Positions 1 to 64,000 of a stretch of 64,000 bases of DNA are shown here, piece after piece. The notes under the pieces were generated by a model. That model was not told the origin of the DNA. It saw nothing but the letters and a program-made list of their open reading frames with translations, and did not search any database. A program made the position numbers and the translations under genes. Source of the stretch: an uncultured Candidatus Rokubacteria bacterium (GTDB lineage Bacteria > Methylomirabilota > Methylomirabilia > Rokubacteriales > DASRDR01); the NCBI GenBank assembly GCA_963826115.1, contig CAWGVS010000007.1, positions 128,001 to 192,000 of the forward strand, written 5' to 3'. Positions within the stretch are counted from its first letter, which is position 1, and each line of letters begins with the position of its first letter.

Positions 1-766
1 GCGCCTGCCAGTCGCGTCCGGGACGCATCCCCACCGTCCGATCGTAGCGCGGGTTGTTGCCGAGGTAGAGGTTGATCCCGCCGTTCGAGGAGATCAGGAT
101 CAGCTCCCCGCCCTGGGCCCAGTTCCTCACCGTGACCGGCGCGATGGCGAGGGCCGCGCCGAGGAGCACCCATCCCGCGCGCCGCCGTGCGGCGACGGCC
201 AGGACCGGCAGCAGCACGAGCGCCGGCGCGTTCACGACCGCCGTCAGCCCGCCGAGCAAGCCCGTCGCGAGCCAGCCGCGGCCCCCGCGCTCCTCGGGCG
301 CGCGGGCCGCCAACCAGAGCGTCGCCATCTGGAGACAGATGGCCAGGGACGGCGCCAGGAGCTCCGCGTCGTAGTAGACGAGAGTGCCGTAGAGCGCGAC
401 GACGAGGCCCGCGCCGAGCCCAACCGCGCGGCCGAAGACGCGGGTGCCGAGGGCGCAGGTCAGCGCCGCGGTCAGCGCGCCCAGCCCGGCCTGGACCAGG
501 CGGGGCGCGAGAAAGCCCGGCCCCGCGACGCGGAGAATCGCGGCGAGAAAGTACGGATAGCCGGGCGGCTGCCAGTAGACCCGTTCCGCCCAGCCCTCGC
601 CCGCCGCGAGGGCCCGGGCGGCCCAGTAGTAGGTCTCGGCGTCGAGGACCGGGCGCGCGAAGTACGGGCTCTCCGGGAGGGCGAGGACGTGCGCGAACCG
701 GACGGCGAAGGCGACGGCGAAGACGGCGACGGACGGCCCGATGCGGGGCGCGCCCGCCAAGCTCAC
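1..766 (-). CDS. Glycosyltransferase family 39 / ArnT-like GT-C membrane protein, N-terminal part (runs off the window edge)
   Basis: Not in the ORF track. Hand translation from GTG at 766 gives MSLAGAPRIGPSVAVFAVAFAVRFAHVLALPESPYFARPVLDAETYYWAARALAAGEGWAERVYWQPPGYPYFLA. A TM helix, then D-x2-Y, then PPGYPYFL is typical of GT39/ArnT-like proteins. Confidence 0.75.
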   Translation of the reverse strand, partial: MSLAGAPRIGPSVAVFAVAFAVRFAHVLALPESPYFARPVLDAETYYWAARALAAGEGWAERVYWQPPGYPYFLAAILRVAGPGFLAPRLVQAGLGALTAALTCALGTRVFGRAVGLGAGLVVALYGTLVYYDAELLAPSLAICLQMATLWLAARAPEERGGRGWLATGLLGGLTAVVNAPALVLLPVLAVAARRRAGWVLLGAALAIAPVTVRNWAQGGELILISSNGGINLYLGNNPRYDRTVGMRPGRDWQA

Positions 767-785
767 CCCGCCTCGGGGACCGGGG

Positions 786-1655
786 TCACTTCCGCCCGCC
801 CTGGGCCTTCTTCTCGACGCGCTCGGGCCTGGCGGTGGCGGCGGGGCGCTCGACCTTGGCGGGCGGCTTCTTGCCGGGCGCCGGCTTCCGGGCCAGGCTC
901 TCCTTGAGCGCGTCCATCAGATCGATCACCTGGGCGCGTTGCGTCTCGGGCCCGGTCGCCGTGACTTCCCGGCCTTCGACCTTCTGCTCCACGGTGGCCA
1001 GGACGCGCTGCCGGTACTCGTCCTCGTACTGCGCGGGGGCGAACTCGTCGTGCGAGAGCTCGTCGACCAGGCGGACCGCCAGGTCGAGCTCCCCCTCCCG
1101 GATCTTTGCGGACTGGCCCTTGTCGATCTCGGCGAAGCTCCGGACCTCGTCGGCGAAGTACATCGTGTGGAGCATGAGCCCGCCCTGGGCGGGGCGGATC
1201 AGGACAAGGCTCTCCTTGCCGCGCATCACGAACTTGGCGAGCGCGACGCGGTCGGTCTTGGCCATCGCGTCGGTCAGGAGCCGGTAGGCTTTCTCGCCGC
1301 CCTTGTCCGGCCCGAGGTAGTAGGTCTTCTCGAAGTAGATCGGGTCGACCTTGGCGAGCGGGACGAACTCCGCGATGTCGATGACCTTGGAGGCCTCCCC
1401 TTCCAGCGCCTTCAGCTCCTCGTCGGTGAAGCGGACGTACTCGTCCTTCTGGACCTCGTAGCCCTTGACGAGAGCCGTCCGGTCCACGACCTCGTGGTCG
1501 ACGGGGCAGTAGGTCTGCTGGCGGATCCGGCTCCCGCATTTGGCGTGGAGGAGGTTGAAGCTCACGCTCGCCGACGAGGCGGCGGTGTAGAGGCGGATCG
1601 GAATGGAGACCAGCCCGAAGGAGATCGTCCCCGACCCGATCGAATGCGGTGGCAT
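786..1655 (-). CDS. ku: Non-homologous end joining protein Ku
   Basis: SGTISFGLVSIPIRLY, KGYE, IDIAEFVP..VDPIYFEKTYYLGP, VIDLMDALKESL and a basic tail. Start placed at ATG 1655 (MPPHSIG). Confidence 0.97.
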   Translation of the reverse strand: MPPHSIGSGTISFGLVSIPIRLYTAASSASVSFNLLHAKCGSRIRQQTYCPVDHEVVDRTALVKGYEVQKDEYVRFTDEELKALEGEASKVIDIAEFVPLAKVDPIYFEKTYYLGPDKGGEKAYRLLTDAMAKTDRVALAKFVMRGKESLVLIRPAQGGLMLHTMYFADEVRSFAEIDKGQSAKIREGELDLAVRLVDELSHDEFAPAQYEDEYRQRVLATVEQKVEGREVTATGPETQRAQVIDLMDALKESLARKPAPGKKPPAKVERPAATARPERVEKKAQGGRK

Positions 1656-1689
1656 TGCGCGCCCTCCCGGCCCGGAACTGTCGACGTGA

Positions 1690-1731
1690 TGAAGCATTTT
1701 GCACCGTATCACGGGGCCCGCTATGCTTCAA
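1690..1731. promoter_or_regulatory. Overlapping divergent sigma70-like promoters for ligD (+) and ku (-), flanked by an 8-bp inverted repeat
   Basis: Plus strand TTGCAC(1699-1704)-N17-TATGCT(1722-1727). Minus strand TTGAAG(1731-1726)-N17-TACGGT(1708-1703). Inverted repeat TGAAGCAT(1690-1697)/ATGCTTCA(1723-1730). Confidence 0.55.
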
Positions 1732-1789
1732 AGCGCCCCCGGGACGCCCCACCACTTGGGGTCGCCGCGCGGGCGAGGGCCAGCCCCTA

Positions 1790-4447
1790 GTGATCGATGA
1801 GCGGCCGCCGCAGCTCGACGCCTACCGGCGAAAGCGCGACCCCGATCGCACGCCCGAGCCCTTCGGGGGTGGGCGGACGGGGGCGGGCGGCCTCTTCGTC
1901 GTCCAGCAGCACGCCGCCCGGCGCCTCCACTACGACCTGCGCCTCGAGATGGACGGGGTCCTCAAGAGCTGGGCCGTGCCCAAGGGGCCGTCGATCCGGC
2001 CCGAGGTCAAGCGTCTGGCCGTCCACGTGGAGGACCATCCCCTCGAGTACGCCGACTTCGAGGGCGTGATCCCCCGGGACAACTACGGCGCCGGCGCGGT
2101 CATCGTCTGGGACCACGGGCGCTACCGCTCCGCCAAGCCCGAGAACCTGCGGCGTCAGCTCGAGCGGGGCCTGGTGGAGGTGGAGTTCCACGGGCACAAG
2201 CTCCGGGGCCGCTGGGCGCTCGCCCGGATGGCCGGCACCGGGAAGGACTGGCTCCTGATCCGGAAATCGGGCGAGCCGGTCCCGGCCGAGGAGCTGACCG
2301 AGCGCCATCCCCGCTCCGTCCGCTCGGGCCTCACGCTCGAGGAGATGCGGGACCCCGGCACTGTCCGGGACGCCCTCCGGGCCCGACTCCGGAAGGTCGG
2401 GGCCCCCGTCCGCTCGGTGTCGGCCCGCGAGCAGGGCTTCATGCTCGCGACGCCCGCCGAGCGCGCGCCCGCGGGGGCGGACTGGCTCTTCGAGATCAAG
2501 CACGACGGGGTGCGGGTCCTGGCGGAGCGCGCCGGCGACCGGATAACGCTCGTCGGCCGGAACGGACGGGTCACGACCGACCGCTACCCCGAGATCGTCT
2601 CGGCCCTCCGGGCCCTCGCGTTCGACCACGTCCTGATGGACGGCGAGATCGTCGCCCTCGACGCGCGGGGTCGGTCGAGCTTCCAGCGCCTCCAGGCGCG
2701 CATGGGCCTCACACGTCCGGCCGACGTGGCCCGCGTGCTCGGCCAGGTGCCCGTCGAGGCCGTGTTCTTCGACTGCCTCGCCCTCGAGGGCCACGACCTC
2801 CGGCGCCTGCCGCTCGAGGCGCGGAAGGCCTGTCTCGAGCGCGTGCTCCCGCCGCGCGGCGTCGCGCGCTACGGCGACCACGTCGAGGCGGACGGACCGG
2901 CGTTCCTCGAGGCGGCGGCGGAGGCGCGGCTCGAGGGCATCGTGGCGAAGCGCCGGGAGAGCGCCTACGTCCCGCGGCGCGCGGGCGCGTGGCTCAAGAT
3001 CAAGTGCCAGCGCCGTCAGGAATTCGTCGTCGGCGGATACACCGCCCCCCAGGGCGGGCGCACCCGCTTCGGCGCCCTTCACCTCGGCCTCTACGACGGC
3101 CCGCGGCTCGTCTACGTGTCGAAGGTCGGCACGGGCTTCGACGGGGCCGAGCTCGAGCGCCTCTGGCGGAAGCTCGAGCCGCTCCGGCGCGAGGCGTCGC
3201 CCTTCGACGCGGGCACGCCGGCGGGGCGCGGCCACCACTGGGTGGAGCCCCGCCTCGTCGCGGAGGTGCGGTTCACCGAGTGGACCCGGGGCGGCGGGAT
3301 CCGCCATCCGGCGTACCTCGGGCTCCGGGACGACGTGCGTCCCGAGAACTGTCGCCGCGAGCCGTCGGACACCGAGGGCGGGCTCGGCGACACCGAGCCC
3401 GTGGGCGCCGAGCCGCGGGCGGCCGAGCGCACGACCGACCCGATGCCGCCGGCCGGGCCCTCGGATCGCGCGCCGGCGTCGCCGCCCGACGCGTCGCGCG
3501 TCCGCCTGACCAACCTCGACAAGGTCTTCTGGCCCGCCGAGGGGTACACGAAGGGCGACCTGATCGGCTACTACGACGCGATCGCGTCGACGATGCTCCC
3601 CTACCTCCGCGACCGGCCCATCGTCCTCACGCGCTACCCGGACGGGATCGCCGGCAAGTCGTTCTTCCAGAAGGACGCGCCGGAGTTCGCGCCGGACTGG
3701 GTGCGGACCGAGCGCGTCTACTCGAAGGACACCGACCGGGAGATCGACTACTTCGTCGTGGACGACGCCGAGATGCTGCGCTACGTGGCGAACATGGGGA
3801 CGATCCCCATCCACGCGTGGAGCGCGCGCGTCCCGGCGCTCGAGCGCCCGGACTGGCTCGTCCTCGACCTCGACCCGAAGGGCGCGCCCTTCACCGACGT
3901 CGTCCGGGTCGCCCAGGCGGTCCACCGCGTGCTCGACGACCTCGAGCTCCCGAGCCACGTGAAGACGTCGGGCGCCACCGGGCTCCACGTCCTGGTCCCC
4001 CTCGGCGCCCGGTACACGCACGAGCAGTCGCGGACGCTCGCCCGCCTCCTGGCCGTCATGGTGGTGGAGCTCGTCCCGGCGATCGCCACGGTGGCGCGCC
4101 CCCTCGGCGCGCGGGGCGGGAAGGTATACGTCGACTTCGGCCAGAACGGCCACGGCCGGACGATCGCCGCGCCCTTCTCGGTCCGGCCTCTCCCCGGCGC
4201 GCCCGTCTCGTGCCCGCTCGACTGGACGGAGGTGACCGCGCGGCTCGAGCCGGCCCGCTTCACGATCCGCACCGTGCCGCGGCGCTTCGCGCGGCGCGCC
4301 GACCCGCTCCGGCCGGTGCTCGGCTCCGGGATCGACATGGCCGCCGCGCTCGCGCGGCTCGAGGCTCGCGTCGGGACGAAGGCGCCCGCCCCTCCGGCCG
4401 CGCGGTCGATCCGGGCCACGAGTCCCTCGCGGCGACGCCCGGGGTAA
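1790..4447 (+). CDS. ligD: DNA ligase D (phosphoesterase-ligase-polymerase)
   Basis: PE domain (FVVQQHAARRLHYDLRLE, SWAVPKGP), ligase (EIKHDG, EGIVAK, WLKIK) and primase-polymerase (RYPDGI, FFQK, LDLDP, KTSG). Start likely GTG 1790. Confidence 0.97.
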   Translation: MIDERPPQLDAYRRKRDPDRTPEPFGGGRTGAGGLFVVQQHAARRLHYDLRLEMDGVLKSWAVPKGPSIRPEVKRLAVHVEDHPLEYADFEGVIPRDNYGAGAVIVWDHGRYRSAKPENLRRQLERGLVEVEFHGHKLRGRWALARMAGTGKDWLLIRKSGEPVPAEELTERHPRSVRSGLTLEEMRDPGTVRDALRARLRKVGAPVRSVSAREQGFMLATPAERAPAGADWLFEIKHDGVRVLAERAGDRITLVGRNGRVTTDRYPEIVSALRALAFDHVLMDGEIVALDARGRSSFQRLQARMGLTRPADVARVLGQVPVEAVFFDCLALEGHDLRRLPLEARKACLERVLPPRGVARYGDHVEADGPAFLEAAAEARLEGIVAKRRESAYVPRRAGAWLKIKCQRRQEFVVGGYTAPQGGRTRFGALHLGLYDGPRLVYVSKVGTGFDGAELERLWRKLEPLRREASPFDAGTPAGRGHHWVEPRLVAEVRFTEWTRGGGIRHPAYLGLRDDVRPENCRREPSDTEGGLGDTEPVGAEPRAAERTTDPMPPAGPSDRAPASPPDASRVRLTNLDKVFWPAEGYTKGDLIGYYDAIASTMLPYLRDRPIVLTRYPDGIAGKSFFQKDAPEFAPDWVRTERVYSKDTDREIDYFVVDDAEMLRYVANMGTIPIHAWSARVPALERPDWLVLDLDPKGAPFTDVVRVAQAVHRVLDDLELPSHVKTSGATGLHVLVPLGARYTHEQSRTLARLLAVMVVELVPAIATVARPLGARGGKVYVDFGQNGHGRTIAAPFSVRPLPGAPVSCPLDWTEVTARLEPARFTIRTVPRRFARRADPLRPVLGSGIDMAAALARLEARVGTKAPAPPAARSIRATSPSRRRPG

Positions 4448-4483
4448 CGTAGCGCCGTCGGGTCCGCGAGAGCCGCCGGCCCA

Positions 4484-4513
4484 TTGACGGGGTCCGCGCC
4501 GGCGTCCTATAGT
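4484..4513 (+). promoter_or_regulatory. sigma70-like promoter of the alcohol dehydrogenase gene
   Basis: TTGACG(4484-4489)-N18-TATAGT(4508-4513). Confidence 0.75.
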
Positions 4514-4571
4514 CCCGCGGGCTAGCGCCTTCCGCACCAGCGTCCGTCGCGCCAGAGAGAAGGGGGCATCC

Positions 4572-5666
4572 GTGAAAGCAGCGATCCTCTACGAGGCCAA
4601 CAAGCCGCTCCAGGTCGTCGACGTCGAGCAGGAGGGCCCGAAGACCGGCGAGGCCCGGGTCCGCGTGATGGCGACGGGCGTCTGCCACAGCGACTGGCAC
4701 ATCATGAACGGCGACTGGGCGTCGCCCATGCCGGTCGTCCTGGGACACGAGGCGGCCGGGCTCGTGGAGGACGTCGGGGCCGGCGTGAAGACGGTCCGTC
4801 CCGGGGACCACGTGATCTTCTCCTTCCGTCCCCACTGCGGCCGGTGCCTCTACTGCTCGACGGGCCGGACGATCCTCTGCGACGGCCACACCGCCGCCCG
4901 CGGCATGCAGCTCGACGACACGTTCCGGCTGCGCCGGAACGGCCAGGGGATCTACCAGATGGGGCGGATCGGCACCTTCGGCGAGCACGTGGTCTGCCCG
5001 GCGGAGATGCTGGTGCCGATGCGCAAGGAGATGCCCTGGGCCCAGGCCGCCCTCCTCGGCTGCTGCGTCCCGACCGGCGTGGGCGCGGTGACCCGGTGCG
5101 CCCAGGTCGAGTCGGGCGCCTCCGTCGTCGTGATCGGCTGCGGCGGCGTCGGCCTGAACGTCGTCCAGGGCGCGCGCCTCGCGGGGGCCCGGATGATCGT
5201 CGCGTGCGATCTCCTCGACAACAAGCTCGTCTTCGCCAAGGAGTTCGGCGCCACCCACACGGTCAACGCGGCCCACGCGGACGTCGTGGAGACGGTGCGC
5301 GGCCTCACCGGCGGCCGCGGCGCCGACTACGCCTTCGACGCCATCGGGAGCGAGAAGACCACGCTCCAGATCATCGACGCGGTTCGCCCCGGCGGCACCG
5401 CGGTGATCGTGGGCATGGCGCCGCAGGCCGTGCGGGCGCCGATCAATCCGTACCTCATGGCCGTCCAGGAGAAGGTCATCAAGGGCACGATGTACGGCAG
5501 CGTCCGCCCGAACGTCGACTTCCCCTGGCTCGTCGACCTCTATCTCGACGGCCGGCTCAAGGTCGACCAGCTCGTCAGCCGGACCTACCGGCTCGCGGAG
5601 ATCAACGAGGGCTTCGCCGCGATGCGCGGCGGCCAGGTCGCGCGGGGCGTCATCGTCTTCAGCTGA
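4572..5666 (+). CDS. Zn-dependent alcohol dehydrogenase (class III-like MDR)
   Basis: CHSD, GHE, structural Zn motif CGRCLYC..C, GCGGVG Rossmann motif, GTMYG. Confidence 0.93.
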   Translation: MKAAILYEANKPLQVVDVEQEGPKTGEARVRVMATGVCHSDWHIMNGDWASPMPVVLGHEAAGLVEDVGAGVKTVRPGDHVIFSFRPHCGRCLYCSTGRTILCDGHTAARGMQLDDTFRLRRNGQGIYQMGRIGTFGEHVVCPAEMLVPMRKEMPWAQAALLGCCVPTGVGAVTRCAQVESGASVVVIGCGGVGLNVVQGARLAGARMIVACDLLDNKLVFAKEFGATHTVNAAHADVVETVRGLTGGRGADYAFDAIGSEKTTLQIIDAVRPGGTAVIVGMAPQAVRAPINPYLMAVQEKVIKGTMYGSVRPNVDFPWLVDLYLDGRLKVDQLVSRTYRLAEINEGFAAMRGGQVARGVIVFS

Positions 5667-5702
5667 GCCGACGGGCGCGGCGCCGGGAAGACCGCGGCGT
5701 CG

Positions 5703-7265
5703 TCAGGCGAGCGGCAGGCGGACCGTGACGACCGCGCCGCCCTCGGGTCGGGTCGCCGCGCTCACCGAGCCGCCGTAGCCCTCGACGATCGCCTTGACGA
5801 GAGCCAGGCCGAGCCCGGTGTGGCCGTCCTCGCTTTTCCCCGGGCCCGGTCGGTAGCTGTAGAAGCGCGAGAAGATCAGCGTCTCGCTGCCCGCCGGGAA
5901 CCCCGGTCCCTCGTCGGTGACCGTCACGACCGCCCATCCCCCCTGGCGCGCGAGCTCGATCCGCACGGTACCGTCCCGCGGCGAGAACGAGAGCGCGTTG
6001 TCGAGCACGTTTTCGAAGACCGCGGTCAGGCGCTCCGGGACGCCGCGCACCACGACAGGCCCCGGCGCCGGCGCGAGCTCGAGGCGCGGCCTCGCGCCCG
6101 CGCGGAGGCGGTAGCCCTCCGCGATCGCCGCGAGGAGGGCGCCCAGGTCCACCGGCGCCCGCTCCTCCGTCTCGATACCGGCGTCGATCCGGGCGAGCTC
6201 GCGCGACCCGGTCACGAGGTGCTCCATCCGCGCGACCTCGCGCTGGACCAGCTCGAGGAAGCGGCGGCGCTCCGCCGGCGTGTCGACCTCGGCCAGGATC
6301 TCGGTCGCGCTCCGGATCGAGGCGAGCGGGTTCTTCAGCTCGTGCCCGAGGTCGGCGGCGAACGACTCGGTGAAGCGCGCATGGTCCTCGAGCCGCCGGG
6401 TCAGCTCCTCGAGGGCCCGCGCCAGCTCGCCGATCTCGTCCCGCCGCCGCGAGCCGCCGAACCGGCCCCGGAGGCGGCCGCGCCGATCGAGGATCGCGCG
6501 GGCCTCGTCGCGCAGGCGGCGGAGCGGCCGGACGAACGTGGTCGAGACGAGGAGGCTCAGGACCACGGCCACCCCGACGGAGGCGAGGAGGACCTTGAAG
6601 ACGCCGAGCCGCGTCTGGTCGAGAGCGCGGAAGAGCCGCGTCGTGGACTGCGAGATCTCCACGGCGCCCGCCACCCGTCCGCCGTCCCAGACCGGCAGCG
6701 CGCCGAAGAGCGTCATCGAGCGGCGCCCGCCCGGCGACGCGCGCGTGCGCGCGCCGTAGCGGCCGGCGAGCGCGGCCCGCACCTCGGGAGTGGCGAGCAC
6801 GTCCGTCGAGCCGGCGGGCTCGACCGCCTCGGGCTCGGCGGACGGCCCGCCGAGCAGCCGCTCGCCTTGCCGGTAGAGCCACGCGCCCACCTGGTAGAGC
6901 GGCTCGTCTCGCACCCGGGTCGCCCGCGACCGCGCCTCCGCGTCGTCCTCGAGCCGGGGGCCGAGACGGGCCGAGTCCGCGAGGATCCGGCCGTCGGGAT
7001 CCACCACGCGGAGCCGCGCCTCCGACTGCTGGCGGAGCCGCTGGAGGAGCCCCTCGGCGTCCCGGGCGAGGAGCGGGCCCCGCTCGGAGAGCGCGGCCGC
7101 GAGAACGCGCCCCTCCTGGACCATCGCGCGCTCCTGCGCGTCTAGGAGCTGCCGCTCGTAGACGTCGAGGTAGTACACGCCGGCGACCGGCAGGAAGACC
7201 AGGAGCAGGTTGAACGCCAGGAGCCGCACGGAGATCCCCGACACCAGCCGCGCGAGCCAGCTCAC
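5703..7265 (-). CDS. Sensor histidine kinase, ChvG-like
   Basis: True start likely GTG 7265 (MSWLARLVSGISVRLLAFNLL), overlapping the regulator stop. Two TM helices, HAMP (DEIGELARAL), HELKNPLASI, NVLDNA, DEGPG, GLGL. Confidence 0.92.
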   Translation of the reverse strand: MSWLARLVSGISVRLLAFNLLLVFLPVAGVYYLDVYERQLLDAQERAMVQEGRVLAAALSERGPLLARDAEGLLQRLRQQSEARLRVVDPDGRILADSARLGPRLEDDAEARSRATRVRDEPLYQVGAWLYRQGERLLGGPSAEPEAVEPAGSTDVLATPEVRAALAGRYGARTRASPGGRRSMTLFGALPVWDGGRVAGAVEISQSTTRLFRALDQTRLGVFKVLLASVGVAVVLSLLVSTTFVRPLRRLRDEARAILDRRGRLRGRFGGSRRRDEIGELARALEELTRRLEDHARFTESFAADLGHELKNPLASIRSATEILAEVDTPAERRRFLELVQREVARMEHLVTGSRELARIDAGIETEERAPVDLGALLAAIAEGYRLRAGARPRLELAPAPGPVVVRGVPERLTAVFENVLDNALSFSPRDGTVRIELARQGGWAVVTVTDEGPGFPAGSETLIFSRFYSYRPGPGKSEDGHTGLGLALVKAIVEGYGGSVSAATRPEGGAVVTVRLPLA

Positions 7266-7981
7266 GGCGCGTCCTCGCGGTAGCGGTAGCCGAGCCCGTG
7301 CACGGTGTCGATCGCTTCGAATGTGGGGTCGACCTCGGCGAACTTGGCGCGGATCCGCTTGACGTGCGAGTCGACGGTCCGCTCGCTGACGTAGGCGTCG
7401 TGGGGATACCCCTGCTCGAGGAGCTGCTTCCGCGAGCGCACGTGGCCCGGCCGGCGCGCGAGGGCGGCCACGATCAGGAACTCGGTGACGGTCAGCGCGA
7501 CGACCACGTCCTTCCAGCGCGCCAGGTGCCGGTCGAAGTCGAGCGTGAGGGAGCCGAGGGTGACCGCGTTGGCCGCCGGCCGCTCGTCCGGGTGCCGGCC
7601 GAGCGCCGCGCGGCGGAACAGGACGCGGACCCGGGCCACCAGCTCCCGTACCGAGAACGGCTTGCAGAGGTAGTCGTCCGCGCCGAGCTCGAGCCCGAGG
7701 ATCCGGTCGAGCTCCTCGTCGCGCGACGTGAGGAAGATGATCGGGAGCGCGGCGCTCCGGACGCGGAGCCGGCGGCAGAGCTCGAGCCCGTCGACGCGCG
7801 GCATCAGGATGTCGAGCACCACGAGGTCCGGCAGGCGGTGCTCGAAGGCCTCCCAGGCGAGCGCGCCGTCGGCGTAGGCCTCCACCTGGTAGCCCTCGCG
7901 CTGGAGCGCGAACCCCACCGTCTCGCGGATCGACTGCTCGTCGTCCACCACGGCGACCCGCCCCTTCTCCCCCGTCGGCAT
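7262..7981 (-). CDS. OmpR-family response regulator, ChvI-like
   Basis: Receiver domain (VVDD, LDILMP, GADDYLCKPF) plus winged helix (LTVTEF, RTVDSHVKRIRAKF, TVHGLGY). Confidence 0.95.
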   Translation of the reverse strand: MPTGEKGRVAVVDDEQSIRETVGFALQREGYQVEAYADGALAWEAFEHRLPDLVVLDILMPRVDGLELCRRLRVRSAALPIIFLTSRDEELDRILGLELGADDYLCKPFSVRELVARVRVLFRRAALGRHPDERPAANAVTLGSLTLDFDRHLARWKDVVVALTVTEFLIVAALARRPGHVRSRKQLLEQGYPHDAYVSERTVDSHVKRIRAKFAEVDPTFEAIDTVHGLGYRYREDAP

Positions 7982-7988
7982 GGGAGCC

Positions 7989-8018
7989 AGCATGGGACGG
8001 CGCTCGTTCGGGCGTCAA
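7989..8018 (-). promoter_or_regulatory. sigma70-like promoter of the regulator/kinase pair (leaderless-type)
   Basis: TTGACG(8018-8013)-N18-CATGCT(7994-7989), 7 nt before ATG 7981. Confidence 0.6.
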
Positions 8019-8029
8019 GGAAACTCCCT

Positions 8030-8089
8030 GCCACAGCGCCGCCACAATTCGCCACGAACGTTCCCCGACCGCGCCCCGGTGGCGCCACG
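8030..8089 (+). promoter_or_regulatory. Phased GCCAC direct repeats, candidate OmpR-family operator
   Basis: GCCACA 8030, GCCACA 8041, GCCACG 8051, GCCACG 8084, spaced in multiples of about 10-11 nt, upstream of the -10-like TACAAC at 8099-8104. Confidence 0.45.
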
Positions 8090-8156
8090 GGCGTCCGCTA
8101 CAACCAGCCGAGAGCACGGGCGTCTCCCGAACCCCTCGCACTCATGGAGGTGCGTC

Positions 8157-10199
8157 ATGCGACTCGGACTGGTCCGCTGGCTGGTGGCGATCCTGGCGGT
8201 GATCGGGGCCTCGAGCGCCCCCGCCCAGGAATCACCCTCGCGCGTCACCCACGGAAGCCTCCTCGTCCATACCCACGTTGCGGGACCGCCCGACGAGGTC
8301 CCCGCGGTCCGGACCGAGGTCCGGATGCGGGTCACCGGCCCCATCGCGCGCGTGGCGGTCACGCAGGAGTTCCGGAACCCCACCGCCAACTGGCTCGAGG
8401 GCGTCTACGTCTTCCCGCTCCCCGAGGGCGCGGCCGTCGACGTGATGCGCCTCCAGGTCGGGGAGCGGGTCCTCGAAGGGCAGATCCAGGAGCGGGAGGC
8501 GGCGCGCCAGGTCTACCAGGAGGCCAAGCAGAGCGGCAAGAAGGCCTCCCTCCTCGAGCAGGAGCGCCCGAACATCTTCACGGCGTCGGTTGCCAACATC
8601 GGACCCGGAGAGACGGTGCTGATCGACATCGAGTACCAGGAGGTCGTCCGCTACGACCAGGGCGAGTTCCGGCTCCGCTTCCCGATGGTGGTGGGCCCTC
8701 GCTACATCCCCGGCGTCGACGCGGTCGCCGGCGCGCCCGGCACCGGCTGGGGCGTGAACACCCGCGAGGTCCCCGACGCCGAGCGGATCACGCCGCCGGT
8801 GCGCCACCCGCGGGAGGGCGCGGCGAACCCGGTGCGCCTGACGATCGAGCTCGACGCGGGGTTCCCGCTCAAGCGGCTCGCCAGCCCGTACCACGCCATC
8901 GTGACGACTCCGGCGTCGAAGACCGCGCACTCGATCGCGCTCGCCGACGCCGCGGTGCCGGCGGACCGCGACTTCGAGCTCGTGTGGGCGCCCGACCCGG
9001 GCCGGCAACCGGCGGCGGCCGTGTTCACCGAGCAGCACGGCGGCGACACCTACGCGCTGGTGATGCTCCTGCCGCCCGCCCCGACGGATGCGGCGGGGAG
9101 CCGCCTCCCGCGCGAGGTGATCTTCGTCATCGACACCTCCGGGTCAATGGCCGGCGCCTCGATCCAGCAGGCGCGTCTCGCCCTCGAGGAGGCGCTCGCC
9201 GCACTGGCGCCGGGCGATCGGTTCAACGTGATCCAGTTCAACTCCCGGACGGAGCAGCTCTTCCCGGCGAGCGTCCCCGCGGGGCCGGCGGAGCTCGCGC
9301 GCGCGCGGCGCTGGGTCCAGGGCCTCCAGGCCAACGGCGGCACCGAGATGCTCCCCGCCCTCCAGGCCGCGCTGGCGGACTCGAGCGAGACGGGTGGCGT
9401 CCGCCAGGTCGTGTTCGTCACCGACGGGCTCGTCGGGAACGAGGAGCAGCTCTTCACCTTCCTCTCGAAGAGCCTCGGCCGGAGCCGCCTCTTCACCGTG
9501 GGGATCGGCGCCGCGCCGAACGGTCACTTCATGACGAAGGCCGCGCAGTTCGGCCGCGGGACCTACACGTACATCGGAAGCCCGGGCGAGGTAGGCGAGA
9601 AGATGGGCGCGCTCTTCCGGAAGCTCGAGCACCCGGTCCTGGGCGACGTCGCCGTCAGCTGGGGCGGCGAGCCCGTCGAGGCCTGGCCCGCGAGCGTGCC
9701 TGATCTCTACCTCGGCGAGCCCGTCGTTCTGCTGGGGCGCCTCGGCGCGACCGCGACCGCGGAGCTCACGGTGATCGGCCGCCGCGACACGGAGCCCTGG
9801 ACGGCCGCGCTCCGGATCGAGTCCGGTCCCGACGAGACGGGCGTCCACAAGCTCTGGGCCCGGAAGAAGATCTCCGGGCTCATGGACCGCATGCGTGAGG
9901 GCGACGACCGCGCCGAGACGCGCAGCGCGGTCGTCGCGGTCGCCCTCCAGCACCACCTCGTCTCGGCCTACACGAGCCTGGTCGCGGTCGATGTCACGCC
10001 GACCCGGCCCGAGGGCACGCCCGGCCGGACGGCGAACGTGCCGGTGGCGCTTCCCGCCGGGATGGTCCATGAGACGGTCTTCGGCGGTCTGCCGCAGGGC
10101 GCGACGCCCGCGCCGCTGTACGCCGCCCTCGGTCTCGCGTCGCTCGCGCTCGCCCTCGGCATGGCGCGGCGGGCCTTCGCGCCGGGAGGCGTCCGGTGA
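8157..10199 (+). CDS. VIT + vWA domain sortase target protein (marine proteobacterial sortase target-like)
   Basis: SD GGAGG at 8146, signal peptide, VIT domain (EGVYVFPLP, LLEQERPNIF), vWA MIDAS (DTSGSM, GGT, TDG), C-terminal LPQGA + hydrophobic helix + RR. Confidence 0.92.
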   Translation: MRLGLVRWLVAILAVIGASSAPAQESPSRVTHGSLLVHTHVAGPPDEVPAVRTEVRMRVTGPIARVAVTQEFRNPTANWLEGVYVFPLPEGAAVDVMRLQVGERVLEGQIQEREAARQVYQEAKQSGKKASLLEQERPNIFTASVANIGPGETVLIDIEYQEVVRYDQGEFRLRFPMVVGPRYIPGVDAVAGAPGTGWGVNTREVPDAERITPPVRHPREGAANPVRLTIELDAGFPLKRLASPYHAIVTTPASKTAHSIALADAAVPADRDFELVWAPDPGRQPAAAVFTEQHGGDTYALVMLLPPAPTDAAGSRLPREVIFVIDTSGSMAGASIQQARLALEEALAALAPGDRFNVIQFNSRTEQLFPASVPAGPAELARARRWVQGLQANGGTEMLPALQAALADSSETGGVRQVVFVTDGLVGNEEQLFTFLSKSLGRSRLFTVGIGAAPNGHFMTKAAQFGRGTYTYIGSPGEVGEKMGALFRKLEHPVLGDVAVSWGGEPVEAWPASVPDLYLGEPVVLLGRLGATATAELTVIGRRDTEPWTAALRIESGPDETGVHKLWARKKISGLMDRMREGDDRAETRSAVVAVALQHHLVSAYTSLVAVDVTPTRPEGTPGRTANVPVALPAGMVHETVFGGLPQGATPAPLYAALGLASLALALGMARRAFAPGGVR

Positions 10200-10876
10200 G
10201 CCGGCGCAGCGCCCGGCTCCTCTTCCTCGGCCTGATCCTCCTGGCGGCGGGTTTCGGCGCCGCCTCCAGCCGGATCTACGTGAAGGCCTGGCTCGCCCAG
10301 CGGCTCCTCCACCGGGCGTGGGCGGCGACCCAGGCCGGGGGCGGCCCGGTCAAGCCGTGGCCGTGGGCCGACACGTGGCCCGTCGCTCGGCTGTCCCTGC
10401 CGGATCGCGGGGTCGATCTCATCGTGCTGGCGGACGCAAGCGGCCGCTCGATGGCGTTCGGCCCGGGCGTCGTCGCGGGCACGGCCCCGCCGGGCGCGCC
10501 GGGCCACACCGTCCTGGGCGGTCACCGCGACACGCAGTTCCGCTTCCTGAAGGACCTGGCGCCCGGCGAGCGGGTGCGCCTTGAGGCCGCGGACGGCTCG
10601 CGGCGCGACTACGCGGTCACCGAGACGCTGATCGTCGACGCGCACGCCGTAGAGATCCTGTGGGACACGGGCGACGCGCAGCTCTCCCTCGTCACCTGCT
10701 TCCCGTTCGACGCGCTCGTGCCGGGCGGCCCGCTTCGCTACGTCGTGCGGGCGGTCGCGATTCCGCCCGGGGGCCCGGCGGGCGTGACGCGGGCCGGGGG
10801 CGAGGTGCCGCGCGACCCAGGAGGCCGATCAGCTTGGCCGCCAGCGCCGGGCCGGTCCCCGTCTCCTCGTGCTTGA
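10196..10876 (+). CDS. Class GN sortase
   Basis: KAWLAQRLL, PWPWADTWPVARL, GHRDTQF, LVTCFPF, LRYVV (H/C/R catalytic triad). Confidence 0.93.
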   Translation: MSRRSARLLFLGLILLAAGFGAASSRIYVKAWLAQRLLHRAWAATQAGGGPVKPWPWADTWPVARLSLPDRGVDLIVLADASGRSMAFGPGVVAGTAPPGAPGHTVLGGHRDTQFRFLKDLAPGERVRLEAADGSRRDYAVTETLIVDAHAVEILWDTGDAQLSLVTCFPFDALVPGGPLRYVVRAVAIPPGGPAGVTRAGGEVPRDPGGRSAWPPAPGRSPSPRA

Positions 10877-11504
10877 AGTAGACGAACGCGTCGCGCCACT
10901 CGGCCCGCGCCGCGATCGCGGCCCACCGGGCGAGCGCCTTCCGCCCGTAGGCGCGGTCCCGGAGGCGGAGGTAGCCGAAGTCCGCGGTGGGGACGACGGG
11001 CGTGGTGCCGTCCGCCGTGTCGGCGACGCAGAGGGCCGCGTTCCGGGCCCGCAGTGCCCGGTACACCTCGTCGTCGAGCCACGACGCGTGACGGAACTCG
11101 ACGGCCACGCGGACGGACGGCGGGAGGAGCGCCAGGCAGCCGTCGAGCCGCGTCACGTCCTTCCGGAAGTTCGGAGGCAGCTGGAGGAGGAGCGGACCGC
11201 GCTTGGGGCCGAGCCCGGCCAGGGTGTCGAGGAAGGCGGCGAGCGGCTCGGCGGGGTCCCGCAGGCGAGTGAAGTGGGTGATCCACCGCGGGACCTTCAG
11301 CGCGAAGACGAATCCCGGCGGTGTGCCCCGGGCCCAGCCGTCCACCGCCTGGACGGTCGGCGCCCGGTAGAACGTGGCGGTGAGCTCGACCGTGCGGAAG
11401 CGCTCGGCGTAGTACGGCAGCATCCGCGCCGGCGAGAAACGCGCGGGATAGAAGGCGCCCCGCCACGCGGGGTAGCTGTACCCGGACGTGCCGACGTGGA
11501 CCAC
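10692..11504 (-). CDS. DUF72 domain protein
   Basis: VGTSGYSY..W, TVEL..TFY, LKVPRWITH, LLQLPP, VEFRHASW, YLRLR, YFKHE. Confidence 0.92.
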   Translation of the reverse strand: MVHVGTSGYSYPAWRGAFYPARFSPARMLPYYAERFRTVELTATFYRAPTVQAVDGWARGTPPGFVFALKVPRWITHFTRLRDPAEPLAAFLDTLAGLGPKRGPLLLQLPPNFRKDVTRLDGCLALLPPSVRVAVEFRHASWLDDEVYRALRARNAALCVADTADGTTPVVPTADFGYLRLRDRAYGRKALARWAAIAARAEWRDAFVYFKHEETGTGPALAAKLIGLLGRAAPRPRPASRPPGPRAESRPPARRSEAGRPARARRTGSR

Positions 11505-11525
11505 CGGCGGCCGGGCGCCCGCGCC

Positions 11526-12188
11526 TCAGACGGTGGCCGCGCTGAGCGCCGCCTCGCGGAAGCGGCGCACCTCGGCTGCGGGGTCGCGCGTCGCGAAGAT
11601 CGCGGACCCCGCGACCAGCGTCGTCGCCCCCCGGAGCGCGAGCGGGCGGCAGTGCTCGAGCTTCACGCCCCCGTCCACCGACACCTCGAGGGGGCGCTCG
11701 CCGAGGCGGTTCTTCAGGTCCACCAGCTTCGCGTAGGTCGCGGGGATGAAGGTCTGGCCGCCGAACCCGGGATTCACCGACATGATCAGCACGAGATCCG
11801 CGGCGTCGAGCACGTAGTCGAGCATCGCGGTCGGCGTCCCCGGGTTCAGGGCCACGCCCACGCGCGCGCCCAGCTCCCGGATCCGGCCGAGCGTCCGGTG
11901 GAGGTGCGGGCACGCCTCCACGTGCACGGTCAGCGCGGTGCCGCCCGCCCGGACGTAGGTCTCGAGGTAGGGGTCGACGTTGTCCACCATCAGGTGGAGG
12001 TCGAGCGGCAGCTTCGTGTGCTTGCGGATCGCCTCGATGACCGGCGGCCCGATCGTGAGATTCGGCACGAAGTGCCCGTCCATCACGTCGACGTGGATCT
12101 GGTCGGCGCCCCCCGCCTCGACCCGCGCGATCTCGTCGGCGAGCGCGGCGTAGTCGGCCGAGAGGATCGACGGGGCGATCTTGATCAT
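11526..12188 (-). CDS. rpe: Ribulose-phosphate 3-epimerase
   Basis: IAPSILSAD, HVDVMDGHFVPN, MSVNPGFGGQ, VDGG. Start ATG 12188. Confidence 0.98.
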   Translation of the reverse strand: MIKIAPSILSADYAALADEIARVEAGGADQIHVDVMDGHFVPNLTIGPPVIEAIRKHTKLPLDLHLMVDNVDPYLETYVRAGGTALTVHVEACPHLHRTLGRIRELGARVGVALNPGTPTAMLDYVLDAADLVLIMSVNPGFGGQTFIPATYAKLVDLKNRLGERPLEVSVDGGVKLEHCRPLALRGATTLVAGSAIFATRDPAAEVRRFREAALSAATV

Positions 12189-13594
12189 GCGCGCCTCCTC
12201 AAGCGGTGCGCCGTGAAGCCGTCGGAGCCGTGGCGGTGCGGCATCATGCGGAGGACGTCCGGCGACGCCCGGCAGGCCGCGGGGACGGCGTCCGGGAGCG
12301 GGTCGGGCACGAAGTCCGGCCGGCGGGCCCGGAGTCCCGCCACGACGGCCTCGTTCTCCTCCGGCTCGAGCGAGCACGTCGCGTAGACGAGAACGCCGCC
12401 CGGGCGGACCAGCGTCGCCGCGGCGTCCAGGATGCTCGCCTGGGTCGCGGCGAGCGCGGCGAGGTCACCGGGCGCGCGCCGCCACTTGCCGTCGGGGTTG
12501 CGCCGGAGGACCCCGAGGTTCGAGCACGGCGCGTCGACCAGGACGCGGTCGCACGCCGGGCCGAGGTCCCGGGCGAGCACGGCCGCGTCGGCCTGACGGG
12601 ACTCGACGATCGTCGCCCCGAGCCGCAGGCACGCCTCCCGGAGCAGGCCGAGCCGCCCCGCGTGCGGGTCGGCGGCGACGATCCGCCCCTGGTTCGCCAT
12701 GAGGGCCGCCAGGTGCGTGGTCTTCGTCCCCGGCGCCGCGCACACGTCGGCGACGGTTTCTCCGGGCCGGGGCGCGAGGGCATGCCCCACGAGAATGGCC
12801 GCCTCGTCCTGGACCGTGGCGGCGCCGTCGCGGAGGGGCGCGAGCTGCCGGAGGTCGCCGGCCCGCTCGAGCGAGAGGCCCTCGGGCGCGAAGCGCGTCC
12901 GCGCCGCGCCGACCCCGGCGCGCTGGAGCGCCGCGATCACCGCGTCGACCGCCCCGCGGAGCGCGTTCGCCCGGACGACGACCGGCGGCGCCTGGTTCAT
13001 GGCGAGAGCGAGCGCCTCCGCGTCGGCGGGCCCGTAACGCGCCCACCAGCGGTCGACGAGCCAGGTCGGGCAGGACGTGCGGAGCGCGAGCGCCTCCACG
13101 GGATCCTCGGCGGTCGGAGCGGGCCAGGGCCGCGGCGTCGCCGCGATCGCCCGGAGCACGCCGTTCACGAAGGCGGTCGCCCCCGAGGACCGCCGACGCT
13201 TCGCGAGCTCCACGGCCTCGTGGACCGCGGCCCACGGCGGGATCCGGTCGAGGTACTCGAGCTGGTAAGCCGTGAGTCGGAGCAGCGCGCGAACCCACGG
13301 CGCGAGATCTTCGAGGGGCCGCCGCGACGCGCGCGCGAGCGTCCAGTCGAGGCGCCGCTGCCAGCGCAGAGTCCCGAGCACGAGCTCCGTGGCGAGGCCG
13401 CGGTCCCGCGGCGCGAGCCCGGCGCGGTCCGTGAGCGTCTCGAGGAGCCGGTCCGCGTACGCCTCCGTCGTTTCGGTCCGGACGAGAACCTCCAGCGCGA
13501 CCCCGCGGGCCGACGGGCGCCGCCGAGCCGCGAGCGCCGTCGCGCCGGCCGAGGCCGGCGGGACGGCCTCAGCGCCGCGAGATCGGCGCGCCAA
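12185..13594 (-). CDS. rsmB: 16S rRNA m5C967 methyltransferase
   Basis: NusB-like N-terminus, DVCAAPGTKT, DAPCS, YATCS. Lies in the def-fmt-rsmB context. Confidence 0.95.
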   Translation of the reverse strand: MARRSRGAEAVPPASAGATALAARRRPSARGVALEVLVRTETTEAYADRLLETLTDRAGLAPRDRGLATELVLGTLRWQRRLDWTLARASRRPLEDLAPWVRALLRLTAYQLEYLDRIPPWAAVHEAVELAKRRRSSGATAFVNGVLRAIAATPRPWPAPTAEDPVEALALRTSCPTWLVDRWWARYGPADAEALALAMNQAPPVVVRANALRGAVDAVIAALQRAGVGAARTRFAPEGLSLERAGDLRQLAPLRDGAATVQDEAAILVGHALAPRPGETVADVCAAPGTKTTHLAALMANQGRIVAADPHAGRLGLLREACLRLGATIVESRQADAAVLARDLGPACDRVLVDAPCSNLGVLRRNPDGKWRRAPGDLAALAATQASILDAAATLVRPGGVLVYATCSLEPEENEAVVAGLRARRPDFVPDPLPDAVPAACRASPDVLRMMPHRHGSDGFTAHRLRRRA

Positions 13595-14498
13595 GCGACG
13601 CCCCCGGACCTAGCCGCGCGCCCCGGAGGTACGCGTCCCAGTCCATCGCGCGGCGGTTCTCGGGCTGCACCTCCAGGGGCTCGAGGAGCCCCGCCCCGGT
13701 CCCGATCGCCAGCCGGTCCGCCCCTCGTGTCAGCACGCCCGGTTCGCCCTCCCCGGAGATCGCGCGCGCGCGCCAGATGAGAAGACGGCCGCCGGCCCCG
13801 AAGGTCGTGGCGCCCGGCCAGGGATTGAGCCCCCGGACCCACGCCGCCAGCGCGACCGCCGGCTCGGTCCAGTCGAGAAGGCCGTCCTCCTTGCGGAGCC
13901 GTGGCGCCAGCGTGGCCGCTGCGGGGTCCTGCGGGCGCGGCGTGAGCGTGTCCAGGCGGTCGAGGGTCTCGACGAGCACCTCGGCGCCGAGGACGGCCAG
14001 ACGCGCGGTGAGCGCGCCGGCGGTCTCGGCGGGGCCGATCGGCGTCGCCCGCTGGAGGAGGAGCGGGCCGGTATCCATGCCGGGATCCATCTGGAACGTG
14101 GTGATCCCGGTCTCGTGCTCGCCGCGAACGATCGCCCACGCGATCGGCGCGGCGCCACGGTAGCGCGGCAGCAGGGACGCGTGGACGTTGATCGAACCGC
14201 GCGCCGGCACGTCCAGGACCGCGCGCGGCAGGATCTGCCCGAAGGCAATCACGACGGCGACGTCGGCCGCGTGCTCGGCGAGGCGCTCGGGCCAGCCCGG
14301 GTCGCGAAGGCGCGCGGGCTGGAGCACCGGCACACCGTGCTCGGCGGCCGCGATCTTGACGAGCGAGGCCTGCGCTCGCTGCCCGCGATCGCGGGGCCGG
14401 TCGGGCTGGGTCACGACGGCGACGACGTGGTGGCGGGCCAGTAACGCCTGGAGAGTGGGCAGCGCGAACGCCGGGGTGCCGTAGAACAGCACGCGCAT
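13569..14498 (-). CDS. fmt: Methionyl-tRNA formyltransferase
   Basis: FYGTPAF, VTQPDRP, NVHASLLPRYRGAAPI, MDTGP. Start ATG 14498. Confidence 0.98.
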   Translation of the reverse strand: MRVLFYGTPAFALPTLQALLARHHVVAVVTQPDRPRDRGQRAQASLVKIAAAEHGVPVLQPARLRDPGWPERLAEHAADVAVVIAFGQILPRAVLDVPARGSINVHASLLPRYRGAAPIAWAIVRGEHETGITTFQMDPGMDTGPLLLQRATPIGPAETAGALTARLAVLGAEVLVETLDRLDTLTPRPQDPAAATLAPRLRKEDGLLDWTEPAVALAAWVRGLNPWPGATTFGAGGRLLIWRARAISGEGEPGVLTRGADRLAIGTGAGLLEPLEVQPENRRAMDWDAYLRGARLGPGASLGAPISRR

Positions 14499-14558
14499 CG
14501 GGGTCAGACGTCGACTGCTAAACGAGTCCCCCGCTGGCGCCGGCAAGCGGCCGCTGGG

Positions 14559-15083
14559 TCACAGTCGCATCCCTGCCGCGGCCGGCTCGGCCGGGAAGCC
14601 CTCGCGCTTGATCTGCCGCTTCAGCCGATCCCGCGTGACCTTGTCCAGGCGGTCGATGAAGAGGATGCCGTCCAGGTGGTCGATCTCGTGCTGGAGGACG
14701 CGGGCCAGGAGGCCCGTGGCCCGACGCCGGAACGACGTCCCGGACCGGTCGGCCGCCTCCACCACGACCCACTCCGCGCGCCGCACGTCCGCAAAGACGC
14801 CGGGCAGCGAGAGGCACCCCTCCTCGCCGACCTGTGCGCCCCCCTGCTCCACGATCACCGGATTGATGTACGCCCGCCCGCCGACACCGCGTCCCTCGTC
14901 GACGACGAGCATGCGGAGCTCGATGCCGACCTGGATCGCGGCCAGCCCGATGCCCACCTCGGTGTGCATCGTGTCGATCATGTCGTCGAGCAAGCGCTCG
15001 ACCTCGGGCGTGACCTCCCGCACCGGCGCCGCCCGGCGCCGCAGCACCGGGTCCCCGTAGAGCCGAACCTCCAGGACCGCCAT
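14559..15083 (-). CDS. def: Peptide deformylase
   Basis: GIGLAAIQVG, EGCLS, QHEIDH. Start ATG 15083 after GGAGG. Confidence 0.98.
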   Translation of the reverse strand: MAVLEVRLYGDPVLRRRAAPVREVTPEVERLLDDMIDTMHTEVGIGLAAIQVGIELRMLVVDEGRGVGGRAYINPVIVEQGGAQVGEEGCLSLPGVFADVRRAEWVVVEAADRSGTSFRRRATGLLARVLQHEIDHLDGILFIDRLDKVTRDRLKRQIKREGFPAEPAAAGMRL

Positions 15084-15129
15084 GTCGGTCCCCTCCCTTC
15101 CCTTCCGGACTCCCATTCTACCGCGCCCC

Positions 15130-16977
15130 TCACGGCAGTTCGACCGGATCGATGTCGACCGTCAGCCGGATGCCCCCGAGCCGCCGGCGCCCGCGGAGGA
15201 ACTCCAGGACGCTCGCCACGACCCCGGGGAGCTCCGCCCCGCCGAGCAGGACGAGCTGCATCCGGGCCCCGGCGAGGGCGGCCGGGCCGAGCACCGTCGC
15301 GCCGGCCGCGGTCCCGCGCGCGCCGAGGTCGGTCGCCAGGCGCGCCGCCTCCCGGCCCTCGACGACGAGCCGCGCCATCCGCCGCGCCGGCGGGTACCCG
15401 AGCTCCTGGCGCTCGGTCCACTCGGGCTCGTAGAAGCGGGCCGGGTCCCCGTGGGCCACCGCAACGAGGGCCGGATGCTCCGGCAGGAAGGACTGGAGCC
15501 ACGCGCTACCCCCGGCCTCTACGGTTTCGGCAACCCGCCACGCGAGCTGGAAGGTCCGCTCGGCCGCGCGGAAGTCGGGGAGGTTGAGCGTGGCGTCGGC
15601 GAGGACGAGGGCCGCGACGCCGACCGGCGCCTCCTCAGCCAAGCGGAGCGCCATCGTCGTGCCCACCAGAACGCAAGGCTCGCCCGACCGATACTCGGCC
15701 CGCGCCGCCTCCGCAGCGTCGGGCGCGACGGTGGAGTCGTAGCGCACGACACGCGCGCCGGGGAAGGCGTGTCGCGCCTCCGCCTCGAGCCGCTCGGTGC
15801 CCCACCCGAGGAGCTGGAGCCGCCGGCCGCGACAGCGCCCGCAGAGGCTCGCCGCCGGCGTCTGGAAGCCGCACAGCCGGCAGGCGAGCTGGCGCGTCTC
15901 GCGGTGGTAGAGGAGCGCGACGCGGCAGCGCGAGCAGCGGCGCACCGCGCCGCAGTCCGCGCAGGCGAGCGTACGCGCGTAGCCGAGCCGGTTCAAAACC
16001 AGAAGGACCGAGCGGCCGCGGGCGAGCGCCGCGCGCGCCGCGTCCTCGAGCCCCGGCGAGAGGCTCGCCTCCGTCACGGCGGCGGCGTCGAGCGCGACGC
16101 GCTCGACCATCGGCCACGCGTCGGGCCCGCCCGCGTCCCAGGCGAGGGCACCCTGGCGCGCGGCCACCCAGCTCTCGAGGCTGGGCGCGGGGCTCGCGAG
16201 GCAGGCGGCGCCGCCCTCGCGCCGCACGCGCTCGAGGGCGAGGTCGCGCGCGTGCCAGCGGGGCGCGTCGGGTGACTTGTGCGCGGGATCCTCCTCGTCG
16301 ACGACGACCGTGAGCCCGAGCGGTCCAACCGGGAGCCAGGCGGCCGCCCGCGTGCCGACCGCAAGGCGCGCCTCGCCCCGACGGCACGCCCACCACGCGG
16401 CCCAGCGCGCGCGGGGGGTCGCCGCACTCGTGACGAGGGTGGCCGGCTCGCCGAGCCTCGACGCCAGGCGCGCGGCCCAGGCGCGCGCCTGGTCGATCTC
16501 CGGCGCCAGGACCAGGACGCTCTCCCCCGCGGCGCGCGTCGCCGCGATCACCTGCTCGACGCGCGCGGCGCGGTCCCGGCCGGTGACGAGGCGGGCCGGT
16601 CCCGCTGCACCGGGCGCCGACGGAGGCGGCAGCGCGGGCGGCGCCCCGGAGCGCGCCCCGGGCGGCAGCGCCCGGAAGACCGCTTCCCCCCACGCGCTCA
16701 CCGTCTCCGTCGCGGCCCAGCGCGCGAGCTCGAGGAGCGACGGGGTGAGGGCCGGCACCGGGTCCAGCAGAGCGGCGAGCGGCTCGAGCCGCTCGCCGGC
16801 GCCGGTCTCCGCGTCGAGCGCGACCACGACGGCCGCCCGGAGGCGACCGCGGAACGGAACGCGCACGCGCTGCCCGGGCGCGACGCTCGGCTCGAGCTCC
16901 GGCGGGACGCGGTAGGTGAAGGTCCGGGGAACCGGGAGGTCGGTGACGACGTGCGCGAGCAGGAGGTCCGGCCTCAG
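15130..16977 (-). CDS. priA: Primosomal protein N' (degenerate helicase motifs, probable CTG start)
   Basis: TFTYRVP..GQRVRVPFRG 3'-binding domain, DEED, APSLES, NRLGY, CxxC zinc region, GTERLE, PDFRAAERTFQL, YPP, VDIDP. The conserved N-terminus extends upstream of the track's GTG at 16866. Confidence 0.9.
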   Translation of the reverse strand: MRPDLLLAHVVTDLPVPRTFTYRVPPELEPSVAPGQRVRVPFRGRLRAAVVVALDAETGAGERLEPLAALLDPVPALTPSLLELARWAATETVSAWGEAVFRALPPGARSGAPPALPPPSAPGAAGPARLVTGRDRAARVEQVIAATRAAGESVLVLAPEIDQARAWAARLASRLGEPATLVTSAATPRARWAAWWACRRGEARLAVGTRAAAWLPVGPLGLTVVVDEEDPAHKSPDAPRWHARDLALERVRREGGAACLASPAPSLESWVAARQGALAWDAGGPDAWPMVERVALDAAAVTEASLSPGLEDAARAALARGRSVLLVLNRLGYARTLACADCGAVRRCSRCRVALLYHRETRQLACRLCGFQTPAASLCGRCRGRRLQLLGWGTERLEAEARHAFPGARVVRYDSTVAPDAAEAARAEYRSGEPCVLVGTTMALRLAEEAPVGVAALVLADATLNLPDFRAAERTFQLAWRVAETVEAGGSAWLQSFLPEHPALVAVAHGDPARFYEPEWTERQELGYPPARRMARLVVEGREAARLATDLGARGTAAGATVLGPAALAGARMQLVLLGGAELPGVVASVLEFLRGRRRLGGIRLTVDIDPVELP

Positions 16978-17675
16978 GCGCCGGCGGGCGCCCGACCCCG
17001 GACCCGGTCGTACTCGCGCCGGATGAGCTTCAGATCCTGGTACGCCTGGCGCCGGTATTCCGGGCCGGGATTGCGAAGGAGGTACGCCGGATGGAAGGTC
17101 GGGATCACGACCGCCCCGCCCAGCTGGTGGAGCTGCCCCCGCAGGCGGCTGATCGGCTCACGCGTCCGCAGGATGTGCTGGGACGAGAACGTGCCGAGCG
17201 TGCAGATCACGCCGGGCTGGATGGCCGCCAGCTGGCCGGACAGATACGGCGCGCACGCCGCGATCTCCTCGGGTTCGGGATTCCGGTTCCCGGGCGGCCG
17301 GCACTTCACGATGTTGCAGATGTAGACCTCGTCCCGCGTGATGCCGACCGACTCGAGCATCTTCGTGAGGAGCTGCCCGGCGCGCCCCACGAAGGGCTTT
17401 CCCTGGCGGTCCTCCTCCTCGCCCGGCCCCTCACCGATGATCAGGAGCCGCGTCGCCGGGTCGCCGGAGCCGAAGACGATCGTCGTCCGCCCCCGGGAGA
17501 GCTTGCACCGCGTGCAGCCCGCGCTGGCCTGCTCCACGCGGCGGAGGGCGGAGGACGCGTCCGCCGGCGGCTCGCCGGCGAGCGCCAGGTCACGGACGCC
17601 GAGCGCCTGGTGGACGCGCAGGTGGTCGGCGAGGGCGCGGGCGGCGTCGGCGAGGCCGGCGGGGTCCGGCGTCAC
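16974..17675 (-). CDS. Uracil-DNA glycosylase family 4
   Basis: CTRC, GEGPG, PFVGRAG, KCRPPGNR, HPAYLLR. Confidence 0.96.
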   Translation of the reverse strand: MTPDPAGLADAARALADHLRVHQALGVRDLALAGEPPADASSALRRVEQASAGCTRCKLSRGRTTIVFGSGDPATRLLIIGEGPGEEEDRQGKPFVGRAGQLLTKMLESVGITRDEVYICNIVKCRPPGNRNPEPEEIAACAPYLSGQLAAIQPGVICTLGTFSSQHILRTREPISRLRGQLHQLGGAVVIPTFHPAYLLRNPGPEYRRQAYQDLKLIRREYDRVRGRAPAGA

Positions 17676-18898
17676 GTGAGCCGCGCCTGGGGCTCCCGTG
17701 CGGCGTGCCGGAGCTCCTGGACCCGGTCGAGGATCCGGTCGGCGACCTCGGCCTTGCTCTGGCGCGGGACGACGACCGTCCCGCCCCAGCGGTCGAGGAG
17801 GACGACCTCGTTGTCAGGAGCGTCGAAGCCGATGTCGCTCCGGCTCACGTCGTTGGCGACGAGGAGGTCCACGCCCTTGGCGACGAGCTTGGCCTGGGCG
17901 TGCGCGCGGAGCTCGTGGGTCTCCGCGGCGAACCCCACGAGGAATCGAGCGCCCTTCCGGCTCCCGAGCTCGCGGAGGATGTCGGGCGTCGGGACGAGAG
18001 CGAGCGTGAGCCCTTGCTGCTTCGAGGGGATCTTCCCGGCCTCGGGGTGCGCCGCCTGGTAGTCCGCCACCGCCGCGGCCTTGATCACGATCGTGGCGGC
18101 CTCGGCCGCGTGGAGGACGGCGTCCCGCATCTCGAGGGCGGTCTGTACCGGGATGATCCGGACGCCGGCCGGCGGGGTGAGGTGGGTCGGCCCGGTGACG
18201 AGCGTCACCGACGCCCCGCGCCGCGCCGCCTGCGTCGCCAGCGCGTACCCCATGCGGCCGGACGAGCGATTGGTCAGGTAGCGCACGGGGTCCAGCGGCT
18301 CGCGCGTGGGGCCCGCCGTGACCAGGACATGCTCCCCCGCGAGGTCCCGCCGGGGCCAGAGAAGGCGCGCGGCCGCCTCGACGATCTCCTCGATCTCCGG
18401 GAACCGACCCTGGCCGGTGAGGCCGGAGGCGAGCGCCCCCGTCCCCGGCTCGAGCACGGTGGCGCCGCGGCTCCGCAGCGTCCCGACGTGCGCCTGCACG
18501 GCGGGGTGCTCCCACATCCCGCCGTCCATCGCCGGCGCGAAGAGCACGGGCCCGCGCATCGCGAGGAGGAGCGTGCCCAGGAAGTCGTCGGCGAGCCCGA
18601 GCGCGGCGCGCGCCAGCGCGTGCGCGGTGGCGGGCGCGACGAGCAGGAGGTCGGCCCGCTCGGCCAGCGCCACGTGCTCCACGGCCGCGGGCTCCTGCGG
18701 GTCGAAGAGATCGGTCAGCACGGGCCGGCCCGAGAGCGTGCGGAACGTGAGCGGCGCCACGAACTCGCGGGCGTGGGCCGTCATCACGACGGTCACCTGC
18801 GCCTCCTGGCGCCGGAGCTCACGCAGGAGCAGCGCCGCCTTGTAGGCGGCGATGCTCCCGGTGACGGCGAGGATCAGCTCGCGGCCCGCCAGCGTCAT
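17672..18898 (-). CDS. coaBC: Phosphopantothenoylcysteine decarboxylase/ligase
   Basis: TGSIAAYK, PAM, TAGPTRE..DPVRY..NRSSGRMG, AAVADY, GFAAET. Start ATG 18898. Confidence 0.97.
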   Translation of the reverse strand: MTLAGRELILAVTGSIAAYKAALLLRELRRQEAQVTVVMTAHAREFVAPLTFRTLSGRPVLTDLFDPQEPAAVEHVALAERADLLLVAPATAHALARAALGLADDFLGTLLLAMRGPVLFAPAMDGGMWEHPAVQAHVGTLRSRGATVLEPGTGALASGLTGQGRFPEIEEIVEAAARLLWPRRDLAGEHVLVTAGPTREPLDPVRYLTNRSSGRMGYALATQAARRGASVTLVTGPTHLTPPAGVRIIPVQTALEMRDAVLHAAEAATIVIKAAAVADYQAAHPEAGKIPSKQQGLTLALVPTPDILRELGSRKGARFLVGFAAETHELRAHAQAKLVAKGVDLLVANDVSRSDIGFDAPDNEVVLLDRWGGTVVVPRQSKAEVADRILDRVQELRHAAREPQARLT

Positions 18899-18927
18899 TC
18901 CGCGCCCCCCGGAGTGCCCGCCGGAGC

Positions 18928-19149
18928 TCAGGCCTGGGGCGCGGGCGCCTTCTCCGCCTCCTCGGGCTTCTTCGGCTGGATCTTCCCGCCGATGACCTCC
19001 TCGAGCGCGACGGAGGTCCACTTGCGGCGCTTCGTCTCGACCTGGGGCTGCGCCCCACGGTTGAGCTGTCGGCTCCGCTTCGCGGCGAGCACGACGAGCA
19101 CGTAGCGGTTGGAGATCTGCTCGAGGGCCTTTTCCAGCGAGGGGAACAT
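18928..19149 (-). CDS. rpoZ: RNA polymerase omega subunit
   Basis: MFPSLEKALEQISNRYVLVVLAAKRSRQL..VALEEV, between gmk and coaBC. Confidence 0.95.
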   Translation of the reverse strand: MFPSLEKALEQISNRYVLVVLAAKRSRQLNRGAQPQVETKRRKWTSVALEEVIGGKIQPKKPEEAEKAPAPQA

Positions 19150-19808
19150 CACGCGGTGCCTCCTGGGAGGGTCGCCTGGACCCCCCCGCCTGCCGGTAGG
19201 TCCGGCAGGCTCAGGGTGAGACGGGACGTCCGGCAGCGTTCGGCCTCGATGATGCAGCCCAGCTGCCGCAGCGCCTCGTCGAGATGACGGTTGACGATCA
19301 CGTAGTCGTACTCGCGCCACGCGGCGATCTCGTCCACGGCGCGCGCGAGGCGCCGGGCGATCTCCCGGGGCGCGTCGGACTTCCGCTCCTTGAGCCGGGC
19401 CTCGAGCTCGCGCATCGTGGGCGCGACCACGAAGATGTAGAGGCCCTGCGGGTAGCGCGCGCGGAGCTGTCGGGCCCCCTGCGTATCGATGTCGAGCAGG
19501 ATGTCCTCGCCGCGGTCGAGCACCGCCTCCAGCGTGCGGGCGGCGGTGCCGTAGAGGTGCCCGTGCACGCGCGCCCACTCCGCGAACTCGCCCCGGTCGA
19601 CCATCTGCTGGAAGATCGGCTCGGAGACGAAATGGTACGCCTGCCCCTCGATCTCGCCCGGCCGCGGGCTCCGCGTCGTGTAGGAGACCGAGTAGGCCAG
19701 GTTGGCAACCGTCTTGCGGATCTGCTGACAGAGCGTGGTCTTCCCGGCCCCGGAGGGGGCCGAGACGACGATCAGCATGCCCCGGCGCGACGACGCGGCG
19801 GCAGTCAC
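19149..19808 (-). CDS. gmk: Guanylate kinase
   Basis: SAPSGAGKTT, SYTTRSPRPGE, YGT, DIDTQG. Start GTG 19808. Confidence 0.97.
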   Translation of the reverse strand: MTAAASSRRGMLIVVSAPSGAGKTTLCQQIRKTVANLAYSVSYTTRSPRPGEIEGQAYHFVSEPIFQQMVDRGEFAEWARVHGHLYGTAARTLEAVLDRGEDILLDIDTQGARQLRARYPQGLYIFVVAPTMRELEARLKERKSDAPREIARRLARAVDEIAAWREYDYVIVNRHLDEALRQLGCIIEAERCRTSRLTLSLPDLPAGGGVQATLPGGTA

Positions 19809-20689
19809 TCGACGTTCTGCACCTGTTCCCGGATGCGCTCCACCAGCGTCCGCGCCTCCAGGACGCGTGCGACCAGCTCGGCGTCGTCCGCCTTCGACGC
19901 GATGGTGTTCACCTCGCGGTGGAGCTCCTGCGTCAGGAAGTCGAGCTGGCGGCCCACGGCGCCGCCCTCGGCGAGGAGCGTCCGGAACTGCGCCAGATGG
20001 GAGCCGAGGCGCGCCAGCTCCTCCGCGATGTCGCTCCGCGCGGCCCACGTCGCCACCTCCTGGGCGAGTCGCCCGGGGTCGACCGGCGTCTCGCCGAGGA
20101 TCGCCTGGACACGCTCCCGGTGGCGGAGCTGGATGCGCGCGAGCGCGGCTGGAAGCAGCGTCTCGACGCCCCGAGCCCAGGCGCCGAGGGCGTCGACGTG
20201 CCCGCTCAGGTCGCGCGCCAGCGCCGCGCCCTCCGTCTGGCGCATCCGGCAGAGCTCGTCGAGCGCCTCGGCCGTCGCGGTCTTGAGAAGGATCGCCCCC
20301 TCGCCGTCGTCCTCATCGCTCTCCTCGACGGTCACGACACCGGGAAGTCGCAGGAGGTCCGAGACGGCAACGTCGGGCGCGAGGCCGGCCGCCTCGGCGA
20401 GCGCGCGCGCCCCACGCGCGTACGCGAGCCCGAGCCCGACGTCGGTCCGCACGTTGGGGAGCGCCGTCCCGGTGCGCCGGAGGGTCACCGTCACGTCGAC
20501 GCGGCCGCGCGCCACCCGGCCCTGGACCAGACGGCGGAGATCCGGCTCGTTGGCGGTGAGCCCGCGGGGGAGCTTGACGCTGGGCTCGAAGAATCGGTGG
20601 TTGACCGAGCGAGCTTCCGCGACGATGGTGATGCGCGCACCCCGAGCCTCGGCCCGCCCGTACCCCGTCATGCTGACGACCAGGCCCAT
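19805..20689 (-). CDS. yicC: YicC/YloC family endoribonuclease
   Basis: SMTGYG, RSVNHRF, RGRVD, EELARL, GRQLDFLTQELHREVNTIASK, EQVQNVE. Confidence 0.96.
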   Translation of the reverse strand: MGLVVSMTGYGRAEARGARITIVAEARSVNHRFFEPSVKLPRGLTANEPDLRRLVQGRVARGRVDVTVTLRRTGTALPNVRTDVGLGLAYARGARALAEAAGLAPDVAVSDLLRLPGVVTVEESDEDDGEGAILLKTATAEALDELCRMRQTEGAALARDLSGHVDALGAWARGVETLLPAALARIQLRHRERVQAILGETPVDPGRLAQEVATWAARSDIAEELARLGSHLAQFRTLLAEGGAVGRQLDFLTQELHREVNTIASKADDAELVARVLEARTLVERIREQVQNVE

Positions 20690-20702
20690 GAGAGTGCCTA
20701 CG

Positions 20703-20732
20703 ATGCTAGCCGATGGCGTCCGGGAGTGTCAA
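20703..20732 (-). promoter_or_regulatory. sigma70-like promoter of the yicC-gmk operon
   Basis: TTGACA(20732-20727)-N18-TAGCAT(20708-20703). Confidence 0.8.
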
Positions 20733-20945
20733 ACACGCTCGGTTGGCGGATCGCGTGCCTCCATGGCAATAAACATCAATAATGGTGCATCTTTACGGTC
20801 ATGATCTCGGTGGCGTGGCGGCGGGCGGCACCCGCCCGGCGGACCCCGGGCTCGCGCGCTTCTTGCCAGATCGCCGCATTCTACGTTATTAGGAGGTGTT
20901 GCTTGGCACTACACAGACGGAGCGCGGGCCGCTCCGGGAGCGAGG

Positions 20946-21236
20946 ATGGGGAGCGAGTCCAGCGGTCGCCCGGTCCCTGAGAACCACCGGCAGTACGTCT
21001 GCCCGTCGTGCCATCTCCACCTCCTGTCGTGGACGCCGCACACGAACCAGGTGGAGATGTTCCACAAGGTCGCCCTGTGGTCGGACTTCTGGACGGGCGA
21101 CGTGCGGCTCATCTGCCAGTACTGCCTGGGAGCGACCGAGATCCTGCCACCCCGGCTGGTCGACCTCCTGCGCCAGCGGTACGGCTTCCACATCCCCCAG
21201 CAGACGCCCGCGCCTCCCGGCACGCGCCGCGACTGA
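20946..21236 (+). CDS. Small hypothetical protein with two CxxC motifs (putative zinc ribbon)
   Basis: CPSC and CQYC motifs, GC3-biased codons, protein-like composition, fills an intergenic gap. Confidence 0.7.
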   Translation: MGSESSGRPVPENHRQYVCPSCHLHLLSWTPHTNQVEMFHKVALWSDFWTGDVRLICQYCLGATEILPPRLVDLLRQRYGFHIPQQTPAPPGTRRD

Positions 21237-21268
21237 CAGAGCCGCGGCGGGCCGCCAGGCCCGCGGCG

Positions 21269-21298
21269 TTGACAGGCTCGAAATCGCCCCGGTATAGT
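21269..21298 (+). promoter_or_regulatory. sigma70-like promoter of the ABC transporter operon
   Basis: TTGACA(21269-21274)-N18-TATAGT(21293-21298). Confidence 0.8.
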
Positions 21299-21334
21299 CC
21301 CGGCTGCCGACGGCGAGACCCCGAGGAGGCGTCC

Positions 21335-22411
21335 ATGCACACCCACCGGCTCACACGCCGCGAGTTCCTCTCCGCGATGGGCACGCTGTCCGCTGCCGCC
21401 GCCCTGCCGAGGGTCGGTCGCGCGGAGCCGCGCCCGATCACCGTCTCCCACAGCATCTCGACCTTCGTCTACGCGCAGCACCTGATCGCGCGAGAGAAGG
21501 GCTTCTTCGAGGCGGAGGGGGTCAGCGCCGACAAGGGCTTCATCGTCCCCGGCGGGGGCGCCAAGGTCGTGCAGGCGCTCGCGGCGGGCCAGGCGATGTT
21601 CGCCCTCGGCGACTCGAACCACCCGCTGAAGATCAGCGAGAAGGGCAAGGAGGCGGTGATCCTCTTCGCCACCGACACGCGATGCTCCTACGCGAACATC
21701 GTGGCGCGGAAGGAGCTCTACGACGCCGGGCTCACCAGCATCGACAAGCTCGCCTCGATGAAGCGGCCCGGCGGCGGCAAGTGGGTGATCGCCGCGACCG
21801 CGATCGGCTCGGGCACGTGGGTCTACGGCACGCACATCCTCGGGAACCAGAAGGGCCCCGACGGGCGTCCGCTGAACGACCTGGTGGAGTGGGTGGGCGG
21901 CGGCGCGTCCACGACGATGCTGGGCGGGCTCAAGGCCGGGAAGTTCGACGCGATCATGGCCGTGCCCGAGTGGCTGTGGGCGGCGGAGGACCAGGGGTTC
22001 GGCGCGACGATCTACAACATCCTGGACGAGGCGGCGTGGAACCGCGTGTTCGGCGGCCCCCTGCCGGTCACCGTCGGGTTCTGCCTCCGCGAGACGATCG
22101 AGAAGAGCCCGGCCGTCGTCCAGGGGTACGTGAGCGCCTGCTATCGGGCGCAGCGGTGGATCCAGAAGGCGGCCGACGGCGAGATCCTCGAGGCCATCCA
22201 CAAGCCTTACATGGACACCTTCTCGAAGGAGGAGGTCCTCAAGTCCATCCGCTACTACAAGGGCATCTTCGACTGGGACTTCCTGGTCGACGAGAAGCAG
22301 TACGACGAGGCGGTGAAGATCTTCCTCGCGACGAAGGTCCTGGACGCGCCCATCCCGTTCCAGAAGGCCGTCGACATGTCCTTCGTCCGGAAGGCGTCCC
22401 AGCGATCGTAG
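21335..22411 (+). CDS. ABC transporter substrate-binding protein (SsuA/TauA/NMT1-like), Tat-exported
   Basis: SD GAGGAGG, twin-arginine TRREFL, EKGFFEAEG, GGGAKVVQAL. Confidence 0.9.
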   Translation: MHTHRLTRREFLSAMGTLSAAAALPRVGRAEPRPITVSHSISTFVYAQHLIAREKGFFEAEGVSADKGFIVPGGGAKVVQALAAGQAMFALGDSNHPLKISEKGKEAVILFATDTRCSYANIVARKELYDAGLTSIDKLASMKRPGGGKWVIAATAIGSGTWVYGTHILGNQKGPDGRPLNDLVEWVGGGASTTMLGGLKAGKFDAIMAVPEWLWAAEDQGFGATIYNILDEAAWNRVFGGPLPVTVGFCLRETIEKSPAVVQGYVSACYRAQRWIQKAADGEILEAIHKPYMDTFSKEEVLKSIRYYKGIFDWDFLVDEKQYDEAVKIFLATKVLDAPIPFQKAVDMSFVRKASQRS

Positions 22412-23223
22412 ACGCGCCGCCGCGCGTCCGCGTCGAGGTCCGCGACCTCGAGAAGACCTTCGCGGCGCGCGGGCGGGCCGTCCGCGCCGTCGAGCGCGTC
22501 TCGTTCGACGTCCTCGACCGGGAGTTCGTCGCCCTGGTCGGACCCTCCGGCTGCGGCAAGTCCACCGTCCTCAACATGATCGCGGGCCTCGTCGCGCCGA
22601 CGGGCGGCGCGATCCGGCTGGACGGGCGTGCGCACGAGGGCGTGCCGCCGGAAGTCGGGTACGTGTTCCAGAAGGACACCGTCTTCCCCTGGCGCACCGT
22701 CGCCCAGAACGTCGAGCTGGGGCTGGCGTACCGTGGCGTCCCGCGCGCCGAGCGCGAGCGGCGGGTCCGGGAGGCGATCCGCCTGGCGGGGCTCGAGGGG
22801 TTCGAGGACGCGTTCCCGGCGACCCTGTCGGGGGGCATGCGCCAGCGCGTGGCGCTGATCCGCACGCTCGTGGTGGAGCCCGCGATCCTCCTGATGGACG
22901 AGCCGTTCGGGGCCCTCGACACCCACACCAAGCTGCGGCTCCAGGCGCAGCTCCTGGCGCTCTGGGCCGGGCGGCGGCAGACGGTCGTCTTCGTGACGCA
23001 CGACCTGGCGGAGGCGATCACGCTGGCCGACCGGATCATCGTCCTGACGAGCCGCCCCGGGCGCGTCAAGCACGTGCACCAGGTGAAGCTGCCGCGCCCC
23101 CGCGACGTCTTCCGCATCCGCGAGACGGACGAGTACGCCCGCGAGTTCGGAGCGCTCTGGCACGTGCTCGGCGAGGAGCTCGCGAAACCGGAGGCGCGCG
23201 ACGAGCCCCGGGGGGCGGCGTGA
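22405..23223 (+). CDS. ABC transporter ATP-binding protein (SsuB/TauB-like), start uncertain
   Basis: GPSGCGKST, LSGGMRQR, LLMDEPFGALD, VTHD. No nearby ATG/GTG/TTG before Walker A; ATC 22405 or GTA 22408 proposed. Confidence 0.9.
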   Translation: MVDAPPRVRVEVRDLEKTFAARGRAVRAVERVSFDVLDREFVALVGPSGCGKSTVLNMIAGLVAPTGGAIRLDGRAHEGVPPEVGYVFQKDTVFPWRTVAQNVELGLAYRGVPRAERERRVREAIRLAGLEGFEDAFPATLSGGMRQRVALIRTLVVEPAILLMDEPFGALDTHTKLRLQAQLLALWAGRRQTVVFVTHDLAEAITLADRIIVLTSRPGRVKHVHQVKLPRPRDVFRIRETDEYAREFGALWHVLGEELAKPEARDEPRGAA

Positions 23224-24038
23224 GCGACCGCGCGCGCGTGAATCTGTGGCGGCTCGCGATCCTGGTCGTGTTCCTGGGCCTGTGGGAAGGACTGACCCAC
23301 CCGGCGGTCACGAAGTCGGTTTCCCGGATGGTCTACTTCGTGGACCCTTTCTTCATCAGCCGCCCGTCGGCGATCTGGGCCCGGTTCTGGCACCTGAACT
23401 CCGGCGCCGTCCGGGTACCGCTCTGGCGCCTCCTGGGCTCCACCCTCGAGTCCACGGTGCTCGGGTTCGTCGTGGGCGTCGCGAGCGGATTCGTGGCGGG
23501 CCTGGTGCTCGGACGGAACGGCCGGCTGGCCGCGGTCCTCCACCCCTACATCGTGGCGTTCAACTCGCTGCCCCGGATCGCGCTGGTGCCGCTCGTCACG
23601 ATGGTCTTCGGCTTCGGGCTCCTCGCCAAGGTGGTGCTCGCCTGGCTGATCGTCTTCTTCATCGTGTTCTTCAACACGTTCCAGGGCGCCCGCGGGGTGG
23701 ACCCGGACCTCATCCACGCCGCGCGTTTCCTGGGCGCCTCCGAGCGCCAGGTGATGCGGTCCGTGATCGTGCCGTCGGCGCTCGCCTGGACGTTCGCCTC
23801 CCTCACGCCGTCGGTGTCGTTCGCGCTGATCGGCGTCGTGATCGGCGAGTTCATCGGTGGGGAGTCGGGAGGCGGCATCGGCTACCTCATCATCGCCTCC
23901 CTCGGCAGCCTGAACGCCGCCGACATGATGGTGGCGCTCTTCGTGCTCGGCCTGACCGGCATCGTCCTCGCGCTCGGCATCCACCAGGTCGAGGCGCGCC
24001 TCCTCCGCTGGCGCCCCGAGCACCAGGCGCGTGGCTGA
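23220..24038 (+). CDS. ABC transporter permease (SsuC/TauC-like)
   Basis: SRPSAI, NSLPRIALVP, EAA-like AARFLGAS, VVIGEF. Confidence 0.93.
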   Translation: MSDRARVNLWRLAILVVFLGLWEGLTHPAVTKSVSRMVYFVDPFFISRPSAIWARFWHLNSGAVRVPLWRLLGSTLESTVLGFVVGVASGFVAGLVLGRNGRLAAVLHPYIVAFNSLPRIALVPLVTMVFGFGLLAKVVLAWLIVFFIVFFNTFQGARGVDPDLIHAARFLGASERQVMRSVIVPSALAWTFASLTPSVSFALIGVVIGEFIGGESGGGIGYLIIASLGSLNAADMMVALFVLGLTGIVLALGIHQVEARLLRWRPEHQARG

Positions 24039-26724
24039 GGCGCGGCGGCCCGCGCCGGACGCGGGCCCGCCGGCGCGCGGCGCGCCGCCCGGGCCAGGCC
24101 TCGCACGGGGTGTCCGGCAGAGCGTGCTGGTCGTCTTGCTCCTCGTCGGGCTGGCGATCGTCCTCACCTGGCCCGTCGCGGCGCGCCTCGGCGACGGCGT
24201 CGCCGACCTCGGGGATCCCCTGCTGACGACGTGGATCCTGGCGTGGGACGTCCACGCGCTGGCGAGCGCGCCCCTCCGCTTCTTCGACGCGAACATGCTC
24301 TACCCGCGGCGCCAGGCGCTCGCCTACACCGAGCACCTCGTGGGGCTCGTGCCGCTGGCCGCCCCCGCGCGCCTCCTCGGCGCGCCGCCCCTGCTCGCTC
24401 ACAACCTGGTCTGGCTGGCGACGTTCCCCCTGACCGGCCTCACGATGTTCTGGCTCGTCCGGCACCTGACGGGCGCGGCGGGGCCGGCCGCGGTGGCCGC
24501 GGTGCTCTACGCCTTCTCCCACTTCCGCTTCGGCCAGCTGGGCCACGTCCAGGTGCTGAGCCATCAGTGGCTCCCCCTCCTGCTCCTCGGCCTCCATCGC
24601 GCCGCGCGGAGCGGCGGCCGATGGCGGGACGTCGGGCTCGCGGCGGGCGCGTTCGCGCTCCAGGCGCTGTCGTCGGGCTACCAGGCCTTCTTCGCGGCGA
24701 TCGCGGGCGGCCTCTTCGTGGCGTGGCTCGCCGGGCCGTCCACGCGGCCGCCGCTCGGTCGCCTCGCCGCCCGCGGCGCGATCGCCGGCGCCGTGGTCGC
24801 GCTGGTGCTCCTGCCCTTCTTCCTGCCGTACCGCGCGTCACGCGAGGAGATCGCGCGCGCCCGGAACCCGCGGGAGATCGAGTACTACATGGCGTGGCCG
24901 GCCGCCTACCTGGCGGCGCCGGTGGACAACCGGTGGCTCGGCGACGCCACGGCCCCCTTCCGGCGGCGCGAGGCGGTCCTGTTCCCGGGCGTGGTGGCGC
25001 TCGCGCTCGCCCTCGCGGGCGCGACCCTGGCGGGACGGCCGCGGCGGGAGGCCGCGCCGCGCGCCCCGGCGCCCGGCGGGCGCTGGCCCGTGGCGCTCGA
25101 CGTGGCGCTGAGCGTCGTCACGCTCGTGACCCTCGCCAACTGGCTCCTCGTCGGCGGGATCGCCGTGCGCCTGGGTCCGCTCCGCGTCTCGCAGCGCAGC
25201 TTCGGCTGGGCCTTCGCGGCGCTCGCCCTCGCGTTCCTCGCGCGGCGGATCGTCCGGGGCGGGCCGGCGCCGGTCCGCGGGCTCGGCTGGCTCCGACGGC
25301 TCGCGTGGCCCGAGGCCCGCGGCTACTACGTCGCGCTCGTGCTCGTCGGCGTGCTCGCGTCCTTCGGGCCGTGGCTCGACCTCGGCGCGCACCGCGTCCA
25401 GCCGCTCTACCAGCAGCTCCGCGCGATCCTGCCGGGCTTCGACGCCCTCCGCGTCCCCGGACGCTTCGGGGTCCTGGTGACGACCGGGCTCGCGGTCCTG
25501 GCGGGGCTCGGCGCCGCCGCGCTCGTGCGACGGATTCCCCGGCCGGTGGCGCGGGCCGCCGCGCTCGCGGCGGTCGGCGTCCTGGCCGCGCTCGAAGCGT
25601 GGGCGACGCCGCTCCCCCTGGTGAGCGTGGCGACCGAGCCGGGACCGGTCGACCGCTGGCTCGCCGCCCGGCCGGGCCCGGACGCGGTGGCGGTGCTCCC
25701 GATGTACGAGCCGCACGCCGTCCACCTCGAGAGCGTGAGGCTCTTCGCCTCGACCGCGCACTGGCATCCGCTGGTGAACGGCTACGCCGGCGTCCTGCCG
25801 CCGGGGTACGCGGAGGACGCGGAGATCCTGAACACCTTCCCGTCGCCGGCCGCCGTCGCGCGGCTCCGCGAGCTCCGCGTGCGCTACGTGGTCGTGTACC
25901 TCGGCCAGTACCGGGAGGAGGTGCGCCCGGAGCTCGACGCCGCCCTCCAGGCGCTCCCCGCGGGAGTGACCCGCGTGGCAAGCTTCGAGCAGGCGCGGAT
26001 CTACGAGATCGGCCCCGCGGGGCCGCGCGCGTCAGGCGACGCGGGTGGTGCGGACGAAGGCCCGCGACCGCGCCAGCGCGTCGGAGTCGGCGAGCCCGGC
26101 CGCCTCCAGCGCGTCGAAGCAGTCGGAGATCGTGAGCACGGCGTGGAGCCGGTAACCCTTCTGGGCGAGCCGCTCACGCGCGCCCTGCTCCCGATCGATC
26201 AGGACCACCAGGTCCTCCACCACGAGGCCGGCGGCCTCGAGCGGCGCGATCGCCTCGAGCTTCGACGCGCCGTCGGTGACGATGTCGTCGATCACCACGA
26301 CGCGCTCGCCGGCCTGGAACGTCCCCTCGATCCGTCGTCGGGTGCCGTACGCCTTCTCCTCGCGCCGCGGGTAGACGAGCGGCACGCCGCCCGCCAGGCT
26401 CGCGGCCACCGCCAGCGGCAGCCCCGCGTACGGGATGCCCGCGATCCGGTCCACCCGACAGCGCGCGACCGCGGCAGCGAGGAGGCGGCCGACCTGGCCC
26501 AGCACGTCCGGATGCGAGATCACGACCCGCAGATCGATGTAGAAGGGCGAGGTCATCCCGGACTTCAGCACGAACTCGCCGAAGCGGACGCCGCCGATCT
26601 CGTGGAGCCGGCGCACGAGCGCGGCCGCGCCGGAGTCGCTCACGCGCCGAGCTCGGCGAGGATCGCGGCCGCCGCGGCGGCCGGGTCGGCGGCGCCGGTG
26701 ATCGGCCGGCCCACGACCAGGTAG
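24031..26724 (+). CDS. Multi-pass membrane protein, YfhO/GT-C-like. Family-like sequence ends near 26020, but the frame stays open across pyrE.
   Basis: [40 protein letters not shown] and many TM helices. Confidence 0.75.
26032..26643 (-). CDS. pyrE: Orotate phosphoribosyltransferase
   Basis: [38 protein letters not shown]. Start GTG 26643. Confidence 0.97.
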
Positions 26725-27370
26725 TCGGCGCCGGCCCGCGCCGCCGCCGCGGGCGTGGCGATCCGGGCCTGGTCGTCCGCGCCGGCGGCCGGGAGTCGGA
26801 TCCCCGGCGTGACGATCAGCGCCGCCGGCCCGAGGGCGGCCCGCAGGCGCGCCGCCTCGCGGGGCGAGGCCACCACGCCGTCGCACCCGGCGGCGCGCGC
26901 CAGGCCCGCGAGGTGCACCGCGTGCCCCTCCACGCTCATGGGGACGCCCAGCTCCCGGTGGAGCGCCGCGCGGTCGAGGCTCGTCAGGACCGTCACCGCC
27001 ACGATCCGTGGCCGCTCCGCGCCGGCGGCCTGCGCGGCCTTCGCCGCCGCCGCCAGCATCGCGCTGCCGCCCGCCGCGTGGACGGTCAGGAGCCCGACGC
27101 CGAGCCGCGTCGCCGCCTCCACCGCGCCGGCCACCGTCGCCGGGATGTCGTGGTACTTGAGGTCCAGGAAGACGCGACTGCCGCGCTTCCGGACCATCTC
27201 CACCGCGGCAGGGCCGGCGGCGGTGAAGAGCACGCTCCCCACCTTGAAGTGCGTCGCCACGCCGGCGAGGCGCTCCACGAGCGCCTCCGCCGCGGCGAGG
27301 TCGACCGTGTCGAGGGCGACGATCAGCCGGTCGCGCGCCGCACGCGCTGCGGGGCCCGCTCCGCCGCCGC

Positions 27371-27374
<4 letters not shown>
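26640..27374 (-). CDS. pyrF: Orotidine-5'-phosphate decarboxylase
   Basis: [35 protein letters not shown]. Start GTG 27374. Confidence 0.97.
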
Positions 27375-30583
<3,209 letters not shown>

Positions 30584-30847
30584 CTATTCCAGCAGGCCGT
30601 AGACGATGGAAACGCCGGCGGGCGCCTCCTCGCGACGGACCAGGAACTCGACCAGCGGCGCCGTGCCCAGGAACTGCACCTCTCCCGCGCCGGTCAGCCG
30701 CTCGCCGAACAGGCCGAGCCGCCGGTCCACCCGCTCGCGGATCGCGTGGGCCTCGAGCGCCGCGGGCGACTCGGTCGTGAAGGAGGCCCACTCGGGCTTC
30801 TGCCCGGTCTCCTCGGTCTTCCGATACGCGATGAAGTACTTGGGCAT
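30584..30847 (-). CDS. Hypothetical 87-aa protein between carA and carB
   Basis: Exactly fills the gap (its TAG abuts the carB ATG), GC3-biased codons. Confidence 0.75.
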   Translation of the reverse strand: MPKYFIAYRKTEETGQKPEWASFTTESPAALEAHAIRERVDRRLGLFGERLTGAGEVQFLGTAPLVEFLVRREEAPAGVSIVYGLLE

Positions 30848-30851
30848 TCCG

Positions 30852-31991
30852 TCACCTGCCTCTCGACTGCGTGAGGAGCTGGACGAACCGGCCGAACAGG
30901 TAGTGCGAGTCGTGCGGCCCCGGGGCCGCCTCGGGATGGTACTGGACGGAGAAGACGGGAAGCGTCCGGTGGCGCAGACCCTCGCACGTGCCGTCGTTCA
31001 GGTTCGTGTGGGTGACCTCGAAGCCGGCCGCCGCGGCCGACTCCGGGTCCACCGCGAACCCATGGTTCTGGGAGGTGATCTCCACCCGGCCCGTCGCGCC
31101 GTCCTTCACCGGGTGGTTCGCGCCATGGTGCCCGAAGGGCAGCTTGTAGGTCCGCGCCCCGAGCGCGAGCGCCACGATCTGCTGGCCAAGACAGATCCCG
31201 AACGTCGGCAGTCCCCGCGCGGTCAACCGCCGCACCGACTCGCTGAGGTAGGGCACGCCCTCGGGGTCGCCGGGGCCATTGGCGAGGAAGAGCCCGTCGG
31301 GCGCGAGCGCGAGCACCTCGTCCGCCGACGCGAAGGCCGGCACGACGGTCACGCGGCAGCCCGCGGCCGTCAGCTGCCGGAGGATGTTCCGCTTGATCCC
31401 CGAGTCGTACGCGACCACGTGGAAGCGCGCGGGCGGCGCCGGCGCGTAGCCCTGCCCGAGGCGCCACTCCGCCTCGCGCCACTCGTAGGGCGCCGGGCAC
31501 GTGACCTCCTTCACCAGGTCCCGCCCGACGAGCCCGGGCGAGGCCTTGGCCCGGGCGACGACGGCCCGCGCGTCGACGTCGCCCGTCGCGATCACGCCGT
31601 CCTGCGCCCCGCGGTCGCGGACGTGGCGGGTGAGCGCGCGGGTGTCGATCCCCTGGATCCCCACGATCCCGTGCGCCCGGAGGTACTCGTCGAGGGTCGC
31701 CGTCGCCCGCCAGGACGCCGCCACCGGCGACGCCTCGCGGACCACGAAGCCCTCCGCCCACGGGCGGCGCGACTCCGGATCCTCGTCGTTGACGCCCGTG
31801 TTGCCGATGTGGGGGTAGGTCATGCAGACGATCTGGCCCTTGTACGACGGGTCCGTCAGGATCTCCTGGTAGCCGCTCATGGCGGTGTTGAACACGACCT
31901 CGCCCACCGCCTCGCCGCGGGCGCCGAGGGGCTCCCCCTCGAAGACCCGGCCGTCGGCCAGCGCCAGGATCGCGCGCGCTCGCCCCGTCAC
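30852..31991 (-). CDS. carA: Carbamoyl-phosphate synthase small subunit
   Basis: GEVVFNT, TDPSY, NGPGDP, GICLG, QNHGF, QYHPE. Start GTG 31991; the 1342-aa track ORF is over-extended. Confidence 0.98.
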
Positions 31992-33292
31992 CGTCCGCCC
32001 TCGCCGCTCACCACGCCGTCCTTCATCACCACGCGTCCGCCCACGACGGTGAGCCAGGGCGCGCCGACGCAGGCGTGGCCGCCGAAGGGCGTGTTCCGCG
32101 CCTTCGAGCGGAACCGCGCCGGCTCGATGACGTGCTCGCGCGCGAGGTCCAGGACCGTCACGTCTCCCGGCGCGCCCGCGGTCAGGCTTCCCCCCGGCAA
32201 CCCGAGCACGCGCGCCGGCCCCGCGGTGAGCCGCGCGACGAGCGTCGGGAGGTCGAGCACCCGCTCGCGCACCAGGTGCGTGAGGCAGAGCGCGACCGCC
32301 GTCTCGAGCCCCACGATACCGTTGGCGGCGTGGTCGAGCTCGACCTCCTTGTCGGTGAGGGCGTGGGGCGCGTGATCGGTCGCGATCGCGTCGAGGGTGC
32401 CGTCGGCGAGCGCCTCGCGGCACGCCTCCACGTCGCGCTTGGAGCGGAGCGGCGGTGCCATCTTCGCGTTGGCGTCGTACTGGCGGAGCGCCTCGTCGGT
32501 CAGGAGAAGGTGATGCGGCGTCACCTCGCCGGTCACCGGGACGCCGCGGCTCTTCGCCTCGCGCAGGAGCCGAACCGCGGCCGCCGTGGACACGTGCGCG
32601 ATGTGGACGGGGGTCCCGGTCAGCTCGGCGAGGGCGACGTCGCGGGCGACCATGATCTCCTCGGCCGCCGCCGGAATCCCGCGGAGCCCGAGGTCCGTCG
32701 ACACGAAGCCTTCGTGCATCACGCCGCCCTCGCTGAGCGCCGCGTCCTCGGCGTGCGAGATGATCGGCCGGCCGAACGCCTGGGCGTACTCGAGCGCGCG
32801 GCGGAGGAGCGCCGAGTTCATGATCGGCTTCCCGTCGTCGGAGTAGGCGACGCAGCCCGCCTCGGCGAGCTCGCCGAGCTCCGCCATCTCGCGCCCGGCG
32901 AGGCCGCGGGTCACCGCGCCGATCGGATACACGCGTACGACGCCCCGGGCGCGCGCCTCGGCCAGGATGTAGTCCGTCACCGCGCGGGTGTCGTTGACGG
33001 GCTGCGTGTTGGCCATGCACGCCACCGCGGCGAACCCGCCCGCCGCCGCCGCGCGCGTGCCGGTCGCGATCGTCTCCTTGTACTCCTGGCCCGGCTCCCG
33101 GAGGTGGACGTGGATGTCGATGAACCCGGGCGCGATCACGCGACCGCCGGCGTCGATCGTCTCCGTCCCCGCCGGCGCCTCGAGCTTCGGCCCGACGCGG
33201 GCCACGCGGCCCGCTTGAACCAGCACGTCGCCGGGCGCGTCCAGGCCGTTGGCGGGATCGACGACGCGGCCGTTCCGGATCAGAAGGTCCAT
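31988..33292 (-). CDS. pyrC: Dihydroorotase (type I, long)
   Basis: [26 protein letters not shown]. Confidence 0.96.
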
Positions 33293-33295
33293 CGC

Positions 33296-34228
33296 TCAGG
33301 CCTCCCCGCCCTTGGCGCCGATCAGGAGGTAGAGGACCGCCATCCGCACCGCGACCCCGTTGGCCACCTGCTCGAGGATCACCGAGTACGGCCCGTCGGC
33401 CACCTCCGGCGCCATCTCGACGCCGCGGTTCACGGGCCCGGGGTGCATGATCAGCACGTCGTCGCGCGCGCCGCGCAGCTTCTCCAGCGAGAGCCCGTAG
33501 AGGCGCGAGTACTCGCGGAGGGACGGGATGTAGTTCGCGGCCATGCGTTCGTGCTGGAGCCGCAGCATCATGATCACGTCGACGTCCCGCACCGCGTCCT
33601 CGAGCCGTCGCGCGACCTTCACGCCCAGCTCCTCGACCCCGGGCGGGATCAGGGTCGGCGGCCCCGCCACCGTCACGCTCATCCCCATGGTCCGCATGGC
33701 GGCGATGTTGGAGCGGGCGACGCGGCTGTGCGCGATGTCGCCCACGATGGCGACCGAGAGGCCGTCGAGGTGCCCGCGCTTCTCCCGGATCGTCAGGAGG
33801 TCGAGCAGCGCCTGGGTGGGGTGCTCGTGCATGCCGTCGCCGGCGTTCACGATCGAGCACCGGAGGGCCCGCGCCAGCATGTGGGCGGCGCCGGACGCCG
33901 CGTGACGGATCACCACGCAGTCCGGGCTCATCGCCTGGATGTTCAGCGCGGTGTCGACCAGCGTCTCCCCCTTCACGACGCTCGAGGACGAGCCCGAGAC
34001 GTTGATGACGTCGGCCGAGAGCCACTTGCCGGCGATCTCGAACGAGGTCCGGGTCCGCGTCGACGGCTCGAGGAAGAGGTTCACGACCGTCTTCCCGCGG
34101 AGCGCGGGGACCTTCTTGATCTCCCGCGACGCGATCTCCTTCATGGAGACGGCGGTGTCGAGGATCGTCTGGATCTCGGCGGGCTCGAGGCCCCGGATCT
34201 CCAGCAGGTCCTTCCGTGTGAACCCCAT
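33296..34228 (-). CDS. pyrB: Aspartate carbamoyltransferase catalytic subunit
   Basis: [20 protein letters not shown]. Confidence 0.98.
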
Positions 34229-34237
34229 CGTGCCCTC

Positions 34238-34975
<738 letters not shown>

Positions 34976-35935
34976 TTACCGTTCGCTCGGACTGTACGTC
35001 GGGCCTCCCGCCCTGTCAAGCGGCGGGCCCTCCGCGCGCGGCTCGGTGGACCACGGCGGGAACGCGAGGTACCGGCACTGGGCGGGAAATCGCCGCACGT
35101 ATGCCTCGACCAGTGGCGCCAGCACCGCCTGGCACCGGGCTGCGTCGCGCGCGGGGTCGGGGTCCGGCTCCGGAAGCGGGGGGTGCACGACGATCACGTG
35201 CCGTTTGCCGTCGCGATGCGCGAGAACCGGGAGTGTCGGCGCCCGGCTCATCCGGCGGAGCGCGAGCCAGCCGCCGCGCACGACGAGGTCGCCGCCCGGG
35301 AGCGCGATCCGGAACGCCTCGCGGCCGAACGGCCCATCGGCCGAGAGAGAAACCAGCGCGCCGCCCCGCAGGAGCTCCAGCACTTGGTAGAGGCCAACCA
35401 GCCGGGCACGAGCCGATCCGCCTGGCAGGCGGACGGCCTCGCCGGCGGCGAGCGCCTCCGCCCAGCGCGGGTCGCGGGTGGACGCCTCGAGCCGGCCGGC
35501 GAGCCGGACCGGGTAGCCCAGGGCCCGTAGGCGGAACCAGGTCCGAGGCGAGCCTAGGTGGAACCCGAGGAGGATCACGCCCCCGCCGGCCCCGGCGAGG
35601 TGCTCGGCTCCCTCGAGGACAACGCCGCGGCGAATGGCCGCCGTCGTCGACTCACCCAGGAACGCCTCCTCAGCGCAGAAACGTCCGTGGGTCGCGAGGG
35701 TCGCGAGGGCGAGACGCCAGGGGGGACCGGCCCGCCCAGGCTGGGCCGCCGCCCACACCGTGGCCTGGCGGAACCGCGTGGGATGGACCAGTCCGTCGGC
35801 CATGGCCATGACCGCCAAGACCACCTCGCCGACCGGACGCGGGAGCGGACGGAGCAGTCGCACGAGCCTCCCGAGGCGGTGGGAGGTGTGGAACATCCCA
35901 GGCACGACGTGCCCGGGCAATTCCGGCGCGCTCAC
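34976..35935 (-). CDS. LpxL/HtrB-like lysophospholipid acyltransferase family protein
   Basis: LEGAEHL, GVILLGFHLG, LRGGALVSLSADG, LEAYVRRFPAQ-like C-terminal segment (VEAYVRRFPAQ). Start GTG 35935, coupled to the ACP stop. Confidence 0.72.
   Translation of the reverse strand: MSAPELPGHVVPGMFHTSHRLGRLVRLLRPLPRPVGEVVLAVMAMADGLVHPTRFRQATVWAAAQPGRAGPPWRLALATLATHGRFCAEEAFLGESTTAAIRRGVVLEGAEHLAGAGGGVILLGFHLGSPRTWFRLRALGYPVRLAGRLEASTRDPRWAEALAAGEAVRLPGGSARARLVGLYQVLELLRGGALVSLSADGPFGREAFRIALPGGDLVVRGGWLALRRMSRAPTLPVLAHRDGKRHVIVVHPPLPEPDPDPARDAARCQAVLAPLVEAYVRRFPAQCRYLAFPPWSTEPRAEGPPLDRAGGPTYSPSER
34991..35019 (-). promoter_or_regulatory. sigma70-like promoter of the pyr operon
   Basis: TTGACA(35019-35014)-N17-TACAGT(34996-34991). 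Confidence 0.8.
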
Positions 35936-36201
35936 GGACCGCCGCGCTTCGAGCGGACCAGCTCGGTGAGCGTCCCGAGGGTCTCCAGGGCCTCGCGCGT
36001 GAGGTCGCGGGTCGCGTCGAATACGATTTCGAACTCGGTCTCGCACGCCACGATCACCTCGAGCAGCTCCACCGAGTCGAGCCAGAAGCCCGCCTCCGAG
36101 AGCGGCGTGGCCGAGCCCGCGGGATGAGGGGTCCGCGCCGGACCCGCCACCCGCTCGACGAGCGCCCGCGTCGCCTCGAGCACCGGGTCGGTCGCGCTCA
36201 C
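35932..36201 (-). CDS. Acyl carrier protein
   Basis: 89 aa with LDSVELLEVIVACETEFEI (phosphopantetheine Ser motif). GTG 36201 coupled to the upstream stop. Confidence 0.88.
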   Translation of the reverse strand: MSATDPVLEATRALVERVAGPARTPHPAGSATPLSEAGFWLDSVELLEVIVACETEFEIVFDATRDLTREALETLGTLTELVRSKRGGP

Positions 36202-37616
36202 CGAGCGGGCGCCCGCGCGAGGAGGCTGACGCACGCGAGACGGTCGGGCTTGCCGTTCGGCAGACGAGGCAGCGACGGGACGACCTCGAGCGCGCGGGGC
36301 CACGACCAGGGCGGGAGCTTGTCGGCCAGCCCGGTTCGCAGGGCCGCGACGGCCACCCCGGGCTCGCACTCGATGACCGCGCCGAACGAGCGGCCGGCCG
36401 GGCCGTCCAGCGGGACCACGACCGCCCCGGTGACCCCCGTCATCTCGCCGAGGGTCGCGGCGACGGCGGCGAGGTTCACGAGCCGACCCTCGCGCGTGCG
36501 GATGCAGTCGTCCAGGCGTCCGGCCAGGACGAGGCGGCCGTCCTCCCGGAGGGCGCCAACGTCCCGGGTCGGCCACCACCCCTCCACCTGGACTGGACGC
36601 TCCACGGCCGGGGGGAACCCGTAGCCCGCCATGAGCCACGGCGTCCGGACCCAGATGCGGCCCGGCTCGCCCGGGGCCGCCCGGGCAGCGGGATCGTCCC
36701 CGATGCGCACCGCCACGCCGGACAGCGGCCGCCCGACTGTTTCCGGCCGGACCTCGGCGGCCGGACCGTCGTCGGAGGCGATGAACGCCGTCTCCGTGGA
36801 CGAGTACGACTGGCGCAGCGGCACGCCGAACCGGGCGAGAAAGGCATCGCACACGGCACTCGGGACCAGGCTCGACACCAGGCAGAGGCGCGGCGCAACC
36901 GGGGGGCCGACGAGCGCGCAGCGCCCAAGCGCGTCGGCGAAGTGCAGCGATGCCCGCCAGCACGCGAACGCGGGCGAGGCGAGCGCGGCGAGCGCGGCGC
37001 GGTGATCGAGGGGATCGAGCAGGCCGAGCGCGCCGCCGAGCACCATCGACACGAGGAGGTAGTTGAGCCCCTGGGCCGAGGCGAGCGACGCGCCGATCAG
37101 CACGCCCTCGCCCGATCTCAGCGCGGCGGCCCGCGCCCGCGCTCCCGCGAGGAGAGCGGCCGTGGGCCGGTAGACGGCCCTCGGCCCACCCGTGGAGCCC
37201 GAGGTGAAGAGGACCACTCCCGGCCCCGCCAAGGGCACGAACGGCGGGGCGTTCATCGCCGGGCCCTCACCTGGCTCGTGGAGCAGGAGGGGCGCGAGAC
37301 CCGCCTCCTGGGCCGCGGAGGCGAGATGCCGCAGAGCGGGCGGCAGGATCAAGGGCGTGCCGTCGGGCACGGCCGGCGCGGTCCGCCAGGCGCGGACATC
37401 GGGCGGCAGCACCACCAGCGGGCCAGGGAGCGCGCTGAGCCCGACGAACAGCGCGACACCCTCCGCCGACGCCGGCAGCGCCGTCGCCACCAGCCCGCCC
37501 TGCTCCCCGAGCCGGCCGAGGACCTCTCCGCGCCACCGCCGCGCGAGCGCGTCCAGCTCGTCCGCCGACCACCAGCGACCGAGCGTGAACACGCGGGGCA
37601 TCGTCAGCGGCGACAT
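36198..37616 (-). CDS. ANL-family adenylate-forming enzyme (acyl-CoA/acyl-ACP ligase-like)
   Basis: LFTSGSTGGPR P-loop, YSSTE, TRDVG, GRLDD, LPRLPNGKPDR. Confidence 0.9.
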   Translation of the reverse strand: MSPLTMPRVFTLGRWWSADELDALARRWRGEVLGRLGEQGGLVATALPASAEGVALFVGLSALPGPLVVLPPDVRAWRTAPAVPDGTPLILPPALRHLASAAQEAGLAPLLLHEPGEGPAMNAPPFVPLAGPGVVLFTSGSTGGPRAVYRPTAALLAGARARAAALRSGEGVLIGASLASAQGLNYLLVSMVLGGALGLLDPLDHRAALAALASPAFACWRASLHFADALGRCALVGPPVAPRLCLVSSLVPSAVCDAFLARFGVPLRQSYSSTETAFIASDDGPAAEVRPETVGRPLSGVAVRIGDDPAARAAPGEPGRIWVRTPWLMAGYGFPPAVERPVQVEGWWPTRDVGALREDGRLVLAGRLDDCIRTREGRLVNLAAVAATLGEMTGVTGAVVVPLDGPAGRSFGAVIECEPGVAVAALRTGLADKLPPWSWPRALEVVPSLPRLPNGKPDRLACVSLLARAPAR

Positions 37617-37622
37617 GGGCGG

Positions 37623-37651
37623 ACTCTAAGGACGACGGGCGTTCGGGTCAA
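37623..37651 (-). promoter_or_regulatory. sigma70-like leaderless promoter of the adenylation/ACP/acyltransferase cassette
   Basis: TTGACC(37651-37646)-N17-TAGAGT(37628-37623)-N6-ATG. Confidence 0.7.
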
Positions 37652-38895
37652 GGCGCCGGCGCGTCCGCGCGTGGACCGCCGGTCACCCGGCCGCCCTTGA
37701 CGACCAGGAAGCGCGCCGGCAGCCCTCCGACTGCCTCGGCGAGCGTGGTCGCGTCGAGGACCACCAGGTCGGCCGGGGCGCCGACGGCGAGTCCGCGGGC
37801 GTCCCGGCCGAGGATCCGGGCCGGCTCGGTCGTCACCATGTCGAGCGCCGCCGCCATGTCGGCCGCGCCGCCCATGTGCGCGCCGACGACGAGGAGGTAC
37901 GTCAGGAGCAGGGGGTCGGCGTTGCCCGCGGGCGTGAAGGCGTTCTGGACGTTGTTCGTGGCGGCCGCCACGGTCACCCCGGCGGCGAGGAGCCGCTTGA
38001 TCGGCGTGAGCCCCCGGCGAACGTTCCGCGCGTCTCCGCGCCCCATGAGATAGAGGTCGGTCGCGGGCAATGTGATCACGGCGACCCCGGCCGCGTGGAG
38101 CCGGCGCGCGACCCGCGCCTGCTCGACGGCATCGCACGCCCCGAGCTCGGTGAGGTGGCCGACCGCGACGCGACCCTGCCAGCCGTGCCGCTCCGTCCGG
38201 TCCACGATGGCCTCCACGTGACGGTGCACCGGCTCGTCGGCGAAGTCGGCGTGGAAGTCGGCGGCGCAGTCGAACTCCCGCGCGAGGGCGAACACCCGGT
38301 CCACGTGCTCGGTGCCGTCCGTGTCGTTGTAGGGGCACCCACCGACCAGGTCGATACCGGCCCGGAGCGCCGCGCGCAGGAGGGGCTCGGTGCCCGGCGC
38401 CCGGAGGATCCCCTCCTGGGCGAAGGCGCAGAGCTGGAGGTCCAGGCGGTCTGCGTACTCGGCGCGGAGCGGCAGCACCGCCTCGACGCCGCGGAGGCCG
38501 ACGATCGGATCGACCTCGACGTGGCCGCGCATCGCCGTCGTGCCCAGCGCCACCGCGTGGTCGAGCAGGCGCCGGGCCCGCGTCCGGATGTCGTCGACGG
38601 TGAAGGCGCGCTTGGCCTCGGCGGTGACGCGGATCGCCTCCGCCAGGGTGCCCTCGCGGCTCGGCGTGCGCGAGAGGAGGTACGCCTTGTCCAGGTGGAC
38701 GTGGGCGTCCACGAAGCCGGGCACGACGAGCCGCCCCGCGGCGTCGATCCGCTGGCGCGCCGGTGTCCCGGCAAGGTCGCCGAGCGCCGCGATCCGCCCG
38801 CCGCGGACACCGACGTCGGCGAGCTCGCCGGCCGGCGCCGGCCGGCCCGCCGCCACGACGAGGTCGAAGGGCTCTCCGGAGTCCACCGGGCTCAC
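37648..38895 (-). CDS. Amidohydrolase, cytosine deaminase-like
   Basis: DAHVHLDK, GTTAMRGH, AFAQEG, FHAD, GH, NAFTPAG. Confidence 0.9.
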   Translation of the reverse strand: MSPVDSGEPFDLVVAAGRPAPAGELADVGVRGGRIAALGDLAGTPARQRIDAAGRLVVPGFVDAHVHLDKAYLLSRTPSREGTLAEAIRVTAEAKRAFTVDDIRTRARRLLDHAVALGTTAMRGHVEVDPIVGLRGVEAVLPLRAEYADRLDLQLCAFAQEGILRAPGTEPLLRAALRAGIDLVGGCPYNDTDGTEHVDRVFALAREFDCAADFHADFADEPVHRHVEAIVDRTERHGWQGRVAVGHLTELGACDAVEQARVARRLHAAGVAVITLPATDLYLMGRGDARNVRRGLTPIKRLLAAGVTVAAATNNVQNAFTPAGNADPLLLTYLLVVGAHMGGAADMAAALDMVTTEPARILGRDARGLAVGAPADLVVLDATTLAEAVGGLPARFLVVKGGRVTGGPRADAPAP

Positions 38896-38951
38896 TGGCT
38901 GAGGATACGCGACCCCGCGCGCGGTGCCGAGCCACGCGCCACCCGGACACC

Positions 38952-38980
38952 TTGACGGGGCGATCTCCGGCGTCTAGCGT
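38952..38980 (+). promoter_or_regulatory. sigma70-like promoter
   Basis: TTGACG(38952-38957)-N17-TAGCGT(38975-38980). Confidence 0.65.
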
Positions 38981-38998
38981 ACCGGCCACGAGCTAGCC

Positions 38999-41518
38999 AT
39001 GGACGCGGTCGTCTCGACGCTCCGCACCGTGTCGCTCTTCGCCGACCTCCCGCGCGAGGTGCTGGCCCGCCTCGTGAGCGAGTTCGACGAGCTGGACGTC
39101 GCCGCCGGCGAGACGGTGTTCTCGCAGGGCGACCCCGGGGACGCGCTCTACGTCATCGTGAGCGGGGCCGTCGAGGTGCGCGGCGAGCGCGACGGCCGGA
39201 GCGAGCGCGTCGCCGTCCTCGGTCCCGGGGACTGTCTCGGCGAGATGGCGCTCGTCACGGGCGACCCGCGCTCGGCCTCGGTCGTGACGCTGTCGGCGAC
39301 GCGGCTCCTCCGGCTCGACAAGGAGCGGTTCCGCGTCCTGTCGGACCGGCAGCCCGTCTTCCTCCGGGAGCTCGCGCGCGTGCTGTGCCGCCGCATCGCG
39401 CGGACGTCGGCGGACGTCGCCCACGCGCGCCGCGCCTACACGACCGTCTTCGACACGATCCTGGCCGGTGCCGAGCCCCCGGCCCGGCGCCTCCTCGACG
39501 TCCTGGCGGTGGCCAAGCGGGCCGACGCGGGGGTCCTGATCGCCACTCTCGGGGACGCCGGCCCAAGCATCGCGGCCGAGGTCGCCGCCCACCATCCTGC
39601 CCTGGTCTTCCGGGACGAGCGCGGGCGCTACGAGCTCCACCCCGAGTTCCGCGACCACGTCCGGCGGCGGCTCGGCGACGCGAACGGCGCCGACGGCACC
39701 CAGGACCTCCACGTCGCCCTCGCGACCGCGCACGGCGGCGGGGGCGCGTGGGCCAAGGGCGCGCGGCACTGGCTGGCCGCGGGCCGCTGGGACGAGGCGG
39801 CGCACGCGATCCGCAAGGCGCTGGCGTCCGGCACCCCGCCGACGGACGCGGAGCTCGAGACCTGGCTCGACCGCCTCCCCGAGGACGTGCTTCTCCAGGC
39901 CGACCTCGGTCCCGCGAAGGCGAGCCTCCTCGTCCGGACCGGACGCTCGGACGTCGCGGGGGCGCTCCTCGAGCGCGCGTTCTCGGGACGGCGGCTGGAC
40001 GGCGACGCGCGCGACCGCCTGGTGCGGAGCCTGGGCACTCTCTACGCGCAGCGCGGTCGCCCTGGGGGCGGGGCGGGCGGCCCGGCCGGACCCGGCGCGC
40101 CGCGCGCCGCGGCGACGCGAAAGGGCGGCAGCGCCCGGTGGGCCATCGGCCTCGCGCTGGCGGTCGCGATCGGCGCCGTCGTGCTCTGGATCCCGCCGGC
40201 CGGGCTCGAGCCGCGCGCGGTCCGCTTCCTCGCGGTCCTTGCGGCGGGCACGGTGCTCTGGGCGTGGGGCAGCTTCCCCGACTACGTGGTCGCCCTCGGA
40301 ATGGGCATGGCGTGGGTGCTCCTCCGCGTGGCGCCCACCGCAACCGCGTTCGGAGGGTTCGCGACGAGCACGTGGTTCCTGATGCTGGGCGTCCTCGGAC
40401 TGGGGGCGGCCCTCGCCCGCTCGGGGCTGCTCTACCGGATCACGCTCGTCGCGGTGCGACGCTTCCCGCCCACGTTCGTCGGGCAGACGGGCGCCCTCCT
40501 CAGCGCCGGCATCGTGTCGACCATCCTCATCCCCTCGGCCCAGGCACGGGTGACCTTCATGGGACCGGTGGTCCTCGGCCTGGCGGACACGCTCAAGTAT
40601 CCGCCGCGAGGCCGGGGCAGCGCCGGGCTCGCAATGGCCGCCTTCACGGGCTTCAACCTGGCGACGACGCTCTTCCTCACCGGGACGACAACGTGCCTGC
40701 TCGCGTGGCGGGTCCTGCCCGAGGCGACGCGGGCTCAGGTGACCTGGCTCGCGTGGCTCCAGGCCGTCCTCGTGCTCGAGGCGGTCAGCCTGGGCGCCGC
40801 GCTCGCGTGGATCGCCTGGCGCTACCGGCCGGCGGGACCGACCCCGGTGCGGGCGACCCTGCTCCACGCCCAGCTCCAGATGCTCGGCCCGCCCTCGCGG
40901 GACGAGTGGATCACCGGGCTGGTCGCGCTCGCCGTCGTCGCCGGCTGGATCACGCAGCCGTGGCACGGGGTCGATCCGGCGTGGCTCACGCTCGGGGCGC
41001 TCTGCCTGCTCCTGGCCATGCAGGTCCTCGACCGGGCGGCGCTCCAGGGCCAGGTCGACTGGGCGTTCCTGCTCTTCATGGGGATCGCCTTCAGCCTGGC
41101 CGACCTCGCCGCCCACGTCGGCGCGGACGCCTGGTTCGCGTTGCGCGCCCGCGCCGCGCTTGGCGACATCACGACGCCGGCGGCGGCCGTGACCGCCGCG
41201 GTGCTGATCACCATCCTGGTGCGCTTCGCGCTCCCGTGGCAGACGGCGGTGCCGCTCCTGACCGTGGCCCTGACGCCGTTCGTGGAGGCGGCGGGCGTGA
41301 GCCCGCTCATCGTGGCGCTGGTGGCGCTCAAGGCCGGGAACGTGTTCCTCCTGCCCCAGCAGAGCCCCACCTACCTGACGCTCTACTACGGCACCGAGGA
41401 GCGGGCCTTCGGCCATCGCCAGGTGCGCCCGTTCGCGTGGCTGTACGCGGCGGCCGTCCTGGCCGGCTTCCTCCTGAGCCTCCCCTACTGGCGCGCGCTC
41501 GGACTGGTCACGGGCTGA
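38999..41518 (+). CDS. cNMP-binding domain + MalT-like helical region + SLC13/DASS-family permease fusion
   Basis: cNMP domain (FSQGDPGDALY, LGEMALVTGDPRSASV), middle segment YELHPEFRDH..HWLAAGRWDEAA..WLDRLP, DASS hallmarks (SGLLYRI, IPSAQAR, LFLTG, WITQPWHG, VDWAFL, PQQSP). Confidence 0.85.
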   Translation: MDAVVSTLRTVSLFADLPREVLARLVSEFDELDVAAGETVFSQGDPGDALYVIVSGAVEVRGERDGRSERVAVLGPGDCLGEMALVTGDPRSASVVTLSATRLLRLDKERFRVLSDRQPVFLRELARVLCRRIARTSADVAHARRAYTTVFDTILAGAEPPARRLLDVLAVAKRADAGVLIATLGDAGPSIAAEVAAHHPALVFRDERGRYELHPEFRDHVRRRLGDANGADGTQDLHVALATAHGGGGAWAKGARHWLAAGRWDEAAHAIRKALASGTPPTDAELETWLDRLPEDVLLQADLGPAKASLLVRTGRSDVAGALLERAFSGRRLDGDARDRLVRSLGTLYAQRGRPGGGAGGPAGPGAPRAAATRKGGSARWAIGLALAVAIGAVVLWIPPAGLEPRAVRFLAVLAAGTVLWAWGSFPDYVVALGMGMAWVLLRVAPTATAFGGFATSTWFLMLGVLGLGAALARSGLLYRITLVAVRRFPPTFVGQTGALLSAGIVSTILIPSAQARVTFMGPVVLGLADTLKYPPRGRGSAGLAMAAFTGFNLATTLFLTGTTTCLLAWRVLPEATRAQVTWLAWLQAVLVLEAVSLGAALAWIAWRYRPAGPTPVRATLLHAQLQMLGPPSRDEWITGLVALAVVAGWITQPWHGVDPAWLTLGALCLLLAMQVLDRAALQGQVDWAFLLFMGIAFSLADLAAHVGADAWFALRARAALGDITTPAAAVTAAVLITILVRFALPWQTAVPLLTVALTPFVEAAGVSPLIVALVALKAGNVFLLPQQSPTYLTLYYGTEERAFGHRQVRPFAWLYAAAVLAGFLLSLPYWRALGLVTG

Positions 41519-41530
41519 TCGCGCGTCCGC

Positions 41531-41893
41531 CTAGCCCGACCGGCCGAGCTCCTCGCGGATCTGGAAGGCGTAGCGCACCGACTTCATCGCGAGGCTCCCG
41601 CCCATGTAGAGGCCGATGTCGAGGGTCTCGGCGAACTCTGCGTCCGTGGCACCCTGGAGGAGCACCTCCTCCACGCGGTGCTCGATTCATTCCCAGCAGT
41701 TCGTCGCCACCGCGACCGCGAGCGCGGTCAGCTCCTTGTGCTTCTTCGAGAGGGCGCCGTCGGCGAAGACCTCGCGCCCGAGCGTCTTCATGGACTTCGC
41801 GACCTTCATCGGCGAGCGCGCGATCGCGCCGTCGAGGTGGGCCCGCCGCGCCTGGCGGCCGGCCCGGTCGAGATGCGGGGTGATGGGATCCAT
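41531..41893 (-). CDS. Carboxymuconolactone decarboxylase/AhpD-family protein with in-frame UGA (CxxU), probable selenoprotein
   Basis: AGGAGG SD. DGALSKKHKELTALAVAVATNCWE-TGA(41689-41687)-IEHRVEEVLLQGATDAEFAETLDIGLYMGG continues to TAG at 41533-41531. Confidence 0.85.
41655..41673 (-). other. Candidate bacterial SECIS hairpin
   Basis: UGGAGGAG-GUG-CUCCUCCA, a perfect 8-bp stem starting 13 nt after the UGA, with the apical loop starting GU. Confidence 0.65.
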
Positions 41894-41919
41894 CGGGAGC
41901 CTCCTTTCGGTGTCGTGCC

Positions 41920-42792
41920 TCACGTTGCAGGCTTCGGGGGGATCGGATCGACGCCGAGAATCCAGCCTTCGCGGCGCGCCGCCGCGGGGAGGCGGCTCCG
42001 CTCGGTCAGCGGCCAGCATCCCGACGCCATCGTGACGGCGGCCGCGAGGGCGTCGATCGCGTGGTCGGAGCGCGCCGCGCGCTGTCGGTGCACCGCGGAG
42101 AGTCGGATCTCTTGGCGGCGCAGCTCGCGGACGTGGCGCCGGCGCGCGCCGGCGTCGCTCTTGACCACGCGCCCGAGGGCCAGGCGCGGCCAGATCTCGG
42201 CCACGACGAGCGGCGCGCCCGCGGGATCCTCGAATGGCCAGACGCGCACGGCGGGCGCCTGCCGCTTCAGCTCGGCGAGGGCCGCGATTCCCGTGATGGC
42301 GGCCTTCCCGACCTGACGGGCTCCCACGAAGCCATAGCGACCGTTCGCACGCCGCAGCGCGCGGAGCGGCGACTCGGCCCCCTGCGTCTGCCGCAGGCGC
42401 TCGACGCCTCGGCGGGTCCGCCGATCCCCGCGACCGCCGCACCTCCGCCACCACTCGCCGCACGCGTCGATGAAGGCGTCGGCCGCCACGAGGGACGCCA
42501 TGTGGGCGAGCAGCGCCGAGAAGTCCCGCATGCGCAGGCGATCGAGGAACGGGACGGCGTAGGAGAACGGAAAATCCAGGCCGACCAGCGTCGGCACTCC
42601 GTCCCCGGCGAGCGCGGCGAGCCAGCCCACGAGCTCCTGGCGATCACGGCCCCCGGCGAGCGCGGTCACCGCCCGACCGCCCGCGCCCAGCTCGACCACG
42701 CACGCGACGATGGCCTCCCGCTGCGCCCTCGGATCGCGCGCCCCCGACCAGTCGATGGCGACGAATCGCGCGGGGACGGACGAGGCTGCCAC
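41920..42792 (-). CDS. DUF429-like predicted RNase H-fold nuclease
   Basis: VAIDWSGA, VGLDFPF, EIWP, DHAIDA, EGWI. Start GTG 42792. Confidence 0.7.
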   Translation of the reverse strand: MAASSVPARFVAIDWSGARDPRAQREAIVACVVELGAGGRAVTALAGGRDRQELVGWLAALAGDGVPTLVGLDFPFSYAVPFLDRLRMRDFSALLAHMASLVAADAFIDACGEWWRRCGGRGDRRTRRGVERLRQTQGAESPLRALRRANGRYGFVGARQVGKAAITGIAALAELKRQAPAVRVWPFEDPAGAPLVVAEIWPRLALGRVVKSDAGARRRHVRELRRQEIRLSAVHRQRAARSDHAIDALAAAVTMASGCWPLTERSRLPAAARREGWILGVDPIPPKPAT

Positions 42793-42800
42793 CGGCTCCG

Positions 42801-43472
42801 TCAGTCCAGGATCGCGATGGCGCGCGCCGGCGCGCCGTCGCCGCCCTCGAGCCGGAGCGGGAGCGCGACGAAGCGGACGCGCTCGCGACCGATCCGGTCG
42901 AGGTTCACCAGGTACTCGATGACGCCGATCCCGGCGGGGAAGAACGTGTGGTGCGTCGCCCACTCCTCGGGGGCGATCGCGCGCCGGCGCCCGGTGACGA
43001 GCTCGCGCACCGGCTGGTCCGGCGGGTAGTCGTAGCCGACCGCCTTCACCCCGCGCGCCACCAGCCAGCGGCAGGCCGACAGGCTCGTCCACGGCGCCTC
43101 GGTCCAGAACTCGAGCGTCTCCCAGGACCGCCGCCGCGGCCAGTCGGTGCGGAGGAGCGCGATGTCGCCCGGCCGCACGTGCTGGCCCCGCGCCTCGAGG
43201 TCGGCGGCCTCGACCGCCGTGTTCGCGCCGACGTGGGTCAGGTCGACCACCGACGCCTCGCCCACCCACGTCTCGAGGGGCATCTGGTCGACCGGAAGGC
43301 CGCCAGGGAGGAAGTGGTTGACGCCGTCGCAGTGGGTGAAGCCGTGGCCGGGCATGGCCAGCCGGCTCGAGCGGAAGGGATGGGACGGGTCCTCGAAGTT
43401 CGAGACGACGGTCACCTCGGTCTTCCAGCGGACGTGCGCGCGGATCGGGAGCGAGAGGTCGACGATGGTCAC
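42801..43472 (-). CDS. Cyclase / kynurenine formamidase-family metal hydrolase
   Basis: DLSLPI, HGFTHCDG, LLRTDW, EYLVNL, DGAPARA. Confidence 0.9.
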   Translation of the reverse strand: MTIVDLSLPIRAHVRWKTEVTVVSNFEDPSHPFRSSRLAMPGHGFTHCDGVNHFLPGGLPVDQMPLETWVGEASVVDLTHVGANTAVEAADLEARGQHVRPGDIALLRTDWPRRRSWETLEFWTEAPWTSLSACRWLVARGVKAVGYDYPPDQPVRELVTGRRRAIAPEEWATHHTFFPAGIGVIEYLVNLDRIGRERVRFVALPLRLEGGDGAPARAIAILD

Positions 43473-43475
43473 CGC

Positions 43476-43982
43476 TCAGCCTCCGAGCCCGACGGCGAGG
43501 TGGCGCGCGACCTCGGCGGGCGTCAGCCGCTCCACCGGATCGCCGGCCGCGACCTCGCCCGGGAGGAGAACCCGCGCGTACACGCGGCTCCACCCGGGGT
43601 GCCGCGTCTCGGACACGCGCGAGTACGCGCCGTCGAGGAACGCCGGCCGGACGGTCAGGCAGGGACTGGTGAACCGCGTGATCTGCACGAGGACTTCCTC
43701 CCCCAGGCGGTAGAAGTCGCCCGGCTGGACGTGGGGCCAGTCGAACCCCGACACGGTGAGGTTCTCGCCGAGCGTGCCCGGCTCGACGGGGTGGCCCTCC
43801 GCCTGGAGGTCCTCGATGCGCTCGAGGGAGAAGAGGCAGAGCGCGCGATCCGGCCCCCCGTGAAGCTCTCGGTTCCGGTGGGCGTCGCCCTCGAGTCCCG
43901 AGCGCAGCACCCGGGCGCGCGGGACGGGACGCTTCGGCACCCCGCCCGGCGACACGTTGATCTGGACGATGCGCCCGGTCAT
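43476..43982 (-). CDS. MOSC domain protein (YiiM-like)
   Basis: SPGGVPK, GLEGD, HGGPDRA, GENLT, TSPC, YARVL. Start ATG 43982. Confidence 0.92.
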   Translation of the reverse strand: MTGRIVQINVSPGGVPKRPVPRARVLRSGLEGDAHRNRELHGGPDRALCLFSLERIEDLQAEGHPVEPGTLGENLTVSGFDWPHVQPGDFYRLGEEVLVQITRFTSPCLTVRPAFLDGAYSRVSETRHPGWSRVYARVLLPGEVAAGDPVERLTPAEVARHLAVGLGG

Positions 43983-43987
43983 CCGGG

Positions 43988-45043
43988 TCAATCGAAGACG
44001 AAGACGCCCTTCCCCGTGGTCTGGGTGTCGAAGAGCCGGTAGGCGTCGGCGGCCTGCGGGAGCTGGAAACGGTGGGTGAGGAGCCGCGGGAGCGGCACCC
44101 GGCGCTTGACGATGAACCGGGCGCACTCCGCCTGGATCAGCGTGCTGAAGGTCCACGAGGCGTGGATCGTGAGCTGACGCCGCAAGAGGTCCGGGCTCAC
44201 GTCGAAGGTCACCTGGTTCCCCTCGCCGACGAAGCCCACCCGGCCCCAGGTCCGGGTGGCCCGCGCCGCCGCCCGGCGCGCGTCGGGATGTCCCGTGCAG
44301 TCGAGCGCGGCGTCCACGCCTTCGCCGTCGGTGAGGGCCTTCAGCGCCTCCACCACGTCCGTCGCGCCGGGATCGATCACCCCGTCGGCGCCGAGCTCCC
44401 GGCCGAGCGCTCGGCGCTCCGGACCCACGTCGACCGCGATGACGCGCGCGCCCATCGCCACCCCCAGCATCGTCGCGGACAGGCCGACCGGCCCCTGGCC
44501 GAAGACGGCGAGCGTGTCGCGGCCGGACACGTCGAGGCGGCGCAGCGCCTGGTACGCGGTCCCGGTCCCGCAGGAGATGGCGGCGCCCTCCTCGAACGAG
44601 AGTTCGTCGGGCAAGGGCACCAGGGTCGAGACGGGCACCGTCATGTACGGCGCGTGACCGCCGTGCCCCGTGATCCCGTACACCACGATCCCGCGGGGAC
44701 AGAGCTGCGCCCACCCGGCCCGGCAGTGCTTGCACTGCCCGCAGCCCTTGTAATGGTGGTTCATGACGCGCGCGCCGACGGGCGCGTCGCGCTCGAGCAC
44801 GCCGGGCCCGCGCTCGGCCACGACCCCGCAGGGCTCGTGGCCGGCGATGCAGGGGCCGCCACCGCCGCCGAGCCCGAGGCTCTGGGCCGCCCCGCCGCTC
44901 CGCGACGCGCGATAGGGGTGGAGGTCGCTCCCGCACATGCCCGAAGCCTTCATGGCCAGCACGACCTCGCCCGGCCCGGGGCGGGGATCGGGGAACTCCC
45001 GGAGCTCCAGCTCGCGCTCGCCGAGAAAGACGACTCCGCGCAT
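43988..45043 (-). CDS. Zn-binding dehydrogenase (MDR)
   Basis: CGSDLH, GHE, CGQCKHC..C, GQGPVG. Confidence 0.93.
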   Translation of the reverse strand: MRGVVFLGERELELREFPDPRPGPGEVVLAMKASGMCGSDLHPYRASRSGGAAQSLGLGGGGGPCIAGHEPCGVVAERGPGVLERDAPVGARVMNHHYKGCGQCKHCRAGWAQLCPRGIVVYGITGHGGHAPYMTVPVSTLVPLPDELSFEEGAAISCGTGTAYQALRRLDVSGRDTLAVFGQGPVGLSATMLGVAMGARVIAVDVGPERRALGRELGADGVIDPGATDVVEALKALTDGEGVDAALDCTGHPDARRAAARATRTWGRVGFVGEGNQVTFDVSPDLLRRQLTIHASWTFSTLIQAECARFIVKRRVPLPRLLTHRFQLPQAADAYRLFDTQTTGKGVFVFD

Positions 45044-45076
45044 GGTGCTCGCTCTGCCTCCCGGTTCAGGTGGTGC

Positions 45077-45613
45077 TCAGGTGCGGTTTCCGCGCGCCCG
45101 CCGGGCCGGAGCCTCGGACGGCGTGAGGACGCTCACCTGGAACGCGATGCCGGCGACGGCAAGCCCGAGGAAGATCCACGGGCGCACGCCGGCGGAGACC
45201 GGCGCCAGGGGCGCGAGGAGCGCGGCGCCGACCAGGGCCGACAAGAGGATCAGGACGGGGTCCCAGAGCCACAGGACGAGGGCCGCGACGACGATGCCCG
45301 CCGCGAACGCGAGCGCCGAGAGCCAGGGGCCCTGGAGCCCGAGCGCCGCCGCGGCCGCGAGGCCGCCGTAGACGCCCGCCGCGAACCCGCCGAGCCCGAC
45401 GGCCAGCCACTGGAAGACGACCGCGAGCACCGCGCCCCCGATCCCCAGGACGAGCGCGGCCACCACGACCAGCCACTCCGGGCCGTCGACGACCTTCGGC
45501 GCCAGGTGGAGACCCACGGCGAACCCGGCGGCGCCGACGAAGACCCAGAACAGGCGGCGCCCGAACAGGAGGACGGCAAGCCCGACGGCGACGGTCACCC
45601 ACCAGCTGTCCAT
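45077..45613 (-). CDS. DUF4203-like membrane protein
   Basis: About six TM helices, FGRRLF, GF..G, GIAFQ. Confidence 0.75.
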   Translation of the reverse strand: MDSWWVTVAVGLAVLLFGRRLFWVFVGAAGFAVGLHLAPKVVDGPEWLVVVAALVLGIGGAVLAVVFQWLAVGLGGFAAGVYGGLAAAAALGLQGPWLSALAFAAGIVVAALVLWLWDPVLILLSALVGAALLAPLAPVSAGVRPWIFLGLAVAGIAFQVSVLTPSEAPARRARGNRT

Positions 45614-45667
45614 GGGCGCGAGCGTACTACGGGGCCACGGGGGCCGTCATCCCTCGTCGGGCCGCGC

Positions 45668-46618
45668 TCAGGGCACGACCCGCGTGCCCGCGCGGCCGTC
45701 CAGCGCCGCGCGGAGGGCCGGAAGCGAGGTGACGATCGCCTCGCGGCCGCCCGCGGTGACGAAGTCGATGGCCGCCTCGATCTTGGGGCCGATCGACGCG
45801 GCCGGAAACTCTCGCGCGGCGAGGAGCGCGCGCGCCTCCGCGACGGACAGATGCTCGACGCCGATCGCCCGCGCCGTGCGGTGCCCGACCTCGACCTGAT
45901 CGACGCCGGTGAGGAAGACCAGGCGGTCCGCGTCGAGCGCCGTCGCGAGGAGCGCGGCGGTCGCGTCCTCCTCGAGGACGGCGTCGACGCCCCGATGCTC
46001 CGCGCCCGTGTCGATCACCGGGACGCCGCCGCCCACGGCGGCGATCGTGAGGGCGCCGCCGTCGGCGAGCTGCCGGATCGCGGCCGCCTCGAGGATGCGG
46101 CGCGGTCGGGGCGCGGCCACGACCCGCCGCTGCGCCGCGCCGGCGCGGCCGGCGAACGTCCAGCCGTGCTCGCGCGCGAGCCGCCGCGCCGCGGCGGCCG
46201 AGCAGGGCGGCCCGACGGCCCGCGTCGGCCGCGCGAAGGCCGGATCGTCGGCGCTCACCTCGACGCGCGTCACGACCACCGCGATCGGGAGCTCGACGCC
46301 GCGGGCGCGGGCGACGTTCCCGAGCGCCTGCAGGACCCCGTAGCCCGCGGTCCCCTGCGTCTCGGCGGCGCGGAGATCGAGCGGCCGCGGGGGGGGCGCC
46401 GGACGGCCGCGCCCACCGCCGCGTGGAGCGTCCTCGGACGGGGCATCGCCCGGGACCAGCACCACCCGGAACCCCGCGGCCACGACGTCGAGGAGCGGCG
46501 ACAGGCTCCGCTCGAGGGCGCGGCGCCACGCGTCGCGCCCGCGCGGCCGGCCCGGCCCCTCGAGGGCCCGGCCACCCAGCGCCACGACGAGGAGACGCTG
46601 GTCGCGCGACGGGCTCAC
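45668..46618 (-). CDS. Carbamate kinase-like protein with degenerate catalytic motifs
   Basis: VVALGG, AETQG, TRVEV..DDPAF, RRVVAAPRP, GGGVPV, LTGVD, GPKI, GTRV. Start GTG 46618. Confidence 0.85.
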   Translation of the reverse strand: MSPSRDQRLLVVALGGRALEGPGRPRGRDAWRRALERSLSPLLDVVAAGFRVVLVPGDAPSEDAPRGGGRGRPAPPPRPLDLRAAETQGTAGYGVLQALGNVARARGVELPIAVVVTRVEVSADDPAFARPTRAVGPPCSAAAARRLAREHGWTFAGRAGAAQRRVVAAPRPRRILEAAAIRQLADGGALTIAAVGGGVPVIDTGAEHRGVDAVLEEDATAALLATALDADRLVFLTGVDQVEVGHRTARAIGVEHLSVAEARALLAAREFPAASIGPKIEAAIDFVTAGGREAIVTSLPALRAALDGRAGTRVVP

Positions 46619-47871
46619 GCGACGCCCCGCGCCCGCGCGAGCGCTTCCAGCGCGGCGATGAAGCAGCCGAGGGGCGCGCGGACGGTCCCCGCGCCGACCT
46701 GCCCGGTCCCCGCGCGCCGCCCCGCGATGCCGGTGTTGATGAGCGGCGTGATGCCGGTCTCCACGACGCGCCGGACGTCGATCCCAACGGGCGCGCCGCG
46801 GTCGTCGTCGGTCGCGATGCGGAAGTGCGGGTGCTCGCCGAGGGTGATCTCCCGCATGTCGGCCGTGACCGCGCGCGCCGCCGCGAGCCCACCCGCGCCG
46901 ACGAACCGCGCGGCCGCCGGCGACGCCGCCATCGCCATCCCGCCCAGCCCGATCGTCTCGACGATGGCCGAGTCGCCCATGTCGGGATTCGCGTCCTCGG
47001 GCCCGAAGCCCGGGAAGAACAGGCCCTCGGGCGTCTCGACGGGTGCCGTGAACCAGCGCGACCCGCAGCCCGCGACGCGGATCCCGAACTCGGCGCCGTT
47101 GCGGGCCATCGCGGTGACGATCGTCGAGCCCGGCACGTCCGCGGCGGGGTCGGTGGCCGCCTTCCCCGCCGCCATCGCGACGTTCAGGAAGAACTGGTCG
47201 TTCCCGCAGACGAACGCCGCAAGCCGGGCAAGCGCGCCGTCGCCGGCCTCCGCGCAGAGCGCGGGGAGGAGCCCGCGCGCCAGGAGCGAGGACGCGGCCA
47301 CGTTCCGCTGGTGCATCTCGTCGCCCATGAGGAGGGCCTGCGTCATGAGCGGGCGCAGGGCGACGCCGCCCAGCCGGCGGAGCGCGCGGCCGAGCCGGGG
47401 ACCTGCCTCGTCGCGGAGCCACGCCAGGCGCTCCAGCACGGGCGCGTCGTGGGCGCCGAAGCGCAGGACACGGCCGAGCCCCTCGTTGATCGCCGCGCAC
47501 GCGCGGTTCCCGAACGCACGGTTCTCGACGACGAGGACGGGCATCGACCGGGTCACGAGCCCGGTCATCGGGCCCACGGCGCCCAGGTGGTGGCAGGGCT
47601 CGAAGCGCACGCCGCCCGACGCGGCAAGCCGCTCGGCCGCCTCGTCCGACGCGGCCCAGCCCTCGTAGCGGAGCGCGCCCACGACGGCGCCGCGGAGCGG
47701 CGGGCACATGGCCGTCCACGCGATCGGCGGCCCCGCGTGGAGAACCACGCGGTCCTCGAGGCCCAGCGCCTCGCCGGCCGGGATGCAGTCGACCAGGACG
47801 GGCTCGGCGGCGACCAGGCGCGCGAGCGCCTCGCGGTTCGCCGCCGCGACACCGGGCAGCGCAACGTTCAC
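46615..47871 (-). CDS. DUF1116 (YlbE/AllG/YahG-like) protein
   Basis: LHAGPP, EGLG..LRFG, MGDEMHQRN, FFLN..MAA, RNG, DMGDSAI.ET.G.GG, INTGI. Start GTG 47871. Confidence 0.92.
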   Translation of the reverse strand: MNVALPGVAAANREALARLVAAEPVLVDCIPAGEALGLEDRVVLHAGPPIAWTAMCPPLRGAVVGALRYEGWAASDEAAERLAASGGVRFEPCHHLGAVGPMTGLVTRSMPVLVVENRAFGNRACAAINEGLGRVLRFGAHDAPVLERLAWLRDEAGPRLGRALRRLGGVALRPLMTQALLMGDEMHQRNVAASSLLARGLLPALCAEAGDGALARLAAFVCGNDQFFLNVAMAAGKAATDPAADVPGSTIVTAMARNGAEFGIRVAGCGSRWFTAPVETPEGLFFPGFGPEDANPDMGDSAIVETIGLGGMAMAASPAAARFVGAGGLAAARAVTADMREITLGEHPHFRIATDDDRGAPVGIDVRRVVETGITPLINTGIAGRRAGTGQVGAGTVRAPLGCFIAALEALARARGVA

Positions 47872-47877
47872 CGCGGC

Positions 47878-47907
47878 ATGATCCCGCCCCGCCGGCGCGT
47901 GCGTCAA
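47878..47907 (-). promoter_or_regulatory. sigma70-like leaderless promoter
   Basis: TTGACG(47907-47902)-N18-GATCAT(47883-47878)-N6-GTG. Confidence 0.6.
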
Positions 47908-47987
47908 TCGGAAATCTGATCATCGGGCCGGCGGTGGCGCGCGTCACGCTCCCGGTGTAGCCTCCGGGTAGCTCGCCCGAGCGGCCG

Positions 47988-49676
47988 ATGTCCACGCCCG
48001 ACCCGTCCGACTCTCTCGACGCGCTGGCGGAGGTGCTGGAGGCGCTGCGCGCGACGCGCTCGCGCCTCGAGAAGCGCCGCCTCCTGGTCGCCTACCTCCG
48101 GGCGCTGCCGGACGACGCGCTGGCGCACGCGGTCACCTATCTCGGCGGGCGGCCGTTCCCCCGCGGCGATGGCCGCACGCTGTCGGTGGGCGGGGCGACC
48201 CTCGATGCGGCGCTCCGCGCGGCGCGGCCGGAGCTGACCGACGAGGACGTCACGGCCGCCTGGCGCCGGCACGCGGACGCGGGCGACGCCGCCGCCGAGC
48301 TCTGGGCCGACACCGCGCCGGCCGATGCCTCGCCGATGCGCCTCGCCGACGTCGCCGCGATCTTCGAGGTCCTTCACCGCGCCCGCGGGCCCCGGGCGAA
48401 GGCGGAGCTGCTCGTCGCCGCGTTCCGGCGCCTGCCCGCCCGCGAGATCCGCGCGTTCGTCAAGGCGATGCTCGGCGAGGCGCGGATCGGCGTCCAGGAG
48501 CAGACCCTGGAGGACGCCGTGGCCCACGCGGTCGGCCAGCCGATCGAGGCCGTCCGCGCCGCGAACCGCCACCGGGCCGACCTCGGCGCGGTCGCGCGGG
48601 AGGCGCGCCGGGGGCCGCTCGAGCCCGCGCGGTTCGCCTACTTCACGCCCGTCGACCCCATGCTCGCGCAGCCGGCCGCCGACGCCGCCGACGCCGTCCG
48701 CCGGCTCGGAGCGCCGCTCTGGGTCGAGGACAAGTACGACGGCGTCCGGTGCCAGCTCCACAAGGTCGACGCGGAGGTCCGCCTCTACTCGCGGGACCGG
48801 CGCGAGCTGACGGTTCAGTTCCCCGAGGTCGTGGCCGGGTTCGCCGCCGCGCCGGGCCGGTACGTCCTGGACGGCGAGGTCCTCGCGATGGAGGACGGCC
48901 GCGCGCGCCCCTTCCTCCGCCTCCAGCAGCGGCTCGGGCGGCTCGAGCCCGCGCCGGACGTCGTGGCCGCGCACCCGGTGGCGCTGGTCGCCTTCGACTG
49001 TCTCGCGCGCGGGGACGAGGGCCTCCTCGACGCGCCGCTCCGGACCCGGCGCGCGGCGCTCGAGAGCCTCCCGCTGCCGGCCGGCCAGGTCCTCGCGCCC
49101 GTGTGGACGGCGACGAGCGCCGACGACCTGGACGCGCTCTTCCGGGCGGCGCAGGCCCGGGGGAACGAGGGATTGATGGTGAAGCAGCCGGATGCGCCCT
49201 ACGCGTCAGGACGCCGGGGCGCCCAGTGGCTCAAGGTCAAGCGTCCGCTCGAGACGCTCGACGTCGTCGTGGTCGGCGCGGAATGGGGCCACGGCAAGCG
49301 CCGCGCCGTGCTCTCCGACGTCACGTTCGCCGTGCGCGACGAGGCGACGGGGCGCCTGGTGACGATCGGCAAGGCCTACAACGGGCTCACCGACGCGGAG
49401 ATCCGCGAGATGACCGAGCGGCTCCTCGCGCTCACCGTCGAGGACCGGGGCCGCTACCGGACCGTGCGGCCCGAGATCGTCCTCGAGGTGGCATTCAACC
49501 ACCTCCAGCGCTCGGCGCGCCACACCGCCGGCTATGCGCTCCGATTCCCGCGCATCGTGCGCGTCCGCGCGGATCGGGCGCCCGAGGGCGCGAGCACGCT
49601 CGCCGACGTGGCCCGCCTCGCGGCCACGCTCGAGGCGGCCGGGCCGCCCTCGACCGGATCGGAGGTCGAGCGCTGA
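47988..49676 (+). CDS. ATP-dependent DNA ligase (LigB/archaeal-type with N-terminal DNA-binding domain)
   Basis: EDKYDG, LDGE, FDCL, EGLMVK, WLKVK, LRFPRI. Confidence 0.95.
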   Translation: MSTPDPSDSLDALAEVLEALRATRSRLEKRRLLVAYLRALPDDALAHAVTYLGGRPFPRGDGRTLSVGGATLDAALRAARPELTDEDVTAAWRRHADAGDAAAELWADTAPADASPMRLADVAAIFEVLHRARGPRAKAELLVAAFRRLPAREIRAFVKAMLGEARIGVQEQTLEDAVAHAVGQPIEAVRAANRHRADLGAVAREARRGPLEPARFAYFTPVDPMLAQPAADAADAVRRLGAPLWVEDKYDGVRCQLHKVDAEVRLYSRDRRELTVQFPEVVAGFAAAPGRYVLDGEVLAMEDGRARPFLRLQQRLGRLEPAPDVVAAHPVALVAFDCLARGDEGLLDAPLRTRRAALESLPLPAGQVLAPVWTATSADDLDALFRAAQARGNEGLMVKQPDAPYASGRRGAQWLKVKRPLETLDVVVVGAEWGHGKRRAVLSDVTFAVRDEATGRLVTIGKAYNGLTDAEIREMTERLLALTVEDRGRYRTVRPEIVLEVAFNHLQRSARHTAGYALRFPRIVRVRADRAPEGASTLADVARLAATLEAAGPPSTGSEVER

Positions 49677-49704
49677 CGGCGCGAGCGTCGCGGGTGCGCC
49701 CGCG

Positions 49705-50376
49705 CTACAGGACGCACCCCGTCTTCGCGATCCCGGCGTAGCGCGTCAGCGCCGGCGGCCAGGCCGGCGAGCGACGCAGGGCGCGCTCGATGACGTCCCC
49801 GACGCGCTCGGGGTAGGCGTGATGCCAGTGCCCCAGGCCGTGGAGCGCGCTCTCCCGGCAGGCCAGCGAGTCGAGGCCCAGCGTCGCTTCCATGACGGAC
49901 AGCGCCACCGTGTCGATCTCCCGGCGGGACGGATCCGCGGGGGCGCCGGCGAGCGGGAGGATGTCCCACCACATGTAGCAGGCCCCGTTCAGAGGGCTCG
50001 CGCCCGGCTCGTCGATGTGGGAGAGATGGGGGGAGCACCGAACGGCAAAGAGCTTCTCGAACAGCGAGGTGAACGACTCGAGACAGCGGACCCGATTCGC
50101 AAGCGGCGCCGACGCGTCCGTCAGCGCGAACATGTGGTCGCTGCCGGCATTGCTGACGAGATACCAGAAGCCCTGGTTCAGCTGCCGATCGTCGTAGCGG
50201 TCGAGGGAGTCCGCGGGATCCCCGAACAGGCGCGTCATGTGCCCGAGCGTCAGCGCGGCGGGGCCCGCCCACACGGGAGTGTCCAGGTCGAAGTACCACG
50301 CCCGATCGGTCACGTCGTGATCGAAGACGTGCGCGACCCAGTCCTCGAACGACAGCGATTCGAGCTGGCGGCTCAT
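49705..50376 (-). CDS. Hypothetical protein
   Basis: MSRQLESLSFEDWV..CYMWWD..RESALHGLGHW, globular composition. Start ATG 50376. Confidence 0.75.
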   Translation of the reverse strand: MSRQLESLSFEDWVAHVFDHDVTDRAWYFDLDTPVWAGPAALTLGHMTRLFGDPADSLDRYDDRQLNQGFWYLVSNAGSDHMFALTDASAPLANRVRCLESFTSLFEKLFAVRCSPHLSHIDEPGASPLNGACYMWWDILPLAGAPADPSRREIDTVALSVMEATLGLDSLACRESALHGLGHWHHAYPERVGDVIERALRRSPAWPPALTRYAGIAKTGCVL

Positions 50377-50383
50377 CCCAACG

Positions 50384-50749
50384 TCAGCGGCCGGCGGCCC
50401 CCGCGAGGGCGGCCAGGACATGGGGCCCCAGGACGATCAGGCCGATGAGCGCCGCGCCCGCGGCGGTGATGAGCACCGCCCCGGCGGCGACGTCCTTCGC
50501 CTGAGCCGCCAGCGGGTGGCGCGCCGGCGACACCAGGTCCGTCAGCCGCTCCACGGCCGTGTTGGAGGCCTCGGCGGCCCAGACGGCCACGATGGCCAGC
50601 ACGATCCAGCACCACTCGGCCCGGGTGAGCTCGAGCCACGCGCCGGCGGCCACGACCGCGGCCGCGACCCCCGCGTGGATCCGGGCGTTCCGCTGCGAGA
50701 GGAAGACCAAGGCGACGCCGCGGAAGGCGCAGCGCAGGCTCTCGATCAT
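50384..50749 (-). CDS. dgkA: Diacylglycerol/undecaprenol kinase family
   Basis: NARIH, EASNTAVE..D, AKDVAAGAV, three TM helices. Confidence 0.9.
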   Translation of the reverse strand: MIESLRCAFRGVALVFLSQRNARIHAGVAAAVVAAGAWLELTRAEWCWIVLAIVAVWAAEASNTAVERLTDLVSPARHPLAAQAKDVAAGAVLITAAGAALIGLIVLGPHVLAALAGAAGR

Positions 50750-50764
50750 GGCGGCGCGCCGAGC

Positions 50765-51097
50765 CTACGTGGGCTCCCCGCCGGGCGGGCCGTAGAAGAC
50801 GACCCATGTCGCGAAGTCGTCGGAGAAGCCCTCGAAGCGATGCTCGACTTTCGCGGCGACGAAGAGCACGTCGCCGGGCCCGAAGGGGACGCGCTCGCCC
50901 CCGGCCACGAACGCGCCGCGTCCGCTCGCGACGACGTAGAGCTCGTCCTGGTCGTGCGGCGTCTGGAGATCGGCGCCCCGGGGCGCGTAGTAGCGGAGCT
51001 TCATGCTGCCGTGCTGCATGAGGAGCGCCGAGCGGGCTCCAGGCGGGATCGGCGCGACCTTGGCTTCCTCGATCGTCGAGCGGACCGGCTGGCTCAT
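50765..51097 (-). CDS. Cupin domain protein
   Basis: QTPHDQDELY, GDVLFV..HRF, WVVFYGP. SD GAGGAGG, ATG 51097. Confidence 0.9.
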   Translation of the reverse strand: MSQPVRSTIEEAKVAPIPPGARSALLMQHGSMKLRYYAPRGADLQTPHDQDELYVVASGRGAFVAGGERVPFGPGDVLFVAAKVEHRFEGFSDDFATWVVFYGPPGGEPT

Positions 51098-51134
51098 GGG
51101 ACGGCCTCCTCTCGGGAGTGTCGGGCGCGAGTCG

Positions 51135-52759
51135 TCAGCAGCCGAGCGCGAGTCCGTCCGCGCGGGGGTCGCCGCCCCCGACCAGGAGCCCGTCCGGCGC
51201 GAGCCGGAGGGCCTGGGCGTGGCCAGCCGTGTCGCTCCAGGCGTCGAGGACGCGCACGTCGTGGCCGCGGCCGGGCGAGGTCCGCCGCCACCCCGTCGCC
51301 GAACCGGCCCTCGATCGAGAGCGCGCGGGTGGGCGCGCCCCACGTCCGACCGTAGACCCACCGCGGCGCTTCCACGGCGGCCTGGACGTCGAGCCCCAAG
51401 TCGACGACGCGCGTCGCGACCGCGACGAGCGTCTGGGGCTGACCCTCGCCGCCCATCGTCCCCGCGACCAGCATCGGCCGGCCGTCGCGGAGATACATGA
51501 AGGGCGTGAGGGTGTGGAAGGGACGCTTCCCCGGCGCCAGGACGTTCGGGTGCGTCGGGTCGAGCGTGAAGCCCGCGCCGCGGTTCTGGAGCACGACGCC
51601 GGTCTCGCCCGCGATCACGCCCGAGCCCCACTCGTGGTAGATGCTCTGGATCAGGGACACGCAGTTCCCCTGCGCGTCCGCGGTCACGCAGGCGATCGTG
51701 TCGCCGCGCTCGACGCCGGAGGCGAGCGGCGCCGGGGCGGCCCGGTCCATCGCGATGCGCCGGCCGCGGTCGCGGAGGTATGCCGGGTCGAGGAGCCGCC
51801 CGAGCGGCACGGGGACCCGCTCCGGATCGGCGAGCCAGCGATCGCGGTCCCCGAAGGCGAGCTTCGTCGCCTCGACGGCCAGGTGCACGTAGTCCGCCGG
51901 GTCGGCCGCGCACGCGCGGACGTCCGCGCCCTCGAGCATCCCGAGGACCGCGAGCGCGACCAGCCCCTGGCAGGGCGGCGGCACCGTGGCGGCCACGCCC
52001 CCGCGATAGGGCACGGTGGCGGGCTCCGCCCAGCGCGAGCGGTGGGCGGCCAGATCGGCGGCGCGGAGCGGGCTCCCGACGGTCTCGCACGCGCGCCCGA
52101 TCTCCGCGGCGACGTCCCCCTCGTAGAAGGCGCGCCCGCCCTCGCGGGCGAGGCGCGCGAGCGTGCGCGCGAGGCCCGGCTGCCGCAGCGGCCGGCCCGG
52201 CGCCGGCGCCGCGTCGCCGTCGAGGTAGGCCCGCCGGAACGGCGCGAACGCGGGCTCCCGGGCTTGGAGCAGATCCCGCGCGCCCGCCGTGACGCGCGCC
52301 TGGCACGGCGAGACGGGAATCCCGTCCGCCGCGTGCCGGATCGCGGGCTCGAGGAGATCGCCCCAGGAGATCGTCGAGCCGAGCCGCTCCCGGCTGAACT
52401 GGTGAGCCGACCACAGACCGTCCGGGGCCCCGGGCACCGTGAGCGCCGCCAGGGGGCCGCGCGTGGGGATGGCCTCGTGGCCGTGGCGACGATAGAGCTC
52501 CGGCGTCGCCGCCGCCGCCGCGGGGCCGGCGGCCTGGAGCGCCGACAGGCGAGCTGCGCGCGCGTCCCAGCAGAGCCAGAAGCTGTCGCCGCCGAGCCCC
52601 GTCATGTGCGGATAGACGACGGCGATCGCGGCGCCGACGGCAACGGCCGCGTCGACGGCGGTGCCGCCGTGCTGCAGGACCTCGAGTCCGGCGAGGGTGG
52701 CGAGCGGATGGGGGGAAGCGACGACCCCGCGGCGCCCCAGGGCGGCGGGCCAGCGGGTC

Positions 52760-52767
<8 letters not shown>
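51135..52767 (-). CDS. ggt: Gamma-glutamyltransferase with a +1 frameshift near the 3' end
   Basis: GGTAVDAA, TGLGGD, TVPG, GDT nucleophile, QNRG, PGKRPFHTL, GTMGG. The conserved GHAQ...DPRADG tail is in another frame after about 51270. Confidence 0.9.
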
Positions 52768-54151
<1,384 letters not shown>

Positions 54152-54167
54152 GGCTCGTTCCCCCGCC

Positions 54168-56498
54168 TCAGGCCGGTCCCGCCTGCCGCGGGGCCCCGGC
54201 CACGTCGAGCGCGGGCGCCGGGATCGCCGGCGCGGTCCCGCGCAGCACGGGCAGCTCGATGATGAAGCGCGTCCCGCGCGGCGCGTTGTCCTCGACGCGG
54301 ATGCGCCCGCCGTGGTCGGTCACGATCTGGTGGACGATGGGCAGGCCGAGACCCATCCCCGTCGTCTTCGTCGAGAAGTACGGCAGGAACACGCGGTCGC
54401 GGAGCTCCGGGGGAATCCCGGGCCCGTTGTCGGAGATCGTGATCTCGACGTTCTCGCCCTGGGGCCACCGGGTCGCGATCACGACCTCCGTCGCGCCCGC
54501 CTCCACGGCGTTGTCCACGAGATTCAGCATGGCCCGCTTGAGCTGGTCGCCGTCCGCGTCGAGGGTCGGGACCTCGGTGGCGAAGTCCCCGCGGAGCTGG
54601 ATGTTGCGGTGCGTCTCGCCGTAAAGGCCGAGCACGCTCTCCAGCAGGCGGTGGAGGTCCGTCGGCTTGGGCGTGAAGCTCGGCATGCGCGCGAACCGCG
54701 AGAACTCGTCCACCAGGCGGCGCAGCCCCTCCACCTCGCCGATGATGGTGGCGGTGCACTCCTCGAGCAGACCCCCGTCCTCGGCCAGCCGGCCGCCAAG
54801 GCGGCGCCGGAGGCGCTGAGCCGAGAGCTGGATGGGGGTCAGCGGGTTCTTGATCTCGTGGGCGATGCGCTGCGCGACCTCGCGCCACGCCGCGAGCCGC
54901 TGGGCGGCGAGGAGCTCGGTGAGGTCGTCGAACACCAGCACGATACCGAGGTGCTCGCCGGCGGGCCCACCGAGCGCGGTGAGGCTCGCCAGGAGCGTGA
55001 GGCTCTTCCCGTCGAGCGGGAGCTTGAGCTCGCGCTCGACCGTGCCCGCGCGGAGGCGCTCCATCCGCTCCATGAGCGTCACGAGGTCGAGGTACGCCGA
55101 CGCCCCGAAGGCCACCGCGTACGGCTTCCCCACCGCCGCGGTCGGCGCGAGCCCCAGCATCCGGCTCGCCGCGCGGTTCACGGTGGTCACGATGCCCGCG
55201 GCGTCGGTGGACACCACGCCCGTCGCCACGGCCTGCAGCACCGTCTCGGTGTACTGGCGCCGCTCGCCGAGCTCGGCGTGCTTGGCCTGGAGGTCCGCGT
55301 ACGCGAGCTCGAGCTCCGCCTTCGAGGACTTGAGGTCCGTCGTCATCTGGTTGAAGGACTCCACCAGGATGCCGACCTCGTCATCCGCCTGGGCGGTCAC
55401 GCGGAAGTCGAGGTTGCCCGCCGCGACCTCGCGCGTGCCCTGGGCCAAGAGCTGGATCGGGACCGTGATGCCGCGGGCGAGGTAGAGCCCGAACCAGGTG
55501 ACGGAGAACACGATGACCAGGGTCATCAGGAGGAACAGCAGGATGTAGATGCCCTTGATCGGCTGCCGCAGGAGCTTGAGCTGCTTGTACTCCTGGAACG
55601 CCTGGGCGATGCCCCGTACCTGCGCCTCGAGCCGCTGGGGCACGTGGATCGCGACCACCGTGACGCCGACCACCCGCGGCGGGTCGCCGGGCGCCACCAC
55701 GGGCACCATGCCCTGGATGAGGTCCCCGGTGGAGATCTCGCGCCGCGTGGAGAGCTCCCGGCCCGCCAGGGCCATCCGGACCTGCTCGGAGTTCACCACC
55801 GTCTCGAGCGAGGGAACCAGGACGGGGTCGTTCACGTGAACGATCTCGTGGCCCCCCGGCCCGTAGAGCGCGATGCCGGCCAGTCCGTACTGCTCGGTCT
55901 GCTCCTGCAGGAACTCGATCAGGTCCTCGCGTCGGTCCTCGGGGAGGAGGCCGTCGCGGGTGAGCGTCCGCGCCACGTACTGGCCGTGCCGGACTGCCTC
56001 GTCCTGGACGCGCTCGTAGAAGGTCTGGGCGACCCGCATCGACTCGTCGAGCGGGCGCTCGACCTGGATCTTGAACCAGCCCTCGATCGACGTGTTGATG
56101 AGGTTCGACGCGATCAGGAAGATGAGGATGGCCGGCGCGAGCGCCAGCGACAGGAACGCCGCGACCAGCTTGGTCTTGAAGCGCGAGCCGAGCACCTTGT
56201 TGCGGCGCTCGAACCAGAGCTTGGCGAGATTCCGGAAGAGGAGGATCAGGAGCAGCAGGAAGACGATCAGGTTCAGGTTGAAGAGCGCGATGACGACGAC
56301 GTTCGATGCGACCGGGATGTCCGGGAGCCGGACCCCGACCTCCACCGCGGTGGCCACCACCAGGAGGAGGAGCACCGCAACGATGATGACGAGGTTGCGC
56401 TTCCGCTTCTCGCGGTCGTCCGGCGGCCGGACGCCGACCGGCGGGAGCGCCGGGATCGGCGGCGCCACGGGCGTCGTGGTCGGCTCCGTCGCGCTCAT
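54168..56498 (-). CDS. ntrY: NtrY-like sensor histidine kinase
   Basis: Several N-terminal TM helices, HAMP, PAS, AWREVAQRIAHEIKNPLTPIQLSAQRL. Start ATG 56498. Confidence 0.92.
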   Translation of the reverse strand: MSATEPTTTPVAPPIPALPPVGVRPPDDREKRKRNLVIIVAVLLLLVVATAVEVGVRLPDIPVASNVVVIALFNLNLIVFLLLLILLFRNLAKLWFERRNKVLGSRFKTKLVAAFLSLALAPAILIFLIASNLINTSIEGWFKIQVERPLDESMRVAQTFYERVQDEAVRHGQYVARTLTRDGLLPEDRREDLIEFLQEQTEQYGLAGIALYGPGGHEIVHVNDPVLVPSLETVVNSEQVRMALAGRELSTRREISTGDLIQGMVPVVAPGDPPRVVGVTVVAIHVPQRLEAQVRGIAQAFQEYKQLKLLRQPIKGIYILLFLLMTLVIVFSVTWFGLYLARGITVPIQLLAQGTREVAAGNLDFRVTAQADDEVGILVESFNQMTTDLKSSKAELELAYADLQAKHAELGERRQYTETVLQAVATGVVSTDAAGIVTTVNRAASRMLGLAPTAAVGKPYAVAFGASAYLDLVTLMERMERLRAGTVERELKLPLDGKSLTLLASLTALGGPAGEHLGIVLVFDDLTELLAAQRLAAWREVAQRIAHEIKNPLTPIQLSAQRLRRRLGGRLAEDGGLLEECTATIIGEVEGLRRLVDEFSRFARMPSFTPKPTDLHRLLESVLGLYGETHRNIQLRGDFATEVPTLDADGDQLKRAMLNLVDNAVEAGATEVVIATRWPQGENVEITISDNGPGIPPELRDRVFLPYFSTKTTGMGLGLPIVHQIVTDHGGRIRVEDNAPRGTRFIIELPVLRGTAPAIPAPALDVAGAPRQAGPA

Positions 56499-57085
56499 CG
56501 CACACGCCGGAGCGTGAGGAGCGGCGTCTGCTCCCACGGCGTCTCGGACCGCGAGGACACGAACGGAAGGATCCGGGAGACGGAGGCGTCCGGCGCCCCG
56601 GAACGGACCTCGGCGCGCACCCGGACGTAGTAGAGCTCGTCCAGGTTGAGGTGCGTCACCTGGGTCAGCTTGAAGCCTCGGAGCTCTGACAGCACACGCT
56701 CGGCCTCCCAGACGTCACGGGTGACGTAGGCCTCCCGCTCCTCGCCCTGGACCGGCGTGACACGGAACTCCTTCGTCAGGACGTCGTAGACGACCTGCCG
56801 TTCCACCAGCTTCGCCACCACCCGGCGATCGACCCACCAGGAGTTGTACTGCCACAGTTCCAGCTGAAAGCGTACCGCGGCCGGGATCCCAGTCCCCAAC
56901 CCCTCGACGATGCCCTCGGGCATGGCGCCCAGCAGGACCAGGTCCACCAGGAGGTTGCTGTCCGAATTCGTGACACCAAGGTTCGAGATGCGGAAGGGCG
57001 GAGCGGCCCCCGACGCCGTTCCCGCCACGAGCAGGAGCCCCAGCGCGACCGCCAGGTTCCTGGTCGGCCAAGGCCGCCTGGACAT
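56495..57085 (-). CDS. DUF4390 domain protein
   Basis: Signal peptide, G.P..F.LEL, WWVD, YDVLT; typical position upstream of ntrY. Confidence 0.8.
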   Translation of the reverse strand: MSRRPWPTRNLAVALGLLLVAGTASGAAPPFRISNLGVTNSDSNLLVDLVLLGAMPEGIVEGLGTGIPAAVRFQLELWQYNSWWVDRRVVAKLVERQVVYDVLTKEFRVTPVQGEEREAYVTRDVWEAERVLSELRGFKLTQVTHLNLDELYYVRVRAEVRSGAPDASVSRILPFVSSRSETPWEQTPLLTLRRVR

Positions 57086-57093
57086 AGCGGGAC

Positions 57094-57099
57094 ATTATA
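57094..57099 (-). promoter_or_regulatory. Consensus -10 box before DUF4390 (leaderless-type)
   Basis: TATAAT 8 nt upstream of ATG 57085, no SD. Confidence 0.6.
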
Positions 57100-57169
57100 G
57101 CCTGTGGCTCTCTGCGGGGCTCCGCCGCGGGTGCGGCGGCGAGACAGCGACCCGGCCGGGAAGGTCCCC

Positions 57170-58090
57170 TTAGTGGGTGGCGACGCGCGGGCGTCGCCGC
57201 GCAGCGCCTTCCCACGCCGCCTCGACGTGAACCGGGGTCCGCCGCGGCGCGACATCCTCCCACCGCCGCGCGGCCTTCACGATCTCGCGGACGAGGAGGT
57301 GGTTCAGCGCGTGCCCGGCGTTCCGCGCCACGACGTGACCCAGCATCGGACGGCCGACCAGGGACAGGTCCCCGATGACGTCGAGGATCTTGTGGCGGAC
57401 GAACTCGTCCTGGAACCGGAGGGCGCCGTTCAGGATCCGCTCCTGCCCGACCACGACGGCGTTGGAGAGGTTGCCGCCGAGCGCCAGGCCCTGTTGCCGG
57501 AGGAGCTCGAGGTCCTTCAGGAAGCCGTAGGTCCGGGCGGGCGCGAGCTCCTCGACGAAGACCCGCTCGGACGGCACGAACGACGCGACCTGAACCCCCA
57601 CCGCGGGATGCTCGTGGTCGAGCGTGTAGCTGATGCGGAACTCGGACGCCGGCAGGATCTGGAGCCAGCGGTGCTCGTCGCCCACCCGGATGGGCTCGGC
57701 CACGCGGAGCGGCTGGGGCCGCACGGCGACCTGCGCCTCGCGTCCCGCCGTGTAGAGCAGCGCGACGAAGGGCGCGGAGCTGCCGTCCACCGCGGGCAGC
57801 TCGGGGCCGTCCAGCTCGATCACCAGATTGTCGATCCCGAGGCCGCGCACCGCCGCCAGGAGGTGCTCGACGGTCTGGATCTGCACGCCGTCGGCCCCGA
57901 TGGTGGTCGCGTAGTGACCGTTGATGAGCGACTCCGGACACACCGGGACGCGCACGCGCTCGCGGCCCACCACGAACACCACGCCGTGGTCCGGCGGGGC
58001 CGGCAGGAGCGCCATCGTGACCGGCACCCCGGTGTGCAGTCCCACGCCCTCGCAGGTCACCGGCTTCCGGATCGAGTGCTGAAGCTCCAT
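57170..58090 (-). CDS. lpxC: UDP-3-O-acyl-N-acetylglucosamine deacetylase
   Basis: GVGLHTG, TVEHLLAA, ARTYGF, HKILDVIGDL, GH. Confidence 0.97.
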   Translation of the reverse strand: MELQHSIRKPVTCEGVGLHTGVPVTMALLPAPPDHGVVFVVGRERVRVPVCPESLINGHYATTIGADGVQIQTVEHLLAAVRGLGIDNLVIELDGPELPAVDGSSAPFVALLYTAGREAQVAVRPQPLRVAEPIRVGDEHRWLQILPASEFRISYTLDHEHPAVGVQVASFVPSERVFVEELAPARTYGFLKDLELLRQQGLALGGNLSNAVVVGQERILNGALRFQDEFVRHKILDVIGDLSLVGRPMLGHVVARNAGHALNHLLVREIVKAARRWEDVAPRRTPVHVEAAWEGAARRRPRVATH

Positions 58091-58128
58091 CAGTCAGGGA
58101 CCCTCCATGGTCCCGGGCGGGGGACTAG

Positions 58129-58144
58129 AGCAAGGGAGGTGCCA
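58129..58144 (-). promoter_or_regulatory. Sigma-54 (-24/-12) promoter upstream of lpxC
   Basis: TGGCAC-CTCCC-TTGCT, an exact consensus and spacing, 38 nt upstream of the ATG. Confidence 0.85.
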
Positions 58145-58295
58145 GCGCACCCACCGATGATACGCGACTGGCAAGTATGCGGAATCTCGATCTCATTCCT
58201 AAGGCCCTCCCGATCCGTTCTCCATCCTGCGAGCGAATCGTTGCACCGTAACAGCACGATGCGAGGGCCGATGTTTCCCATGCGCAACGGACACG

Positions 58296-58718
58296 TCAGA
58301 TGTCGAGCACTACCCGCGCGGTCACCCGCCCCGGGGTTTCGCGGACCTCCAGCCCATCGGGCGTGGCTGCCTTCACCACGGTCCCGCGGGGGTGCCGCGC
58401 GGGGTCCAGGGGCTCGCCGTGGAGCACCGCGTGGACGCCCGTGCTCGTGACCTCGGGTCGGGTCACATCGGACACGACGAAGCCTTCGAGGTCGTGGACG
58501 TAGAGGCACTCGTTCAGCCAGTTCACGAGGAGCGCTTCGACCGACGCGCCACGCGCCGCCACCTCGCGGCTCTCCCGGACCTCGACGGCGCCGGTCGCCA
58601 CGATCAGGTTGAAGACGCCGAGCGCGCACTGGCGTAGGCATCCCGGCAGGTCGGGTCCCCACGCCGCCACGCCGACGGCCGGCGCCGCGTCGAAGTACTC
58701 GTAGCCGCCCGAGGTCAT
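58296..58718 (-). CDS. Archease-family protein (degenerate)
   Basis: YEYFD..VGV.AWG, LLVNWLNE.LY, GEPLDP.RH..VKAAT, C-terminal LDI. Start ATG 58718. Confidence 0.88.
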   Translation of the reverse strand: MTSGGYEYFDAAPAVGVAAWGPDLPGCLRQCALGVFNLIVATGAVEVRESREVAARGASVEALLVNWLNECLYVHDLEGFVVSDVTRPEVTSTGVHAVLHGEPLDPARHPRGTVVKAATPDGLEVRETPGRVTARVVLDI

Positions 58719-59461
58719 CCGCGCGGCCCCCCGAGGTCCCCGAAGAGGTACTGACAGAGGGCGACCGCGGCGACGCCGGCCGACTCCGCGCGGAGGATGC
58801 GGGGTCCCAGGCTCACGACGCGCGCGCCGGCGCCCTCGGCCGCCGCCACCTCCTCGGCGGTGAAGCCGCCCTCGGGCCCGATCAGGAGCAAGAGGCGGGC
58901 GGGCGCGCCGGCGTCCGCCGCCGTCCGGGCGAGCGCTCCGCCCCCACCCTCCCACAGGAGCCACGCGGCGTCGTGCGCGCCGATCTCGCGCGTCACCTCG
59001 GCGAAGGTCCGGATGGGCTCGATGACCGGGACCACCACCCGCCCGCACTGCTTGACCGCCTCGCGCGCGATCCGCTCCCAGCGCGCCGGGCGGGCCGCCG
59101 GCCCGCCCGCGGGCCGCGCCACGACGCGCGCGGTCTCCACGGGGACGATCCGCGCCACGCCGAGCTCCGTCGCCTTCTGGACGAGCCAGCTCATCCGATC
59201 GCCCTTCAAGACCGCCTGGGCCAGCGTGATCGCGCACGGCGACTCCCGCCGGGGCTCAGCCCGCGCCTCGATCGCGCCCCATCCGCCGGCGGCGTCGAGC
59301 GCGACGAGCCGCACCGTGTAGAGACGTCCGCTGCCGTCCGTCGCCTCGACGACCGCGCCCGGCCGGAGCCGGAGTACCCGTCGGAGGTGGTGCGCCTCGT
59401 CGGCGTCGAACCGGACGCGGTCCGCGCCGACGGCGGCGGGGCGGACAAAGACCAGGGGCAC
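58715..59461 (-). CDS. rsmE: 16S rRNA m3U1498 methyltransferase
   Basis: HLRRVLRL, KATELGV, EAVKQCGR, IGPEGG, LGPRILRAE. Confidence 0.97.
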   Translation of the reverse strand: MPLVFVRPAAVGADRVRFDADEAHHLRRVLRLRPGAVVEATDGSGRLYTVRLVALDAAGGWGAIEARAEPRRESPCAITLAQAVLKGDRMSWLVQKATELGVARIVPVETARVVARPAGGPAARPARWERIAREAVKQCGRVVVPVIEPIRTFAEVTREIGAHDAAWLLWEGGGGALARTAADAGAPARLLLLIGPEGGFTAEEVAAAEGAGARVVSLGPRILRAESAGVAAVALCQYLFGDLGGPRG

Positions 59462-59497
59462 GCGCTCACCCGGTCCCGGCGCGCCGAGCCATGGCGC

Positions 59498-60415
59498 TCA
59501 GCCGCCCCGGCGCAGGAGCACGGCCGCCCATCCATCCGCCTCGGCAACCTCGACGAGCCAGCACCCCGCGGCCGCGAAGGTGCCGGACACGATCGGCACC
59601 TCGTGCGCGAGGAGACCGCCCGCGATCAGGCTGCCGCCCGGCGTCACGAGGGCCGCGAGCGCGGGCGCGAGGGTGACGTGGGCCGCCGCCAGGAGATTCG
59701 CGAGGACGAGCGGCACGGCGGGGCCCGCCCAGGCGTCGGCGGCGGCGAGCGCCGCGTGGACGCGGTCCGCCACGCCGTTTCGCCGGGCGTTCTCCTCGGT
59801 CGCGGCAACCGCGTCGGGATCGACGTCGATGGCGTCCACGCGCGGGACGCCGAGCCGGGCCGCGGCGATCGCGAGGATACCCGAGCCGCAGCCGACGTCG
59901 AGCACGGGACGCGCGGACGTCGCCGCGAGCGCCCGATCGAGGAGCTCGAGACAGCTCCGGGTGGACCCGTGGCCGCCGGTGCCGAAGGCCCGCCCCGGCT
60001 CGATCAGCACGACCACGCGGCCGGCCGCGAGCGCGGGCGGCGGCGTCTCCCAGGGGGGGCACACGAGCAAGCGCCGCCCGACCGGGATCGGCCGGAAGTG
60101 GGCGCGCCACGCGTCCGCCCACGGCTCGTCGGGCAAGGGCGCGACGTCGACGCGCGCCGCCGCGCCCGGGAGCCCGAGGGCGGCGAGCTCGCCCAGGTAG
60201 TCCCGGAGCGTCGCCGCCCGCGCCGGCGCGTCGGTGCCCGGCGGGAAGAAGGCGCGGAGCGCGGCCGCGTCGCCCGCGGCCTCCTCCACGACGCCGACCG
60301 CCCCCAGCTCCCACAGGCGGTTCGTCACGGCCTCCGTCGTCTCGGCGGCGTCGGCGCCGAGCGTCACCGTCAGCTCCCAGTACTCGGCGGCCGCCGGGGC
60401 GGCGGGCTTCGGCAT
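59498..60415 (-). CDS. prmA: Ribosomal protein L11 methyltransferase
   Basis: W...W..HF.P, EPGRAFGTG.H.ST, LDVGCGSGIL, LANL. Confidence 0.95.
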   Translation of the reverse strand: MPKPAAPAAAEYWELTVTLGADAAETTEAVTNRLWELGAVGVVEEAAGDAAALRAFFPPGTDAPARAATLRDYLGELAALGLPGAAARVDVAPLPDEPWADAWRAHFRPIPVGRRLLVCPPWETPPPALAAGRVVVLIEPGRAFGTGGHGSTRSCLELLDRALAATSARPVLDVGCGSGILAIAAARLGVPRVDAIDVDPDAVAATEENARRNGVADRVHAALAAADAWAGPAVPLVLANLLAAAHVTLAPALAALVTPGGSLIAGGLLAHEVPIVSGTFAAAGCWLVEVAEADGWAAVLLRRGG

Positions 60416-60430
60416 GTCTCGCGCCGTCGG

Positions 60431-60856
60431 CTACTCGCGCCGCTCGAGGTGCATGCGGAGGGCCCGCCCGCCGGAGGTCACGTGGGTGCCCTCGAGCACG
60501 GTCGGCTTCACGAGCTTGAGCGTCACGTGGAGCGCCTCCGGGGTGATGAACTCCACGGTCACCGTGGGGTCCACGACCGTGACGTCGACGGCGACGCGGG
60601 CGACCTTGTCGGCCGTCACCCCGTAGGTCCCGTCCGCCTTCCACTTGGCGACCCCGGGCGCGCTCGAGGCGTCCTGGCGCACGTTCCGGAGGGTCAGGAC
60701 TCGCGACGGCATGTGACGGGGGCTCGGCACCTCCGTGGTGCCTTCCCAGCGGCCGGTCAGGATCGCCGCGACGTCCACCTCGGCGCCGGCCGGCGCAGCC
60801 AGCAGGATCCACCCGGCGAGCGCCATGCTCCAGGCCGCGAGCCGTCCGCGTCTCAT
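60431..60856 (-). CDS. Secreted hypothetical protein (beta-rich)
   Basis: Signal peptide ending AGA-E, LTGRWEG, SD-like GGAAAGGA. Confidence 0.7.
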   Translation of the reverse strand: MRRGRLAAWSMALAGWILLAAPAGAEVDVAAILTGRWEGTTEVPSPRHMPSRVLTLRNVRQDASSAPGVAKWKADGTYGVTADKVARVAVDVTVVDPTVTVEFITPEALHVTLKLVKPTVLEGTHVTSGGRALRMHLERRE

Positions 60857-61015
60857 CGTCGTCCTTTCCCGCCCCGGCGGGCGCGCCGGCGGCGGGCCGG
60901 CCGTCTGACCCTACTCCGCCCCGGCCGGCGACGCCAGGCGGGCCCCAGCCGCGGCCGGAGCGCCGCGAAGCACGAGGCCAACCGGGTCGATCCTGTAGAA
61001 TCGCTGAGGCGTCTC

Positions 61016-62236
61016 ATGCGATCGGCCACGTGGCGCGCGCACTTCGACCGTCTCTTGGCTCCGGCCGAGAGCCCGCCGTGGTCGAACCGGATCACGAACG
61101 CAGCCCTCATGGCGCTCATCCTCGTGAGCGTCGTGGCGGCCGTGCTCGAGACGGTCGACGACCTCCCGCCGCGGATCACCTGGCTCCTCCACCTGGCCGA
61201 GGCCTTCGCGGTGGCGGCGATGGCCGTCGAGTACGTGCTCCGCGTCTGGGCGGCGCCCGAGCGCGAGGCCATCGGGACGCGCGAGCCCTGGCAGGCGCGG
61301 CTCCACTACGCGACCTCGTTCGTCGGGCTCGTCGACCTCTTCGCCGTCCTCCCGGCCCTCGTGGCAATGGTGGTCCCGATCCCCCCGGACGCCCTGCGGC
61401 TCCTGCGGGTGCTGCGGCTCCTCAAGCTCGTCCGCTACACGCCGGCGCTGACGCTGTTCGCGGCGGTGATGCGGAACGAGAGCCGCGCGCTTCTCGCGAC
61501 GCTCCTGGTCGTGATCGTGCTCCTGGTCCTCGAGGCGTCGATCATGTACGTCCTCGAGCGCGAGGCGCAGCCCAAGGTCTTCGCGAGCATCCCCCACGCG
61601 ATGTGGTGGGCCATCGTGACGATCGCGACGGTCGGCTACGGCGACATGTTCCCGATCACGGCCCTGGGCAAGGTCTTCGGCGGCATGGTCATGGTGATCG
61701 GGATCGCCGTCTTCGCGGTGCCGGCCGGTATCCTCGCCACCGGCTTCGCGAGCGAGATCCGCAAGCGCGACTTCGTCGTCACCTGGCAGACCGTCGCCAA
61801 CGTGCCGCTGTTCACCGGCCTGGACGCGGCGCGGATCGCCGAGATCGCCCGGCTGCTGAAGCGCCAGGTGGTCCCGGCTCAGTTCGCCGTGGTCCGACGC
61901 GGGGATCCGGCCGACGCGATGTTCTTCATCATGTCCGGCGAAGTCCAGGTCGACATCGCGCCGACGCCGGTCCGCCTGGGCCGCGGCCAGTACTTCGGCG
62001 AGATCGCCCTGATCCGCGACACGGTGCGAACGGCGACGGTGAGCACGCTCGCCGAGTGCCAGCTCCTGTCGCTGGACGTGGCCGACTTCCGGCGGCTCCT
62101 CGAGAACAACCCCAGCCTCAAGGCGACCATCACCCGGACCGCCGAGGAGCGTCTCGGCGTCCTGACGGGGACGGCCACGACGGGGCATGCGGGGCTCACG
62201 CCGGGCGATCCGCCCGCCGGCCGGCCGCGCGCCTGA
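61016..62236 (+). CDS. Cyclic nucleotide-gated potassium channel (6TM + cNMP domain)
   Basis: S4 RLLRVLRLLK, selectivity filter TVGYGD, cNMP motif FGEIALI..RTATV. Start ATG 61016. Confidence 0.95.
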   Translation: MRSATWRAHFDRLLAPAESPPWSNRITNAALMALILVSVVAAVLETVDDLPPRITWLLHLAEAFAVAAMAVEYVLRVWAAPEREAIGTREPWQARLHYATSFVGLVDLFAVLPALVAMVVPIPPDALRLLRVLRLLKLVRYTPALTLFAAVMRNESRALLATLLVVIVLLVLEASIMYVLEREAQPKVFASIPHAMWWAIVTIATVGYGDMFPITALGKVFGGMVMVIGIAVFAVPAGILATGFASEIRKRDFVVTWQTVANVPLFTGLDAARIAEIARLLKRQVVPAQFAVVRRGDPADAMFFIMSGEVQVDIAPTPVRLGRGQYFGEIALIRDTVRTATVSTLAECQLLSLDVADFRRLLENNPSLKATITRTAEERLGVLTGTATTGHAGLTPGDPPAGRPRA

Positions 62237-62268
62237 TCCCCCGACCGACCACGGCCTCGCCGACGGCC

Positions 62269-63675
62269 ATGCGAGCGGACGGGTGCGGATGTCGACGGCG
62301 GCCGGCCGCGGGCCGGGCGGCCTTCGGGCTCGGGCTGGCGCTCGCCCTCGTGCTCGCCGGCTACGGCGCACCGGGACCGGCTCTCGCCCAGCGGGTGGAC
62401 CGCGACCGCGAGCTCCGCCCGCTCTACGACCCGCTCCTCGGGATGGAGGAGAGCGGGCGCATCCCCAAGGTCCCCCTCCCCTCGGACCTGCCCAACCCCG
62501 AGCGCTGGCGCTACATCCCCGAGGGCCGGATCATGCCGGGGAACGTCTTCCAGCGCCTGCTCGTGTCGAGCTTCATCACGCCGCAGATCTTCTTCAGCGA
62601 GGACGTCGGGCTCGGCGGCGGCATCGCCATCACCGACATCGACTTCCGCGAGCAGCGCCGGCGGGAGTTCCTGGGCGCGTTCGTCACGTACACGAGCGAG
62701 GGACAGGAGCGGTACCGGCTCGTCTGGCGGCGCTGGCTCCACCAGCGCGAGATCCCGGACGGCGGCGTCGCCATCGAGGAGCGGAGCTTCCTCGGCGTCG
62801 CCGGCGGCTACCAGCGGACGCTGACGCGGCGCTTCTTCGGCCTCGGACCGGACACCAAGGAGAGCGCGGAGTCGAGCTACACGGATGAGGTCACCGACGT
62901 GGGCCTCCGCGCGGACCTCGCCCTCCCGGGGCCCGGGAGCGAGTGGATCGGCACCTTCGGCCTGCGGGGCGAGCACCACAACCTGGCCCGCGGCCACGTC
63001 TCCGGCGTGCCCAGCACCGACGCCGCATTCCCCGCGGAGTTCACCACGGGGGACGGCGAGAGCCAGATGTTCGTGGCGGCGGGTCTCCGCTACGACACGC
63101 GCGACAGCCAGCATCAGCCCTACCGCGGCTGGCGCGTGGGCGTGGTCGCCGACGCGGCGCCGTGGCAGAGCGACGGCAGCATGGGCGCGGTCTTCACGGG
63201 CTACGGCAACGTCGTCATCCCGGTGCCCCCGCTCTTCCACTCCGGCGGCGATCCCGGCGAGGAGAACCCGCCCACCGACACGGTGGCGCTCGGATTCGAG
63301 GTCGACACGACCGTCGGGGACCTCCCCTTCTACGCCTTGCCGAGTCTCGGCGGGGGAAGCACGCTGCGCGGGTACATCGCCAACCGCTTCACCGACAACT
63401 CGGCGTGGCACGCGGTCGCGGAGTACCGCTTCTGGGTGATCCCGCGCGGGTTCCGGCTGACCCGCACGATCCGAATCGAGCGCGTCGGTCTCGCCCTGTT
63501 CGGCGAGCTCGGCACGGTGGCGCCCAGCCTGGGCGACCTGCCCGAGGCGAAGATCCACGCGAGCTACGGCGTGGGGGTCCGCGTCTCCCTGGAGCGGCTG
63601 GCCGTCTTTCGCGCGGACATGGGCTTCTCCGACGAGGGCATGAACCTCACCATCGCGTTCGGGCTCAGCTTCTGA
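62269..63675 (+). CDS. Omp85/BamA-TamA family outer-membrane beta-barrel protein
   Basis: Signal peptide, YDTRD, LGG..LRGY..RF, YGVGVR, C-terminal FGLSF. Confidence 0.85.
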   Translation: MRADGCGCRRRPAAGRAAFGLGLALALVLAGYGAPGPALAQRVDRDRELRPLYDPLLGMEESGRIPKVPLPSDLPNPERWRYIPEGRIMPGNVFQRLLVSSFITPQIFFSEDVGLGGGIAITDIDFREQRRREFLGAFVTYTSEGQERYRLVWRRWLHQREIPDGGVAIEERSFLGVAGGYQRTLTRRFFGLGPDTKESAESSYTDEVTDVGLRADLALPGPGSEWIGTFGLRGEHHNLARGHVSGVPSTDAAFPAEFTTGDGESQMFVAAGLRYDTRDSQHQPYRGWRVGVVADAAPWQSDGSMGAVFTGYGNVVIPVPPLFHSGGDPGEENPPTDTVALGFEVDTTVGDLPFYALPSLGGGSTLRGYIANRFTDNSAWHAVAEYRFWVIPRGFRLTRTIRIERVGLALFGELGTVAPSLGDLPEAKIHASYGVGVRVSLERLAVFRADMGFSDEGMNLTIAFGLSF

Positions 63676-63791
63676 CCGCCCGGCCGGGTGCGGCCGGCCC
63701 GGCCCGGAGGCCCCGTACCCCCCCAGGGACCGTTCTGCTACCCTAGGCCCCGCCGCACATGGCTATGCCTCCTCCGTCTGCCGATCGCGCC

Positions 63792-64000
63792 ATGGAGCTG
63801 TCGAGCACCCGACACGGCGATGCCGTGGTGCTGAGCCCTCAGGGTCGCATCGACCACGCCAGCGCCGACACGTTCAAGACCGCCCTCGCGCCCCACCTCG
63901 CCCAGTCCGGGCCCGGGCACCCTCTGGTGCTGGACCTCGGCAAGGTGGACTACATCTCGAGCGTGGGGCTCCGGGTCCTCATGCTCGCCTCCCGGCAGAC
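63792..64000 (+). CDS. STAS domain anti-sigma factor antagonist (partial)
   Basis: Not in the ORF track. MELSSTRHGDAVVLSPQGRIDHAS..LVLDLGKVDYISSVGLRVL. Confidence 0.9.
   Translation, partial: MELSSTRHGDAVVLSPQGRIDHASADTFKTALAPHLAQSGPGHPLVLDLGKVDYISSVGLRVLMLASRQ

Follow-up and report, generated by a model that had tools for sequence, protein, structure and literature searches.

Three overlapping genes on the minus strand of the window, the 64,000-nucleotide stretch of an uncultured Candidatus Rokubacteria bacterium that was analyzed, are predicted to encode an adenylating ligase, a small carrier protein and an acyltransferase. The evidence supports the trio as one conserved, translationally coupled unit. 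We favor, by a modest measure, reading it as a carrier-dependent acyl-transfer line that probably takes an acid to the carrier and from there to a membrane glycolipid such as lipid A. The three proteins look functional, judged by the ANL motifs, the carrier serine, the His126/Asp200 pair of the acyltransferase and dN/dS ratios below 1. To our knowledge, Rokubacteria and Vicinamibacteria-type Acidobacteria are abundant in soil, have almost no cultured members and an essentially unknown envelope chemistry. A compact, self-contained operon that activates, carries and transfers could point both to a lipid A or glycolipid decoration not seen before and to a substrate class new to the LpxL/PatA acyltransferase clade.

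Organization of the operon

The operon runs from the ligase gene through the carrier gene to the acyltransferase gene on the minus strand. The predicted features are as follows.

34976-35935, minus strand: PatA/LpxL-like acyltransferase (Lip_A_acyltrans clade), 319 aa
35932-36201, minus strand: dedicated acyl carrier protein, 89 aa, predicted phosphopantetheine site Ser43
36198-37616, minus strand: stand-alone ANL adenylating ligase, 472 aa
37623-37651, minus strand: promoter-like site TTGACC-17 nt-TAGAGT, a consensus match

Both junctions are GTGA start/stop overlaps in which the GTG start of the carrier gene overlaps the TGA of the ligase gene and the GTG start of the acyltransferase gene overlaps the TGA of the carrier gene. 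The coordinates, gene identities and GTGA coupling proposed in an earlier, sequence-only reading all check out, and its proposal that the genes have their own leaderless promoter agrees with the promoter-like site. A consensus scan found two sites in 5 kb compared to 0.0 expected from shuffles. An amidohydrolase gene lies upstream, and its stop codon shares bases with the -35 hexamer TTGACC. The ligase ATG at 37616 lies only 6 nt past the -10 hexamer TAGAGT, so mRNA from the putative promoter would be leaderless or nearly so. The site is kept in related locus L001 and not in L002.

Conservation of the trio in related loci

The ligase-carrier-acyltransferase order is found at 9 of 11 related loci from Rokubacteria/Methylomirabilota and Acidobacteriota, which bears out the neighborhood co-occurrence on which the earlier proposal was to be checked. 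NTGA overlaps join the ligase and carrier genes at all 8 loci examined and the carrier and acyltransferase genes at 8 of 9. Acyltransferase clusters on contigs of at least 20 kb were matched by a ligase-family cluster on an identically sized contig in at least 10 of 19 cases. The pairwise identities of ligase and acyltransferase correlate with r = 0.79, a value reached in 1 of 5000 Mantel permutations. The trio occupies the same place, between the amidohydrolase gene and pyrR, in the window and in two Rokubacteria MAG contigs. A search for longer proteins returned no true fusions of the trio proteins, which counts as weak evidence. Two fusion candidates, P0206 and P0244, were rejected; they pass from carrier to acyltransferase through Arg-rich, out-of-frame-looking linkers. 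We read them as frameshifted or merged gene calls that would show the carrier/acyltransferase adjacency on further contigs.

The remaining two loci (L004 and L011) have an acyltransferase gene with neither ligase nor carrier within 8 kb, and therefore a different donor can serve the enzyme, perhaps housekeeping acyl-ACP or acyl-CoA as with PatA. The gene standing in place of ligase and carrier at L004 encodes a membrane protein of several spans for which the Atlas gave only a weak lead to PMT_2, and Pfam and NCBIfam scans of this protein returned no family.

Transporter genes adjoin several trios. At L005 a gene for an MsbA-like ABC exporter runs into the start of the ligase gene, and another such gene follows the acyltransferase gene at L003; the best NCBIfam match of these exporters is MsbA_lipidA, at 395 and 209 bits, respectively, with a cutoff of 602. 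A DASS anion transporter gene adjoins the ligase gene divergently at L006, L007 and L008, and L006 has a second DASS-ligase pair. In the window, the amidohydrolase gene stands between the DASS gene and the trio, and from one genome to another this DASS is 81-94% identical compared to 59-72% for the trio. Rokubacteria and Acidobacteria DASS proteins from these loci are very far apart, at about 6 substitutions per site along the tree path. Membership of the DASS gene in the window cassette is doubtful because the Rokubacteria and Acidobacteria transporters are non-orthologous and the window copy does not share the fast divergence of the trio. A literature search of a limited library found no paper describing the trio, and no paper naming Rokubacteria was among the matches listed in a search on that group.

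Base composition and phylogeny

The sequence-only reading had described the codon usage as less GC3-biased than the flanks and the system as horizontally acquired. The codon-usage claim holds only weakly, with a GC3 of 0.863 for the acyltransferase gene (2 of 36 other window genes are lower), 0.922 for the carrier gene (12 of 36 lower) and 0.918 for the ligase gene (10 of 36 lower). The GC3 of the operon is inside the range of the window and its G+C content is like that of the flanks. The acyltransferase tree places an Acidobacteriota clade (98/98) apart from a Methylomirabilota clade (100/99). These data and the shared synteny in three Rokubacteria genomes do not support recent horizontal transfer.

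The ligase

The ligase matched PF00501 at 93.6 bits (cutoff 29.9), and this score and its motifs assign it to the ANL superfamily as a predicted adenylate-forming enzyme. Residues kept among 28 relatives are Ser139-Gly140-Ser141, Glu275-Thr276, Asp352, Gly366-Arg367-x-Asp369, and Lys456 in at least 90%, which we take to represent the P-loop, A5, A7, A8 hinge and A10 Lys motifs. Every match in the NCBIfam scan was far under its cutoff and no curated family was reached; the best was a long-chain-fatty-acid-CoA ligase subfamily (99.8 bits, cutoff 476).

The AlphaFold2 model of the ligase (pLDDT 89.6) was compared to the PDB with Foldseek. The best folds were oxalate-CoA ligase, MatB, McbA and benzoate-CoA ligases, and the top four matches were all oxalate-CoA ligase or the malonyl-CoA synthetase MatB. 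The Foldseek E-values of the ANL enzymes span a narrow range (7e-34 to 2e-29), the identity to the structure matches is 20-27%, and an acyl-ACP synthetase structure (8hsy) matches with a TMq of 0.76. Sequence profiles instead rank McbA, an NRPS A-domain and VinN best, with the top sequence match being 6sq8, titled amide bond synthetase McbA in the Foldseek output. DltA chains are mid-list (E = 3e-12 compared to 5e-25 for the best match) and DltA scores 92.6 bits against the ligase family profile compared to 144.2 bits for the best. Many other ANL enzymes are at least as close to the ligase as DltA is.

The motif LASAQG at ligase residues 178-183 had been noted to lack both the His of acyl-CoA ligases and the Asp of amino acid A-domains. 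This is true of the window copy and some close kin, but many of the 28 aligned family members have His at the position of window Ser180 (LxHGQG or LAHGxG). Most relatives have His or another non-acidic residue at this A4-like site, and a conserved Asp occurs in 0 of 28. Amino acid activators presumably have Asp there.

The carrier protein

The carrier scored 16.7 bits with the PP-binding model, which is under the Pfam cutoff of 20.8. A profile of 10 carrier orthologs matches solved acyl carrier proteins with a best E = 1.7e-7, and matches the 'aminoacyl carrier protein' structure 4h2s with E = 1.7e-5; D-alanyl carrier protein was absent from the profile matches at E ≤ 0.1. The OlsH/OlsI-associated ACP model gave a weak match to the carrier (E = 5.8e-4). 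The Asp42-Ser43 pair in 'WLDSVELLEV' is invariant in 10 of 10 orthologs. These data identify a small carrier protein with Ser43 as the predicted phosphopantetheine attachment site.

The acyltransferase

A Pfam scan of the window acyltransferase returned no family at E ≤ 0.01, and its NCBIfam match to LpxL is weak (E = 0.0084, 15.3 bits with a cutoff of 540). The AlphaFold2 model (pLDDT 89.5) has PatA and LpxM as its best PDB matches, which fill ranks 1-12 with Foldseek E-values of 1.1e-9 to 8.9e-9 and a probability of 1.00. TM scores are 0.54-0.58 (query-normalized) and 0.56-0.72 (target-normalized). The model supports an LpxL/PatA acyltransferase alpha/beta fold for the third gene product, a point set beforehand for the sequence-only reading. 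PF03279 is present in 30 of the 30 nearest Atlas clusters, and precomputed PF03279 annotation in 51 of 120 relatives among the matches listed. The branch is small; only 324 representatives among 1.84 billion proteins match at E ≤ 0.001. The protein is basic (net charge +14) and has no predicted transmembrane helix.

The sequence HLGSPR at residues 126-131 replaces the HX4D/E motif. The motif of the family is HLG[PS]P[RKN] in an alignment of 30 relatives, where His126 is invariant (30/30) and aligns with His126 of PatA ('PHSGNWD'). None of the 30 has an acidic residue at the sixth position, which is taken by Arg, Lys, Asn or others. Asp200 is kept in at least 90% of these relatives and aligns with Glu200 of PatA ('LMAERD'). 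The Asp of HX4D is described as structural in PatA, where Glu200 in block 3 is the catalytic carboxylate (PMC4792965), and VexE is active with Tyr at the sixth position (PMC9597891); the HX4D/E acid is dispensable for catalysis in both PatA (PMC4792965) and VexE (PMC9597891). The altered motif reported earlier is present, but it is a family trait and gives no sign of odd chemistry. His126 and Asp200 are the predicted catalytic pair, and the acyltransferase looks active, given an invariant His126 and an Asp200 that occupies the alignment position of the catalytic PatA Glu200. Donors bound to a carrier are usual in this clade and fit the proposed line; LpxL, LpxM and VexE take acyl-ACP donors (PMC9597891).

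Proposed pathway and alternatives

The proposed line would operate at the cytoplasmic face of the inner membrane. Its family suggests that the ligase would adenylate a free carboxylic acid that is not delivered by the housekeeping fatty-acid synthase, and the gene coupling suggests that it would thioesterify this acid to the phosphopantetheine arm on carrier Ser43. His126 of the acyltransferase would act as the general base tuned by Asp200, as the fold and catalytic residues indicate. The acyl group would be transferred to the hydroxyl of a membrane glycolipid by an acyltransferase acting as a basic, peripheral protein, with the carrier as presumed donor and the glycolipid as presumed acceptor. 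For the acceptor, lipid A or a precursor of LPS is most likely. An LpxC gene in the window (57170-58093) shows the host to be a lipid A producer. A role in the envelope also fits the MsbA-like exporter genes beside the trio at L003 and L005 and the position of the L011 acyltransferase gene between EpsE-like glycosyltransferase genes.

A small or polar non-amino organic acid is very slightly favored over a long-chain fatty acid as the substrate. This lean arises because the 472-aa ligase is compact, its folds are closest to oxalate-CoA ligase and MatB, and DASS genes lie beside the ligase gene at L006-L008. The lean is weak because the Foldseek E-values among ANL enzymes are so similar and the sequence profile favors McbA, an NRPS A-domain and VinN. 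Long fatty acyl chains are the usual substrates of the PatA/LpxL clade, which counts against a small acid. An alpha-amino acid is ranked last as the least likely ligase substrate. The earlier suggestion of an unusual acyl or aminoacyl donor is narrowed in the same direction; an aminoacyl group as in AlmE is the less likely option given the mid-list DltA rank and the lack of a conserved A4-like Asp.

A more specific and doubtful version is that the cassette attaches a small polar acid, such as a hydroxy- or dicarboxylic acid, by an ester bond to lipid A or to a different glycolipid of the outer membrane, with uptake through the adjacent DASS transporter in Acidobacteria. If true, the enzymes behind 'tertiary' non-fatty acyl substituents of lipid A would be described for the first time, and the three-fold faster protein divergence at an unchanged locus would then stem from a diversifying surface chemistry. 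Such substituents include the malate ester of Oligotropha and the 3-hydroxybutyrate of rhizobia, the genes for which were stated to be unexplored in 2020 (PMC7663294).

The alternative that we take most seriously, while still considering it tentative, is an unusual fatty-acid route. The ligase would work as an acyl-ACP synthetase on a free fatty acid that is long-chain, branched or hydroxylated, and the trio would add a secondary lipid A chain, the idea known from AcpXL/LpxXL, or re-acylate a lysolipid like Aas of E. coli. The characterized clade members transfer C12-C16 or longer chains, as described for PatA, which transfers palmitoyl to a mannolipid acceptor (PMC4792965), and for VexE, LpxL and LpxM (PMC9597891). 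The best NCBIfam match of the ligase, although at 99.8 of the required 476 bits, the similarity to acyl-ACP synthetase 8hsy, and the MsbA-like exporters adjoining the trio at L003 and L005 are consistent with this route. The ligase, however, is short and under every fatty-acid-ligase cutoff, neither the window nor the loci have genes for fatty-acid elongation or hydroxylases adjoining the trio, and the DASS-ligase pairing duplicated in L006 better fits a soluble anion. The acylated target might instead be something other than lipid A, whether a capsule or exopolysaccharide (at its sugar or lipid anchor, as with VexE), a further membrane glycolipid or a natural product that is soluble; we consider this unlikely. 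The VexE fold can acylate UDP-GlcNAc for a capsule anchor (PMC9597891), the PatA acceptor is not lipid A but the mannolipid (PMC4792965), the L011 acyltransferase gene lies between two EpsE-like glycosyltransferase genes (GT4 and GT2), and the best sequence match of the ligase is by title an amide bond synthetase. On the other hand, no glycosyltransferase or polysaccharide-export genes adjoin the trio in the window, L001 or L002, such genes are 0 of 32 among the neighbor proteins scanned from 9 trio-bearing loci, and no further biosynthetic genes (KS, NRPS) are present.

A true AlmEFG/Dlt analog would activate glycine, D-alanine or another amino acid and lower the negative charge of lipid A by aminoacylation. 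The shared family types and gene order of almE-almF-almG (PMC4278540), the carrier profile match to 4h2s, and the NRPS A-domains and VinN among the better sequence matches of the ligase point this way. We nevertheless regard it as very improbable from the distance to DltA in both rank and profile score, the missing D-alanyl carrier protein among the carrier matches, and the mostly His or otherwise non-acidic A4-like site, whose meaning we assume. That the trio is a decaying or non-functional remnant with relaxed constraint behind its fast divergence is hardly credible. The trio dN of 0.20-0.31 is about three times the 0.085-0.11 of non-housekeeping flanks, and the window ligase has Ser where many relatives have His; yet dN/dS is 0.34-0.55, still below 1, the frames are intact, all catalytic residues are kept, the gene overlaps persist in different phyla and the operon has a promoter-like site. 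The carrier-dependent line to a membrane glycolipid is the reading we retain.

Comparison with known systems

The best sequence and structure matches of the ligase (McbA, VinN, MatB and oxalate-CoA ligase) are likewise stand-alone and similarly compact enzymes. They differ from the ligase, at 20-27% identity, in that the ligase is paired with a carrier protein and an acyltransferase. [quoted passage not shown] There are no FAS-like genes at the trio.

The planctomycete ornithine-lipid pathway shares ATP-dependent acid activation for a non-canonical membrane lipid, and identity with the trio is rejected because OlsH is GH3-like and OlsI is an alpha/beta-hydrolase (PMC12493201), which are different families. 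The aryl-polyene (APE) cluster of E. coli CFT073 also combines an adenylating enzyme, a dedicated ACP and an acyltransferase. ApeH loads the ACP without a CoA intermediate, the carriers are ApeE and ApeF, and the acyltransferase ApeD has been proposed to fix the product to a lipid of the envelope (PMC8253772). The profile of the carrier is similar to ApeE (hhalign probability 95, E = 3e-8) and that of the ligase shares with ApeH no more than general ANL features (probability 97.9, 25% identity), but ApeD is unrelated to the acyltransferase family profile (probability 0.4). This result and the absence of KS, KR and DH genes among the neighbors led us to reject APE membership.

The acyltransferase shares its fold, block-1 His and block-3 carboxylate with PatA, LpxL/LpxM and VexE, and a non-acidic sixth HX4D/E position with VexE. 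It differs from these enzymes as a separate, divergent branch with no NCBIfam membership, in lacking an N-terminal membrane helix, and in the linkage of its gene to its own ligase and carrier genes.

The closest arrangement is AlmE-AlmF-AlmG of V. cholerae, in which a ligase, a phosphopantetheinylated carrier and a transferase of the lipid A acyltransferase family are co-transcribed and add glycine to lipid A (PMC4278540). The likeness is one of family type: a ligase, a small carrier and a third gene of the lipid A late-acyltransferase family in the same order. The ligase described here is not DltA-like, with DltA serving as the proxy for AlmE, and its non-acidic A4-like site indicates that it is probably not an amino acid activator. 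AlmEFG belongs to Vibrio, whereas the hosts of the trio are soil Rokubacteria and Acidobacteria. AlmEFG-like logic is a plausible and fair analogy because no described system matches the trio, and by this analogy the design of Vibrio AlmEFG, an adenylating enzyme with a private carrier and an LpxL-like transferase, exists in unrelated subfamilies of environmental bacteria.

Organization of the ligase-carrier-acyltransferase operon

Frame-specific GC3 and ORF listing were used to delimit the three genes (the trio) in a window of 74% G+C. The genes, and the sites that bear on their transcription, are as follows:
36198-37616, minus strand: gene 1, ligase, 472 aa
35932-36201, minus strand: gene 2, carrier, 89 aa
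34976-35935, minus strand: gene 3, acyltransferase, 319 aa
37651-37623, minus strand: promoter-like site TTGACC-17 nt-TAGAGT upstream of the ligase, consensus match
35019-34991, minus strand: second promoter-like site, TTGACA-17-TACAGT, within the 3' end of the acyltransferase gene
34977-34873, minus strand: PyrR-binding RNA element (Rfam RF00515, E=4e-4; 45.4 bits, short of the gathering score of 54)

The trio is flanked on one side by the pyr operon and on the other by the gene for a cytosine-deaminase-like amidohydrolase (37648-38895). Both of its junctions are GTGA, with the downstream start codon overlapping the preceding stop, which confirms the coupling proposed in the sequence-only reading. 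A consensus scan of 5 kb gave 2 promoter-like sites versus 0.0 in shuffles. The ligase ATG begins 6 bases after the -10 hexamer of the upstream site. Of two close relatives, both Rokubacteria MAG contigs, L001 keeps this site and L002 does not. The second site lies just before the PyrR-binding RNA element, which marks it as the putative promoter of the downstream pyrR-pyrB-pyrC-carA-carB operon. With a separate site for the pyr genes, the trio is predicted to be a transcription unit of its own, in line with the promoter first assigned to it. The start of the listed 242-aa PyrR ORF is probably ~55-60 codons too early, because PyrR models match from residue ~60 and because of the position of the RNA element.

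The adenylating enzyme and the carrier

The ligase is an ANL-superfamily adenylating enzyme (PF00501, 93.6 bits versus a cutoff of 29.9) that reached none of 83 NCBIfam family cutoffs. In an alignment with 28 relatives the P-loop Ser-Gly-Ser, Glu275-Thr276, Asp352, Gly366-Arg367-x-Asp369, and C-terminal Lys456 vary little or not at all. The closest solved relatives by sequence are 6sq8/6h1b (titled McbA), VinN-type 3wvn, NRPS A-domains, and benzoate-, oxalate-, and succinylbenzoate-CoA ligases. The top four structural matches of the AF2 model (pLDDT 89.6) are oxalate-CoA ligase and the malonyl-CoA synthetase MatB, in a comparison where ANL enzymes all fall within a narrow score band. The nearest relative among the matches listed is 64% identical. 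The string LASAQG, noted earlier for its lack of a His, is present in the window ligase, but many relatives have LxHGQG or LAHGxG; the missing His is thus a lineage trait and not a family trait.

The carrier scored below the Pfam PP-binding cutoff. A profile of 10 carrier orthologues matched solved acyl carrier proteins first, and the Asp-Ser in WLDS(V/I/M)E(L/M)LEV is invariant across them.

The acyltransferase has a PatA/LpxM fold

The acyltransferase had no match in Pfam. Its AF2 model is confident (pLDDT 89.5, pTM 0.88) and has the PatA/LpxM acyltransferase fold (Foldseek E ~1e-9, probability 1.00), with PlsC and plant GPAT ranked next; the acyltransferase fold expected of the third gene is therefore borne out. 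All 30 of the nearest ESM-Atlas clusters are Lip_A_acyltrans sets, and in NCBIfam the more distant relatives resemble LpxL/PatA, with every score under its cutoff. The protein is basic (net charge +14), and membrane helix prediction found none.

The motif HLG[PS]P[RKN] occurs in 30 relatives with His126 invariant, and the most conserved 20-residue blocks are residues 121-140 and 201-220. The family profile aligns with PatA over nearly the full length but weakly (E=0.04); this alignment pairs His126 with the PatA His, and Asp200, which is near-invariant, with the Glu in LMAERD of PatA. In the excerpted text of PMC4792965, PatA His126 is the base and Glu200 its charge-relay partner, Asp131 of HX4D has a structural role, and a block-3 carboxylate is used by HtrB, MsbB, and PatA. 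VexE, which has the same fold, needs acyl-ACP as donor and works with a Tyr in the sixth motif position (PMC9597891, in excerpt). The family-wide motif and these precedents indicate that the altered HLGSPR of the sequence-only reading is a real, clade-typical change that does not point to inactivity or exotic chemistry.

Conservation and evolutionary rate

The acyltransferase family is small: of 1.84 billion representatives, 324 match at E<=0.001, and a threshold of E<=1e-30 leaves 71; the nearest relative among the matches listed is 74% identical. A search of one genome per species gave 11 related loci (L001-L011) in Candidatus Rokubacteria/Methylomirabilota and Acidobacteriota (Vicinamibacterales and others). 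The order ligase-carrier-acyltransferase is found in 9 of these, and L004 and L011 have the acyltransferase with no ligase or carrier within 8 kb. An NTGA overlap is present at the ligase/carrier junction in 8/8 loci and at the carrier/acyltransferase junction in 8/9. Ligase-acyltransferase linkage was also detected on at least 10 of 19 large metagenomic contigs, with clusters paired by identical contig size. The three genes thus co-occur as a neighborhood.

The window, L001, and L002 share a cNMP-DASS transporter, amidohydrolase, the trio, pyrR, pyrB, and pyrC. Identity is 81-95% in the flanks and 59-72% in the trio (L001 6281-8936; L002 6290-8933). The trio dN is 0.20-0.31 versus 0.035-0.11 in the flanks, dN/dS is 0.34-0.55 versus 0.09-0.24, and dS is moderately higher. 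The trio genes are under purifying selection, yet evolve ~3x faster than their neighbors. DASS, pyrB, and pyrC appear as tblastn pieces in adjacent frames at L001 2393-4904 and 10624-11924 and at L002 9682-11914; these splits look like assembly frameshift errors rather than real pseudogenes.

In the acyltransferase tree, Acidobacteriota (98/98) and Methylomirabilota (100/99) form separate clades, with the window, L001, and L002 unresolved between them, and the ligase tree resembles it. The trio matches its flanks in G+C, and its GC3 is inside the window range. Together with the synteny, these data do not support recent horizontal acquisition; a horizontal origin had been suggested earlier.

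Transporters and other neighbors

A transporter gene lies within ~1.5 kb of the trio in 10/10 trio-bearing places including the window, a count that represents at most ~6 independent contexts:
Window, L001, L002: DASS anion symporter, behind the amidohydrolase gene
L006, L007, L008: DASS anion symporter, divergent, adjacent to the trio
L005: MsbA-like ABC exporter, gene overlapping the ligase start
L003: MsbA-like ABC exporter
L010 6111-7667: family-5 solute-binding protein gene, NikA/Opp-like, inserted between ligase and carrier (L010 4656-8861)
L009: MFS gene, two genes from the trio

ABC-importer ATPase genes lie upstream in L010. The two phyla have DASS proteins that are only very distantly related, and the window DASS lacks the fast divergence of the trio, so the link is persuasive for the Acidobacteria group only. 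L006 (4725-11811) has a second DASS and ligase pair (8852-10285, minus; 10396-11811, plus) after the complete trio; this ligase shares 46% identity with the first and lacks an accompanying carrier or acyltransferase. The L006 contig (CAYLTD010000022.1, 70.5% G+C) is labelled uncultured Bifidobacterium sp., but it is syntenic with Acidobacteriota L007 and L008 (DASS, trio, DUF481, glyoxalase) and groups with both in trees; the label is probably wrong.

The lone acyltransferase of L011 lies between two EpsE-like glycosyltransferase genes. In L004, the place that ligase and carrier take in related Acidobacteria loci is occupied by a gene (6569-7789) for a multi-span membrane protein of 406 aa. 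No Pfam or NCBIfam family matched this protein, and its sole lead is a weak Atlas match to PMT_2-type glycosyltransferases.

Genes for LpxC (57170-58093) and a diacylglycerol kinase are present in the window; the organism therefore makes lipid A. Other window features are:
38999-41518, plus strand: 839-aa protein with a cyclic-nucleotide-binding domain (34-115) fused to a DASS domain (384-800), which would be a cNMP-regulated transporter; the ~270 residues between had no match
786-4447: Ku and LigD (phosphoesterase-ligase-primase/polymerase), a non-homologous end-joining pair
47961-49676: second ATP-dependent DNA ligase
23956-26724, plus strand: 922-aa ORF with strong bias (GC3 0.92) and no Pfam family at E<=1e-5

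Proposed function

The folds, motifs, and gene linkage best support a three-step acyl-transfer line. The ligase would adenylate a free acid, the acid would be thioesterified onto the private carrier of the trio, and the acyltransferase, by His126/Asp200 catalysis, would move the acyl group to a hydroxyl of a membrane glycolipid. The leading candidate for the acceptor is lipid A or an LPS precursor: the clade of the acyltransferase points that way, LpxC is encoded in the window, and some loci have MsbA-like neighbors.

A private carrier with its own ligase suggests a donor from outside housekeeping fatty-acid synthesis. We lean slightly to a small polar non-amino acid because of the compact ligase, its oxalate- and malonate-ligase structural neighbors, and the DASS-ligase pairing and duplication, none of them strong. 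A strong competing candidate is a special fatty acid. Support is lowest for an aminoacyl donor of the AlmE or DltA kind; DltA is mid-list among the sequence matches of the ligase. Small-acid esters on lipid A have precedent in malate in Oligotropha and 3-hydroxybutyrate in rhizobia, and in 2020 the enzymes responsible were described as unknown (PMC7663294, in excerpt). This precedent is the basis for the more specific reading that a small polar organic acid, taken up via DASS in Acidobacteria, is esterified onto lipid A or another outer-membrane glycolipid, which we consider unlikely.

Comparison with known systems

The AlmEFG logic proposed in the sequence-only reading holds for the design, which the trio matches (PMC4278540, in excerpt; AlmE, AlmF, and AlmG compared by description only), but membership is not established, and the ligase did not score as DltA-like. 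The E. coli aryl-polyene cluster also combines an acyl-ACP synthetase, private carriers, and an acyltransferase (excerpts of PMC8253772); its carriers resemble the trio carrier, whereas its ApeD is unrelated to the trio acyltransferase. OlsH/OlsI belong to families that differ from those of the trio. The trio is a real, intact, conserved, and previously uncharacterized operon of uncultured soil phyla. It extends the carrier-dependent LpxL-family transfer design, with a mechanism that is unsurprising on present evidence.

What the first reader, a model, noticed from the sequence alone, without database searches (positions are those of the whole stretch)
38999..41518. Transporter fused to a cNMP sensor and a MalT-like helical module
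Seen: an intact cNMP phosphate-binding cassette (GEMAL..PRSASV, ~38999-39400). Next comes YELHPEFRDHVRRRL..LHVALA..HWLAAGRWDEAA..WLDRLP (~39620-40050), then a full SLC13/DASS membrane domain from ~40135. Established: the middle pattern resembles the winged-helix/arm/TPR region that follows the ATPase in MalT/LuxR STAND regulators. No P-loop or HTH is visible here. Inference: a cyclic-nucleotide-regulated anion transporter or transceptor with an architecture I do not know to be described. It is divergent from a cytosine-deaminase-like gene that may be functionally linked.
Basis: partly seen in the sequence, partly recalled or inferred. Interest (0 to 1): 0.7.

Follow-up and report, generated by a model that had tools for sequence, protein, structure and literature searches.

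The report
cNMP sensor–MalT module–anion transporter fusion
One intact gene encodes a membrane anion transporter that carries a cyclic-nucleotide sensor and a piece of a MalT-type signalling switch without its ATPase, a conserved but unstudied design that probably lets cAMP or cGMP control transport directly.

Summary
Window 38999-41518 (+) is one intact 839-aa ORF with three parts. Residues 1-118 are a cNMP-binding domain with an intact phosphate-binding cassette. Residues about 148-352 are homologous to the winged-helix and arm region of MalT, followed by a few TPR-like helices. There is no P-loop and no HTH. Residues 378-839 are a DASS/SLC13 permease.

The MalT likeness holds by sequence profile (E 1.2e-14; hhalign 96.6%), by fold (Z 14.0, rmsd 2.2 Å over 149 residues), and by Pfam WHD_MalT on 45 of 120 listed homologues.

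It is not an assembly chimera. Over 100 full-length homologues exist in several phyla, including cultured Paenibacillus, and this genome has three paralogues.

The permease sides with Na+-independent DASS exchangers, not cotransporters. The cytoplasmic part is predicted to dimerise like CRP. In other clades, 10 of 30 loci have a class III cyclase within 4.5 kb.

The cytosine-deaminase-like neighbour is conserved only in the window's own clade.

Most likely function: a cNMP-regulated anion exchanger. Substrate and gating mechanism are inferred, not shown. Four literature searches found no description.

The parts
38999..41518 (+). Whole gene: 839-aa CNB / WHD-arm-TPR / DASS fusion protein (P0001), stop codon included
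   Evidence: Intact ORF. Homologues cover 100% of its length. The full-length AF2 model has mean pLDDT 84.6 and pTM 0.64.
38999..39352 (+). Cyclic-nucleotide-binding domain, residues 1-118 (Pfam match 34-115)
   Evidence: PF00027 at E 4.3e-25. The best solved relatives are PKA regulatory subunits and CRP-family proteins, with E values from 5e-23 to 1e-21. The model shows a beta-roll.
39239..39283 (+). Phosphate-binding cassette GEMALVTGDPRSASV (residues 81-95)
   Evidence: In the 56-sequence family alignment, G81, E82, A84 and L85 are invariant, and M83, R91, S92 and A93 are at least 90% conserved.
39353..39469 (+). Long C-helix, residues 119-157; predicted dimer interface
   Evidence: One continuous helix in the model. 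The predicted homodimer interface is symmetric along residues 115-154, with cross-contacts to residues 83 and 86-87 of the other copy.
39440..39976 (+). Region homologous to the MalT winged-helix domain plus arm (residues 148-326 aligned to MalT 253-434)
   Evidence: Profile against PDB: MalT 8bob_C at E 1.2e-14. hhalign gives 96.6% probability, E 6e-10. VIA-align gives Z 14.0, rmsd 2.2 Å over 149 residues. PF25873 WHD_MalT is annotated on homologues.
39977..40054 (+). Last TPR-like helices of the cytoplasmic module (to residue 352)
   Evidence: Helical hairpins in the models. The distal part of the profile hits consensus TPR proteins. On this protein itself TPR_12 reaches only E 0.086. Longer homologues carry clearer TPR hits.
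40058..40126 (+). Gly/Pro/Ala-rich flexible linker, residues 354-376
   Evidence: The only segment with pLDDT below 50 in the full-length model. Sequence shown.
40130..41515 (+). DASS/SLC13-fold permease domain, residues 378-839, exchanger-like
   Evidence: PF00939 at E 2e-27. The family profile scores DiT1 6.1e-38, LaINDY 4.3e-34 and DiT2.1 5.9e-34, against VcINDY 1.6e-16. Foldseek puts DiT2.1 first at E 1.4e-14 with TMt 0.85.
40529..40549 (+). First hairpin-tip motif IPSAQAR (residues 511-517); R517 aligns with the Na1-surrogate Arg of exchangers
   Evidence: Aligned with LaINDY IPSNSAR and DiT1 IPSVSAR. The position is R or K in 22 of 22 family members, 16 R and 6 K. The role of LaINDY Arg159 comes from passages of PMC7553777.
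41225..41251 (+). Second hairpin-tip region FALPWQTAV (residues 743-751), replacing SNT motif 2 and the Na2 His
   Evidence: Aligned to VcINDY FASNTASAA and to LaINDY/DiT1 ..SG(T/A)AH... There is no Asn and no His, and the motif differs between subfamilies.
37648..38895 (-). Divergent neighbour: cytosine-deaminase-like amidohydrolase (context, not part of the protein)
   Evidence: Amidohydro_3 at E 4.8e-32. NCBIfam cytosine-deaminase subfamilies score below their cut-offs. Adjacent in 5 of 6 other loci of the window's clade and in 0 of 28 loci of other clades.

Best explanation
The gene encodes a homodimeric secondary anion transporter of the DASS/SLC13 fold, on the Na+-independent exchanger side of that family. 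A cytoplasmic N-terminal sensor regulates it post-translationally. The sensor is a cyclic-nucleotide-binding domain whose long C-helix pairs with that of the second subunit, as in CRP. The helix leads into a winged-helix, arm and short TPR module that descends from MalT-type STAND proteins but has lost the ATPase, or never had it.

Shown: the three modules, their homologies, their conservation as one polypeptide, the intact cNMP-binding cassette, and cyclase genes next to many homologues.

Inferred: cAMP or cGMP binding moves the C-helix and so re-orients the winged helix and arm, as cAMP re-orients the DNA-binding domain in CRP and as the arm toggles in MalT. This would change how the TPR end contacts the cytoplasmic face of the permease, or a partner protein, and switch transport on or off. 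The substrate is unknown. A di- or tricarboxylate-like anion is the default guess for this clade, but the binding-site motifs are atypical.
For: Architecture. Pfam finds cNMP_binding and Na_sulph_symp on one intact ORF. The middle module is homologous to MalT 253-434, and the MalT paper places the WHD and arm there: residue 278 is in the WHD and the arm-sensor polypeptide starts at 336 (passages of PMC4381067). Outside the family, the module's best relatives are STAND regulators. I scanned 48 of the 148 best profile hits that were new proteins, taking those of at least 600 aa in listing order until the size limit was reached. Nine were this family. Of the other 39, 27 carry BTAD, 3 GerE, 1 a cyclase, 1 TIR plus NB-ARC and 1 CHAT, and 13 of the 39 have a recognised P-loop NTPase family. 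Their match typically starts near residue 250, as in MalT.

Sensor competence. The cassette residues G81, E82, A84 and L85 are invariant, and R91, S92 and A93 are at least 90% conserved across 56 homologues.

cNMP context. The genome has 26 class III cyclase domains over the Pfam cut-off. In 10 of 30 full-length homologue loci, a class III cyclase (REC-cyclase or CHASE2-cyclase) lies within 4.5 kb.

Dimer. Two copies of residues 1-345 scored 0.44 against a best control of 0.00. The mark was reached by 20 of 30 proteins solved as pairs of one chain and by 1 of 23 solved as single chains. The runs agree in at least 82% of contacts, and the partner's pLDDT is at least 78. The interface runs along helix 115-154 and reaches the other copy's cassette. 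DASS proteins are obligate homodimers (passage of PMC7553777).

Transporter class. The family profile scores the exchangers DiT1, LaINDY and DiT2.1 at 6e-38 to 6e-34, against 1.6e-16 for the cotransporter VcINDY. R or K occupies the position of LaINDY Arg159 in 22 of 22 members.

Topology. The fusion is at the N-terminus. That the DASS N-terminus is cytoplasmic is recalled for VcINDY and comes from no call.
Against: No binding or transport data exist for any member, and I found no paper on the family. The sensor is joined to the permease by a 23-residue disordered Gly/Pro-rich linker, which argues against rigid mechanical coupling and leaves the coupling route open. The permease lacks the Asn of both SNT motifs and the conserved Na2 His of exchangers, and its second hairpin tip varies between subfamilies, so a dicarboxylate substrate, and even transport itself, is not assured. 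It scores below the TIGR00785 'dass' cut-off, at 106.2 bits against 198.6. The window's own locus and its two paralogues have no cyclase nearby: one search found none on contigs C7 or C3, and the nearest on C6 is about 70 kb from the paralogue. The cyclase-linked loci are related to one another, so 10 of 30 reflects few independent events. The dimer pass may reflect likeness to solved CRP-family dimers and so may not be independent evidence.
Confidence: 0.6

Rival explanations
1. Transceptor or membrane-anchored signalling scaffold. The DASS domain no longer transports and instead serves as a membrane anchor or ligand sensor. The TPR end recruits partner proteins in a cNMP-dependent way.
For: Both SNT asparagines and the exchanger Na2 His are missing, and the second hairpin tip is not conserved between subfamilies. 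TPR modules commonly bind proteins (general knowledge). The score is below the curated DASS subfamily cut-off.
Against: The membrane domain is well conserved, with 51% mean column identity and 18 invariant columns across 22 diverse members. The basic residue at the Na1-surrogate position is kept in 22 of 22. The whole DASS fold is retained, with TMt 0.85 to DiT2.1. Motifs are conserved within each subfamily, which fits differing substrates better than decay.
Confidence: 0.15
2. Two-input gate. As in MalT, where the arm and sensor together bind the inducer, the arm-TPR module binds a second small ligand or a partner protein. Transport would then require both cNMP and that second signal. The partner could be the PF04392 binding protein or the cyclases encoded next to many homologues.
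For: The MalT arm-sensor polypeptide forms the high-affinity inducer site, and the arm toggles between partners (passages of PMC4381067). The module is retained in most of the family. A PF04392 substrate-binding protein gene ends just before the fusion gene in 13 of 30 loci; 2 of the 13 were checked by Pfam.
Against: The TPR part is short, only a few repeats, against about 370 residues of sensor in MalT. No ligand pocket was examined. Short forms without the module exist and are scattered on the tree, so the module is dispensable for some members. The PF04392 protein would normally be periplasmic (general knowledge), which puts it on the wrong side of the membrane.
Confidence: 0.2
3. Artefact: the three parts are joined only by misassembly or by a read-through gene call.
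For: None found. Some database relatives that seem to lack the permease (P0053, P0056) looked at first like alternative architectures.
Against: More than 100 full-length homologues lie on independent contigs. The same genome has three paralogues, all with the CNB, module and DASS parts. Isolate genomes of Paenibacillus carry it. P0053 and P0056 are frameshifted calls of the same gene, since their C-terminal parts match an off-frame translation of the permease DNA.
Confidence: 0.01

Closest known systems
DASS exchangers (DASS-E clade): LaINDY, plant DiT1/DiT2.1
   Same: Best sequence-profile and fold matches for residues 378-839. They share the hairpin motif IPS..AR, whose basic residue stands in for Na+ at the Na1 site.
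   Different: The solved relatives matched only the permease domain here, and the papers I read mention no fused sensor on them. This family also lacks the motif-1 Asn and the conserved Na2 His, and its second hairpin tip varies between subfamilies.
MalT and other TPR-type STAND regulators (PH0952, AfsR-like ATPase-TPR-BTAD proteins)
   Same: The winged helix, arm and first TPRs are homologous: E 1.2e-14, hhalign 96.6%, Z 14.0. Pfam WHD_MalT is annotated on homologues.
   Different: There is no NBD-HD ATPase, no DNA-binding or other soluble effector domain, and a much shorter repeat region. A cNMP-binding domain occupies the position of the ATPase, and the output is a membrane permease.
CRP/FNR-family regulators
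   Same: The cNMP-binding domain and long C-helix are shared (E about 1e-21 to MtbCRP). The predicted dimer forms along the C-helix with contacts to the other subunit's cassette. Whole CRP chains align over 229-243 columns of the model, so the winged helix sits where the DNA-binding domain of CRP sits.
   Different: Sequence similarity to CRP stops at about residue 142. The winged helix is MalT-like by sequence, and no HTH family is detected.
Other cNMP-domain fusions to membrane transport proteins (MloK1-type channels; MFS-CNBD fusions)
   Same: The concept is the same: a cNMP sensor fused to a membrane transport protein. A 2023 review notes that MFS transporters are found fused to CNBDs, among fused regulatory domains whose function is largely unknown (passages of PMC10710835). 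The same window encodes an Ion_trans plus cNMP_binding channel-type ORF.
   Different: Here the carrier is a DASS elevator transporter, the sensor is N-terminal, and a STAND-derived module lies between sensor and carrier. The review passages I read do not mention such a case.

Membership tests
DASS / SLC13 (Pfam PF00939 Na_sulph_symp) | Score over the Pfam gathering threshold across the membrane domain | tested here: met
   96.8 bits against a cut-off of 27; residues 384-800 match profile positions 6-436 of 472.
DASS / SLC13 (NCBIfam TIGR00785 'dass' subfamily) | Score over the curated cut-off | tested here: not met
   106.2 bits against a cut-off of 198.6, so this is a divergent member.
DASS / SLC13 | DASS fold | tested here: met
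   In Foldseek with the full-length model, DiT2.1 is first (E 1.4e-14, TMt 0.85, rmsd 3.1). LaINDY, NaCT, VcINDY and NaS1 all have probability 1.00.
DASS-C (Na+-coupled cotransporters) | Two Ser-Asn-Thr motifs forming the Na1 and Na2 sites (PMC7553777 passages) | tested here: not met
   Motif 1 is S-A-Q and motif 2 is L-P-W in the alignment to VcINDY. The profile E value is 1.6e-16, against 6e-38 for exchangers.
DASS-E (exchangers) | Conserved Arg at the Na1 position (LaINDY Arg159) | tested here: met
   R517 lies in IPSAQAR, aligned to LaINDY IPSNSAR and DiT1 IPSVSAR. The position is R or K in 22 of 22 family members. The exact residue equivalence rests on the HMM alignment.
DASS-E (exchangers) | Conserved His at the Na2 position (LaINDY His392) | tested here: not met
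   The aligned position is Val in this protein and is aliphatic across the family.
DASS / SLC13 | Anion transport activity | not testable with these tools
   This needs reconstitution or uptake assays.
Cyclic-nucleotide-binding domain (PF00027) | Pfam score over threshold and an intact phosphate-binding cassette (Gly-Glu ... Arg-Ser/Thr-Ala) | tested here: met
   88.0 bits against 27.5. The GEMAL...PRSA residues are invariant or at least 90% conserved in 56 sequences. The motif definition is recalled.
Cyclic-nucleotide-binding domain (PF00027) | Binds cAMP or cGMP | not testable with these tools
   Needs ITC or DSF. Nucleotide preference cannot be read reliably from the sequence.
STAND NTPases (MalT type) | P-loop NBD-HD ATPase core | tested here: not met
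   No AAA, NB-ARC or STAND NTPase family at E<=0.1 and no Walker A match. The 147 residues before the MalT-like region are taken up by the CNB domain and helix.
STAND NTPases (MalT type) | Winged-helix domain plus arm homologous to MalT 253-434 | tested here: met
   PF25873 WHD_MalT is on 45 of 120 listed homologues. The local Pfam copy lacks PF25873, so the window protein itself was not scored against it.
STAND NTPases (MalT type) | TPR sensor domain | tested here: inconclusive
   On this protein TPR_12 reaches only E 0.086. Some homologues pass, for example P0065 with TPR_12 at 34.6 bits against 30.1. Structural matches to TPR proteins at Z 8-9 lie in the range common for helical repeats.
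STAND NTPases (MalT type) | Soluble effector domain (LuxR/GerE HTH, BTAD and the like) | tested here: not met
   None detected. The C-terminal domain is the permease.
CRP/FNR transcription factors | C-terminal HTH DNA-binding domain of the CRP type | tested here: not met
   NCBIfam CRP/FNR-type matches end at or before residue 142 and lie far below their cut-offs, for example 46.1 bits against 266. No HTH Pfam family was found.

The most novel reading that the evidence does not exclude
This would be an ATPase-free STAND switch. In this family a cyclic-nucleotide-binding domain has taken the place of the NBD-HD ATPase. Binding of cAMP or cGMP, instead of ADP/ATP exchange, would then toggle the MalT-type arm between the sensor domain and the TPR or permease surface. 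That would gate a DASS elevator transporter directly, possibly together with a second ligand bound at the arm-TPR site. It would be the first fused allosteric regulator described for a DASS transporter, and it would show that the STAND winged-helix and arm lever is a portable transducer.
Probability: 0.25. Interest if true: 0.8.

Novelty: new variant of a known kind. Interest (0 to 1): 0.6.

Why it matters
[quoted passage not shown] In the papers I searched, no fused allosteric regulator is described for this family. A direct cNMP switch on a DASS carrier would give a simple bacterial model for how an elevator transporter can be regulated. It would also add a transport output to bacterial cAMP/cGMP signalling. 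This organism has 26 cyclase domains, and most of their targets are unknown.

For the STAND field, the family shows the winged-helix and arm lever working without its ATPase. That tests the idea that the arm is the real toggle of the switch.

The question is open to experiment, because cultured Paenibacillus species carry full-length homologues.

Tried and rejected
- The local Pfam copy lacks PF25873, so the window protein could not be scored against WHD_MalT. On this protein the only middle-region hit was TPR_12 at E 0.086.
- Foldseek with the module alone gave no match at E<=0.001. The best were MalT at 1.7e-3 and then PH0952. Only the VIA-align second look separated MalT clearly.
- The promoter and terminator scan of 38700-41900 found nothing on either strand. 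I saw no clear Shine-Dalgarno sequence before the ATG.
- Literature: 'PF25873' found 0 papers. 'cyclic nucleotide-binding domain' + DASS + transporter found 15 papers, and none of the 14 listed concerns this fusion, judged by title and abstract start, plus passages of one review. cNMP + SLC13 + bacterial found 0. 'cyclic nucleotide-binding' + 'dicarboxylate transporter' + fusion + bacteria, requiring 3 of the 4 terms, listed 12 papers, none relevant.
- Alternative architectures with CNB and module but no permease (P0053, P0056) were rejected as frameshifted gene calls. P0098, P0129, P0156, P0194 and P0264 were not resolved. They look like fragments or similar cases.
- Alignment A3 was built with a wrong start coordinate, which was my frame slip. 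It was discarded, and A4 replaced it.
- The single-linkage neighbour cluster of '17 loci' mixed receiver-only proteins with cyclases. After checking which part matched, 10 of 30 loci have a cyclase catalytic domain.
- The tree is the quick version, midpoint-rooted, with no unfused outgroup and several long branches. It does not settle the order of gain and loss.
- I did not try sequencing-run or expression look-ups.
Full report
**Observation**

Window 38999..41518 (+) is a single intact ORF of 839 codons. Pfam places a cyclic-nucleotide-binding domain at residues 34-115 (E 4.3e-25) and a Na_sulph_symp (DASS/SLC13) membrane domain at 384-800 (E 2e-27). No family covers residues 140-380 apart from a sub-threshold TPR_12 hit at E 0.086. 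The region is uniformly about 75% GC, with no compositional break at the domain junctions.

**The fusion is real and is a family**

A word-indexed search returned 186 proteins at E<=0.001, of which the best 120 are listed. More than 60 are full-length at 29-96% identity, and sources name them 'SLC13 family permease' or 'di/tricarboxylate transporter/CRP-like cAMP-binding protein'.

The window's own genome (6.24 Mb, 12 contigs) holds three paralogues: this one, one on contig C3 (38% identity) and one on C6 (about 31%). All three have the CNB and DASS domains by Pfam. Both paralogues also have a recognisable middle module, at 99.3% and 88.7% hhalign probability against the module profile.

In one-genome-per-species contigs the full-length form occurs in Rokubacteria/Methylomirabilota, Binatia, several deltaproteobacterial lineages, Eisenbacteria and Hyphomicrobiales. 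It also occurs in six records of cultured Paenibacillus, one of them a complete chromosome (two checked by Pfam).

Two database relatives that seemed to lack the permease (P0053, P0056) are frameshifted gene calls. Their C-terminal parts match an off-frame translation of the permease DNA. An assembly chimera is therefore excluded.

**The middle module**

I cut residues 126-384 and the matching stretches of 24 homologues into alignment A2. Four lines of evidence tie it to MalT.

- Its profile hits E. coli MalT (8bob_C) at E 1.2e-14 in one stretch, profile positions 22-178 to MalT 252-409. It also hits the STAND TPR sensor PH0952 at 1.6e-4. The distal third hits consensus TPR proteins.
- hhalign against MalT taken from E. 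coli K-12 gives 96.6% probability and E 6e-10, aligning protein residues 148-326 with MalT 253-434.
- An AF2 model of the module (pLDDT 88.0) has MalT and PH0952 as its first two Foldseek matches, though at weak E values of 1.7e-3 and 8.2e-2. On re-alignment MalT stands first at Z 14.0, rmsd 2.2 Å over 149 residues, model 18-182 to MalT 247-412. PH0952 follows at Z 11.3, then the winged-helix regions of the plant NLRs RPP1 and Roq1 and of CED-4 at Z 8.5-10.7.
- The MalT literature places residue 278 in the winged-helix domain and starts the arm-sensor polypeptide at residue 336. It shows that the arm toggles between the ATPase and the liganded sensor (passages of PMC4381067).

The module is therefore a MalT-type winged helix plus arm, followed by a few TPR-like hairpins. 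Independently, Pfam 38.1 family PF25873, which the protein atlas names WHD_MalT, is precomputed on 45 of the 120 listed homologues. The local Pfam copy lacks that family.

**Where the module comes from**

An exhaustive profile search of 1.84 billion representatives found 33,223 proteins at E<=0.001, 14,744 at E<=1e-10 and 70 at E<=1e-30. I scanned 48 of the 148 best hits that were new proteins against Pfam, taking those of at least 600 aa in listing order until the size limit was reached.

- Nine are this transporter family.
- The other 39 are STAND-type proteins: 27 with BTAD, 3 with LuxR/GerE, 1 with a class III cyclase, 1 with TIR plus NB-ARC, 1 with CHAT, and 6 with only AAA, NPHP3_N or TPR families.
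- 13 of the 39 have a recognised P-loop NTPase family at E<=1e-5.
- In these proteins the match typically begins near residue 250, as in MalT.

A few relatives, such as P0199 and P0244 (both LuxR type), show the module with no recognisable ATPase. They may be truncated calls, but ATPase-less copies may not be unique to this family.

**The sensor**

The cassette GEMALVTGDPRSASV is intact. G81, E82, A84 and L85 are invariant, and M83, R91, S92 and A93 are at least 90% conserved in 56 homologues. The best solved relatives are PKA regulatory subunits and mycobacterial CRP. Similarity to CRP-family models ends at about residue 142.

The full-length AF2 model (pLDDT 84.6, pTM 0.64) shows these elements in order:

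- a beta-roll
- one continuous helix at 119-157
- a winged helix at 160-213
- helical hairpins up to residue 352
- a single disordered Gly/Pro-rich linker at 354-376
- the membrane domain

In the fold search with that model, whole CRP-family chains align over 229-243 columns (TMt 0.55-0.60, rmsd 9.6-14.5 Å). Topologically, then, the winged helix sits where CRP's DNA-binding domain sits.

Two copies of residues 1-345 were predicted to pair, with score 0.44 against a best control of 0.00. The mark was reached by 20 of 30 proteins solved as pairs of one chain and by 1 of 23 solved as single chains. The runs agree in at least 82% of contacts, and the partner's pLDDT is at least 78. The interface is symmetric along residues 115-154 and touches residues 83 and 86-87 of the other copy's cassette. 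This is the CRP arrangement, and CRP dimers are solved, so the pass may reflect that likeness. It does fit the obligate dimer of DASS proteins (passage of PMC7553777).

**The transporter**

The single sequence matches solved DASS proteins only weakly: DiT1 at 4.4e-4 and VcINDY at 3.5e-3. A 22-sequence profile of the membrane domain, built from fetched loci, separates the two DASS clades clearly:

| Clade | Protein | E value |
|---|---|---|
| Exchanger | DiT1 | 6.1e-38 |
| Exchanger | LaINDY | 4.3e-34 |
| Exchanger | DiT2.1 | 5.9e-34 |
| Cotransporter | VcINDY | 1.6e-16 |
| Cotransporter | human SLC13 proteins | 1e-13 or weaker |

The DASS structural paper defines cotransporters by two Ser-Asn-Thr motifs that form the Na1 and Na2 sites. 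It defines exchangers by a conserved Arg at Na1 and a conserved His at Na2 (passages of PMC7553777).

Here the first hairpin tip reads IPSAQAR. It aligns with LaINDY IPSNSAR and DiT1 IPSVSAR, and the basic residue is kept in 22 of 22 family members, 16 R and 6 K. The motif Asn is absent, the Na2 His is replaced by an aliphatic residue, and the second tip differs between subfamilies: FALPWQTAV, LVVRDDPAV and LVFTSFLAV.

The domain is thus exchanger-like and probably independent of Na+ at the Na1 site, but it is not a canonical member of either clade. It scores below the TIGR00785 cut-off. The substrate cannot be named.

**Genomic context**

The window's neighbours recur in the window's own clade. 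They are the divergent cytosine-deaminase-like amidohydrolase upstream and, downstream on the other strand, CMD, a PF04199 'cyclase', MOSC and a Zn-dependent dehydrogenase.

- The amidohydrolase is adjacent in L010 (91% identity), L011 (81%), L090 (92%), L093 (84%) and L094 (about 50%).
- It is not adjacent in L091 (76%), which has 618 bases upstream and no match.
- L092 is not informative on this point, because the contig starts inside the fusion gene.
- That makes 5 of 6 informative loci.
- None of these neighbours appears in the 28 full-length loci of other clades.

This is synteny of a whole block within one lineage. It is weak evidence for a specific functional link with the amidohydrolase.

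In the other clades a different pattern appears. I clustered the flanking ORFs of 30 full-length loci, checked representatives by Pfam, and separated catalytic-domain matches from receiver-only matches.

- A class III adenylate/guanylate cyclase (REC-cyclase or CHASE2-cyclase) lies within 4.5 kb in 10 of 30 loci: L013, L015, L017, L018, L019, L021, L022, L023, L042 and L043.
- A PF04392 substrate-binding protein gene ends just before the fusion gene, on the same strand, in 13 of 30 loci (2 checked by Pfam).
- A metallo-beta-lactamase-fold gene precedes that in 8 of 30 loci (2 checked by Pfam).

These loci are related to each other, so they represent few independent events. Some loci also have short flanks. 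The window's genome has 26 cyclase domains over the Pfam cut-off, but none near its three paralogues.

**Evolution of the fusion**

Six short forms of 629-644 aa have only 50-68 residues between the sensor helix and the permease. On a quick, midpoint-rooted tree of the permease domain, they need at least three changes. One of them, P0097, is nested in the 830-aa clade with 100% SH-aLRT support. Repeated loss of the module is the simpler reading. However, the tree has long branches and no outgroup.

**Mechanism**

Shown:
- the three modules and their homologies
- the conserved cNMP cassette
- the exchanger-type basic residue
- the flexible linker
- the cyclase neighbourhood in other clades

Predicted:
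- a CRP-like dimer of the sensor

Inferred:
- cNMP binding shifts the C-helix.
- The shift re-orients the winged helix and arm.
- This changes contacts of the TPR end with the cytoplasmic face of the permease or with a partner, which switches transport.

The disordered linker argues against rigid coupling and favours a docking mechanism.

Rivals are a transceptor or scaffold role for a permease that no longer transports, and a two-input gate in which the arm-TPR site binds a second ligand, as in MalT.

**Novelty**

Sensors fused to bacterial transporters are a known theme, and a 2023 review notes uncharacterised CNBD fusions to MFS transporters (passages of PMC10710835). My four searches found no paper on a CNB-DASS fusion or on PF25873. 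Public databases already annotate the domains automatically.

I rate it a new variant of a known kind. The unusual element is a STAND winged-helix and arm lever used without its ATPase, between a cNMP sensor and an elevator transporter.

Noticed in passing
window 58973-62236 (+): An ORF of up to 1087 aa carries Ion_trans (residues 706-931, E 4.3e-30), Ion_trans_2 and a C-terminal cNMP_binding domain (967-1046, E 1.1e-15). This is a cyclic-nucleotide-gated channel-type protein, apparently with a long N-terminal extension. The true start was not determined.
   Followed up: partly
own genome G000 (all contigs): There are 26 class III nucleotidyl cyclase domains over the Pfam cut-off, many in open frames of 1,050-1,190 aa. 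The fusion protein query also gave 12 matches, most through the cNMP-binding domain. This is an unusually rich cNMP signalling set for a 6.2-Mb genome.
   Followed up: partly
loci L013, L015, L017-L019, L021-L023, L042 (Binatia, deltaproteobacteria, Eisenbacteria): A recurring cassette surrounds the homologues: REC-cyclase, a metallo-beta-lactamase-fold gene, a PF04392 substrate-binding protein, the CNB-module-DASS fusion, and often a CHASE2-cyclase downstream. The MBL-fold gene could be a cNMP phosphodiesterase, but that is speculation.
   Followed up: partly
L093:1-1523: In a metagenome relative (84% identity), the amidohydrolase gene is followed after about 130 bases by only the last 168 codons of the fusion gene, aligned to residues 672-839. 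In this syntenic context most of the gene seems to be deleted.
   Followed up: no
L094:2419-4987; L028 and L029 membrane domains: In L094 the fusion gene matches in pieces that fall in different frames. The L028 and L029 copies each have one in-frame stop in the permease part. These are either pseudogenes or sequencing errors.
   Followed up: no
window 41687-45043 (-): The downstream block on the opposite strand holds a CMD-family fragment (E 1.1e-4, just under the Pfam cut-off), a PF04199 'putative cyclase' (kynurenine-formamidase-like by recall), a MOSC domain protein and a Zn-dependent alcohol dehydrogenase. The block is conserved with the fusion down to about 50% identity (L094).
   Followed up: partly
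window 36198-37616 (-): An AMP-binding (acyl/aryl-CoA ligase-like) gene lies next to the amidohydrolase. Among the fetched loci it is full-length only in L010, at 62% identity; L045 has one weak partial match (25% over 240 residues).
   Followed up: no
proteins P0199, P0244: These LuxR-type proteins have the WHD-arm module and a full TPR_MalT region, but only about 20-70 residues before the module and no recognisable ATPase. They are possibly natural ATPase-less MalT relatives, or else truncated gene calls.
   Followed up: no
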